From: Eledone cirrhosa
Taxonomy: Eukaryota
Assembly (NCBI GenBank): GCA_964016885.1
Contig: OZ024757.1
Span: 9,114,001 to 9,178,000 of the forward strand
Length of the DNA: 64,000 bases
Direction: 5' to 3'
Positions 1-64,000 of this stretch are shown here, piece after piece. How positions within the stretch are numbered: the stretch's first letter is position 1; each line of letters begins with the position of its first letter. The notes beneath the pieces are model-generated. The model did no database searches. It was not told the origin of the DNA and worked only from the letters and a program-made list of their open reading frames with translations. Position numbers and translations under genes: made by a program.

Positions 1-542
1 CACTCCGCGGTTTCCATGACTTCTAGTGCTCTGCACCTTTTTATGCAGCTGTCATCCTTCATACGCATCACATGTCCATACCAACGGAACCGCCTCTCCT
101 GCACGCAGCATTTGATTCCTCTTACGCTCAGTCTCTCTCTCAATTCGTTTATGGTTTGCCATTCGCATATATTACTATTACACATCCATCGGAGCATGCA
201 GGCTTCGTTTCTCTCTAATCTACGTAAGTCTTCCACCTTCAGCGCCCAGGTCTCACTACCATGTAACATTGCTGTTCGGATACACGCATCATACAGTCTG
301 CCTTTCATTTTGAGGGAGAAGCCTTTTGCAGCTAGTAGTGGTAGTAGATCCCTAAACTTCTTCCATCCCGTTCTTACCCTAGTTATTGTACTTTCTGAAC
401 ACCCACCTCCGCTGCTAATTCGGTCACCTAGGTAGCAGAAGCTGTCTACTGTCTCTACAGAGCCCTCCCAGAGATTGGTGGTACTTGTTTCCTGTGGCTG
501 TTTGCTGCTTGCTGTCCCAGCACAGCTGCTGCATGTGAAGCC

Positions 543-545
<3 letters not shown>
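1..545 (-). mobile_element. RTE-clade LINE fragment (RT C-terminal region)
   Basis: Manual minus-strand translation: ...[42 protein letters not shown]...KGRLYDACIRTAMLHGSETWALKVEDLRRLERNEACMLRWMC. The F.YLG and HGSETW motifs are typical of RTE ORF2. Runs off the window edge. Confidence 0.9.
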
Positions 546-580
<35 letters not shown>

Positions 581-761
581 CATATATGTATGTATATATA
601 TATATAAAACATATTATAAAGGAAGAAGAAATATTAGACATAAATGTTTGTGTACCTCTCATTATATATATATATATATAATGAGAGGTACACAAAAATG
701 TATGTCTAATATTTATATATATTTATATATACAGATAGATATATACAGGTGTATATATATA

Positions 762-835
<74 letters not shown>

Positions 836-848
836 TAGATATATACAG

Positions 849-900
<52 letters not shown>
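546..900. repeat. (TA)n microsatellite tract with interruptions
   Basis: Seen directly; it produces the YIYI ORFs. Confidence 0.95.
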
Positions 901-903
<3 letters not shown>

Positions 904-1270
904 TGTTTGAGGTTCACCACTGTATAGAGCTGGTCTATTCCTTCCTTTCTTTCTTTCTTTTACCTTGTGTCATGGGATCGACGTTAACCTATGCTCCCAT
1001 CTCTTTCTGTTTTCGTTCATCTGACCGGTAGTAGCATACTATAAAATTTAGCCACGTCACTCCAGGGCGACCGGCTGAGGTTGAAGGAACAGAATAGCGG
1101 TCGCCCTCGGGTCTCGATTTTCAGCCCCATGGATTTTACCTATTACATTCACGTATTATATTTCGAATACCTGATGATATCACCGGATTCATACGGAACC
1201 CGGTCATTGAAATGATCATAGTATAATAAACCTTTCAAGGATTTACACAAATCCAGCCTCCTGTCATTTC

Positions 1271-1271
<1 letters not shown>
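901..1271 (+). mobile_element. Short (TA)n-embedded Penelope-pLTR/retrozyme-like element
   Basis: Flanked by (TA)n on both sides; carries an HHR-like motif followed by AATAAA and a small hairpin (ggattt acac aaatcc). Confidence 0.55.
1167..1224 (+). ncRNA. Type I hammerhead ribozyme candidate
   Basis: atac-CUGAUGA-[stem II accgg/ccggu, U.U at base]-GAA-AUGAUCAU (palindromic stem III)-A-guau. Stem I is atac/gtat; cleavage triplet AUA. Confidence 0.65.
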
Positions 1272-1323
<52 letters not shown>

Positions 1324-1746
1324 CAAAGGGAATGTGGTAAGGAACCAGGTGGACCATAACGCACCATAACGTCCAGAATTAGCCGTCGAAACGGCTTGAG
1401 CTCAGCTGTCGGGGTCTTACTGGTTCCTATATATATATATATATATATATATAAAAACAAATAACGAAACGAAATTAAACTTCGTTTCGTTTGTAACTCA
1501 CTTTTGTATGACTGACGCTTAAACAATTAAGTTAAAGATGTACATCCATATATGTATACTGAAATACTAGTATGTATATGAATACACACACGTATACATA
1601 TGTAGATGTACCAAGTTTTTTCACTGGTCACTTTACTGTGAGTGGCCAGCTATTCTGTATGTAAACACACAGACAAACCGGTTTTTAGAGTCATACTGGT
1701 TTTTGAGGAAACACCTTTCCTCTATTCTCCAGAAAGCCAGACAAGG

Positions 1747-1791
1747 AATATTGAACTAGTTTCGTTGTTGTTACAACTCATCAGCAATATT
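1747..1791 (-). ncRNA. Type I hammerhead ribozyme (467-bp unit, copy 1)
   Basis: Minus strand: AAUAUUG-CUGAUGA-GUUG uaacaa CAAC-GAA-ACUAGU-U-CAAUAUU. 7-bp stem I, 4-bp stem II, palindromic minimal stem III, GUU triplet. Confidence 0.88.
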
Positions 1792-2213
1792 TACCTATCT
1801 TCCGGCCTCTCTAGAGAATCGTAAAAGCACATATCGTTATATGCTTTTTCTATGAAAATTAGTAGTGGGCAGACTAATTTGCATAGAGTGTGAGTAAGTA
1901 CCGGTTCAACGGAGACGATAAAAACAAATAACGAAACGAAATTAAACTTCGTTTCGTTTGTAACTCACTTTTGTATGACTGACGCTTAAACAATTAAGTT
2001 AAAGATGTACATCCATATATGTATACTGAAATACTAGTATGTATATGAATACACACACGTATACATATGTAGATGTACCAAGTTTTTTCACTGGTCACTT
2101 TACTGTGAGTGGCCAGCTATTCTGTATGTAAACACACAGACAAACCGGTTTTTAGAATCATACTGGTTTTTGAGGAAACACCTTTCCTCTATTCTCCAGA
2201 AAGCCAGACAAGG

Positions 2214-2258
2214 AATATTGAACTAGTTTCGTTGTTGTTACAACTCATCAGCAATATT
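2214..2258 (-). ncRNA. Type I hammerhead ribozyme (467-bp unit, copy 2)
   Basis: Identical to 1747-1791. Confidence 0.88.
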
Positions 2259-2680
2259 TACCTATCTTCCGGCCTCTCTAGAGAATCGTAAAAGCACATA
2301 TCGTTATATGCTTTTTCTATGAAAATTAGTAGTGGGCAGACTAATTTGCATAGAGTGTGAGTAAGTACCGGTTCAACGGAGACGATAAAAACAAATAACG
2401 AAACGAAATTAAACTTCGTTTCGTTTGTAACTCACTTTTGTATGACTGACGCTTAAACAATTAAGTTAAAGATGTACATCCATATATGTATACTGAAATA
2501 CTAGTATGTATATGAATACACACACGTATACATATGTAGATGTACCAAGTTTTTTCACTGGTCACTTTACTGTGAGTGGCCAGCTATTCTGTATGTAAAC
2601 ACACAGACAAACCGGTTTTTAGAGTCATACTGGTTTTTGAGGAAACACCTTTCCTCTATTCTCCAGAAAGCCAGACAAGG

Positions 2681-2725
2681 AATATTGAACTAGTTTCGTT
2701 GTTGTTACAACTCATCAGCAATATT
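2681..2725 (-). ncRNA. Type I hammerhead ribozyme (467-bp unit, copy 3)
   Basis: Identical to 1747-1791. Confidence 0.88.
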
Positions 2726-2792
2726 TACCTATCTTCCGGCCTCTCTATATATATATATATATATATTTATATATACGGATAGATATATACAG

Positions 2793-2864
<72 letters not shown>

Positions 2865-3108
2865 TTATATATATATATATATTTATATATACGGATAGAT
2901 ATATACAGGTGTATAGTCGATTCTGTTCCACGCTAGCATGGGTTAGACAGATTGTCCTGTTGTGGGCAATTTTAGGTCGTCTAGCCTTGTCTTGCTCATA
3001 TGGGAACTGATTTTGGCTTCATTTCTACAGCTGGATGCCCTTCCTTTTACACAGACACACACACATATATATATATGCATATATGTGTATGTATGTGTTA
3101 TGTATATA

Positions 3109-3193
<85 letters not shown>

Positions 3194-3870
3194 CACACAC
3201 ACACATACATATATAGGAATATGTATGTAAACAACGCTAGAAGTACCAAATAAATCTATATCCTGTTTCTTTATATTGTCATGATAAAATAGTTTATTTT
3301 ACCAAATATAAAATGTGATAAAAACTGTACACCCTACCTGGCAATTTCTAGCCTTAGTACATTTGTACGTAAAGATATATTGTAATTTCAGTTACAGAAT
3401 GTTAATCTATAAACTGTAATTCGTATCTCTGCAAAATTTTATTACAAAATAAGTTATTAAGAAAGTTATAAGAACATTTAGTGAGGGGCTCTCTAGTCTA
3501 GATTACTATCATAAATTTTACAGGCAAAGGGAGATAATATCAAACCGAAGGCTTTAAAGATTTATTCCCCTTTGTTAAACGTTTCAGTCTGTGTGGTAAA
3601 TACAAATGCTAGAAATGGCAGCCAAATAATAAAAATATGTAACGTGGAAAAAGTTAGAAATAGCAGCTAAGTCAGCTCTAAATTTTCATATGTATATTAA
3701 CATACATGTGATAAAAATATATTTCCAGACGTATCTCATATCATATATATTTTTAGCGGTCTTTTGGTCTATTCACCACCATGGGCTATAAAACATGTCT
3801 TTTCTCTACACCATGTGTGTTTTCTTAGTTATCTAATATATTTTTAGAAGTGTTGATCATATTGATAGGT

Positions 3871-3949
3871 ATCCGCCGATGAGCTACATCTACAATATAT
3901 ATTCTTCCCTTTTATAGCGAAATATACTCTTATTTGAGCATGTCTGGAT
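3871..3949 (+). ncRNA. Hammerhead ribozyme remnant (U4>C mutant of 39216-39294)
   Basis: atccg-CCGAUGA-GCUA..UAGC-GAAA-stem III-GUC-uggau; a core position is mutated. Confidence 0.6.
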
Positions 3950-4312
3950 GTTATAGTTATAAATAGATGGTTACTACGCTTTAATATATTATTTTAATTG
4001 ATTTGTATCCACCATTACTTCCATAGTTGATATGTTCGTCACTCTGGTGGTTTTTAATCCCCTATGATTGAACACATATCTCTATGTGTACTTCTCTCTA
4101 TATGGTTATTTATAAAGAACCCGGAATCTAATCCTTGAGCTCATTAAATTATAGGGGATTAATGTGAGTCTTTAACAAATAATATATCATACACAAAACG
4201 CCAGCATCAACAGTTTTCCAAGAGATGTCAACATGAATGGACCTGTTATCCAAAGATATGTTTTCCAATTCCATCTTGCCCGTCCCTTCAATTTAACTAA
4301 TTTGTCATTCTT

Positions 4313-4348
4313 TCTTCTGATGAAGGACTAGCATCTGAAACGTTAAGA
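4313..4348 (+). ncRNA. Minimal Penelope-type hammerhead ribozyme
   Basis: ucuu-CUGAUGA-agga cuagca ucu-GAA-ACGU-U-aaga; palindromic ACGU stem III. The duplicate at 39658-39693 has G8>A without a compensating change. Confidence 0.65.
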
Positions 4349-4720
4349 CCCTCTTCCTGCTATTTCAAGCATTAACCTAATATATTCCTTCCATATACTG
4401 TACTGATTGTGTTGTTATTTCTGTTTACCCTTTACATATATATATAAAATGGAAAAACTCGGTGTTTAAACAGCAAAATACCGTCAAAGCTGTGTTGGGT
4501 AAAACATCACCTCGAAGGACAGAAGTCAGCAGCTTGATGTGAGTTGACTCAAAGAAATGATCGGAAGGAAGAAATAGAATGGGTGAGAGGAGGTCACAAA
4601 TATTAAAATACATTCATCATATCTCAGGCCACCTGCAGTTTCAATGATTTATCTGAGATTACTGCGAGGAATGGGAGGCTCATAACAACAGAGAAATAAA
4701 TATCTTTGTTGGTACCCATT

Positions 4721-5625
4721 CTATTTCTTCCTTCCTATCATTTCTTCACTATATTCATTGTTAATTCTCACCTTGCTCACTGTTTCTTTATACATGGCTC
4801 TCACATGCCATTCATCCACTCCTAGTTTTCTAAGGGTCCACCAGAAAATGTAGCTGGGGACTCTGTCAAAGGCTTTCTCCAAGTCAACGAAAGCTAAGTA
4901 TAGGGGTTTACTTTTGGCTAGATACTTCTCCTGTAGTTGTCGTACAAGGAAAAGAGCGTCTGTGGTACTTTTACCTGACACAAACCAAAACTGCATTTCA
5001 TCTAGATCAATTCTGTCTCTGATTAGTTGTGCTATAACTCTTTCTGTGACCTTCATGACCTGGTCAACTACCTTAATGATTCTATAGTTCCCCCTACCTA
5101 TAGCATCTCCTTTTTCTCTTGTAGCAGTTAACGATGATGCTGCTACCCCAGTCCTTTGGTATGACCTCATTCTGTATTACTTAGTTTACTATCTGGGTGT
5201 CCATAGTATGTTCCACGATTCCAGATGCTTTCAACATCTCAGCAACTATCTCCAAAGGCCCAGCTGCCTAGCCTGTCTTCATATCTTTGATTGCCTTACT
5301 TATTATACTACCTTTAACTTGCACCGCTGTTCCTTCTATTGGATCAATGTGGGGCAGACTATTTTTTTCTCATTTATTCTCCTCTTTTAGTAGTCCCTCG
5401 TAGTGACACTTCCAAGCTACCTTCTTATCAGTATCAGTGAGGGCAAGTACACCATCATCATTACGGACACACTTCTCCCTGACAATATCACAGTTTTCCT
5501 TGACACATTGTCTAGCAATCCTGAACACCTCACGTTTTTGGTCTTCGTGTTGTAGAACATGCTTGAACTTTCTATCCTCTGCTTCCCCTCTTGCAAGGTA
5601 CACTTGTCTCCTAGCCACCCGATAG
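4721..5625 (-). mobile_element. RTE-clade LINE fragment (RT N-terminal half, frameshifted)
   Basis: ORF track: NYRII...QFWFVSGKSTTDALFLVRQLQEKY...LYLAFVDLEKAFDRVP; upstream VAWKCHYEGLL. Confidence 0.92.
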
Positions 5626-5776
5626 TGTTCTCTACTTCCCCCATCCCACCATACTACTCCACCAAGCCCATTGTCATTTCCCACCCAGAAAGGTTAATAA
5701 CATCGTTTTAACTCACAATGAATCTAGCAGACGCGCCCCTCCACCTATTCTCTTGAACACAAATATATATATATGA

Positions 5777-5839
<63 letters not shown>

Positions 5840-6004
5840 TTCAAGAGTAACCAATCTTAAAGAGAGAGATGGAGATAGGAGAGGAGAGATTGGTGAATTA
5901 GTTAGAAGCCAAAGCGTAAAGGCATGTGCTCAATGTGCAATATGCAGTGGAAGGCAGCTAGGTGGCTGGGTTCATGCAGAGGTTAGGTGAACAGAGCTGG
6001 AAAT

Positions 6005-6636
6005 ATTCATTAGTTAAACAAAACAAGACCACAAATTTCACAAGGAAGACATTATTAAAAGAATGTCAACATATTTTAGTTTGATGTAAGGAATGTAGAG
6101 AATAATAATAATAATATTAATAATAATAATGTCCGTTTACAATTGTCTCGTTACTCCATATAATATTTCTGGATCAAATGATTATATATCATTATTGATC
6201 TGGTTCAGTTGAAAATAATTAACATAGGTAGAAATAGAGCAGCTCATCGGAACTCCAAAAGGAATATAAATTAAAATAAGGAAAGAATGTTACATTATTA
6301 TTATTAATATTATTATTACATTATTATTATTATTATTATAGTAATGTACTGGGTAATTTGCTGGTCTTGTGCCTAAAGTAGAAACAATTATTACATTATT
6401 ACATTATTATTATTAATCCCGCCGAGGTTAACTTCGCCTTTCATCCTTCCGGGGTCGATAGAATAAAGTACCAGTAATGCATTGGGTAATTGCTGGCCTT
6501 GTGCCAAAAGTAGAAACAATTATTATTAATATTATTACTATTATTCCCTACATTCCTTACATCAAACTAAAATATGTTGACAATCTTTTAATAATGTCTT
6601 CCTTGTGAAATCTGTGGTCTTGTTTTGCTTAACTAA

Positions 6637-6642
<6 letters not shown>
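6005..6642. mobile_element. Element with ~95-bp inverted ends, decayed hammerhead (6135-6253, minus) and SINE fragment (6416-6518)
   Basis: 6007-6100 is the reverse complement of ~6548-6642. Minus strand: guu-CCGAUGA-gcugcucu...ggaguaac-GAG-ACAAUUGU-A-aac (two core substitutions). Duplicate HHR remnant at 41487-41605. Confidence 0.55.
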
Positions 6643-6681
<39 letters not shown>

Positions 6682-7074
6682 ATAATAATAAATTTGAAGA
6701 CTAAAATCCAAAGCGGGCTTGATAAGGATAAATATATATGAGATATATAAGAACCGTAGTGCAAATATTCATTAAAATAACAGATTAAAGTTTAAGCAAA
6801 GAATCGCTTTGTCTTTGCGTGTAATTGATTTCACCGCTCCAAATAATGACGTATTATCTTCGTTTTTTTTTCGTTCTTTGACAGGGAATGTTTTCCACGA
6901 ACCAAAGTATCGTCTTCCTGTCTTCCTTCGGTTGTAACGTTTCTCGAAATATTTAATTCTGCGTTCACAGATTGATTTTTTTTAGTTTCAGAAGATCCCG
7001 TTAAGAGGGAAAGCAGCGATTCTTTGCTTAAACTTTAATCTGTTATTTTAATTAATATATATAGATATAAATGT

Positions 7075-7584
7075 GGATATAGTGTATTTTGCAATACACT
7101 GTATGCTTAATTAAAAGCATTTCGAAGACCTTATGCTATTGTTTTAGAGTAGTGACAGACTCACTTACTTTAATTTTCAGCAAACAGGGGAGATAAAGCT
7201 GACAGGGCCCTGTTTCGCATTTATTGATGCTTATCAAAGCCAACTACTCCTCCTGTTTGCAGAAATCATGGATGTTTGGTTCTTATAGAATTCTAGTAAA
7301 TAATCAGGAACTGATTATACAGAGCGGTTGCCGGTCAAACAGAAATTGAAATTAGAATTGGTGCTCTGCAATAGCTATATATATATGGATGTATATACAG
7401 TGTATTTTGCAATACACTGTATGCTTAATTAAAAGTACGTGAGTCTGTCACTTAAAGTAAGTGAGTCTGTCACTACTCTAAAACAATAGCATAAGTTCTT
7501 CGAAATGCTTTAATTAAGCATACAGTGTGTTGCAAAATACACGATATATACATACATATATATATAGCTATTTCAGAGCACCAA

Positions 7585-7590
<6 letters not shown>
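7075..7590 (-). mobile_element. ~318-bp HHR element: monomer + partial direct repeat + inverted segment
   Basis: agtgtattttgcaatacactg occurs at 7081 and 7399; 7452-7590 is an inverted copy spanning the unit junction; (TA)n flanks. Confidence 0.75.
7180..7260 (-). ncRNA. Type I hammerhead ribozyme, U3-A8 core variant
   Basis: Minus strand: GCAAACAGG aGGAG uaguu GGCU-UUGAUAA-GCAU caauaa AUGC-GAA-ACAGGGCCCUGU-C-AGCU uuau CUCC CCUGUUUGC. Long stem I with internal loop; GUC triplet. Confidence 0.88.
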
Positions 7591-7674
<84 letters not shown>

Positions 7675-7743
7675 AAGTAGGACACGCACATGTGTATATA
7701 CATGTGTGTGTGTGTTTCGGTGCTCTCTCTCCGTCTCTCTCTG

Positions 7744-7805
<62 letters not shown>

Positions 7806-8049
7806 CAGTGGTCCCCAACCATTTCTACACCATGCCCCTCCTCAATCTAAAATATGTTTATGTTCCCCTTTAATATAAAAGCGAACTCCAAAATCTAAAC
7901 AAACTTCTCGTAGGTGCTGCCAGATACACGATAACATGTGTAGACGAAGTGTAACTGGAAGTTGGGTCGTATTATATAACTTTCAAATTGGCCCCTATTA
8001 TATTCAAATTAACCCCAGTGTGGCGTGCACCCCTCGTTGGGAATCCCTG
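7806..8049. mobile_element. hAT-like MITE
   Basis: Imperfect TIRs cagtggtccccaac / gttgggaatccctg; inverted partial copies at ~8450-8538, 42351-42578 and 42846-42930. Confidence 0.7.
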
Positions 8050-8126
8050 ATATATAAATATATGTGTGTTGCTATGACTGCTATTTCTAGCAGGTTTACT
8101 GCTGTCCTGTAGAGGCACAACACAAA

Positions 8127-8144
8127 CCGGAAGTGGCAGCCATT
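8127..8144 (+). promoter_or_regulatory. ETS + YY1-like motif pair (possible core promoter)
   Basis: accggaagtggcagccatt; possible splice donor aag|gtaact at ~8228. Motif evidence only. Confidence 0.25.
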
Positions 8145-8607
8145 AAAAAACTTTGGCTTAAAATCAGTGAAAATATTTTAAACTAGAAAATTTAATGTAA
8201 ACAAACCCGGGTGTTTTTGCCAAGAAAGGTAACTCTTGTCTTACTTAATCGCAAAAATCATGACAAAAGTTTTGCGGGTGTGGAGTTGTTTTGGTCCTGG
8301 TTGTTGGTAATCGACTGCTATTTCTAGCATTTTATTATTTTAGTTGTTCATTCGACTAAGGCCATGCTGGGGCAACACTTCCAATATATTATCTTGTTAA
8401 TAGCGACCCCAGTACATTAAAGGATTTCTACTTTATATTAGTTTTACAAGTCTCAGTTTGTGTTTATATTAAATGGGAACATAAACATATTTTAGATTGA
8501 GGAGGGGCATGGTGCAGAAAAGGTTAGGAACAACTGATATATATGTATATATATATAGAGAGAGAGAGCACCCAAACATGTATATACACATGTGCGTGTC
8601 CTACCTT

Positions 8608-8703
<96 letters not shown>

Positions 8704-8732
8704 GTGTGTGTTTGTATGGATGTTATATATAC

Positions 8733-8764
<32 letters not shown>

Positions 8765-8813
8765 CTACATATATATATATATACGTGTGTGTGTGTATGG
8801 ATGTTATATATAC

Positions 8814-8846
<33 letters not shown>

Positions 8847-8851
8847 CATAC

Positions 8852-8883
<32 letters not shown>

Positions 8884-8923
8884 GATATTAAACAAATGGA
8901 AACTATATTTATAAAACCATATT

Positions 8924-8989
8924 TATTTCATTATACATATTTCAGGGATACCATATTAAAAATATGGCATGCCTTCTTCAGATAAAATA
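8924..8989 (-). ncRNA. Type I hammerhead ribozyme
   Basis: Minus strand: UAUUUUAU-CUGAAGA-AGG c AUGCCAUAUU uuu AAUAUGGUAU c CCU-GAA-AUAUGUAU-A-AUGAAAUA; homologous to 35483-35547. Confidence 0.8.
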
Positions 8990-9973
8990 CAATATATAAG
9001 CAGTTTTATAAATAAATTTGACGTACCATTATTATTGTTCAACTTCCATTTAAAAAAGTTGGTTTGGTAGTGAAATGTTTGTAAATATTTAGTGTTAAGC
9101 ACAGTTAAAAAGAAAGACGGAGAGAAGGAATAAATGTATGTAAAGAAAAACAGAGAGAGATAGAGAGAGATATGGGAGAGAGAAATAGTGAGGGGGTGAA
9201 AAATGAGAGGCAGCTGAGGCAACAGATGAATAATAATAATAATTCATCATACAAATTGAGAGATTTAGGAGGGAGGGAGTACTGTAATTATTTATTCATT
9301 TATTTATTTAGTTATAGTGTTAAGGAGACGGAGAGAAATAAAAATAAATAAAGAGAAAACAGCGATACTTAAATTTCATCATGTATAGAGGGTGGAGAAG
9401 AAAGAGTTATATCTAGAGAGAAGGATGACAGATTTATAATTTACGTTATGTCCTATCAGTTTGAATTATCAATTCATATGAATTGGGTATTATAATGCAA
9501 ATATCAATATTCATGAATGAGACATAGATACATAATGTGTGAAAAATAATGACCATATGTTTAGTTTAAAAATTCTTAGGTCGATATATCAAAAACTGAG
9601 ATAAAACTTCAAAAATACATAAGTATATATGTACTTTCCGGAAAAAAGAAAGAAAGAGAAAAAGAAAAAGAGAAGGTCATCTCAAGTTTTAGTTGACACT
9701 ATAGATATACACGTGAACTTACGTGATCAGCTCTGTAATTTCTTATTTCACATGAAAAAATTTTCCCTAGCGTTATAAAAGATTTTACTATATATATATA
9801 TATATATACATACATACACATACATAAAAATATATATTAATATTAATATTCCTGCACTCACATACATGATTATCGTTCATGTATAGAATAGACAACAGGT
9901 ATTAATATATCAAAACGCTAAGAATACTTTCATCACTCAACAATTTTAATTACGGTAACAACTTTAACAACTA

Positions 9974-12900
9974 CTAGCAGTAAAGCCCGGCGTTGCTCGG
10001 GGTCGCTCAGTAGCTGTGTTAAAGTTACAATGTTAAGTTTCTTTTTTGGCTTAAAAACTGTAATGTCTACTGTGCAGACTTGCATATGGTGTTTTTGATT
10101 AATATTCCCTCAACCAACAATATGCCTTATGAAGTTAAGAAAACATAACGATAACCCGAATGTTATAACAAAAGAGGATGCTGGGGATAAAAACTGCACT
10201 GGTTATATATTAACAAAGATCGAAAATGTAAACACTGCAACGCAGAGAAAAACATTAGCGTAACCAAATTATCAGTTATGTCTGTCTGCACGCCTATATC
10301 ACCTCTCTGCACGACTGTCTGTCTGCACGCCTATATCACCTCTCTGCACGACTGTCTGTCTGCACGCCTATATCACCTCTCTGCACGACTATCTGTCTGC
10401 ACGCCTATATCACCTCTCTGCACGACTGTCTGTCTGCACGACTGTCTGTCTGCACGCCTAACGCCGAAATATTTGCTTGTTTTACGTAGTCTTTAAATAG
10501 ACTTGTTTTCAAGTAAAAATATTGTTTTAAAATGCTTTTAAATGGAAATGAAGCAGTGTTCGAACTGATGAATTTTGCAGGTCAATATTTTGCTGGCTCG
10601 ACAACTGTTAAAGCCAGCGTAATTTTTTACGTAAGACGCTCAATGTAAACAGAACAAAGGGAAATAACTGATAACTTACGCTCAAAAATCGATACATTAT
10701 ATTCGATTTCGTCACATAGGGTGGGTCAATTTGAAATATTTTTTTTTCCGATGTCTTCGCTAGGGCTCAATGTACAAGTATAGCAATTTCGGTGCAATTC
10801 CGTGAGAGATTCTAAGAGGAGATGTGTGCCAAAAATCGATAGACAGACAGGCAACCACAGTTTTATATATATAGATAATAGAAAGCATTACAATAATTCC
10901 AAAAGCCAGAAAAGAAATAGAACTAGAAATATAATATGGTTTGCCCCCCCCCCCCTTTCTCACTAAATATTAAAACCCACATTGCTAAACGTAAGACGCT
11001 CAATGTAAACAGAACAAAGGGAAATAACTCGTCACTTACGCTCAAAAATCGATACATTAGATTCGATTTCGTCACATAGGGTGGGTCAATTTGAAATATT
11101 TTGTTCCGATGTCTTCGCTAGGGCTCAATGTACAAGTATAGCAATTTCGGTGCAATTCCGTCAGAGGATATGTGTGCCAAAAATCGATAGACAGACAGAC
11201 AACCACAGCTTTATATATATAGACTAACAGTAAAGTCCGGCGTTGCTCGGGGTCGCTCAGTAGCTGTGTTAAAGTTACAATGTTAAGTTTCTTTTTTGGC
11301 TTAAAGTCTGTCTGCACGACTGTCTGTCTGCACGCCTATCGAAATTTACAGATACATATATTTTAAATAAACTTATATAATTTTTGCTTTTTTTTACGAA
11401 ATATTTGCTTGTTTTACGTAGTCTTTAAATAAACTTGTTTTCAACTAAAAATATTGTTTTAAAAGGCTTTTAAATGGAAATGAAGCAAAACGGAAGCTTA
11501 GTGTTCGAACTGATGAATTTTGCAGGGCAAAATTTTGCTGGCTCGACAACTGTTCGTGTATTGTGTTAATGTCATTTTAAACGCTGAGAAAGCCAGCGTA
11601 ATTTTTTTAATTTTTGCACGCAGAAAATGTAAACAACGTAGGACGCTCAATGTAAACAGAACAAAGGGAAATAACTCGTCACTTACGCTCAAAAATCGAT
11701 ACATTAGATACGATTTCGTCACATAGGGTGGGTCAGTTTGAAATATTTTTTTCCGATGTCTTCGCTAGGGCTCAATGTACAAGTATAGCAATTTCGGTGC
11801 AATTCCGTCAGAGATTCTAAGAGGAGATGTGTGCCAAAAATCGATAGACAGACAGACAACCACAGCTTTATATATATAGACTAGCAGTAAAGCCCGGCGT
11901 TGCTCGGCGTCGCTCAGTAGCTGTGTTAAATTACAATGTTAAGTTTCTTTTTTGGCTTAAAGTCTGTCTGCACGCCTAACGAAATTTACAGATACATATA
12001 TTTTAAATAAACTAATATAATTTTTGCTTTTTTTGACGAAATATTTGCTTATTTTACGTAGTCTTTAAATAGACTTGTTTTCAAGTAAAAATATTGTTTT
12101 AAAAGGCTTTTAAATGGCAATGAAGCAAAACGGAAGCTTAGTGTTCGAACTAATTAATTTTGCAGGTCAAAATTTTGCTAGCTCGACAACTGTACGTGTA
12201 TTGTGTTAATGTCATTTTAAACGCTGAGAAAGCCAGCGTAATTTTTTTAATTTTTGCACGCAGAAAATGTAAACAGAACGTAAGACGCTCAATGTAAACA
12301 GAACAAAGGGAAATAACTCGTCACTTACGCTCAAAAATCGATACATTAGATTCGATTTCGTCACATAGGGTGGGTCAATTTGAAATATTTTTTTTCCGAT
12401 GTCTTCGCTAGGGCTCAATGTACAAGTATAGCAATTTCGGTGCAATTCTGTCACAGATTCTAAGAGGAGGTGTGTGCCAAATATCGATAGACAGACAGAC
12501 AACCACAGCTTTATATATATATAGAATAAAGGGAAATAACTCGGCACTTACGCTCAAAAATCGATACATTAGATTCGATTTCGTCACATAGGTGGGTCAA
12601 TTTGAAATATTTTTTCCGATATCTTCGCTAGGGCTCAATGTAGAAGTATAGCAATTTCGGTGCAATTCCGTCAGAGATTCTAAGAGGAGATGTGTGCCAA
12701 AAATCGATAGACAGACAGACAACCACAGCTTTATATATACACTAGCAGTAAAGCCCGGCGTTGCTCGGGGTCGCTCAGTAGCTGTGTTAAAGTTACAATG
12801 TTAAGTTTCTTTTTTGGCTTAAAGTCTGTCTGCACGACTGTCTGTCTGCACGCCTAACGAAATTTACAGATACATATATTTTAAATAAACTTATATAATT

Positions 12901-15900
12901 TTTGCTTTTTTTTACGAAATATTTGCTTGTTTTACGTAGTCTTTAAATAAACTTGTTTTCAAGTAAAAATATTGTTTTAAAAGGCTTTTAAATGGAAATG
13001 AAGCAAAACGGAAGCTTAGTGTTCGAACTGATGAATTTTGCAGGTCAAAATTGTGCTGGCTCGACAACTGTTCGTGTATTGTGTTAATATCATTTTAAAC
13101 GATGAGAAAGCCAGCGTAATTTTTTTAATTTTTGCACGCAGAAAATGTAAACAGAACGTAAGACGCTCAATGTAAACAGAAGGGAAATAACTCGTCACTT
13201 ACGCTCAAAAATCGATACATTAGATTCGATTTCGTCACATAGGGTGGGTCAATTTGAAATATTTTTTTCCGATGTCTTCGCTAGGGCTCATTGTACAAGT
13301 ATAGCAATTTCGGTGCAATTCCGTCAGTGATTCTAAGAGGAGATGTGTGCCAAAAATCGATAGACAGACAGACAACCACAGCTTTATATATATAGAACAA
13401 AGGGAAATAACTCGTCACTTACGCTCAAAAATCGATACATTAGATTAGATTTCGTCACATAGGGTGGGTCAATTTGAAATATTTTTTTCCGATGTCTTCG
13501 CTAGGGCTCAATGTACAAGTATAGCAATTTCTGTGCAATTCCGTCAGAGATTCTAAGAGGAGATGTGTGCCAAAAATCGATAGACAGACAGACAACCACA
13601 GCTTTATATATATAGAACAAAGGGAAATAACTCGTCACTTACGCCCAAAAATCGATACATTAGATTCGATTTCGTCACATAGGGTCGGTCAATTTGAAAT
13701 ATTTTTTTTCCGATGTCTTCGCTAGGGCTCAATGTACAAGTATAGCAATTTCGGTGCAATTCCGTCAGAGATTCTAAGAGGAGATGTGTGCCAAAAATCG
13801 ATAGACAGACAGACAACCACAGCTTTATATATATAGACTAGCAGTAAAGCCCGGCGTTGCTCGGGGTCGCTCAGTAGCTGTGTTAAATTTACATTGTTAA
13901 GTTTCTTTTTTGGCTTAAAGTCTGTCTGCACGACTGTCTGTCTGAACGCCTAACGAAATTTACAGATACATATATTTTAAATAAACTTATATAATTTTTG
14001 CTTTTTTTTACGAAATATTTGCTTGTTTTACGTAGTCTTTAAATAAACTTGTTTTCAAGTAAAAATATTGTTTTAAAAGGCTTTTAAATGGAAATGAAGC
14101 AAAACGGAAGCTTAGTGTTCGAACTGATGAATTTTGCAGGTCAAAATTGTGCTGGCTCGACAACTGTTCGTGTATTGTGTTAATATCATTTTAAACGATG
14201 AGAAAGCCAGCGTAATTTTTTTAATTTTTGCACGCAGAAAATGTAAACAGAACGTAAGACGCTCAATGTAAACAGAAGGGAAATAACTCGTCACTTACGC
14301 TCAAAAATCGATACATTAGATTCGATTTCGTCACATAGGGTGGGTCAATTTGAAATATTTTTTTCCGATGTCTTCGCTAGGGCTCATTGTACAAGTATAG
14401 CAATTTCGGTGCAATTCCGTCAGAGATTCTAAGAGGAGATGTGTGCCAAAAATCGATAGACAGACAGACAACCACAGCTTTATATATATAGAACAAAGGG
14501 AAATAACTCGTCACATACGCTCAAAAATCGATACATTAGATTAGATTTCGTCACATAGGGAGGGTCAATTTGAAATATTTTTTTCCGATGTCTTCGCTAG
14601 GGCTCAATGTAGAAGTATAGCAATTTCTGTGCAATTCCGTCAGAGATTCTAAGAGGAGATGTGTGCGAAAAATCGATACACAGACAGACAACCACAGCTT
14701 TATATATATAGAACAAAGGGAAATAACTCGTCACTTACGCCCAAAAATCGATACATTAGATTCGATTTCGTCACATAGGGTGGGTCAATTTGAAATATTT
14801 TTTCCGATGTCTTCGCTAGGGCTCAATGTACAAGTATAGCAATTTCGGTGCAATTCCGTCAGTGATTCTAAGAGGAGATGTGTGCCAAAAATCGATAGAC
14901 AGACAGACAACCACAGCTTTATATATATAGAACAAAGGGAAATAACTCGTCACTTACGCTCAAAAATCGATACATTAGATTAGATTTCGTCACATAGGGT
15001 GGGTCAATTTGAAATATTTTTTTCCGATGTCTTCGCTAGGGCTCAATGTACAAGTATAGCAATTTCTGTGCAATTCCGTCAGAGATTCTAAGAGGAGATG
15101 TGTGCCAAAAATCGATAGACAGACAGACAACCACAGCTTTATATATATAGAACAAAGGGAAATAACTCGTCACTTACGCCCAAAAATCGATACATTAGAT
15201 TCGATTTCGTCACATAGGGTCGGTCAATTTGAAATATTTTTTTTCCGATGTCTTCGCTAGGGCTCAATGTACAAGTATAGCAATTTCGGTGCAATTCCGT
15301 CAGAGATTCTAAGAGGAGATGTGTGCCAAAAATCGATAGACAGACAGACAACCACAGCTTTATATATATAGACTAGCAGTAAAGCCCGGCGTTGCTCGGG
15401 GTCGCTCAGTAGCTGTGTTAAATTTACATTGTTAAGTTTCTTTTTTGGCTTAAAGTCTGTCTGCACGACTGTCTGTCTGAACGCCTAACGAAATTTACAG
15501 ATACATATATTTTAAATAAACTTATATAATTCTTGCTTTTTTTTACGAAATATTTGCTTGTTTTACGTAGTCTTTAAATAAACTTGTTTTCAAGTAAAAA
15601 TATTGTTTTAAAAGGCTTTTAAATGGAAATGAAGCAAAACGGAAGCTTAGTGTTCGAACTGATGAATTTTGCAGGTCAAAATTGTGCTGGCTCGACAACT
15701 GTTCGTGTATTGTGTTAATATCATTTTAAACGATGAGAAAGCCAGCGTAATTTTTTTAATTTTTGCACGCAGAAAATGTAAACAGAACGTAAGACGCTCA
15801 ATGTAAACAGAAGGGAAATAACTCGTCACTTACGCTCAAAAATCGATACATTAGATTCGATTTCGTCACATAGGGTGGGTCAATTTGAAATATTTTTTTC

Positions 15901-18900
15901 CGATGTCTTCGCTAGGGCTCATTGTACAAGTATAGCAATTTCGGTGCAATTCCGTCAGAGATTCTAAGAGGAGATGTGTGCCAAAAATCGATAGACAGAC
16001 AGACAACCACAGCTTTATATATATAGAACAAAGGGAAATAACTCGTCACATACGCTCAAAAATCGATACATTAGATTAGATTTCGTCACATAGGGAGGGT
16101 CAATTTGAAATATTTTTTTCCGATGTCTTCGCTAGGGCTCAATGTAGAAGTATAGCAATTTCTGTGCAATTCCGTCAGAGATTCTAAGAGGAGATGTGTG
16201 CGAAAAATCGATACACAGACAGACAACCACAGCTTTATATATATAGAACAAAGGGAAATAACTCGTCACTTACGCCCAAAAATCGATACATTAGATTCGA
16301 TTTCGTCACATAGGGTGGGTCAATTTGAAATATTTTTTCCGATGTCTTCGCTAGGGCTCAATGTACAAGTATAGCAATTTCGGTGCAATTCCGTCAGAGA
16401 TTCTAAGAGGAGATGTGTGCCAAAAATCGATAGACAGACAGACAACCACAGCTTTATATATATAGACTAGCAGTAAAGCCCGGCGTTGCTCGGGGTCGCT
16501 CAGTAGCTGTGTTAAATTTACATTGTTAAGTTTCTTTTTTGGCTTAAAGTCTGTCTGCACAACTGTCTGTCTGAACGCCTAACGAAATTTACAGATACAT
16601 ATATTTTAAATAAACTTATATAATTTTTGCATTTTTTTACGAAATATTTGCTTGTTTTACGTAGTCTTTAAATAAACTTGTTTTCAACTAAAAGTATTGT
16701 TTTAAAAGGCTTTTAAATGGAAATGAAGCAAAACGTAAGCTTAGTGTTCGAACTGATGAATTTTGCAGGTCAAAATTTTGCTGGCTCGACAACTGTTCGT
16801 GTATTGTGTTAATGTCATTTTAAACGCTGAGAAAGCCAGCGTAATTTTTTTAATTTTTGCACGCAGAAAATGTAAACAGAACGTAACACGCTCAATGTAA
16901 ACAGAAGGGAAATAACTCGTCACTTACGCTCAAAAATCGATACATTAGATTCGATTTCGTCACATAGGGTGGGTCAATTTGAAATATTTGATTTCCGATG
17001 TCTTAGCTAGGGCTCAATGTACAAGTATAGCAATTTCGGTGCAATTCCGTCAGAGATTCTAAGAGGAGATGTGTGCCAAAAATCGATAGACAGACAGACA
17101 ACCACAGCTTTATATATATAGACTAGCAGTAAAGCCCGGCGTTGCTCGGGGTCGCTCAGTAGCTGTGTTAAATTACAATGTTAAGTTTCTTTTTTGGATT
17201 AAAGTCTGTCTGCACGCCTAACGAAATTTACAGATACATATATTTTAAATAAACTAATATAATTTTTGCTTTTTTTGACGAAATATTTGCTTATTTTACG
17301 TAGTCTTTAAATAGACTTGTTTTCAAGTAAAAATATTGTTTTAAAAGGCTTTTAAATGGCAATGAAGCAAAACGGAAGCTTAGTGTTCGAACTAATTAAT
17401 TTTGCAGGTCAAAATTTTGCTAGCTCGACAACTGTACGTGTATTGTGTTAATGTCATTTTAAACGCTGAGAAAGCCAGCGTAATTTTTTTAATTTTTGCA
17501 CGCAGAAAATGTAAACAGAACGTAAGACGCTCAATGTAAACAGAACAAAGGGAAATAACTCGTCACTTACGCTCAAAAATCGATACATTAGATTCGATTT
17601 CGTCACATAGGGTGGGTCAATTTGAAATATTTTTTCCGATGTCTTCGCTAGGGCTCAATGTACAAGTATAGCAATTTCGGTGCAATTCTGTCACAGATTC
17701 TAAGAGGAGGTGTGTGCCAAATATCGATAGACAGACAGACAACCACAGCTTTATATATATATAGAACAAAGGGAAATAACTCGGCACTTACGCTCAAAGA
17801 TCGATACATTAGATTCGATTTCATCACATAGGTGGGTCAATTTGAAATATTTTTTCCGATATCTTCGCTAGGGCTCAATGTAGAAGTATAGCAATTTCGG
17901 TGCAATTCCGTCAGAGATTCTAAGAGGAGATGTGTGCCAAAATTCGATAGACAGACAGACAACCACAGCTTTATATATATAGACTAGCAGTAAAGCCCGG
18001 CGTTGCTCGGGGTCGCTCAGTAGCTGTGTTAAAGTTACAATGTTAAGTTTCTTTTTTGGCTTAAAGTCTGTCTGCACGACTGTCTGTCTGCACGCCTAAC
18101 GAAATTTACAGATACATATATTTTAAATAAACTTATATAATTTTTGCTTTTTTTTACGAAATATTTGCTTGTTTTACGTAGTCTTTAAATAAACTTGTTT
18201 TCAAGTAAAAATATTGTTTTAAAAGGCTTTTAAATGGAAATGAAGCAAAACGGAAGCTTAGTGTTCGAACTGATGAATTTTGCAGGTCAAAATTGTGCTG
18301 GCTCGACAACTGTTCGTGTATTGTGTTAATATCATTTTAAACGATGAGAAAGCCAGCGTAATTTTTTTAATTTTTGCACGCAGAAAATGTAAACAGAACG
18401 TAAGACGCTCAATGTAAACAGAAGGGAAATAACTCGTCACTTACGCTCAAAAATCGATACATTAGATTCGATTTCGTCACATAGGGTGGGTCAATTTGAA
18501 ATATTTTTTTCCGATGTCTTCGCTAGGGCTCATTGTACAAGTATAGCAATTTCGGTGCAATTCCGTCAGAGATTCTAAGAGGAGATGTGTGCCAAAAATC
18601 GATAGACAGACAGACAACCACAGCTTTATATATATAGAACAAAGGGAAATAACTCGTCACATACGCTCAAAAATCGATACATTAGATTAGATTTCGTCAC
18701 ATAGGGAGGGTCAATTTGAAATATTTTTTTCCGATGTCTTCGCTAGGGCTCAATGTAGAAGTATAGCAATTTCTGTGCAATTCCGTCAGAGATTCTAAGA
18801 GGAGATGTGTGCGAAAAATCGATACACAGACAGACAACCACAGCTTTATATATATAGAACAAAGGGAAATAACTCGTCACTTACGCCCAAAAATCGATAC

Positions 18901-21900
18901 ATTAGATTCGATTTCGTCACATAGGGTGGGTCAATTTGAAATATTTTTTCCGATGTCTTCGCTAGGGCTCAATGTACAAGTATAGCAATTTCGGTGCAAT
19001 TCCGTCAGAGATTCTAAGAGGAGATGTGTGCCAAAAATCGATAGACAGACAGACAACCACAGCTTTATATATATAGACTAGCAGTAAAGCCCGGCGTTGC
19101 TCGGGGTCGCTCAGTAGCTGTGTTAAATTTACATTGTTAAGTTTCTTTTTTGGCTTAAAGTCTGTCTGCACAACTGTCTGTCTGAACGCCTAACGAAATT
19201 TACAGATACATATATTTTAAATAAACTTATATAATTTTTGCATTTTTTTACGAAATATTTGCTTGTTTTACGTAGTCTTTAAATAAACTTGTTTTCAACT
19301 AAAAGTATTGTTTTAAAAGGCTTTTAAATGGAAATGAAGCAAAACGTAAGCTTAGTGTTCGAACTGATGAATTTTGCAGGTCAAAATTTTGCTGGCTCGA
19401 CAACTGTTCGTGTATTGTGTTAATGTCATTTTAAACGCTGAGAAAGCCAGCGTAATTTTTTTAATTTTTGCACGCAGAAAATGTAAACAGAACGTAAGAC
19501 GCTCAATGTAAACAGAAGGGAAATAACTCGTCACTTACGCTCAAAAATCGATACATTAGATTCGATTTCGTCACATAGGGTGGGTCAATTTGAAATATTT
19601 GATTTCCGATGTCTTAGCTAGGGCTCAATGTACAAGTATAGCAATTTCGGTGCAATTCCGTCAGAGATTCTAAGAGGAGATGTGTGCCAAAAATCGATAG
19701 ACAGACAGACAACCACAGCTTTATATATATAGACTAGCAGTAAAGCCCGGCGTTGCTCGGGGTCGCTCAGTAGCTGTGTTAAATTACAATGTTAAGTTTC
19801 TTTTTTGGATTAAAGTCTGTCTGCACGCCTAACGAAATTTACAGATACATATATTTTAAATAAACTAATATAATTTTTGCTTTTTTTGACGAAATATTTG
19901 CTTATTTTACGTAGTCTTTAAATAGACTTGTTTTCAAGTAAAAATATTGTTTTAAAAGGCTTTTAAATGGCAATGAAGCAAAACGGAAGCTTAGTGTTCG
20001 AACTAATTAATTTTGCAGGTCAAAATTTTGCTAGCTCGACAACTGTACGTGTATTGTGTTAATGTCATTTTAAACGCTGAGAAAGCCAGCGTAATTTTTT
20101 TAATTTTTGCACGCAGAAAATGTAAACAGAACGTAAGACGCTCAATGTAAACAGAACAAAGGGAAATAACTCGTCACTTACGCTCAAAAATCGATACATT
20201 AGATTCGATTTCGTCACATAGGGTGGGTCAATTTGAAATATTTTTTCCGATGTCTTCGCTAGGGCTCAATGTACAAGTATAGCAATTTCGGTGCAATTCT
20301 GTCACAGATTCTAAGAGGAGGTGTGTGCCAAATATCGATAGACAGACAGACAACCACAGCTTTATATATATATAGAACAAAGGGAAATAACTCGGCACTT
20401 ACGCTCAAAGATCGATACATTAGATTCGATTTCATCACATAGGTGGGTCAATTTGAAATATTTTTTCCGATATCTTCGCTAGGGCTCAATGTAGAAGTAT
20501 AGCAATTTCGGTGCAATTCCGTCAGAGATTCTAAGAGGAGATGTGTGCCAAAAATCGATAGACAGACAGACAACCACAGCTTTATATATATAGACTAGCA
20601 GTAAAGCCCGGCGTTGCTCGGGGTCGCTCAGTAGCTGTGTTAAAGTTACAATGTTAAGTTTCTTTTTTGGCTTAAAGTCTGTCTGCACGACTGTCTGTCT
20701 GCACGCCTAACGAAATTTACAGATACATATATTTTAAATAAACTTATATAATTTTTGCTTTTTTTTACGAAATATTTGCTTGTTTTACGTAGTCTTTAAA
20801 TAAACTTGTTTTCAAGTAAAAATATTGTTTTAAAAGGCTTTTAAATGGAAATGAAGCAAAACGGAAGCTTAGTGTTCGAACTGATGAATTTTGCAGGTCA
20901 AAATTGTGCTGGCTCGACAACTGTTCGTGTATTGTGTTAATATCATTTTAAACGATGAGAAAGCCAGCGTAATTTTTTTAATTTTTGCACGCAGAAAATG
21001 TAAACAGAACGTAAGACGCTCAATGTAAACAGAAGGGAAATAACTCGTCACTTACGCTCAAAAATCGATACATTAGATTCGATTTCGTCACATAGGGTGG
21101 GTCAATTTGAAATATTTTTTTCCGATGTCTTCGCTAGGGCTCATTGTACAAGTATAGCAATTTCGGTGCAATTCCGTCAGTGATTCTAAGAGGAGATGTG
21201 TGCCAAAAATCGATAGACAGACAGACAACCACAGCTTTATATATATAGAACAAAGGGAAATAACTCGTCACTTACGCTCAAAAATCGATACATTAGATTA
21301 GATTTCGTCACATAGGGTGGGTCAATTTGAAATATTTTTTTCCGATGTCTTCGCTAGGGCTCAATGTACAAGTATAGCAATTTCTGTGCAATTCCGTCAG
21401 AGATTCTAAGAGGAGATGTGTGCCAAAAATCGATACACAGACAGACAACCACAGCTTTATATATATAGACTAGCAGTAAGGCCCGGCGTTGCTCGGGGTC
21501 GCCCAGTAGCTGTGTTAAAGTTACAATGTTAAGTTTCTTTTTTGGCTTAAAGTCTGTCTGCACGCCTAACGAAATTTACAGATACATATATTTTAAATAA
21601 ACTTATATAATTTTTGCTTTCTTTTACGAAATATTTGCTTGTTTTACGTAGTCTTTAAATAAACTTGTTTTCAACTAAAAATATTGTTTTAAAAGGCTTT
21701 TAAATGGAAAGGAAGCAAAACGGAAGCTTAGTGTTCGAACTGATGTATTTTGCAGGTCAAAATTTTGCTGGCTCGACAACTGTTCGTGTATTGTGTTAAT
21801 GTCATTTTAAACGCTGAGAAAGCCAGCGTAATTTTTTTAATTTTTGCACGCAGAAAATGTAAACAACGTAAGACGCTCAATGTAAACAGAACAAATTTAA

Positions 21901-24900
21901 ATAACTCGTCACTTACGCTCAAAAATCGAGACATTAGATACGATTTCGTCACATAGGGTGGGTCAATTTGAAATATTTTTTCCGATGTCTTCGCTAGGGC
22001 TCAATGTACAAGTATAGCAATTTCGGTGCAATTCCGTCAGAGATTCTAAGAGGAGATGTGTGCCAAAAAGGGATAGACAGACAGACAACCACAGCTTTAT
22101 ATATATAGAACAAAGGGAAATAACTCGTCACTTACGCTCAAAAATCGATACATTAGATTAGATTTCGTCACATAGGGTGGGTCAATTTGAAATATTTTTT
22201 CCAATGTCTTCGCTAGGGCTCAATGTACAAGTATAGCAATTTCTGTGCAATTCCGTCAGAGATTCTAAGAGGAGATGTGTGCCAAAAATCGATAGACAGA
22301 CAGACAACCACAGCTTTATATATATAGACTAGCAGTAAAGCCCGGCGTTGCTCGGGGTCGCTCAGTAGCTGTGTTAAATTTACATTGTTAAGTTTCTTTA
22401 TTGGCTTAAAGTCTGTCTGCACGACTGTCTGTCTGCACGCCTAACGAAATGTACAGATAGATATATTTTAAATAAACTTATATAATTTTTGCTTTTTTTT
22501 ACGAAATATTTGTTTGTTTTACGTAGTCTTTAAATAAACTTGTTTTCAACTAAAAATATTGTTTTAAAAGGCTTTTAAATGGAAATGAAGCAAAACGGAA
22601 GCTTAGTGTTCGAACTGATGAATTTTGCAGGTCAAAATTTTGCTGGCTCGACAACTGTTCGTGTATTGTGTTAATGTCATTTTAAACGCAGAGAAAGCCA
22701 GCGTAATTTTTTTAATTTTTGCACGCAGAAAATGTAAACAGAACGTAAGACGCTCAATGTAAACAGAACAAAGGGAAATAACTCGTCACTTACGCTCAAA
22801 AATCGATACATTAGATTCGATTTCGTCACATAGGGTGGGTCAATTTCAAATATTTTTTTTCCGATGTCTTCGCTAGGGCTCAATGTACAAGTATAGCAAT
22901 TTCGGTGCAATTCTGTCACAGATTCTAAGAGGAGGTGTGTGCCAAATATCGATAGACAGACAGACAACCACAGCTTTATATATATAGAACAAAGGGAAAT
23001 AACTCGTCACTTACGCTCAAAAATCGATACATTAGATTCGATTTCGTCACATAGGGTGGGTCAATTTGAAATATTTTTTTCCGATATCTTCGCTAGGGCT
23101 CAATGTACAAGTATAGCAATTTCGGTGCAATTCCGTCAGATATTCTAAGAGGAGATGTGTGCCAAAAATCGATAGACAGACAGACAACCACAGTTTTATA
23201 TATATAGAAAGACTAGCAGTAAAGCCCGGCGTTGCTCGGGGTCGCTCAGTAGCTGCGTTAAAGTTACAATGTTAAGTTTCTTTTTTGGCTTAAAGTCTGT
23301 CTGCACGACTGTCTGTCTGCACGACTGTCTGTCTGCACGCCTAACGAAATTTACAGATACATATATTTTAAATAAACTTATATAATTTTTGCTTTTTTTT
23401 ACGAAATATTTGCTTGTTTTACGTAGTCTTTAAATAGACTTGTTTTCAAGTAAAAATACTGTTTTAAAAGGCTTTTAAATGGAAATGAAGTAAAACGGAA
23501 GCTTAGTGTTCGAACTGATGAATTTTAGAGGTCAAAATTTTGCTGGCTCGACAACTGTTCGTGTATTGTGTTAATGTCATTTTAAACGCTGAGAAAGCCA
23601 GCGTAATTTTTTTAATTTTTGCACGCAAAAAATGTAAACAGAACGTAAGACGCTCAATGTAAACAGAACAAAGGGAAATAACTCGTCACTTACGCTCAAA
23701 AATCGATACATTAGATTCGATTCCGTCACATGGGGTCGGTCAATTTGAAATATTTTTTTCCGATGTCTTCGCTAGGGCTCAATGTACAAGTATAGCAATT
23801 TCGGTGCAATTCCGTCAGAGATTCTAAGAGGAGATGTGTGCCAAATATCGATAGACAGACAGACAACCACAGCTTTATATATATAGACTAGCAGTAAAGC
23901 CCGGCGTTGCTCGGGGTCGCTCAGTAGCTGTGTTAAAGTTACAATGTTAAGTTTCTTTTTTGGCTTAAAGTCTGTCTGCACGACTGTCTGTCTGCACGCC
24001 TAACGAAATTTACAGATACATATATTTTAAATAAACTTATATAATTTTTGCTTTTTTTTACGAAATATTTGCTTGTTTTACGTAGTCTTTAAATAGACTT
24101 GTTTTCAAGTAAAAATACTGTTTTAAAAGGCTTTTAAATGGAAATGAAGTAAAACGGAAGCTTAGTGTTCGAACTGATGAATTTTAGAGGTCAAAATTTT
24201 GCTGGCTCGACAACTGTTCGTGTATTGTGTTAATGTCATTTTAAACGCTGAGAAAGCCAGCGTAATTTTTTTAATTTTTGCACGCAGAAAATGTAAACAG
24301 AACGTAAGACGCTCAATGTAAACAGAACAAAGGGAAATAACTCGTCACTTACGCTCAAAAATCGATACATTAGATTCGATTCCGTCACATGGGGTCGGTC
24401 AATTTGAAATATTTTTTTCCGATATCTTCGCTAGGGCTCAATGTACAAGTATAGCAATTTCGGTGCAATTCCGTCAGATATTCTAAGAGGAGATGTGTGC
24501 CAAAAATCGATAGACAGACAGACAACCACAGTTTTATATATATAGAAAGACTAGCAGTAAAGCCCGGCGTTGCTCGGGGTCGCTCAGTAGCTGTGTTAAA
24601 GTTACAATGTTAAGTTTCTTTTTTGGCTTAAAGTCTGTCTGCACGACTGTCTGTCTGCACGACTGTCTGTCTGCACGCCTAACGAAATTTACAGATACAT
24701 ATATTTTAAATAAACTTATATAATTTTTGCTTTTTTTTACGAAATATTTGCTTGTTTTACTTAGTCTTTAAATAGACTTGTTTTCAAGTAAAAATACTGT
24801 TTTAAAAGGCTTTTAAATGGAAATGAAGTAAAACGGAAGCTTAGTGTTCGAACTGATGAATTTTAGAGGTCAAAATTTTGCTGGCTCGACAACTGTTCGT

Positions 24901-27403
24901 GTATTGTGTTAATGTCATTTTAAACGCTGAGAAAGCCAGCGTAATTTTTTTAATTTTTGCACGCAGAAAATGTAAACAGAACGTAAGACGCTCAATGTAA
25001 ACAGAACAAAGGGAAATAACTCGCCACTTACGCTCAAAAATCGATACATTAGATTCGATTCCGTCACATGGGGTCGGTCAATTTGAAATATTTTTTTCCG
25101 ATGTCTTCGCTAGGGCTCAATGTACAAGTATAGCAATTTCGGTGCAATTCCGTCAGAGATTCTAAGAGGAGATGTGTGCCAAATATCGATAGACAGACAG
25201 ACAACCACAGCTTTATATATATAGACTAGCAGTAAAGCCCGGCGTTGCTCGGGGTCGCTCAGTAGCTGTGTTAAAGTTACAATGTTAAGTTTCTTTTTTG
25301 GCTTAAAGTCTGTCTGCACGACTGTCTGTCTGCACGCCTAACGAAATTTACAGATACATATATTTTAAATAAACTTATATAATTTTTGCTATTTTTTACG
25401 AAATATTTGCTTGTTTTACGTAGTCTTTAAATAGACTTGTTTTCAAGTAAAAATACTGTTTTAAAAGGCTTTTAAATGGAAATGAAGTAAAACGGAAGCT
25501 TAGTGTTCCAACTGATGAATTTTGCAGGTCAAAATTTTGCTGGCTTGACAACTGTTCGTGTATTGTGTTAATGTCATTTTAAACGCTGAGAAAGCCAGCG
25601 TAATTTTTTTAATTTTTGCACGCAGAAAATGTAAACAGAACGTAAGACGCTCAATGTAAACAGCAGGGAAATAACTCGTCACTTACGCTCAAAAATCGAT
25701 ACATTTGATTCGATTGCGTCACATAGGGTGGGTCAATTTGAAATATTTTTTTTCCGATGTCTTCGCTAGGGCTCAATGTACAAGTATAGCAATTTCGGTG
25801 CAATTCCGTCAGAGATTCTAAGAGGAGATGTGTGCCAAAGATCGATAGACAGACAGACAACCACAGCTTTATATATATAGACTAGCAGTAAGGCCCGGCG
25901 TTGCTCGGGGTCGCCCAGTAGCTGTGTTAAAGTTACAATGTTAAGTTTCTTTTTTGGCTTAAAGTCTGTCTGCACGCCTAACGAAATTTACAGATACATA
26001 TATTTTAAATAAACTTATATAATTTTGGCTTTTTTTAACGAAATATTTGCTTCTTTTACGTAGTCTTTAAATAAACTTGTTTTGAAGTAAAAATATTGTT
26101 TTAAAAGGCTTTTAAATGGAAATGAAGCAAAACGGAAGCTTAGTGTTCGAACTGATGAATCTTGCAGGTCAAAATTTTGCTGGCTCGCCAACTGTTCGTG
26201 TATCGTGTTAATGTCATTTTAAACGCTGAGAAAGACAGCGTAATTTTTTTTATTTTTGCACGCAGAAAATGTAAACAACGTAAGACGCTCAATGTAAACA
26301 GAACAAAGGGAAATAACTCGTCACTTACGCTCAAAAATCGATACATTAGATACGATTTCGTCACATACGGTGGGTCAATTTGAAATATTTTTTTCCGATG
26401 TCTTCGCTAGGGCTCAATGTACAAGTATAGCAATTTCGGTGCAATTCCGTCAGATATTCTAAGAGGAGATGTGTGCCAAAAATCGAAAGACAGACAGACA
26501 ACCACAGCTTTATATATATAGAACAAAGGGAAATAACTCGTCACTTACGCTCAAAAATCGATACATTAGATTCGATTTCGTCACATAGGGTGGGTCAATT
26601 TGAAATATCTTTTTTCCGATGTCTTCGCTAGGGCTCAATGTACAAGTATAGCAATTTCGGTGCAATTCCGTCAGAGATTCTAAGAGGAGATGTGTGCCAA
26701 AAATCGATAGACAGACAGACAACCACAGCTTTATATATATAGACTAGCAGTAAAGCCCGGCGTTGCTCGGGGTCGCTCAGTAGCTGTGTTAAAGTTACAA
26801 TGTTAAGTTTCTTTTTTGGCTTAAAGTCTGTCTGCACGACTGTCTGTCTGCACGCCTAACGAAATTTACAGATACATATATTTTAAATAAACTAATATAA
26901 TTTTTGCTTTTTTTTACGAAATATTTGCTTGTTTTACATAGTCTTTAAATAGACTTGTTTTCATGTAAAAAATATTGTTTTAAAAGCCTTTTAAATGGAA
27001 ATGAAGCAAAACGGAAGCTTAGTGTTCGAACTGATGAATTTTGCAGATCAAAATTTTGCTTGCTCGACAACTGTTCGTGTATCGTGTTAATGTCATTTTA
27101 AACGCTGAGAAAGCCAGCGTAATTTTTTTAATTTTTGCACGCAGAAAATGTAAACAGAACGTAAGACGCTCAATATAAACAGAACAAAGGGAAATAACTC
27201 GTCACTTACGCTCAAAAATCGATACATTAGATTAGATTTCGTCACATAGGGTGGGTCAATTTGAAATATTTTTTTCCGATGTCTTCGCTAGGGCTCAATG
27301 TACAAGTATAGCAATTTCGGTGCAATTCCGTCAGAGATTCTAAGAGGAGATGTGTGCCAAAAATCGATAGACAGACAGACAACCACAGCTTTATATATAT
27401 AGA
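9974..27403 (-). mobile_element. Head-to-tail tandem array of a non-autonomous Helitron (~640-675 bp units plus ~219-bp 5'-only units)
   Basis: Minus-strand unit starts TCTATATATATAAAGC..(GTCT)n and ends CCCGAGCAACGCCGGGCTTTACTGCTAG (GC hairpin + CTAG). Junctions read CTAG|TC. The outer ends are flanked by A (5') and T (3'). Confidence 0.9.
10280..10460. repeat. 37-bp minisatellite inside the first Helitron copy
   Basis: ctgcacgcctatatcacctctctgcacgactgtctgt, ~4 copies. Confidence 0.85.
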
Positions 27404-27429
27404 TGACATAATCAAAAACAAGAAGTTAT

Positions 27430-28719
27430 TTGAAAATTTATTTGACCGATGGTTCCGCCGGACCTTCATCTATAAGTGTAGCAATTTCACCAAAATTTGA
27501 ACGTACGGTTTAAGAGGAGATGTGTGCCGAATGTTTTAGTAGACAGACAGACAACCTCAGTTTTATATATATAGACTAGCAGGGGTACCCGGCGTTGCTC
27601 GGGTATTAAATAGCAGTTATGTATACCATTTATGTCAATACTTCAGTGCTGCTTCGAAAACTATACTTTTATAAACTCGTCGACTTTTTCCAAAAGGGGG
27701 TTCCTGCCCTCAGGGGTCCCCTACTCAATATCTGCCAATTCTGAGAGTTCACATTCATCTGTAGAACAAACATATCCCATGTGTCAAGTTTTGTGAAAAT
27801 CGGTTGCGAACTCCAGAAGTTATGACGTTTTTTTTGCATTGCACTGCAGTGCTTCAGTCGACTCCAAGGAAGTGGTTAAAGGGCGTTATCCGCCGGGAGG
27901 CCCTATAATCAATATCTGGAAAAATGAAAGTGTCCATGACCATCCGGAGTACATAAGTAACCTATATCTTAAGTTTGGTGAAAATACTGTAGAAATGCAT
28001 AAGGTTTACACACGCGCGCGCACGCGCACGTGTGTGTGTGTGTGTATGTATTTGTGTGTGCGTATGTATAAGTATGTGTATGTCCGTCGGCGCATACGTA
28101 TGTACTGGCCTAAATCTTCACTATTTATTTTTACTATGTTAAGGCAAATTTAAAATCCCGTCGAGGTTAACTTTGCCTTTCATCCTTACGGGGTCGATAA
28201 AATAAAGTACCAGTAATGTACTGTTTAATTGCTGGCCTTGTGCCAAAAGTAGAAACAACTATTTTAATAACCTGTCATTTTCGTTTACAATTTTATTTAC
28301 ATCATTCTTAAACTCCGGGGCTGGTAATCATTCGGTTATTTTAAATAGAATATTAGGCTAACGACTCCATTTACACCATAAACTTGGTCTTCTCTTTGCA
28401 TGAAATTGTTCTTCTCGGTCCACCGCGTCGTTTATACGTAACATAAAGAGATAAGCAAATGACGCCATAAAAGGGAAATAACTCGTCTCTCATCTCTATT
28501 TATACATTTGAACTGAAAAATCAATACATTACAAATTCGATTTTTACACTTGGCGTGGGTCGATTTGAAAATTTATTTGACCGATGGTTCCGCCGGACCT
28601 TCATCTATAAGTGTAGCAATTTCACCGAAATTTGAACGTACGGTTTAAGAGATGTGTGCCGACGGATTTAGTAGACAGACACACAGACAGACGGACAACC
28701 TCAGTTTTATATATATAGA
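27430..28719 (-). mobile_element. Second, related non-autonomous Helitron family (full copy 27576-28719 plus partial 5' copy), containing a SINE fragment at 28154-28258
   Basis: Plus strand ctagcaggggtacccggcgttgctcggg at 27576; 5' end ...ttttatatatataga at 28719; 27430-27575 repeats 28570-28719. Confidence 0.75.
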
Positions 28720-28756
28720 TATATATGCATATATATATATTATATATATATATATA

Positions 28757-28840
<84 letters not shown>

Positions 28841-28843
<3 letters not shown>

Positions 28844-29581
28844 TAATTTAATATATCTACTAACATAAGCGCACAGATGTACGCTAATGCCAGCAAATAC
28901 ACAGGTTATGTCATAGTACCTAGGTGGTTCAATGCAGGAGGATGCAGAACAATAATATAAAAGACGTAAAATAAGAAAATAAAAAAATAAAAAAAAATTT
29001 TTTTAAATTAACTTACTTAAATTTTCACTCCAACTAATTAGTTTCTGCAATGGGATAAAGACAGTTACGTAATGAACTGTTAAGAATTTCATTGCGTCAT
29101 CAGGGAGGTCTATTCTCAGCCAAGTCTCCAGGCAATGCGCGGACACTGGGGACTCATATAAAAATAATAATAATTCGGTAAATGGAACAGCTATCGAGGA
29201 CTGGATTCCAGGTACTGAAAATTCTCACTGCTACTGGTCATATGGCCGATTCTAAAGAATCAATCACGTGACACAGAGGCTAGTCAGTAGGAATGGGATG
29301 GTAAGATGACAGACGCCTACTAACACCCCCCCAAAATTTAGAAGTGGTTTTGGCAGGTTTGCTCGACAAATCAGTGATTTGGAGATAAATATAGATAATT
29401 TAATATATCTACTAACACAAGCGCACAGATGTACGCTAATGCCAGCAATTTCTTATTTTACGTCTTTTATATTATTTTTCTGCATCCTCCTGCATTGAAC
29501 CACCTAGGTACTATGACATAACCTGTGTATTTGCTGGCATTAGCGTACATCTGTGCGCTTATGTTAGTAGATATATTAAAT
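28841..29581 (-). mobile_element. ~552-bp HHR element: monomer + ~56-bp direct repeat + ~133-bp inverted segment
   Basis: agataatttaatatatctactaac occurs at 28841 and 29393; 29449-29581 is the reverse complement of ~28846-28978. Confidence 0.75.
29028..29107 (-). ncRNA. Type I hammerhead ribozyme
   Basis: Minus strand: CUCC-CUGAUGA-c GCAAUG...CAUUGC a-GAA-ACUAAUUAGU-U-GGAG. Palindromic stem III; large stem-II loop with an inner hairpin acaguu/aacugu. Confidence 0.75.
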
Positions 29582-29583
29582 AT

Positions 29584-31591
<2,008 letters not shown>

Positions 31592-31741
31592 CCCCTCCGC
31601 CTCCGTGGTATTTTTTTCGTGGTTATAGGAGGCTTAGCTCTGTTTCTCGACCGTTATATCGCGTGACTATCTCCCCCTCCGCCTTTTGGGATTCTTTCTC
31701 ACGTCGTGTGGACGCGTTCTTGAGACTAGTAAAATGAGGTA

Positions 31742-31827
31742 TCCTCTTGATAAGTCGGCAGACCTCGCAAGGACTCTATATCTTTGATATATTGTTTTTG
31801 TTTATGCCACGAAACTACGGTCGAGGA
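31742..31827 (+). ncRNA. Hammerhead ribozyme, U3-A8 variant (591-bp unit copy 1; stem III shortened by 2 nt)
   Basis: UCCUC-UUGAUAA-GUcGGCA...UGCCAC-GAA-AC UACG GU-C-GAGGA. Confidence 0.78.
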
Positions 31828-32330
31828 ATTTAGGAACAGTTTAGGTATGATACATTTTATTACTAATTATATCTAAATGTTTCTTCTCTCTTCATAATGT
31901 ATTTTTAACTCTGATACTGGTTCAGTCTGGTTCAAACTGAATTGGTCTGTCCCAGTCATTCATTGAGCAACATCGGTGAAGTTGGCACCCTTAACTCACA
32001 GTTGGGTGCGGATGCATTCATGTATATATGTGTGTGTCCGCATGTATCTGTGTGTTTCTAAATGTATTAATAACTCCCTCTGGTCGAGCAATCTTTGAAG
32101 TGTGGGGACAACTGGAAAGCTTCCATTACTCATACTTCTCGCCTTCTTCACTACCTCTTCTGCGGCCTCGATATGAATACCCCCTCCGCCTCCGTGGTAT
32201 TTTTTTCGTGGTTATAGGAGGCTTAGCTCTGTTTCTCGACCGTTATATCGCGTGACTATCTCCCCCTCCGCCTTTTGGGATTCTTTCTCACGTCGTGTGG
32301 ACGCGTTCTTGAGACTAGTAAAATGAGGTA

Positions 32331-32418
32331 TCCTCTTGATAAGTCGGCAGACCTCGCAAGGACTCTATATCTTTGATATATTGTTTTTGTTTATGCCACG
32401 AAACTACGTAGTCGAGGA
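32331..32418 (+). ncRNA. Hammerhead ribozyme, U3-A8 variant (copy 2)
   Basis: UCCUC-UUGAUAA-GUcGGCA[~45-nt branched loop]UGCCAC-GAA-ACUACGUAGU-C-GAGGA; GUC triplet, C17 at 32413. Confidence 0.85.
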
Positions 32419-32921
32419 ATTTAGGAACAGTTTAGGTATGATACATTTTATTACTAATTATATCTAAATGTTTCTTCTCTCTTCATAATGTATTTTTAAC
32501 TCTGATACTGGTTCAGTCTGGTTCAAACTGAATTGGTCTGTCCCAGTCATTCATTGAGCAACATCGGTGAAGTTGGCACCCTTAACTCACAGTTGGGTGC
32601 GGATGCATTCATGTATATATGTGTGTGTCCGCATGTATCTGTGTGTTTCTAAATGTATTAATAACTCCCTCTGGTCGAGCAATCTTTGAAGTGTGGGGAC
32701 AACTGGAAAGCTTCCATTACTCATACTTCTCGCCTTCTTCACTACCTCTTCTGCGGCCTCGATATGAATACCCCCTCCGCCTCCGTGGTATTTTTTTCGT
32801 GGTTATAGGAGGCTTAGCTCTGTTTCTCGACCGTTATATCGCGTGACTATCTCCCCCTCCGCCTTTTGGGATTCTTTCTCACGTCGTGTGGACGCGTTCT
32901 TGAGACTAGTAAAATGAGGTA

Positions 32922-33009
32922 TCCTCTTGATAAGTCGGCAGACCTCGCAAGGACTCTATATCTTTGATATATTGTTTTTGTTTATGCCACGAAACTACGT
33001 AGTCGAGGA
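32922..33009 (+). ncRNA. Hammerhead ribozyme, U3-A8 variant (copy 3)
   Basis: Identical to copy 2; C17 at 33004. Confidence 0.85.
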
Positions 33010-33514
33010 ATTTAGGAACAGTTTAGGTATGATACATTTTATTACTAATTATATCTAAATGTTTCTTCTCTCTTCATAATGTATTTTTAACTCTGATACT
33101 GGTTCAGTCTGGTTCAAACTGAATTGGTCTGTCCCAGTCATTCATTGAGCAACATCGGTGAAGTTGGCACCCTTAACTCACAGTTGGGTGCGGATGCATT
33201 CATGTATATATGTGTGTGTCCGCATGTATCTGTGTGTTTCTAAATGTATTAATAACTCCCTCTGGTCGAGCAATCTTTGAAGTGTGGGGACAACTGGAAA
33301 GCTTCCATTACTCATACTTCTCGCCTCTTCTTCACTACCTCTTCTGCGGCCTCGATATGAATACCCCCTCCGCCTCCGTGGTATTTTTTTCGTGGTTATA
33401 GGAGGCTTAGCTCTGTTTCTCGACCGTTATATCGCGTGACTATCTCCCCCTCCGCCTTTTGGGATTCTTTCTCACGTCGTGTGGACGCGTTCTTGAGACT
33501 AGTAAAATGAGGTA

Positions 33515-33602
33515 TCCTCTTGATAAGTCGGCAGACCTCGCAAGGACTCTATATCTTTGATATATTGTTTTTGTTTATGCCACGAAACTACGTAGTCGAG
33601 GA
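33515..33602 (+). ncRNA. Hammerhead ribozyme, U3-A8 variant (copy 4)
   Basis: Identical to copy 2; C17 at 33597. Confidence 0.85.
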
Positions 33603-34105
33603 ATTTAGGAACAGTTTAGGTATGATACATTTTATTACTAATTATATCTAAATGTTTCTTCTCTCTTCATAATGTATTTTTAACTCTGATACTGGTTCAG
33701 TCTGGTTCAAACTGAATTGGTCTGTCCCAGTCATTCATTGAGCAACATCGGTGAAGTTGGCACCCTTAACTCACAGTTGGGTGCGGATGCATTCATGTAT
33801 ATATGTGTGTGTCCGCATGTATCTGTGTGTTTCTAAATGTATTAATAACTCCCTCTGGTCGAGCAATCTTTGAAGTGTGGGGACAACTGGAAAGCTTCCA
33901 TTACTCATACTTCTCGCCTTCTTCACTACCTCTTCTGCGGCCTCGATATGAATACCCCCTCCGCCTCCGTGGTATTTTTTTCGTGGTTATAGGAGGCTTA
34001 GCTCTGTTTCTCGACCGTTATATCGCGTGACTATCTCCCCCTCCGCCTTTTGGGATTCTTTCTCACGTCGTGTGGACGCGTTCTTGAGACTAGTAAAATG
34101 AGGTA

Positions 34106-34193
34106 TCCTCTTGATAAGTCGGCAGACCTCGCAAGGACTCTATATCTTTGATATATTGTTTTTGTTTATGCCACGAAACTACGTAGTCGAGGA
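34106..34193 (+). ncRNA. Hammerhead ribozyme, U3-A8 variant (copy 5)
   Basis: Identical to copy 2; C17 at 34188. Confidence 0.85.
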
Positions 34194-34267
34194 ATTTAGG
34201 AACAGTTTAGGTATGATACATTTTATTACTAATTATATCTAAATGTTTCTTCTCTCTTCATAATGTA

Positions 34268-34370
34268 TATATATATATATATATATATACTATATATATA
34301 TATACACTATATATATATATATATATACTATATATATATATATATACTATATATATATATATATAATATA

Positions 34371-34424
<54 letters not shown>

Positions 34425-34493
34425 TGTATATATATATATACTGTATATATATATATACTGTATATATATATATACTGTATATATATATATATA

Positions 34494-34531
<38 letters not shown>

Positions 34532-34567
34532 TAGTATATATATATATATATACTATATATATATATA

Positions 34568-34601
<34 letters not shown>

Positions 34602-34632
34602 TATATATATATATAGTATATATATATATATA

Positions 34633-34716
<84 letters not shown>
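34268..34716. repeat. Complex (TA)n tract
   Basis: Seen directly. Confidence 0.95.
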
Positions 34717-34719
<3 letters not shown>

Positions 34720-34752
34720 ATGAAATAAAAAAATGGTTAAAAAAGTTCCATG

Positions 34753-34823
34753 TATTTTATTATGCGCATTTAACAAACAAATATCATCCTGGGACGATAT
34801 TTGCGTTCTCATCAGATAAAATA
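34753..34823 (-). ncRNA. Degenerate hammerhead ribozyme (G12 lost)
   Basis: Minus strand: UAUUUUAU-CUGAUGA-gaac GCAAAUAUCGUCC ca GGAUGAUAUUUGU uuguu-AA-AUGCGCAU-A-AUAAAAUA. All three stems are present; GAAA is damaged. Confidence 0.6.
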
Positions 34824-35482
34824 GGGAGACATGATATGATGCCTAGAAAAACACTTGTGAACAAGGTAGTATCTAGTCAATATATGATAAATAAATTTAA
34901 AAGGATATAGAAGATTGGAAAAAAGGGAAGGAAGGGGAAAAAAGGAAGGAAGAGGAAGGAAGGGGAAAAAGAAGGAGAGGATAACGGAGCAAGAAGGAAG
35001 GAGGAGAGAGAAAGAGAGGGAGAGAAAGAGAGATGGAGAGAGAGAGAGAGATTTAAACTGAAAAACGGTGTCACCACTGAAAAATAACTGAATAACGGTT
35101 GTAAAATTAATTAAATTAAAAAATTAAAAATTGATGAGGTTTATGATTGATGATGTTTATGACTACAGCGATAGAAATTAAGTATACTATTTATTTAGGG
35201 ATTATATACCGAAGGATTTATTAAGAGGTGCGAAAAAGTTTTATTAAATGTATTATTAAAATAAAATAAAGATAATGTGAATCATAATAAAATTAAATGA
35301 CTTATAAGCTTAGAAGACGATATAGGGTCCTAGTTTGTTTAAATAGATTGTAATTGAAAAAGTATTTCTGTGAAAAAGTAATTATTTAAGCAAAGACAAG
35401 CACGGAATGAGAGAAGAAATATATATATATATATATATATAAAGGGTATGTTAAAATTTATTTATAAAACTGGTATATATTG

Positions 35483-35547
35483 TATTTTGTCTGATGAAAG
35501 CATACCATAATTTAGCATGGTATCCTTGAAATATGTATAATAAAATA
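35483..35547 (+). ncRNA. Type I hammerhead ribozyme
   Basis: UAUUUUGU-CUGAUGA-AAG c AUACCAU aauuuagc AUGGUAU c CUU-GAA-AUAUGUAU-A-AUAAAAUA; pairing is preserved relative to 8924-8989. Confidence 0.8.
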
Positions 35548-35586
35548 GATATGGTTTTATAAATATAGTTTCCATTTGTTAATATC

Positions 35587-35622
<36 letters not shown>

Positions 35623-35762
35623 CATACTGTATATCGTTGGATATAGAAAAGTCACATACATGTATGTATACAGCTGAAGATATATATATATGTGTGTGTA
35701 TATATATATATATATGAATATACGCATACACACACACACATATACATATATATATATATAAC

Positions 35763-36162
35763 GTAGTTCTCAGGGAGATTCAGCATGACACAGAATGTGA
35801 CAAAGTTGGTCTTTCGAATTACAGGTACAGGGTGGCCCAAAAGTTATACAGGGGTTTTAGTTTTTATTAACTTCCTGAATTGTACAGATTGATGTATGAA
35901 ATGTTGACACAACTTAAAGGACATAATGGAAATTATTTTGTATTTGTCAATCCTTGTCACACCTCTACTTTACTTATGAATAATTAAATAAAATAATTAT
36001 AAACAGTTGCGACCCCTGTGTAACTTTTGGGCCACCCTGTACCACTGATGTTTACCAGCTGAGTGGACTGGAGCAATGTGAAATAAAAAGTCTTGCTCAA
36101 GGACACAATGTACTGCTGGGAATCATGAGACAAATACCCTAACCACAAAGCCATGTACCTTC
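35763..36162 (-). mobile_element. tRNA-derived SINE interrupted by a MITE
   Basis: Shares ctggagcaatgtgaaataaa..gtcttgctcaagga and ctaaccac..agccatgt with the SINEs at 43162 and 58122. Confidence 0.65.
35828..36039. mobile_element. Tc1/mariner-type MITE
   Basis: TIRs cagggtggcccaaaagttatacagggg / cccctgtgtaacttttgggccaccctg with TA on both sides. Confidence 0.9.
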
Positions 36163-36828
36163 ATACATTGTAGAATATGAAAGTGAAAGGTGGGTCTGTT
36201 TAGGGAGCCCTTCAATGTAAGTGGCTTAGGGTTACCAAGGTAACAAGTGAGAAGGGAATTGAGAGAGATGGATTAGAAAATAAAAGGACCAGTATGACTG
36301 ATTGTTACCTTAGTAATTTAGCAGTCCCTAAATATTTCGGATTTACCAGACATTATCTAGGAGGTGGTCCGAAAAATTTGGGGACTAATAAATTACAATA
36401 GTAACAATCATTGACTACTTGACTGAAGATGAGATCTGAGCCATAATACTAAAGCCCTAAAACTTCTAACTGGTTCTGGAAGTTTCCACATCAACAGTGA
36501 CATAGACCACCTCTATCTGAAACATAAACAGGGAGGCAGTGGCTTAGCATCAGTCCAGACAATGTTTGAATGTCACATCATATCCTTCTGAAAACATCTA
36601 CGAACCTTACCATTTCTGTCCATTCCCTTGTCTTTAGATTGCCTCACAGACGTAACTTTATTACATAAAGTTGCTGTCTGATGATATCACGTGGTCACAT
36701 GATTGTTCAATCATGTGACCATGATTGTCATTATAAAGTGTATCACAGCTTTGTTAATAAAGGAACTTTTAACATCTACACCAAACTTCACATTTTCCTT
36801 ACTATATATATATGTTGATGACATACAC

Positions 36829-37125
36829 ATATTGGTATACATTGGAAGGGTCCTGCTGCCAATAAAACTACACAGCTGCTGGATTTCTTTTCAAATTTTC
36901 ACAAAAACAAGTTGGTGTAGTACAAAAAAAGAAGAGACCAAAATAACTATAAAAGTAGTCACTGAGGAGGTGACAGAATGTGTGACAAAAGATCTTTGAC
37001 AATCAACAACTAAACAACCATCTGGTTATTAAACTAGCCGAATAATAATACTAATAAATTGAAGTGAAACCAACAAGTGCGTGTGTTTTTATTGGCAGCA
37101 TGACCCTCCGAAAGTATAACAATAT
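36829..37125. mobile_element. MITE-like element with ~45-bp imperfect inverted ends
   Basis: atattggtatacattggaagggtcctgctgccaataaaa / ttttattggcagcatgaccctccgaaagtataacaatat. Confidence 0.55.
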
Positions 37126-37185
37126 CTGTTACAACACGTTTTCAGGTAAAAAATCTTGAAAAACAAATTCAAAACCGAGTATACA

Positions 37186-38411
<1,226 letters not shown>

Positions 38412-38414
38412 TCC

Positions 38415-38450
<36 letters not shown>

Positions 38451-38536
38451 GCATTTGTATGTATGTATGTGTATAAACAACATCAATATATGTATGTATA
38501 TATATACACACACATACATATATAGGACTATGTATG

Positions 38537-38579
<43 letters not shown>

Positions 38580-39215
38580 CATAAACAACGCTAGAAATAC
38601 CAAACAAATCTATATCCTGTTTCTTTATATTGTTGTGATAAAATAGTTTATTTTACCAAATATAAAATGTGATACAAACTGTACACCCTACCTGGCAATT
38701 TCTAGCCTTAGTACGTAAAGATATATTGTAATTTCAGTTACAGAATGTTAATCTATAAACTGTAATTCGTATCTCTGCAAAATTTTATTACAAAATAAGT
38801 TATTAAGAAAGTTATAAGAACATTTAGTGAGGGGCTCTCTAGTCTAGATTACTATCATAAATTTTACAGGCAAAGGGAGATAATATCAAACCGAAGGCTT
38901 TAAAGATTTATTCCCCTTTGTTAAACGTTTCAGTCTGTGTGGTAAATACAAATGCTAGAAATGGCAGCCAAATAATAAAAATATGTAACGTGGAAAATGT
39001 TAGAAATAGCAGCTAAGTCAGCTCTAAATTTTCATATGTATATTAACATACATGTGATAAAAATATATTTCCAGACGTATATCATATCATATATATTTTT
39101 AGCGGTCTTTTGGTCTATTCACCACCATGGGCTATAAAACATGTCTTTTCTCTACACCATGTGTGTTTTTTAGTTATCTAATATATTTTTAGAAGTGTTG
39201 ATCATATTGATAGGT

Positions 39216-39294
39216 ATCCGCTGATGAGCTACATCTACAATATATATTCTTCCCTTTTATAGCGAAATATACTCTTATTTGAGCATGTCTGGAT
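39216..39294 (+). ncRNA. Type I hammerhead ribozyme with full-length stem III
   Basis: AUCCG-CUGAUGA-GCUA..UAGC-GAA-AUAU a CUC uuauuu GAG c AUGU-C-UGGAU; core intact, GUC triplet. Confidence 0.75.
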
Positions 39295-40062
39295 GTTATA
39301 GTTATAAATAGATGGTTACTACACTTTAATATATTATTTTAATTGATTTGTATCCAGTATTACTTCCATAGTTGATATGTTTGTCACTCTGGTGGTTTTT
39401 AATCCCCTATGATTGAACACATATCTCTATGTGTACTTCTCTCTATATGGTGATTTATAAAGAACCCGGAATCTAATCCTTGAGCTCATTAAATTATAGG
39501 GGATTAATGTGAGTCTTTAACAAATAATATATCATACACAAAACGCCAGCATCAACAGTTTTCCAAGAGATGTCAACATGAATGGACCTGTTATCCAAAG
39601 ATATGTTTTCCAATTCCATCTTGCCCGTCCCTTCAATTTAACTAATGTGTCATTCTTTCTTCTGATAAAGGACTAGCATCTGAAACGTTAAGACCCTCTT
39701 CCTGCTATTTCAAGCATTAACCTAATATATTCCTTCCATATACTGTACTGATTGTGTTGTTATTTCTGTTTACCCTTTACATATATATATAAAATGGAAA
39801 AACTCGGTGTTTAAACAGCAAAATACCGTCAAAGCTGTGTTGGGTAAAACATTACCTCGAAGGACAGAAGTCAGCAGCTTGATGTGAGTTGACTCAAAGA
39901 AATGATCGGAAGGAAGAAATAGAATGGGTGAGAGGTCACAAATATTAAAATACATTCATCAGATCTCAGACCACCTGCAGTTTCAATGATTTATCTGAGA
40001 TTACTGCGAAGAATGGGAGGCTCGTAACAACAGAGAAATAAATATCTTTGTTGGCACCCATT

Positions 40063-40965
40063 CTATTTCTTCCTTCCTATCATTTCTTCACTATATTTAT
40101 TGTTAATTCTCACCTTGCTCACTGTTTCTTTATACATGGCTCTCACATGCCATTCATCTACTCCTAGTTTTCTAAGGGTCCACCAGAAAATGTAGCTGGG
40201 GACTCTGTCTAAGGCTTTCTCCAAGTCAACGAAAGCTAAGTAGAGGGGTTTACTTTTAGCTAGGTACTTCTCCTGTAGTTGTCGTACAAGGAAAAGAGCG
40301 TCTGTGGTACTTTTACCTGACAGAAACCAAAACTGCATTTCATCTAGATCAATTCTGTCTCTGATTAGTTGTGCTATAACTCTTTCTGTGACCTTCATGA
40401 CCTGGTCAACTACCTTAATGATTCTATAGTTCCCCCACCTATAGCATCTCCTTTTCTCTTGTAGCAGTTAACGATGATGCTGCTACCCCAGTCCTTTGGT
40501 ATGACCCCATTCTGTATTACTTGGTTTACTATCTGGGTGTCCATAGTATGTCCCACCATTCCATATGCCTTCAACATCTCAGCAACTATCTCCAAAGGCC
40601 CAGCTGCCTAGCCTGTCTTCATATCTTTGATTGCCTTACTTATTATACTACCTTTAACTTGCACCGCTGTTCCTTCTATTGGATCAATGTGGGGCAGACT
40701 ATTTTTTTCTCATTTATTCTCCTCTTTTAGTAGTCCCCCGTAGTGACACTTCCAAGCTACCTTCTTATCAGTATCAGTGAGGGCAAGTACACCATAATCA
40801 TTACAGACACACTTCTCCCTGACAATATCACAGTTTTCCTTGACACATTGTCTTGCAATCCTGAACACCTCACGTTGTTGGTCCTCACATTGTAGAACAT
40901 ACTTGAACTTTCTATCCTGTGCGTCCCTCCGTGTAACGTACACTTGTCTCCTAGCCACCCGATAG
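40063..40965 (-). mobile_element. RTE-clade LINE fragment (duplicate of 4721-5625)
   Basis: ORF-track RT motifs LAFVDLEKALDRVP and IPKDWGSSIIVNCYKRKGD. Confidence 0.92.
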
Positions 40966-41116
40966 TGTTCTCTACTTCCCCCATCCCACCATACTACTCC
41001 ACCAAGCCCATTGTCATTTCCCACCCAGAAAGGTTAATAACATCGTTTTAAATCACAATGAATCTAGCAGACGCGCCCCTCCACCTATTCTCTTGAACAC
41101 AAATATATATATATAT

Positions 41117-41191
<75 letters not shown>

Positions 41192-41971
41192 TTCAAGAGT
41201 AACCGATCTTAAAGAGAGGGATGGAGATAGGAGAGGAGAGATTGGTGAATTAGTTAGAAGCCAAAGCGTAAAGGCATGTGCTCAATGTGCAATATGCAGT
41301 GGAAGGCAGCTAGGTGGCTGGGTTCATGCAGAGGTTAGGTGCACAGAGCTGGAAATATTCATTAGTTAAACAAAACAAGACCACAAATCTCACAAGGAAG
41401 ACATTATTAAAAGATTGTCAACATATTTTAGTTTGATGTAAGGAATGTAAAGAATAATAATAATAATATTTATAATAATAATGTCCGTTTACAATTGTCT
41501 CGTTACTCCATATAATATTTCTGGATCAAATGATTATATATCATTATTGATCTGGTTCAGTTGAAAATAATTAACATAGGTAGAAATAGAGCAGCTCATC
41601 GGAACTTCAAAAGGAATATAAATTAAAATAAGGAAAGAATGTTACATTATTATTATTAATATTATTATTACATTATTATTATTATTATTATAGTAATGTA
41701 CTGGGTAATTTGTTGGCCTTGTGCCTAAAGTAGAAACAATTATTACATTATTACATTATTATTATTAATCCCGCCGAGGTTAACTTTGCCTTTCATCCTT
41801 CCGGGGTCGATAGAATAAAGTACCAGTAATGCCTTGTGCCAAAAGTAGAAACAATTATTATTAATATTATTATTATTATTCCCTACATTCCTTGCATCAA
41901 ACTAAAATATGTTGACAATCTTTTAATAATGTCTTCCTTGTGAAATCTGTGGTCTTGTTTTGCTTAACTAA

Positions 41972-42034
<63 letters not shown>

Positions 42035-42666
42035 ATAATAATAAATTTGAAGACTAAAATCTAAAGCGGGCTTGATAAGGATAAATATATATGAGATATA
42101 TAAGAACCGTAGAGCAAATATTTATTAAAATAACAGATTAAAGTTTAAGCAACTAATCGTTTTGTCTTTGCGTGTAATTGATTTCACCGCTCCAAATAAT
42201 GACGTATTATCTTCGTTTTTTTTTTCGTTCTTTGACAGGGAATGTTTTCCACGAACCAAAGTATCGTCTTCCTGTCTTCCTTCAGTTGTAACGTTTCTCG
42301 AAATATTTAATTCTGCGTTCACAGATGGATTCACACATATATTTATATATCAGGGATTCCCAACGAGGGGTGCACGACCCACTGGGGTTAATTTGAATAT
42401 AATAGGGGCCAAATTTAAAGTGATATAATACGACCCAACTTCCAGTTACACTTCGTCTCCACATGTTATCGTGTATCAGGCAGCACCTACGAGAAGTCTG
42501 TTTATATTTTGGAGTTTATTTTTATATTGAAGGGGAACATAACATATTTTAGATTGAGGAGGGGCATGGTGCAGAAAGGACACACACTTATATATATATA
42601 TTTATGGATATGTGCATGTTTGTGTGTGTGTATATATATAAATATATACACGCGCGCGCACACACA

Positions 42667-42716
<50 letters not shown>

Positions 42717-42751
42717 GCATATATATAGATATATAATATCTATATATATGC

Positions 42752-42821
<70 letters not shown>

Positions 42822-43161
42822 ACCATATATATATATATATATATATCAGTTGTTCCCAAACTTTTCTGCTACATGCCCCTCCTCAATCTAAAATATGTTT
42901 ATGTTCCCCCTTTAATATAAACACAAACGGAGTCTTGTAAAACTAATATAAAGTAGAAATCCTTTAATGTACTGGGGCTGATATTAACAAAATAATATAT
43001 TGGATGTGTTGCCCCAGCATGTCCTTGGTCGATTGAGCAACTAAAGCAATAACAAAAAAAAAATAACTTTAAAATTATTTTAACCACTGAAAATCCGAGG
43101 TGAAAATTGAACTCACGACCACAGATTATCTAAAAATTGAAAAAACTTTATATAAATATAA

Positions 43162-43539
43162 ATCATCATCATCATTTTACGTCCGCTTTTTCCTGCTTGC
43201 AAGGGTGGGACGGGAACTGAATCTGGCTTGATTTCTACAGCTGGATGCCCTTCCTAACACCAACCTCATTTACAGTGAGTGCTGGGTGCTTTTTTGCCGT
43301 GGCACCTACAAGTCCACTTTACAGTGTGGGCTGGGTGCTTTGATTGCCGTGGTACCGCCATGACCACTTTACAGTGGAATGATAGGGACCCCATTCCTAT
43401 CATCTCATTTCTACAGCTGAGTAAACTGGAGCAATCTGAAATAAAGTGTCTTGCTCAAGGAAACAACACATCAAGTCTGAGAATTGAACTCACAACCGAT
43501 TGCAAGGCCAATGCTCTAACCACTAAGCCATGTGCCTCC
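43162..43539 (-). mobile_element. tRNA-derived SINE with RTE-like 3' tail and (GAT)n end
   Basis: Minus strand ggaggcacaTGGCTTAGTGGttagagc (A box) ... GAGTTCAATTCTC (B box) ... ggaagggcatccagctgtagaaa ... (gat)n; other copies at 47221 and 58122. Confidence 0.85.
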
Positions 43540-43835
43540 AAAAATATATAAATATATATATAATAAAGTATGTCCATAGAAACATTTGATAACATATATA
43601 CACCATTTCCTCTCCCAATCAGCATAATTAACCACACACAAAACCAATTAAACCAGGCAATAAGATTAAAAGACACCTATGAAGAAATAATAGATAAACA
43701 GCCATAGAATATTTACCCAGTATTTCCAACAGCACGTGGGAATCGATTAAATATATCGTCAACCATACACAATTAGGTATAAAATCAAAGTTAGAAGAAA
43801 AAATGTATATAAACATACCAAAATTAAATATATAT

Positions 43836-43870
<35 letters not shown>

Positions 43871-43872
<2 letters not shown>

Positions 43873-44457
43873 CAGGTCACTCTCAAGTGCTACTGGTAAC
43901 ATGTAACCCAGTACAACCTGTCACATGGTCGGGTCGTCGGCGACTAAACCGGCAACCCCATCAAGTTTACTTGGTGAGGAGGGTGATTTTGGACATCCTG
44001 CAGGACAAAAACAAAACCTGTCAAAGGGCGGAAAAACGAATAAGAGTCAATGGCCATCCAAAAATTTTGTAAATGAGTATATAGTGTATATTTGGTAGCC
44101 TTGGTCGGCAATCTGTTTAGGGGAGGGACCATTCTGATTTCAAAGCCAGGGTGGACAGAGCTCTTTGGCCTTGATAGGCAATCTGTCAAACCAATCCTGA
44201 CTGGGTTAAACGACGACATTGGTAAGAAGGATGTCGGATCAGTAGATAAAGCAATGATCAAGTAACTGTGAATTTGGTTGATACTACTAGTGGCAAGGCG
44301 ATCATATCAACTATTGTTTGGATGTTTCGGTGAGGCACAACCGCTCTAACACAGAGTACTGCTTTCACTTGTATGGAGTAGAGACCGCAAGTGTATATCC
44401 AGCTATTGAAAGCTAAAAAGGAGAGCAAGCTCGACCTGATGATGATGATGATGATGA
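43871..44457 (+). mobile_element. Short non-autonomous retroelement with (GAT)n tail, possibly RTE-derived
   Basis: Bounded by (TA)n; GC-richer 5' part (cgactaaaccggcaacccc) and (gat)7 tail; no ORF homology recognised. Confidence 0.4.
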
Positions 44458-44845
44458 TATATATATACAGTAATAATAATAAATTTGAAGACTAAAATCC
44501 AAAGAGGGCTCGATAAGGATAAATATATATCAAATATATAAGAACCGTAGAGCAAATATTTATTAAAATAACAGATTAAAGTTTAAGCAAAGAATAACTG
44601 CTTTCACCCTTAACGCCATCTTCTGAAACTAAAAAAAAATCAATCTGTGAACGCAGAAGTAAATATTTCGAAAAACATTGCAACAGAAGGAAGACAGGAA
44701 GACGATATTTTGGTTTGTGGAGACGTTCCCTGGCAAAGAACGGATAAAAACGAAGATAATACGTCATTATTTGGAGCAGAGAAAACAATTACATGCAAAG
44801 ACAAAACCACGTTTATGGTATAACTGAAGTCATAGACTAAAATTA

Positions 44846-45050
44846 TATTTAAGAAACCGAATAATTCTCGGCTTCAGAATTAAGAATAATGTAAATAAAT
44901 TACAGAGGTTATTGAAATCAACAATAATTAAATATATAGCTGCACGCCTCCATATACGTACATAGACATGCATACGTGGAAACACCCGCCATGGATATGC
45001 AAATACAGGCACGTACACTCTGAAGCCGAGAATCATTCGGTTTCCTAAAT
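44846..45050. repeat. ~33-bp inverted repeats (MITE-like)
   Basis: tatttaagaaaccgaataattctcggcttcaga / tctgaagccgagaatcattcggtttcctaaata. Confidence 0.7.
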
Positions 45051-45074
45051 AGAATTTTTTTTACTTAGTTCCAG

Positions 45075-48000
45075 GTCACTGAAACTCATTAATTTGAAAG
45101 GTATTAGTAGATTATATGCTACATTTAATACAGAAATGGCCTCTAAAGGGCTAGAACTCTTCAATTTGAAGGAAATAGTAGATTATATGCCACATGTAAT
45201 GGCTTCTAAAGGAGTAAAGCTCAATAATTCAAAGGAAATAGTAGTGTATGTACAATATTTAATACAGAAATGGCTGTCAAAGGACTAGAACAAATTTATT
45301 TGGAGTAAATAGTAGTATATGTGCAATATTTAATACAGAAATGGCTGTCAAAGGACTAGAACGAATTTATTTGGAGTAAATAGTAGTATATGTGTAATAT
45401 TTAATACAGAAAAAGCTTCTAAAGGACTGGAACTCTTCGATTTGAAGGAAATAGTACAGTATATGCAATATTTAATACAGAAATGGCTTCTAAAGGACTA
45501 GAAATCTCCGATTCAAAGGAGAAATAGTAGTATATATGCCATATTTAATACAGAAATAGCTTGTACAGGACGAAAACTCATTAATTCAAAGGATATTAGT
45601 ACATTATATGCCATATTTAATACAGAAATGGCTTGTACAGGATGAAAACTCATTAATTCAAAGGATATTAGTAGATTATATGCCATATTTAATACAGAAA
45701 TGGCTTCTAAATGACTAGAACTTTTAATTTGAAGGAAATAGTACATTATATGCCATATTTAATATGGAAATGGCTTCTTAAGGACAATAACTCTTTAATT
45801 CGTAGTAAATAGTCGTATGTATGCAATATTTAATACAGAAATGGCATCTACAGGAATAAAACACTTTAATTTGAAGAGTATTAGTAGATTATATGCAATA
45901 TTTAATACATAAATAGCTTCTACAGGGCTAGAACTCATTAAATCAAACAAAATAGTAGTGTATGTGCAATATTTAATACAGAAATGGCTTCTCAAAGACT
46001 AGAAATTTTAATTCAAATAAAATAGTACATTATATGCCATATTAAATATGGAAATGGCTTCTTAATGACAAGAACTCATTAATTCGTAGTAAAGAGAAGT
46101 ATGTATGCAATATTTAATATGTAAATAGCTTCCACAGGGCTAGAACTCATTAATTCGAAGGGAATAGTAGTGTATATGCAACATTTAATACAGAAACGTC
46201 TTCTACAGGATGACAACTAATATATTTGGAGGAAATAGAAGTATATATGTAATATTTAATTCAGAAATAGCTTCCAAAGACCTAGAAACCAGTAATTCGA
46301 AGGAAATAGTAGAGTATATACAATATTTAATACAGAAATGGCTTCTAAAGCACTAGAACACTTTAATTTTAAGGAATTGTACAGTATATGCAATATTTAA
46401 TAAAGAAATCGCTGTCAAAGGACTAGAAATAATATATATTTGCAGGAAATAGTAGTATATATGTAATGGCTTCTGAATCACTAGAACTCTTTAATTTGAA
46501 GGATTTTAATAGATTATATGCAATATTTAATACGTAAATAGATTCCACAGGGCGAGAACTCATTAATTCGAAGGAAATATCGCACATACACTACTATTTC
46601 CCTCGAATTTATGAGCTTTACTCCTTTAGAGGCAATTTCCTTATTACATGTGGCATATAATCTACTATTTCCTTCGAATTGAAGAGTTCTAGTAATTTAG
46701 AGGCCATTTCCGTATTAAATATAGTATAAAATCTAGTAATACCCTTCAAACTAATGAGTTTCAGCCCTGTAGAAGCTATTTCTGTATTAAATATTGCATA
46801 GACACTATTATTTCGTTCAAATTAATGAGTTGTAGCACTGTAGAAGCTATTTATTAAATATGGCATATAATCTACTAATATCCTTCAAATTAATGACATT
46901 CAGCCCTGTAGAAGCTATTTCTGTATTAAATATTGCATATACACTACTATTTCGTTCAAATTAATGATTTCTAGCCCTGTAGAAGTTATTTATTTATTAA
47001 ATATTGCATATAATCTACTAATACTCTTCAAATTAAAGAGTTTTAGTCCTGTAGAAGCCGTTTCTGTATTAAATATTGCATACATACTACTATTTACTAC
47101 AAATTAAAGAGTTCTTGTCCTTAAGAAGCCATTTCCATATTAAATATGGCATATAATGTAATATTTCCTTTGAATTAAAAGTTCTAGTACTGTAGAAGAC
47201 ATTTCTGTATTAAATATTGCATGGCTTAGTGGTTAGAGATTTGGCCTTGCAATCGAAAGTTTGTGAGTTCAATTCTCAGACCGGGTGATATGTTGTTTCC
47301 TTGAGCAAACACTTTATTTCACATTGCTCCAGTTTACTCAGCTGTAGAAAGGAGATAATGGACTGGGGTCCCTTTCATTCCACTGCAAAGTGGTTGTGGA
47401 GGTGCCAAGGCAAAAAAAGCACCCAGCACACACACACACAGTAAATGAGGTTGGTTTTAGGAAGGGCATCCAGCTGTAGAAATTAAGCCAGAATAAGTTG
47501 CTATCTCACCCTTGCAAGCAGGGAAAAGCAGACGTAAATTGATGATGATGATGATGATGATACATACTACCATTTCCGCCAAATATATTAGTTTTAGTCG
47601 TGTAGAAGCCATTTCTGTATTAAATATTGCATATACACTACTATTTCCTTTGAATTAATGAGTTCTAGCCCTGAGGAATCTAGAAATGGCCTCTAAAGGA
47701 CTAGAACTCTTCAATTTGAAGAAATAGTAGATTATATGCCACATGTAATGGCTTCTCAAGGAGTAAAGCTCAATAATTCAATGGAAATAGTAGTGTATGT
47801 GCAATATTTAATACAGAAATGGCTGTCAAAGGACTAGAACGAATATATTTGGAGTAAATAGTAGTATATGTGCAATATTTAATACAGAAAAAGCTTCTAA
47901 AGGACTAGAACTCTTTGATTTGAAGGAAATACTACAGTATATGCAACATTTAATATAGAAATAGCTTCTAAAGGACTAAAACTCATTAATTCGAAGGAAA

Positions 48001-49122
48001 TAGTACATAATATGCAATATTTAATACAGAAATGGCTTCTAAAGACCTAGAAATCTCCGTTTCAAAGGAGAAATAGTAGTATATATGCCATATTTAATAC
48101 AGAAATAGCTTGTACAGGACAAAAACTCATTAATTCAAAGGAGATTAGTAGATTATATGCCATAATTAATACAGAAATGGCTTCTAAATGACTACAACAT
48201 TTAATTTGAAGGAAATAGTACATTATATGCCATATTTAATATGGAAATGGCTTCTTAAGGACAATAACTCTTTAATTCATAGTAAATAGTAGTATGTATG
48301 CAATATTTAATACAGAAATTGCTTCTACAGGACTAAAACACATTAATTTGAAGAGTATTAATGGATTATATGCAATATTTAATACATAAATAGCTTCTAC
48401 AGAGCTAGAACTCATTAAATCAAACGAAATAGTAGAGTATATGCAATATTTAATACAGAAATGGCTTCTAAAGCACTAGAACTCTTTAATTCTGTATTAA
48501 ATATAGCATAAAATCTAGTATTACCCTTCAAATTAATGAGTTTCAGCCCTGTAGAAGCCATTTCTGTATTAAATATTGCATAGACACTACAAATTAATGA
48601 GTTGTAGCACTGTAGAAGCTATTTATGTATTAAATATTGCATATAATCTATTAATACTCTTCAAATTAAAGAGTTTTAGTCCTGTAGAAGCCATTTCTGT
48701 ATTAAATATTGCTTTCATGCTACTATTTACAACAAATTAAAAGGTTCTTGTCCTCAAGAAGTCATTTCTGCATTAAATGTGGCATATAATCTACTAATAC
48801 CCTTCAAATTAACAAGTTTCAGCCCTGTAGAAGTAATTTCTGTATCAAATATTGCATATACACTACCATTTCAATTCAATTAATGAGATCAAGCCCTGTA
48901 GAAGCTATTTATATATTAAATATTGCATATAATCTACTAATATTTTTCAAATTAAAGAGTTTTAGTCTTGTAGAAGCTATTTCTGTATTAAATATTGCAT
49001 ACATACTACTATTTACAATGAATTAAAGAGTTCTTATTCTTAAGAAGCCATTTCCCTATTAAATATGGCATATAATGTAATATTTCCTTTAGAAGCCCTT
49101 TCTGTATTAAATATGGCATATA
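45075..49122. repeat. Diverged 71-bp AT-rich satellite with strand inversions
   Basis: aatatttaatacagaaatggcttctaaaggactagaactc... at 45254/45325/45396; orientation flips at ~46582, ~47681 and ~48491. Confidence 0.92.
47221..47560 (+). mobile_element. tRNA-derived SINE inserted in the satellite
   Basis: tggcttagtggttagag ... gagttcaattctc ... (gat)n tail; satellite phase resumes after it. Confidence 0.88.
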
Positions 49123-52030
49123 ATAATAATGAAATATTGTGTACAGTGCTCAGGTGCACTACAACTCATCAACAAGTGTATGTATAGTACATAGGGTAAT
49201 GTACAAATGTCAGGAAAATGAACAGTGCATGAGTCATGATACACACACGTGTGCATGTGTATGGAAGGGGGAAATCAGGTGTAGTTTTGGCGTATTTCGG
49301 GAAGCATGAGTGTCTTAAAGGATGCAGTGTCTCGACAGCTAACAACTGACGCAGGTAGTTTGTTCCATGCTTCAGCAACTCTGAGCGTGAAAAAATGTTT
49401 CTGAAAGTCATGGGAGCTGTGCTGTTTTCTGATTTTGTAGGCATGTCCACGTGTGTTAGACACATGGAGATCAAAATGGTGCTTAGGGTTCTAATTGGCT
49501 AGATGGTTAATAATTTGTGGGTATTTACCAAGTCCATTGCCAGACGTCTGAGCTTCCATGAATCCATGCCCAGGGAAACAAGGCATCAGAGTATGGTAGG
49601 TGTCTGATGGAGCGTATGCGCTTGGTTGCACGTCTCTGGACAGTTTCCAGGAGGTCAATGTTCTGAGCAAGATAGGGGTTCCAGACTGATGATGCGAATT
49701 CCAAGTGTTGTCGTACCATAGGTGTATACAGTTTAAATAGATGGCTGGAGAGCGGCTAACAAAGGTCTTGCTGAGTGATGCCAAGACACCCTCGGCCTTC
49801 TTGACAATCTTAGAGATATGCTTTGTCCAACACAAATCGCTGCTGACAGTAATGCCCAGGTCACGTTCACAAGAGGACTTCTTGATATCAGTGTTGTGGA
49901 GGGAGTATGTGGACGCTGCATTTTTCCTTCCAAAATGCATGGTGGTACACTTGTCCACAGCCAGCTTCAGTTGCCATTCTGTGATCCATTGCTGCATTGT
50001 GTCCAGGTCTGATTGTAGGAAAGAGTGGTAGATTTCTGGATCAGTCCTTTTGATTTCAAGGTACAGCTTGATGTCATCTGCATATTTCAGTACCATGGCA
50101 TTCTGTAAGTTGGCATCTATGTCATTAATATATGCCACAAACAAAAGGGGACCAAGAACAGATCCCTGTGGTACACCAGATGACATATCATATGGTGAAC
50201 AATGCTGTCCTAGAACCGTGACTACCTCTTTTCGGATGAGAATGAAGGATTTCAACCAGTTAAAAAGATCATCCCTCACACCCATTGCAGAGAGTTTTGC
50301 CATAAGTCTTTTGTGTGGCACAGAATTAAAAGCCTTAGCAAAGTAAAGGTAAACAACATCCACCCATGAGCCGCTGTCAGTGATCTGGGTGATGTCTTCA
50401 AGGAACTCGATAAGCTGATCACAGCAGCTGGAGTTAGGGATAAATCCAAACTGTGAGGGCCGGATGAGGCTGTGAGAGCTCCAGAAGTTCCAAAGTGTTT
50501 CTCTGACACAGGATTCCATCAGTTTGGCCATACAGCTAGTAAGACTGACTGGACGATAGTTGACAGGTGACATGCGGTTGCTCTTTTTGAACAGGGGAAT
50601 GACACTGGCAGTTTTCCACTGCTCCGGAGTAGCACCATTTTTGAGACAGTATTGAAAGAAGAAAGAAAGCTGGCGCAAAAGGAAATACCCGCCACGTTTG
50701 AGAAGCAGGTATGTCACACCATCAAGACCAGGGGAGGCATAGTTGCGCTTATTCTTAAGGTGACGTCGCAACATTGCAGGTGTAAATTCCATAGTTGTTA
50801 TGGAATTTGATGTTAGAGATGGTGGAGATGGTACGTTCTGGTTTTCAACAGTAAAAATCCTTGCATAGCACTCAGCAATGAGTTCTGCGCATTCTTTGGG
50901 AACGTCAGTGATCTGGCTTGTGTGGGGATTGTGAAGAGGACCAACTGGGGAGTGAGGTCTCTGCTTTGAATGAACATATTTCCAGAACACCTTACTGTCA
51001 GGAAAGGTTGCTATGCACTGTTCAAATTCAAGCACTGCCTTCTTTGTCCCTTGCTTGAGATGGTTAGAAGATTTATTCCGCTTTTTTTCTGTTGGCATCT
51101 GATTTATGCAGTTTATATTCCCGTTCAGCATCCCAACATTCTTTCCTGGCAAGTCGGACTGCTGAAGTTTCCCAAATTGCACTTTTGGGGTGGTTTTTTT
51201 CTGCTTACGTGGCACCGATGCTGCACACGCTATCCATATTGAGTCCAGGATGCTCTGGAGTATAGTGTTCACATCTCCAGAGTTATACATCTCATGCCAG
51301 TTTGGGCGCTGTAGCTCAGTGCAGTACAAGTTCCAATCTGCTTTATTCCAATCAAAGCAAGCAGATTGGAGATGGCTCTGGTTTTTGTTGCTGCCCGCAA
51401 GAGCCAGATTGGCAATGATCATAGCATGATCAGATTCGCCTAGAGGTTCCTCAGTAGAACAACTGATAACCACTTCAGGAGAGTGTTGAAGATCAGGTCC
51501 AAAGTGTTGTCACCTCTTATTGGAGAGGTGACTACTTGTGACCAGTTTGAGTCCAGCACTAGTTCAAGGATATCGTTTGCACCTTGTGGCCAACGAAAGG
51601 TTTCCCAATCGATCTCACGATGATTGAAGTCACCTGCAATAAACACATAAGTGGCTGTTTTCTTGGCAGCAACTCTGAGGATATCGCAAAGCTGTGTGTC
51701 CTGATGGTAGTTTGGGGGGCGATAAACAATACCAAGCAGAAGTATTGACATGGTCATACGTAGGTCACAAAAAAAAACTTCTTGTAATTCGTTCAAATCA
51801 ACGCAAGGAATTACCAAAAAGATTGAACGAATGTAGACCATCACACCACCACCACGGCGATTAATGCGGTCCTTGCAGAAAAGGTTGTACCCAGTAATGC
51901 TGAAAACCCCATCACAGAGTAAGGAATGTGCCCATGTTTCAGTGACTGTGATGAAGTCAGGGTCGATGCTTCTGACGTAGGAGTTAAACAGATGTATCTT
52001 GTTGCATAAACTGCAAGCATTTAAGGACAA
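49123..52030 (-). mobile_element. CR1-clade LINE, nearly complete ORF2 (APE + RT), frameshifted
   Basis: APE motifs ITVTETW, GGGVMVYI, IVYRPP, AGDFN, NTLDLI, GESDH; RT motifs NYRPVSLTS, SGVPQGSVLGPLLF, KYADDIKL; C-terminal NTRGH...FFTLRVAEAWNKLP; 3' tail (ATT)n. Confidence 0.95.
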
Positions 52031-52037
52031 CTACCCT

Positions 52038-52096
<59 letters not shown>

Positions 52097-52187
52097 GACA
52101 GACACACATATGTATATTTATTTTCTTCTTTCCAGAGTGTGTCTGTATATTTGTGTGTTTCACATTTCACAGTGATGGGGTTTATCA

Positions 52188-52439
52188 CTAGTGTTGACTA
52201 CATTTGTGAACAACCAGCGAAGTAATCCATGGGAAGGATTTCTCACATATTTCACAATGGAAGGGTTTTTCTTCAGTGTGACTCCATATGTGGATGACAA
52301 GATTAGAATTATAAGTGAAAGATTTCTCACATATTTCACAGTGGAAGGGTTTTTCTCTACTGTGTATTTTCTCGTGTGAGGATAGTTTCAGTTTTGAAGA
52401 GAAAGTTTTCCTACAAATCTCACAGCTATATTCAGACAT
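52188..52439 (-). CDS. C2H2 zinc-finger protein, 3 fingers (short paralog, possibly a pseudogene)
   Basis: 3 x CxxC-x12-HxxxH-type fingers with degenerate linkers (SREKPF, TEEKPF); same N-terminus and flanks as 59958-60554. Confidence 0.7.
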   Translation of the reverse strand: MSEYSCEICRKTFSSKLKLSSHEKIHSREKPFHCEICEKSFTYNSNLVIHIWSHTEEKPFHCEICEKSFPWITSLVVHKCSQH

Positions 52440-53984
52440 ATTTCTAGCTAGAGATCTTTACATAAAGGATTCTCACCACTTCTACTGATACATTAAGATA
52501 TGTAGATATGGTTAATAGATGCCATGTAGTCTAATATACACAGGGTCCATAAAAGACTGCAGAACTCCGCTTTCTTCTTCTACAAAGTTGTAATGTAGCA
52601 TTTAGTTGGTACAAGTAATAAGACATATGTCAGCGTAATACTGATCTTGGATGAAGAAAAAGCAAGTGCTTATATATATATATATATATCATCATCATCA
52701 CTGTTTTAGGTCCGTTCTTCCACGCTAGCATGGGTTAGATGTGTTGTCCTGTTGTGGGCAGTGTCTGGTCAGCTGACCTTGTCTTGCTCATACGGGAACT
52801 GATTCTGGCTTGATTTCTACAGCTGGATGCCCTTCCTAGCACCAACCTCATTTACAGTGAGTGCTGGGTGCTTTATATATATATATAAGTGATTATTGTG
52901 GAGTATACCACTATTTTATTTGCTTAGGTGAGAGAAGCTCTATTCACAATAACATCCTCAGCTCATAAAACAGATGAATAAAACTTCTATAGTTAAGGTT
53001 CTTGTTATTGAGGACAGTTCAGGTCAGAAGAAAATTAATATCCATAATTTCAAAAGATGAAGGTTAATATATATACATATATATATATATACAGACATAC
53101 AGTGTGTACGTATGAGAGAGAGAAATAGACGTGTGTATAGAAATATGTGTGTACGTGTTGTAATAAGTCAAGATATTTCACTTCAGATACTAGAAAAGTT
53201 CACAATGTTTGTGTTTTAATGGAAAATGAAATAATACGTACTTTAGTTGTCAAATAAAGTCAAGAAAATTTAGTAAAAACTAATTATTCACTGATTTCTG
53301 ATTAAAAAAACATTTTCCTGTCCTGTAAAATGATCAGATGGCAGAAGTTGGGCAGTCTGGTGTTTCTTGTTATGTAATTCTACCAGAATCTCTTCGGGAG
53401 CCTTCGAGATGTTGGTCCAGGCAGTGTTGATCTGGTTCTCTATTAGTGTGGGTGTAATTCCAGTGACGTCCGAGTAGAGACTGTCATAGTTGAGATGTTG
53501 GTGGGCTCGGTTGTTGTAGGCCTCTCTGGTAATAACACAAAACTATTTTCCCTTGTCCGATGAGAGGTATACAAGGTTCTTAGATCTGAGGTTAACTTAG
53601 GGTAGCGAGTTGTGGTCTGGAGAGGTTGTGGTGAGTATGGGTGTGTTTTTGTAGGATCTCGAGAATAAACTCTCACAGTTAAAACTAACATCCTACAAAA
53701 CACACACATACTCCCCACAACCTCTCCAGAGGTGAAAGCAGTGATTCTTTGCTTAAACTTTAATCTGTTCTTATAATATATATATAACCAAGTGGAAAGA
53801 TATATACATATATCTTTTCACTTGGTTATATATATAGAGAAAGAGCCAAATATCGTATAAGGTATATGATATATGGCTCTTTCTCTCTCTCTATATATAT
53901 CTTTATATTTGGTTGTTATGGCTCTCTCTCTCTATATATATATATTTATATATATATATATATCTTTATATTTGGTTGTTATGG

Positions 53985-54020
<36 letters not shown>

Positions 54021-54084
54021 TAGAAAGTGAGGTTTTTTTTACAAAATGAAAAATAACCGGTGTCCTACATGAGTGAAAGTATAA

Positions 54085-54381
54085 AGAAAAAGAGATGAAA
54101 TCGAAAATGCAACTGGAGTCTTATTTTTTAAAAAAATATATATATTTATTTGGTTCCTTTACCGGTTTCGTAGTTCTTCTGCTTTTCCAAAAGGTGAGTT
54201 GAGATGGAGGGTCTGCGGTTTTTCTCACATCTCATTCTCAGATGTGAGAAAAACCACAGACCCTCCATCTCAACTCACCTTTTGAAAAGCAGAAGAACTG
54301 CGAAACTGGTAAAGGAACCAAATAAATATATATATTTTTTTAAAAATAAGACTCCAGTTGCATTTTCGATTTCATCTCTTT

Positions 54382-54385
<4 letters not shown>
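54085..54385. repeat. Fold-back palindrome, ~147-bp arms, 7-nt loop
   Basis: agaaaaagagatgaaatcg...tttctcacatct cattctc agatgtgagaaa...cgatttcatctctttttct, with few mismatches. Confidence 0.95.
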
Positions 54386-54420
<35 letters not shown>

Positions 54421-54441
54421 TCTTTTTATTTGGTTGTTATG

Positions 54442-54488
<47 letters not shown>

Positions 54489-54601
54489 CTTTGTGTATGG
54501 TTGTTATGGCTCTAGATAAAGTCTATTGAGCCTCCTTATTGAGAAACACAAACATATTTGATGTGTTATATACTCAAATAATGAATCAAAACACATCAAA
54601 T

Positions 54602-54785
54602 ATGGATTGGCAGTATTGGTAGAGGGTCGGACATTATGCTTTGATGCATAGAGTTACGGCCCTTTCCATTCTGAGTTCAAATCCCGCCGAGGTCAACTTT
54701 GCCTTTCATCCTTACGGGGTCGATAAAATAAAGTACCAGTAATGTACTGGTGCTATTGCTGGCCTTGTGCCAAAAGTAGAAACAA
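54602..54785 (+). mobile_element. Second tRNA-derived SINE family
   Basis: tggcagtattggtagag ... gagttcaaatccc ... tttgcctttcatccttacggggtcgataaaataaagtaccag. Other copies at ~55425-55630, 55706-55905, 61788-61975(-), 62556-62725(-), 6416, 28154 and 41768. Confidence 0.85.
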
Positions 54786-54885
54786 TTATATATATATATA
54801 ACTCCGGAAAACCATAACTGTTGAGTGCTTCCAATCTATTGTAAAACTCATTCTTTGATTTATTCATTGAACGTTGTTTAACCTT

Positions 54886-54919
<34 letters not shown>

Positions 54920-56444
54920 CACACACACACATATATATATGCCATTATAGTTTGTCACGGCAGGAACACCTTTAATTATAAGTTTACTTGACCATACTAA
55001 CCTGGGACTTAATTTAAACCAGACGGTGTTGTCTCCCTTAGCACTAATCACTGAATTAATATCCAGTAACGTCTGGTTTTCTTCTAGGTTTAGTTAAGCC
55101 TTTATCATTAACGTTACTCTATATTTACTATTATATTTTCGCAGTAAACATAATTATCTCACAAAATATTGAATCTATGAGATTTTGACATTATTTATTT
55201 TGGGAACAATACCTTAACATCAGCATGAGCAGCCTGTTAGGGCCAGTTAGACAGGAAAATGACAGAGAATTCTGGCCAGATACGGACGGTTTAAATAAAT
55301 GATTTAATAAATAACAGCTCTATTGAAACACTACTGTGTTGTTCTGAGATGATTTCAGTAGAATTTCAAATGGTAGAAGGACAAATATATTCTACATTTA
55401 CTTTAATATAGATTTAAACAAAGATGGTAGAATGACAGAATTGGTAGAGTGTCAGATAACCTACCATTGCAGTATTTGTCCTGGTTTTTAATATTCTGAG
55501 TTCAAATCCCACTGAAGTAAATTTCATATTTTATTCTTCTAGGCTGGATAAAATATATTATATGTACTACGGTTGATTTAATAAACTTTGCCCTTCCCCC
55601 ATAATTGGTGGTCTTGAGCCTAATTTACAAATAAATAGAGATTTAACAAGTTTGTTGCTTCATATTTCTCAAAACACTTTTATTTAGTGTGACTAGTGCA
55701 GTAAATTGGCAGTAATCGGTAGAGCGCCAGACAACAAGCTTTGCATCATATAGTTATGTCCTGTTACATTCTGAGTTCAAATCATGTGGAGGGTAGCTTT
55801 CCCTTTCATCCATACGGGGTTGATAAAATAAAGTACCAGTAATGCACTCAGGTTGATTTAACTTTCCCCACTCCCAATATTATTGGGCCTGTGCCTACAT
55901 CAAATACCATTATTTACTGTGTCTAACAACACTCAGTAACCTATACTATCACTACCCCAATGATACCAGCCAAGACAGTGTCTCAAAATTCTCTCTGGCT
56001 TGCAGAAACCCAGGTACCAGTTGCCTCATGCTCCTGGCTAAGGACAGAATGGAGAAAGGGTTAACCTGGAGGATAGTGAGGGAGATGTGTTGAAGTAGCC
56101 ATTAAAACCTCTGGGGCCTCACAAGTTTTAAAAACAACAAAGTTCAATAGAATTTTAAACATTTCAAATACCAATGAAGTGTTTGTGTTTGATTTCTTCT
56201 AACTACTTTCAAGATATCATTACATATGGTGTTCATAACAGATATTTAGATGGGAAATTAACAAAAGTATGGAATCACAGACTGGACAAATTCCTCAAAT
56301 GTAACTCTTTACTTAACAAAAATAGATTGAATTTCAGGAGATAAATATAATTTATTTAATATATTATGAAAAACTGATAAATAATTTACTCAAAAAAGAG
56401 AGATTAAAACCAGGAAAAGCCATATACATTGCATCAATCACACA

Positions 56445-56848
56445 TCACAAGAGAGAATGTTGGTGTTGACCTCTAGTATTTCTGAGACAAGACACAGCAT
56501 TACCTCAGGTGATAGAGGGTCCCTCAATTACATACCACAACAGGGAATGTTGGTGTTGACTTCTAATATACCTGAGACAAGACACATCATTACCTCAGGT
56601 GATAGAGGGTCCCTCACTTACACACCACTACAGCGAGTGTTGATGTTGACTTCTAATATATCAAAGACAAGACACATCATTACCTCAGGTGATAGAGAGA
56701 CTCTCAATTACACACCATAACAGGGAATGTTGGTGTTGACCTCTAACATATCTGAGACAAGACACAGCATTAGTTCAGGTGCTAGAGACAAGACATATCA
56801 TTACCTCAAGTGATAGAGGGTCCCTCAATCACACATTACAACAGGGAA
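56445..56848. repeat. 90-bp minisatellite (~4.3 copies)
   Basis: atgttggtgttgac...cattacctcaggtgatagagggtccctcaattac at 56457/56547/56637/56727. Confidence 0.9.
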
Positions 56849-57079
56849 TTTTAGCTGTTACAAACACAGAAAAAAAGTAAAAGTATTTTGCAATTATATC
56901 ATTAAACATGACTTTAGGAAGACAAAAGTTAGACATGGAAAGGATTTTGATTCCAGTTAAAACATATTTAAGAAATGGAGTCTGTAGAAGTGTTATGGTT
57001 ACATTTTTGATGTTGGTGGACAATAAGTTTAGACTGGGAAAAGGAAGGGTATCTCAGGGTTCACAGTTAAATAGTTTTA

Positions 57080-57305
57080 TCCCCAGTGTGTGTGTTTCTA
57101 AGTTACTGTTAGTCACAAAATATTTCCCACATGTTTCACTGGAGAAAGTCCTTTTTCTGCAATCTGACTATGTGGCCAACATGAGTAGAATTCTGAATAA
57201 AAGATGTCCAACATGTTTCACACTGGAAGTTTCTTTCCTCCAGTCTGAAGACATATATGTTTATTAAGTACCAAACTATCTGTAAAAGATTTCTCACATG
57301 AAATG
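57080..57305 (-). pseudogene. Decayed C2H2 zinc-finger remnant
   Basis: Manual translation across frameshifts: CEKSFTDSLVLNKHICLQTG / QCETCWTSFIQNSTHVGH / ETCGKYFVTNSNLETHT. Confidence 0.6.
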
Positions 57306-58121
57306 AAATATTTAATCATGTAGCAACACCTACCTTGAAACATGTAGCTCACTCTATGTTATCTACAAAATATTAACTTTCACTTTAACATGAGATAATT
57401 ACTACATAAAATATAATTAGATTAATTAAAGTTATAATTAAGATGGCAGGTACGTGGTGTCATTGACAGTGTTTCCTTTTCCGGATGGTGACATGACTTA
57501 AAAGTCCCCTACATAATTTAACACATTCAGAAACAACTTCAGTTATATCAATTCACACTTTCAATCCATATGCTAATCTTTATTCAGATTTGTGTAAATA
57601 ACATTCAGAATTTTATATAACCGTTCATATTAAACCAAAATACATTATTAAAGGTAATAAAATATTTAAGAAATGGAAACGAAAAGAAGAAAAAGGAATC
57701 AAGCAATGTCACTAATGGTAGAGGGAAAGGGACAGACACTATATTCCAGTCTGAGCTGTGATTCAGCCCCACCCTACAGAAACTATGTTTGGAAGGAAAC
57801 CACAGTAGAGGACGACCAAGAAAGTCAGGGGAAAATGTGAGAGCCGAACTCAAAATGCTAAAACTGGAAGAGATGAAGGAACGCATCTAGTGGAGAGATG
57901 CCATGCTGAGAAGGACCTGTACAACTGTTGCATGAATGGAATAGTAGATATAATAATGATACACAAAATATACACTATATATATAAATACTATGTATATA
58001 GTGTATGTGCTACATATACACAATATATATATAGTGTATATATAGAGTATATGCTACATATAGACAATATATACACTATATATAAATAGTGTATATATAG
58101 AGTATATGCTACATATAGACA

Positions 58122-58462
58122 ATCATCATCATCATTTCATTTTACGTCCGCTTTTTCCCTGCTTGCAAGGGTGGGGCGGGAACTGATGCTGGCTTGATTT
58201 CTAGAGCTGGATGCCCTTCCTAACTCCAACCTCATTTACAGTGAGTGCTGGGTGCTTTTTTGCTGTGGCACCTCCACGACCACTTTGCAGTGGAATAATA
58301 TGGACCCCAGTCCTATCATCTCATTTCTATAGCTGAGTAAACTGGAGCAATGTGAAATAAAGTGTCTTGCTCAAGGAACCAACACATCACCTGGTCTGAG
58401 AATTGAACCCACAACCTTTCGATTGCAAGGCCAATGCTCTAACCACTAAGCTATGTGCCTCC
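58122..58462 (-). mobile_element. tRNA-derived SINE with (GAT)n tail
   Basis: Same family as 43162-43539. Confidence 0.85.
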
Positions 58463-59316
58463 ATATATAAACTATATATATACTACATACACATTATATA
58501 TAATGTTGTCCAAGGGAATAGCTGAAACAACTTGGCACCAATGACATTATAGATCATCATTTAATGTCTACTTTCCCTGCTAGCAAGGGTGGGACAGGTC
58601 TTTACAAACAAGGTTGCAGTGGGAGACCACATCTCTCTTACATATGGTCCCACATTCTACTGGGGCACCAGTACTAAAGAGGTCGTCATGTCTTTGACAG
58701 AACTGAAGGGTCCTACCAAACCTTTGTTTGGCAAGAGAAGAAAGTTGTAAAGTATTTTCAAATGTGAATTATTTCTAAAAAAAAGTCATAATTTCAACTG
58801 TCATGAAAGTATCATCAACAAATATTAAAGTTATAAAATTGTTTATATTTACACATAAATGTGGATATTTTGTCATAAATATAAACATAAACCAGTTAGT
58901 GTTTGTAAAATAACACATATAAACACATCAATCTTGTTTGTTTTTCTTATATTTATGGAGTCATAGGGGTGTCACTGAGGACATTTGAAGCTTGATGGAG
59001 CCCTTCACTCACCAGGTTAGAACAGGTGATTTCTTCCAGAGAAGGAGAATAATAAATGTTCATCAATATATATATATATTATTTCGTGGCATTCTTGAGG
59101 TCATTAATCCCCAGCTGAACATCCCTAGACATCTGATCTATGTAGGACATTTTCAGTCATCCCACTAGGGTCTTACTATGGTTAGGTATCCACCACAGGA
59201 GCCAGCTCATCAGGGCATCCATTCTTCAGTAGGAATGTCTGGTATGTCTTGTCCTCGGCTCCCTAGTTATTGTAGTAATCTTCAATATATGGTGGTATGT
59301 TTCTTGTTTGATTGAG

Positions 59317-59351
<35 letters not shown>

Positions 59352-59353
<2 letters not shown>

Positions 59354-59858
59354 GATGCGTATGAAGGATGACAGCTGCATTAACAGGTGCAGAGTTCTAA
59401 AAGTCGATGTAAGCCATGGAGTGGGGAGAACCAGGAAGACCTGAGATGAGGTAATAAAAGCTGACCTTGCCCAATTGTGCCTCTCAAATACAATGACACA
59501 GGACCGTGACCTCTGATGTCAGTTGGTAATACAGAAGACCCGACTTCACACGGGTACAAGCCGAAGCTGAAGCATATAGACAATATCTCCCCATCCCTAC
59601 CCACTGCAAAAATGGTCATTGAGATATCACAACAAAAAAAGCACCCAGCCCACACTGTAAAGTAGTCATGTAGATACCATGGTAAAAAAAGCACCCACCA
59701 CTCACTGTAAATGAGGTTTTGTGTTAGGAAGGGCATCCAGCTGTAGAAATCAAGCCAAAATCAGTTACCTGACCTGGCATTGCCCACAACAGGACAACCC
59801 GTCTAACTTATGCTAGTGTGGAAGAATGGAGGGAAAACCGTGATGATGATGATGATGA
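59352..59858 (+). mobile_element. RTE LINE 3' end with (GAT)n tail
   Basis: Encodes a decayed ...RCRVLKVDVSHGVGRTRKT..., then a 3' UTR ggaagggcatccagctgtagaaa shared with the SINEs. Confidence 0.7.
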
Positions 59859-59906
59859 TAAGTATAAGATAAGGATTTTTCAAGCTTCACATTTTATATA
59901 CTTCAG

Positions 59907-60979
59907 TCCAGAGTGTGTCTGTATATTTGTGTGTTTCACATTTCACAGTGATGGGGTTTATTGCAAGTGTTGACTACGTAGGTGAACAACCAGTGACGAA
60001 TTCTGAGAGAAAGATTTCCCACATATTTCACAATGGAAGGGTTTTTCACCAGTGTGAGTTCTTTTGTGAACTACAAGTGTAGAATTACTAGAAAAAGATT
60101 TCCCATATGTTTCACATGAATAAGGTTTTTTTTCACCAGTGTGTATTCTTTTGTGATGTTCAAGATGAGAACTCTGAGAAAAAGATTTCTCACATATGTC
60201 ACATGAAAAAGGCCTTTCTCCTGTGTGTATTCTTTTGTGCTGTACAAGAATAGAATTACTAGAAAAAGATTTCCCACATATTTCAAACGAATAAGGTTTC
60301 TCTCCTGTGTGTATTCTTTTGTGTTTTACAAGATTAGCAACACGAGGAAAAGATTTCCCACATATTTCACATGAATAAGCTTTTTCTCCTGTGTGTATTC
60401 TTTTGTGAGCTACAAGATGAGAACCTTGAGAAAAAGATTTCCCACATATTTCACAATGGAAGGGTTTTTCTCCACTGTGTATTTTCTCGTGTGAGGATAG
60501 TTTCAGTTTTGAAGAGAAAGTTTTCCTACAAATCTCACAGCTATATTCAGACATATTTCTAGCTAGTGATCTTTACATAAAGGATTCTCACTACTTTTAC
60601 TGATACATTAAGAAATGTAGGTATCGTTAATAGATGCCATGTATTCTAATATACAAAGGATCCATAAAAGACTGCAGAACCCTGCTTTCTTCTTCTACAA
60701 GTTGTAATGTAGCATTTAGTTGGTACAAGTAATAAGACATATGTCGGCGTAAGACTGATCTTGGATGAAGAAAAGGCAAGTGCTTATATATGTGTGTGTG
60801 TGTGATTATTGTGGAATATATCACTATTATTATTGTTAAGGTGAGAGAAGCTCTATTCACAATAACATCCTCAGCTCATAAAACAGACGAATAAGACTTC
60901 TATAGTTAAGGTTCTTGTTATTGAGGACAGTTCAGGTGACAAGAGAATTAATATCCATGATTACAAAAGATGAAGGTTA

Positions 60980-61042
<63 letters not shown>

Positions 61043-61293
61043 CAGACATACAGTGTGTAGGTATGAGAGAGAGAAATAAATGTGTGTGTGTGTGTAGAAA
61101 TATGTGTGTAGGTGTTGTAATAAATCAAGATATTTCACTTCAGATAGAAAAGTTCACAATGCTTGTGTTGTGGTGTAAAACGAAATAATACGTACTTTAG
61201 TTGTCAAGACCAAATATAAAGTCAAGAAAAGTTAGTAAAAACTAAATATTCACTGATTTCTGATTAAAATAATATTTTCCTGTCCTGTAAAAT
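59907..61293. repeat. Duplicated ZNF block, paralogous to 52131-53332
   Basis: Shared 3' flank, ORF and ~750 bp upstream to ttttcctgtcctgtaaaatg; further shared pieces 57490-57780 vs 61495-61553 and 62423-62797. Confidence 0.9.
59958..60554 (-). CDS. C2H2 zinc-finger protein, 7 tandem fingers (fingers 4 and 6 each lack a Cys)
   Basis: 198-aa ORF with CEICGKSF...HKRIH-TGEKP repeats; no effector domain visible; single coding exon unless upstream exons exist. Confidence 0.88.
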   Translation of the reverse strand: MSEYSCEICRKTFSSKLKLSSHEKIHSGEKPFHCEICGKSFSQGSHLVAHKRIHTGEKAYSCEICGKSFPRVANLVKHKRIHTGEKPYSFEICGKSFSSNSILVQHKRIHTGERPFSCDICEKSFSQSSHLEHHKRIHTGEKKPYSCETYGKSFSSNSTLVVHKRTHTGEKPFHCEICGKSFSQNSSLVVHLRSQHLQ

Positions 61294-61558
61294 GTTGAAC
61301 AACCACTTCAATATTTAATAATACAGGTGATAAAACAACAACTATAAGGTAAATAAGTCACCTTATGTTATTTACAAACATTAACGTCCACCTTAATATG
61401 AAATAATCACCATAAAAGATAAAATTAGATGAGGTTTAAGTTGTAACAATGGAGCTGATATAAATGGTAATATTTCACCGTCTAGTTGACACCGGTGTCA
61501 TGACTTAAAAGTCCCCCACATAATTTAATACATTCAGAAACAACTTCCGTTATATGAA

Positions 61559-61693
61559 CTAGCAGAAAACCACCCGAAAGTAGCATGTGTAGTGTGTATA
61601 TTGATATTATACGCAAGTATGTATGATACATGTATATATATACCTGCGTGTAATATCAATATACACATGCTACCTTCGGGTGGTTTTCTGCTA
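61559..61693. repeat. Palindromic element with hairpin + CTAG ends (Helitron-3'-like fold-back)
   Basis: ctagcagaaaaccacccgaaagtagcatgtgta ... tacacatgctaccttcgggtggttttctgctag. Confidence 0.6.
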
Positions 61694-62180
61694 GCATGTG
61701 TAGTGTGTATATTGATATTATACGCAAGTATATATATATACATGTAGATATGATACATTAAATACAATCGTAATTTACAATATATAATTGTTTCTACGTT
61801 AGGCACAAGGCCAGCAAATACTCAGTGTATTACTGGTACTTTATTTTATCGACCCCGTAAGGATGAAAGGCAAAGTTAACATCGGCGGGATTTGAACTCA
61901 GAATGGCAAGGGCCGTAACTCTATGCGTCAAAGTATGGCGTCCGACCCTCTACCAATACTGCCAATCCACCGCCTTAAAGTACCAGTAATGAACTGGATA
62001 TTTGCTGGCCTTGTGCCTAAAGTAGAAACAAATATATAATACACAGAAATTGAACGAAGACTGTTTTACACTGTCTTATGTAATCAGTAACGTAATCCAT
62101 GATACATTAAAAAAGACGATATTATATATAAACTGCATTAGGAGAAAATTAGTGACAGAAAATTAATAGTTTATTGAAGT

Positions 62181-62199
62181 AGATGGCCAACCGGAAGTG
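62181..62199 (-). promoter_or_regulatory. ETS + YY1-like motif pair upstream of the ZNF ORF
   Basis: Plus strand agatggccaaccggaagtg, 1.6 kb 5' of the ZNF start. Motif evidence only. Confidence 0.3.
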
Positions 62200-63491
62200 T
62201 TGGCATTTCAGAAATTTTAAAGAAGTGAATCTTTAAATAAACAAAATATATTTAATCTACAGCCTCGAAATTTAGTAGATAAATTATGTAATATTCATTA
62301 ATTATTTATTCAAAGTAATCCAACTTATGTTACTAATGGGATAAACAATTATAAACCGTACAAGTCCCGCACTCATCCTTTTATTATAGTTTAGATTCAT
62401 ACGTTCAATAGATATGCTAGGACTTTATTCAGATTTGAATAAATAACGTTATTAATTTTATATAACTGTTCATATTAAACCAAAACACATTATTAAAGGT
62501 AATAAAATATTTAAGTATTGGAGAAAAAAAAAACGAATCAAGCAACGAAAATAATTGTTTCTACAAGGCCAGCAATCATCCTAGTGCATTACTGGTACTT
62601 TATTTTATCGACCTCGTAAGGATGAAACGCAAAGTTAACCTCGGCGGGATTTGAACTCAGATCATAAAGGGAGGAAACTCTATGCTACAAAGCATGGCGT
62701 CCAACGCTCTACCGATACTGCCAATCCAACGAAAATAATGGGAGAGGGACAGACTTTATATTTCAGTCTGAGCTGTGATTCAGCCCCACCCTACAGACAA
62801 AATGACAAAGGTGTTACTACAGAGAATAGCCAGAGTCACCCACTACAACATACACCCCACCTCATGGGACTACTTCCTCAAGGGGGCTGCTGTGCTTCTA
62901 ATTTTGAGAAGGAAATCAGCAGTGGAGGTGGTTTGTCAGGCCCCGGTATTTAACTATCTCCCTCTTCTCTCTATTGCAGGTAATAAAGCCTGGGTTTGTG
63001 GCTGCAGTGAAAATGTTAAAGGCAGGGAATGATCCAACCCATGCTAAACCTCCAATTAATTCTGTTACTTGTCTTTTTCAGCTGTGGAGATTAGAGACAT
63101 GTGGAATGATGTGTCTTGCTTAAGGACACAATCTACCTCCCTAACTGAGAATTGAAAACATGATATTACCATATGTTGTATGACTTCACTATACAATAAA
63201 TATGTGTTTGTATACATATATATATTATATATTTGTGTATACATTGTCTCATTCCATGAGAGTAACTTGGTCAGTCTATGAACTCCTCATCCGACCCTTC
63301 TATATGTATATACATGTTTGTCAGTGTGTGTGTACATATGTATATAGAATATTGTCACAACTACTATATACACCACATATACACTACATATAATATTGTC
63401 CAATATATATAGACTATATGTCATGTTGTCCAAGGGAAAGGCTGATATAGATCAGCCCCAGTGACATTACAACTATTATATACACTATATA

Positions 63492-64000
63492 TCATCATCA
63501 TCATTATCATTTAACGTCTGTCTTCCACGCTAGCATGGGTTAGACGGGAATTGTTCCACTTGAGGCAAGATTGATCGAGTGACCGTGTCTCGCTCGTATA
63601 GGACTGTATCTGGCAGTTTTTCTACAGTTGGATGCCCTTCCTAACACCAACCACATTTCCAGTTGGACTGGGAGCCTTTTCGTGATGACACCTACATGAC
63701 CTCTTTAGTTTGGACTGGATGTTGTGGCACCAACATAACTTTACAGAGACAGGGTGGTGTTGGTGGGAGTGGGAGGATAGAGTAGGGGTTGTGGTTGGGG
63801 TGAATATTTGGTTAGGAGGGGCCTACTGACTAGGTTAACTTTACACATAGGGAAGGCAGGTCTTCTCTGTTACTGTGTGGCACCATAGATCTCGATCCAG
63901 TGACATTGTCTTAGAGAGGTGTAAGTGTGCAAGGTTGGATTTTATGTCATCCCAGGTTTTTCTGGGTCTACCTACTCCGTAACTTCCATCAATTTTGATA
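63492..64000 (-). mobile_element. RTE LINE 3' end with (GAT)n tail
   Basis: Manual translation IKIDGSYGVGRPRKTWDD...DRDLW, then the 3' UTR shared with the SINE tail. Confidence 0.8.

Follow-up and report, generated by a model that had tools for sequence, protein, structure and literature searches.

The locus at 7058-7591 of the window (the whole 64,000-nucleotide stretch of DNA that was analysed) combines a hammerhead ribozyme motif having a U3-A8 core with a 318-bp repeat unit and a short inverted piece of the same sequence, and the question it raises is what kind of element this is and by what route it came to be inserted. The reading that we prefer, with a probability of roughly 0.7, is that it is a copy of an abundant ORF-less 318-bp repeat bearing a U3-A8 type I hammerhead: likely a non-LTR retrozyme, predicted from folding to cut only as a double hammerhead formed by two units, and likely inserted by the enzyme of a Penelope-like element (PLE). 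Published systems are cited here from the accessible parts of the papers named.

The hammerhead motif and its U3-A8 core

The first-pass annotation had described a type I hammerhead on the minus strand, with a UUGAUAA core, a GUC site and a stem I interrupted by an internal loop. Such a motif was indeed found, with a descriptor score of 13, at which 60 shuffled windows give 0.017 matches per window. Its parts are as follows.

7177-7264, minus strand: type I hammerhead of canonical architecture (manual reading, folding and Rfam HH9 alignment)
7231-7237, minus strand: core U3-U4-G5-A6-U7-A8-A9 (UUGAUAA), with U3 at 7237, A8 at 7232 and A9 at 7231 (from sequence)
7217-7230, minus strand: stem II of 4 bp (G7230-C7217, C7229-G7218, A7228-U7219, U7227-A7220), with loop CAAUAA
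7216-7213, minus strand: GAAA, 3' of stem II
7202-7213, minus strand: stem III, a perfect 12-nt palindrome, predicted to form a 12-bp helix between units (sequence and folding)
7200-7201, minus strand: GUC, with the predicted self-cleavage site between 7201 and 7200, uncut in the DNA copy (hammerhead consensus)

The motif shows the succession N3-UGA-N7-N8-A, GAAA and UH that defines the type I hammerhead, together with a Watson-Crick 3-8 pair and three helices. Stem I has a 4-bp stem Ia, which an internal loop separates from a distal helix some 13 bp long; in the Rfam alignment loop 1 (UAGU/UAU) and loop 2 (CAAUAA) look like the tertiary loops of HH9, a hammerhead whose setting is a conserved intron. 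The HH9 match spans 7179-7254 with 21 bits (E 0.0033 in a 151-base search), which is well short of the gathering threshold of 52 bits for membership, and it is absent from the listing of the whole-window Rfam search. Nor is this a minimal PLE hammerhead (min-HHR), for helix II is of 4 bp, loop 1 is defined and stem III is of 12 nt. None of 200 shuffles was equally stable (z = -4.8), a value that belongs to the minimum-energy fold, which differs from the active hammerhead fold.

It had also been claimed that U3-A8 occurs in two unrelated families of the window. A descriptor search of the window gave 11 positions at a score of at least 8, and the window holds five credible hammerhead families, three of them C3-G8 (the 467-bp tandem with 3 copies, 8981/35491, and 39221) and two U3-A8 (7237 and 54282). 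The second, unrelated U3-A8 candidate is the following:

54265-54316, plus strand: UUGAAAA core at 54282, short palindromic stem III (descriptor; 310-bp fold-back)

It is weak when taken alone, since it scores 10, at which shuffles give 0.37 matches per window; its support comes from the palindromic stem III on both arms of the fold-back. The 467-bp family is C3-G8, and U3-A8 is the minority state among the hammerhead families of the window, at 2/5; the further suggestion that the variant is common in this lineage is not shown by the window. The fold-back itself (54080-54390) is of 310 bp with 94% identical arms, each with a small U3-A8 hammerhead-like motif, the core of one arm having an additional G and its stem III being a perfect ACCGGT; the whole resembles a head-to-head PLE stub. 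The 467-bp tandem, at 1451-2747, comprises 2.8 units, 99% identical and so young, between TA runs; each unit has a C3-G8 type I hammerhead (1784, 2251, 2718; Rfam HH9 37.7 bits), making this a second retrozyme-like family, with a unit slightly above the usual range. Short AT-rich elements at 8890-9019 and 35454-35580, 90% identical and likewise between TA runs, each have a hammerhead-like motif of the C3-G8 type in which stem II is long. A block duplicated with 98-99% identity (3554-4155, and 38900-39500 and beyond) has a C3-G8 candidate at 39221, the copy of which near 3876 has U4C, and a weaker candidate at 4317/39662; it is followed by a LINE reverse transcriptase (RT) fragment (4724-5176, 40066-40467).

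Several other matches were set aside: the weak pair 4317/39662 (score 8; C3-G8 and C3-A8), a descriptor match at 52294 that is A3-A8 and lies inside zinc-finger coding sequence, a TTGATAA at about 6719 in the left neighbour of the element, which has no stem II closure and did not come up in the descriptor search, and the Rfam microRNA matches in the window, which are microsatellite hairpins. Elsewhere the window contains a 17-kb array of ~220-bp units and 71-bp arrays in alternating orientation (10300-27600 and 45198-49076), in neither of which a hammerhead motif was found; a nearly complete LINE ORF2 in two frames, with AP endonuclease and RT (49494-52030); and tandem C2H2 zinc-finger coding stretches (59961-60572, 52191-52457, 56832-57550), whose database matches, at 35-59% identity, are generically animal. 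The microsatellite content of the window gives a loosely octopus-like impression.

The 318-bp unit, its copies and its insertion

The unit length first proposed, 318 bp, is borne out by a direct repeat at a spacing of 318 and by tandem joints in sequencing reads. The copy at this locus is laid out as follows.

7058-7435, minus strand: repeat copy in the sense orientation, 378 bp long (1.19 units), with its 3' end (7058-7070) in a TA run and its edge blurred
7118-7435, minus strand: one full 318-bp unit, rotation arbitrary, without an ORF of at least 60 aa (318-bp spacing, read joints, ORF list)
7058-7117: direct repeat, left copy, 60 bp (repeat search)
7376-7435: direct repeat, right copy, holding a 12-bp stem-loop at 7395-7422 (repeat search, folding)
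7452-7591, plus strand: inverted 5'-truncated copy, sense on the plus strand, covering unit positions 7173 to 7118 and then 7435 to 7351
7432-7453, plus strand: 22-bp stutter in which the beginning of the inverted piece (7454-7474) is repeated, with AAAG microhomology at the inversion junction
7555-7591, plus strand: one-sided tail of the inverted copy, whose 3' end lies 25-37 nt past that of the forward copy
7053-7063: candidate target-site duplication, left, 11 bp, of low complexity and uncertain
7588-7598: candidate target-site duplication, right, of low complexity and running into (TA)n
7305-7347: 43-bp segment common to an abundant sister family, a candidate cis-signal (reads and contigs)

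The direct repeat had been put at about 38 bp; it exists, with a core identical at 40 of 41 positions, and its full length is 60 bp at 90% identity. The start sites inferred for reverse transcription are found just downstream of the stem-loop in its right copy. The inverted piece aligns to 7351-7433 and to 7114-7180 (94% each), and this continuity had been thought to be absent from the forward copy. That holds for 25 nt only (7351-7375), these being all that reaches past the forward left copy, because 7452-7566 itself has a collinear match in forward 7058-7173 (92% over 116 nt). When the hammerhead strand is taken as sense, the inverted piece occupies the 5' end, and each of the two 3' ends faces outward into a TA run, with no flanking host DNA inside the inverted piece. 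The left and inverted copies have the same alleles at all eight family-polymorphic sites checked and differ in 4 of 97 columns, which fits a single event followed by a few percent of drift.

The left neighbour (6616-7058) was considered as a MITE splitting the element and rejected, being a distinct repeat of greater length, on whose far side the missing 25 nt do not occur. It consists of a forward piece and an inverted piece that overlap by about 44 bp with respect to a linear copy at 44461-44805. This rearranged form is seen again near 42000 (41950-42329), and is possibly another inverted retro-insertion.

The resemblance of the inversion to Penelope-type insertions, also noted at first pass, is upheld in its polarity and, less surely, in its tail, the range of 25-37 nt reflecting ambiguity of the boundary within the TA run. 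PLE insertions have been described as a partial tandem with an adjacent inverted, 5'-truncated copy and a one-sided tail of 30-40 bp (PMC3846280; 10.1101/2021.04.23.441226), the tail being explained by two internal starts of reverse transcription on uncut RNA after a nick in AT-rich DNA (PMC11167929). The anatomy seen here, with its inverted 5' copy, outward 3' ends in TA runs and one-sided tail, suggests an insertion of the Penelope type, and by this analogy the enzyme of a PLE is the likely agent. In the route proposed, a PLE RT/GIY-YIG protein acting in trans would nick a TA-rich target; reverse transcription of an uncut multimer or a circle would begin at two internal positions, separated by 25-37 nt; and the resulting longer-than-unit copy would be joined head-to-head to a short inverted, tailed copy via the AAAG microhomology and the 22-nt stutter of re-priming. 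The element has no ORF combining a telomerase-like RT with GIY-YIG and so is not an autonomous PLE, and the 85 of 140 window ORFs that were scanned (satellite arrays excluded) show neither a PLE ORF nor a GIY-YIG domain, only LINE-type RT, endonuclease and zinc fingers.

That the template was a circle or multimer had been argued from the inverted piece. The conclusion survives on other grounds, since the 378-bp forward part exceeds the unit and crosses the uncut site, which requires such a template, and other copies too have tandem joints at 318 bp; the original argument does not, since the inverted piece fits within one self-cleaved linear monomer and by itself is no proof of either form. Circle and multimer are indistinguishable from this copy.

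Part of the unit is present in 8 of 13 sequencing runs, four of the 13 having been compared in detail. Organism A has it in abundance (run X11, 5,922 reads out of 12.5 million; X1, 2,440 contigs), and it occurs also in organisms B and C; runs X4 and X5 gave 41 and 3 contigs. A collinear family contig of 284 nt is among the matches, but no aligned read or contig spans the whole unit, so that full dimers with both hammerheads intact were not seen and tandem order is read from joints. These are few, namely 7 reads with 3 starts that pass from 7394 to 7077, exactly 318 back, and single contigs, one of which (X4) continues head-to-tail from 7435 into 7118 sequence. Read-end pile-ups at 7109, 7172, 7292, 7347, 7356 and 7430 were rejected as element boundaries, since all fall on AATT, presumably the restriction site used for the libraries; read depth was not taken as a measure of copy number, nor was its step at 7374-7386 taken to prove a shared end point, low-complexity attraction being possible there. 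The family-specific hammerhead pattern had no match in metagenome and viral contigs. The sister family that shares 7305-7347 is more abundant and is found in organisms A, B and C (with a 340-nt contig in X5); it differs upstream, and its sequence downstream of the 43-bp segment also resembles 7348-7375. The shared segment is a candidate for a conserved promoter or enzyme-recognition signal.

Differences between family reads and the window copy were taken from the best 40 of 135 rows, 11 of which lie inside the hammerhead. Six of these 11 sites make up three exchanges of one Watson-Crick pair for another at matched frequencies: G-C to A-U at 7209/7206 in stem III (605 and 637 of 986 reads; 61/65%), and in stem II C-G to U-A at 7229/7218 (370 of 955 and 351 of 938; 39/37%) and U-A to C-G at 7227/7220 (510 of 961 and 502 of 943; 53/53%). 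Three such pairs among 11 sites arise in 0.3% of random draws; the linkage of paired changes is deduced from their matched frequencies, and each may be one inherited event. At three further sites the variant preserves a pair or creates one (7241, G-U to A-U; 7259, C-G to U-G; and 7261, which restores A-U). The 7209/7206 exchange would close a 2-nt loop in a monomer and is sensible only if the palindrome pairs between units; alternatively, DNA-level correction of the palindrome could mimic covariation in stem III. On the strength of the three compensatory changes, two in stem II and one in stem III, the hammerhead fold is probably maintained, probably by selection, without decay.

The core positions 7237 and 7232 are absent from these best 40 of 135 rows, whereas private changes of the window copy appear there as near-fixed rows (7261, 7339, 7369), so U3-A8 is probably the majority state of the family. 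Rarer C3-G8 copies may exist: the other 95 rows include about 10 A>G and about 12 T>C places in X11, leaving room for a C3/G8 minority, and as 11 random sites would miss the core with a chance of 0.18, core invariance alone is without significance. The earlier view that U3-A8 is not a product of decay thus agrees with both the compensatory pairs and the core positions.

Predicted dimer switch and hairpin trap

The folding predictions use nearest-neighbour energies only, tertiary contacts and proteins being ignored. In a single unit, linear or circular, 7241-7235, comprising the 5' strand of stem I with U3, U4 and G5, is predicted to pair with 7206-7212 (p ~0.99) and so to be hidden in a wrong helix, the active fold lying 4.4 kcal/mol above this off fold. 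Of 150 random palindromes just 15 reach a gap as large as the native one, which is preserved in the natural variant combination A7241/A7209/U7206. For the homodimer (-80.5 kcal/mol) and the 636-nt tandem dimer (-175.7 kcal/mol), the unconstrained minimum is a double hammerhead, in which, for the tandem dimer, the inter-unit stem III has p 0.96 and stem Ia p 0.48. The ribozyme would then be off in a monomer or circle, where U3-U4-G5 are locked in the wrong helix; in a tandem transcript, pairing of the two stem III palindromes would allow both active cores to form; and cleavage would release unit-length RNA able to be circularised.

The same calculations bear on the choice of core pair. In silico the double hammerhead is the minimum in 12 of 16 variant backgrounds with U3-A8, so that four U3-A8 combinations also miss it, and in 2 of 16 with C3-G8, which is tolerated only where U stands at 7229, C at 7227 and A at 7241; with random stem III palindromes the counts are 149/150 and 0/150. 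After the C3-G8 swap the winning structure is a local hairpin, G2.3-C2.2-U2.1-C3 pairing with G8-A9-G10.1-C10.2. When the dimer is folded with C3 alone or G8 alone there is no trap, and G3-C8 misfolds too. The flanks GCU and AGC would extend the 3-8 pair into this competing hairpin, and C3-G8 would stabilise it and unfold the ribozyme; the models thus suggest that U3-A8 is retained in the family because C3-G8 would arm a hairpin trap. A search for unrelated hammerheads on which to try the trap idea gave chance matches, 4 and 2 viral loci and 90 metagenome loci with core pairs UG 40, UA 31, CG 11 and CA 8, none of which made a convincing hammerhead, and so speaks neither for the trap nor against it. 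The weak 4317 candidate has a similar flank, yet is C3-G8.

It is tempting to combine these elements into a single scheme, in which the hammerhead is a copy-number switch, U3-A8 has been selected to disarm the trap, and PLE enzymes mobilise the retrozyme from an uncut circle or multimer, leaving the whole Penelope footprint of inverted copy, two internal RT starts and tail on its genomic copies. As a whole this scheme is tentative and we think it rather doubtful, but if true it would give evidence, directly from the structure of the copies, for PLE enzymes as the mobilisers of animal retrozymes. A PLE-like protein as the agent that spreads animal retrozymes has so far been a proposal (PMC7229834; bioRxiv 10.64898/2026.07.22.740005, in their accessible text). 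Where an ORF-less unit is inserted with an inverted, tailed copy, the mechanism has left a footprint, and as such footprints lend themselves to counting in any assembly, the PLE question can be tested directly. The trap idea would explain natural U3-A8 cores in a way that is falsifiable at little cost. Entire families such as the 318-bp repeat would escape descriptor surveys in which C3-G8 is fixed.

Other explanations and comparison with known systems

The insertion anatomy would be identical if the 318 bp were the pseudo-LTR of an autonomous PLE and the locus an ordinary 5'-truncated PLE stub, not an independent retrozyme. This appears unlikely: other copies are joined to themselves at the 318-bp period, the unit is without an ORF, and the hammerhead is canonical with tertiary-type loops, whereas metazoan PLE hammerheads, in the portion of PMC4209133 available, are mostly minimal. 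It would nonetheless account for the sister family, which has 7305-7347 in common and differs upstream, and in Xenopus 24 of 57 retrozyme families show homology to known TEs, almost always to the ends of PLEs (bioRxiv 10.64898/2026.07.22.740005).

The two outward 3' ends, the tail-sized offset, the placing of both ends in TA runs with a candidate (low-complexity) 11-bp duplication, and the lack of host flank in the inversion all argue against a DNA-level event, in which replication template switching at AT palindromes and microsatellites would have inverted part of a pre-existing satellite copy with no RNA intermediate at this locus. We judge such an origin to be quite improbable, even though the AAAG microhomology, the stutter of 22 bp, the near-palindromic sequences of the junction and the TA runs that flank the locus on either side would suit it, as would several opposite-strand joints at varied read positions, some of them at library cut sites. 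Least probable, and in our view very unlikely, is a relic hammerhead, with U3-A8 and the off fold as the marks of a family that has ceased to cleave and spreads without cleavage. The predicted misfolding of the monomer would agree with this, as would the available accounts that PLE insertion in vitro is unimpaired by hammerhead mutants (PMC11167929) and that 8 of 9 Xenopus dimers were uncleaved (bioRxiv 10.64898/2026.07.22.740005); it is opposed by compensatory changes in three pairs and by three further variants that preserve pairing, all seen across subfamilies, and by the Watson-Crick nature of the 3-8 pair, such covariants being reported as active in vitro (PMC3088659).

For a non-LTR retrozyme inserted with the help of a PLE enzyme, the ingredients are individually known and none is new alone. 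U3-A8 was reported as a natural covariation in 2011, with activity of such covariants in vitro (Perreault et al., PMC3088659), and some 1,300 minimal hammerheads with U3-A8 were described in 2014 in the Cercyon PLEs of Schistosoma mansoni (Cervera and De la Pena, PMC4209133). As presented there, the Schistosoma motifs share with the 7237 hammerhead the U3-A8 swap, a palindromic stem III and a dimer model of cleavage; they are minimal, with a long helix II and an ill-defined loop 1, and mostly single, unlike the 7237 hammerhead with its 4-bp stem II, canonical-looking tertiary loops and tandem unit. Compared with Rfam RF02275 (Hammerhead_HH9), the motif aligns across the whole model, with loop 2 CAAUAA against CAAAAA and a similar loop 1; it differs in its 21 bits against a gathering score of 52, its U3-A8 core, its shorter stem Ia and its location in a repeat.

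The insertion is like those of endonuclease-positive PLEs, so far as the accessible descriptions go (Arkhipova et al. 2013, PMC3846280; Craig et al. 2021; Frangieh et al. 2024), in its partial tandem, inverted 5'-truncated neighbour, outward 3' ends, AT-rich target and microhomology or palindrome at the junction, their tail being of about 30-40 bp against 25-37 nt here, where the boundary is blurred by the TA run. Unlike them, the 318-bp element lacks an RT/GIY-YIG ORF, and its unit repeats on itself. The case made by Li, Clavereau and Pollet (2026) for a link between retrozymes and PLEs draws on their co-occurrence and on homology to pLTRs (bioRxiv 10.64898/2026.07.22.740005). In mainly open-access main texts no U3-A8 retrozyme family, inverted tailed retrozyme insertion or hairpin-trap explanation was found, though the supplementary figures of the two Cervera papers may show such families.

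Closest are the metazoan non-LTR retrozymes (PMC7229834; bioRxiv 10.64898/2026.07.22.740005), which, in the main texts, likewise have an ORF-less, AT-rich unit of 150-450 bp with one canonical type I hammerhead, tandem joints and dispersed monomers, and in axolotl the dimer-dependent cleavage that is predicted here. Regulation by dimers is known for metazoan hammerheads; the stem III predicted here is unusually long, its 12-nt palindrome, like the U3-A8 core, setting the element apart from those retrozymes, which have 1-2 bp plus a short loop. The inverted, tailed insertion is a further difference, such insertions being unmentioned in the main texts of these two papers, bar a reference title in that of 2026. 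One of nine Xenopus retrozyme dimers cleaved (bioRxiv 10.64898/2026.07.22.740005), so a well-formed motif may be silent. With its ORF-less 318-bp unit, single type I hammerhead, multiple copies and head-to-tail joints, all of them testable criteria, the repeat is likely a variant of the non-LTR retrozyme, set apart by its U3-A8 core, by the long palindrome of stem III and by an insertion that is probably of Penelope type.
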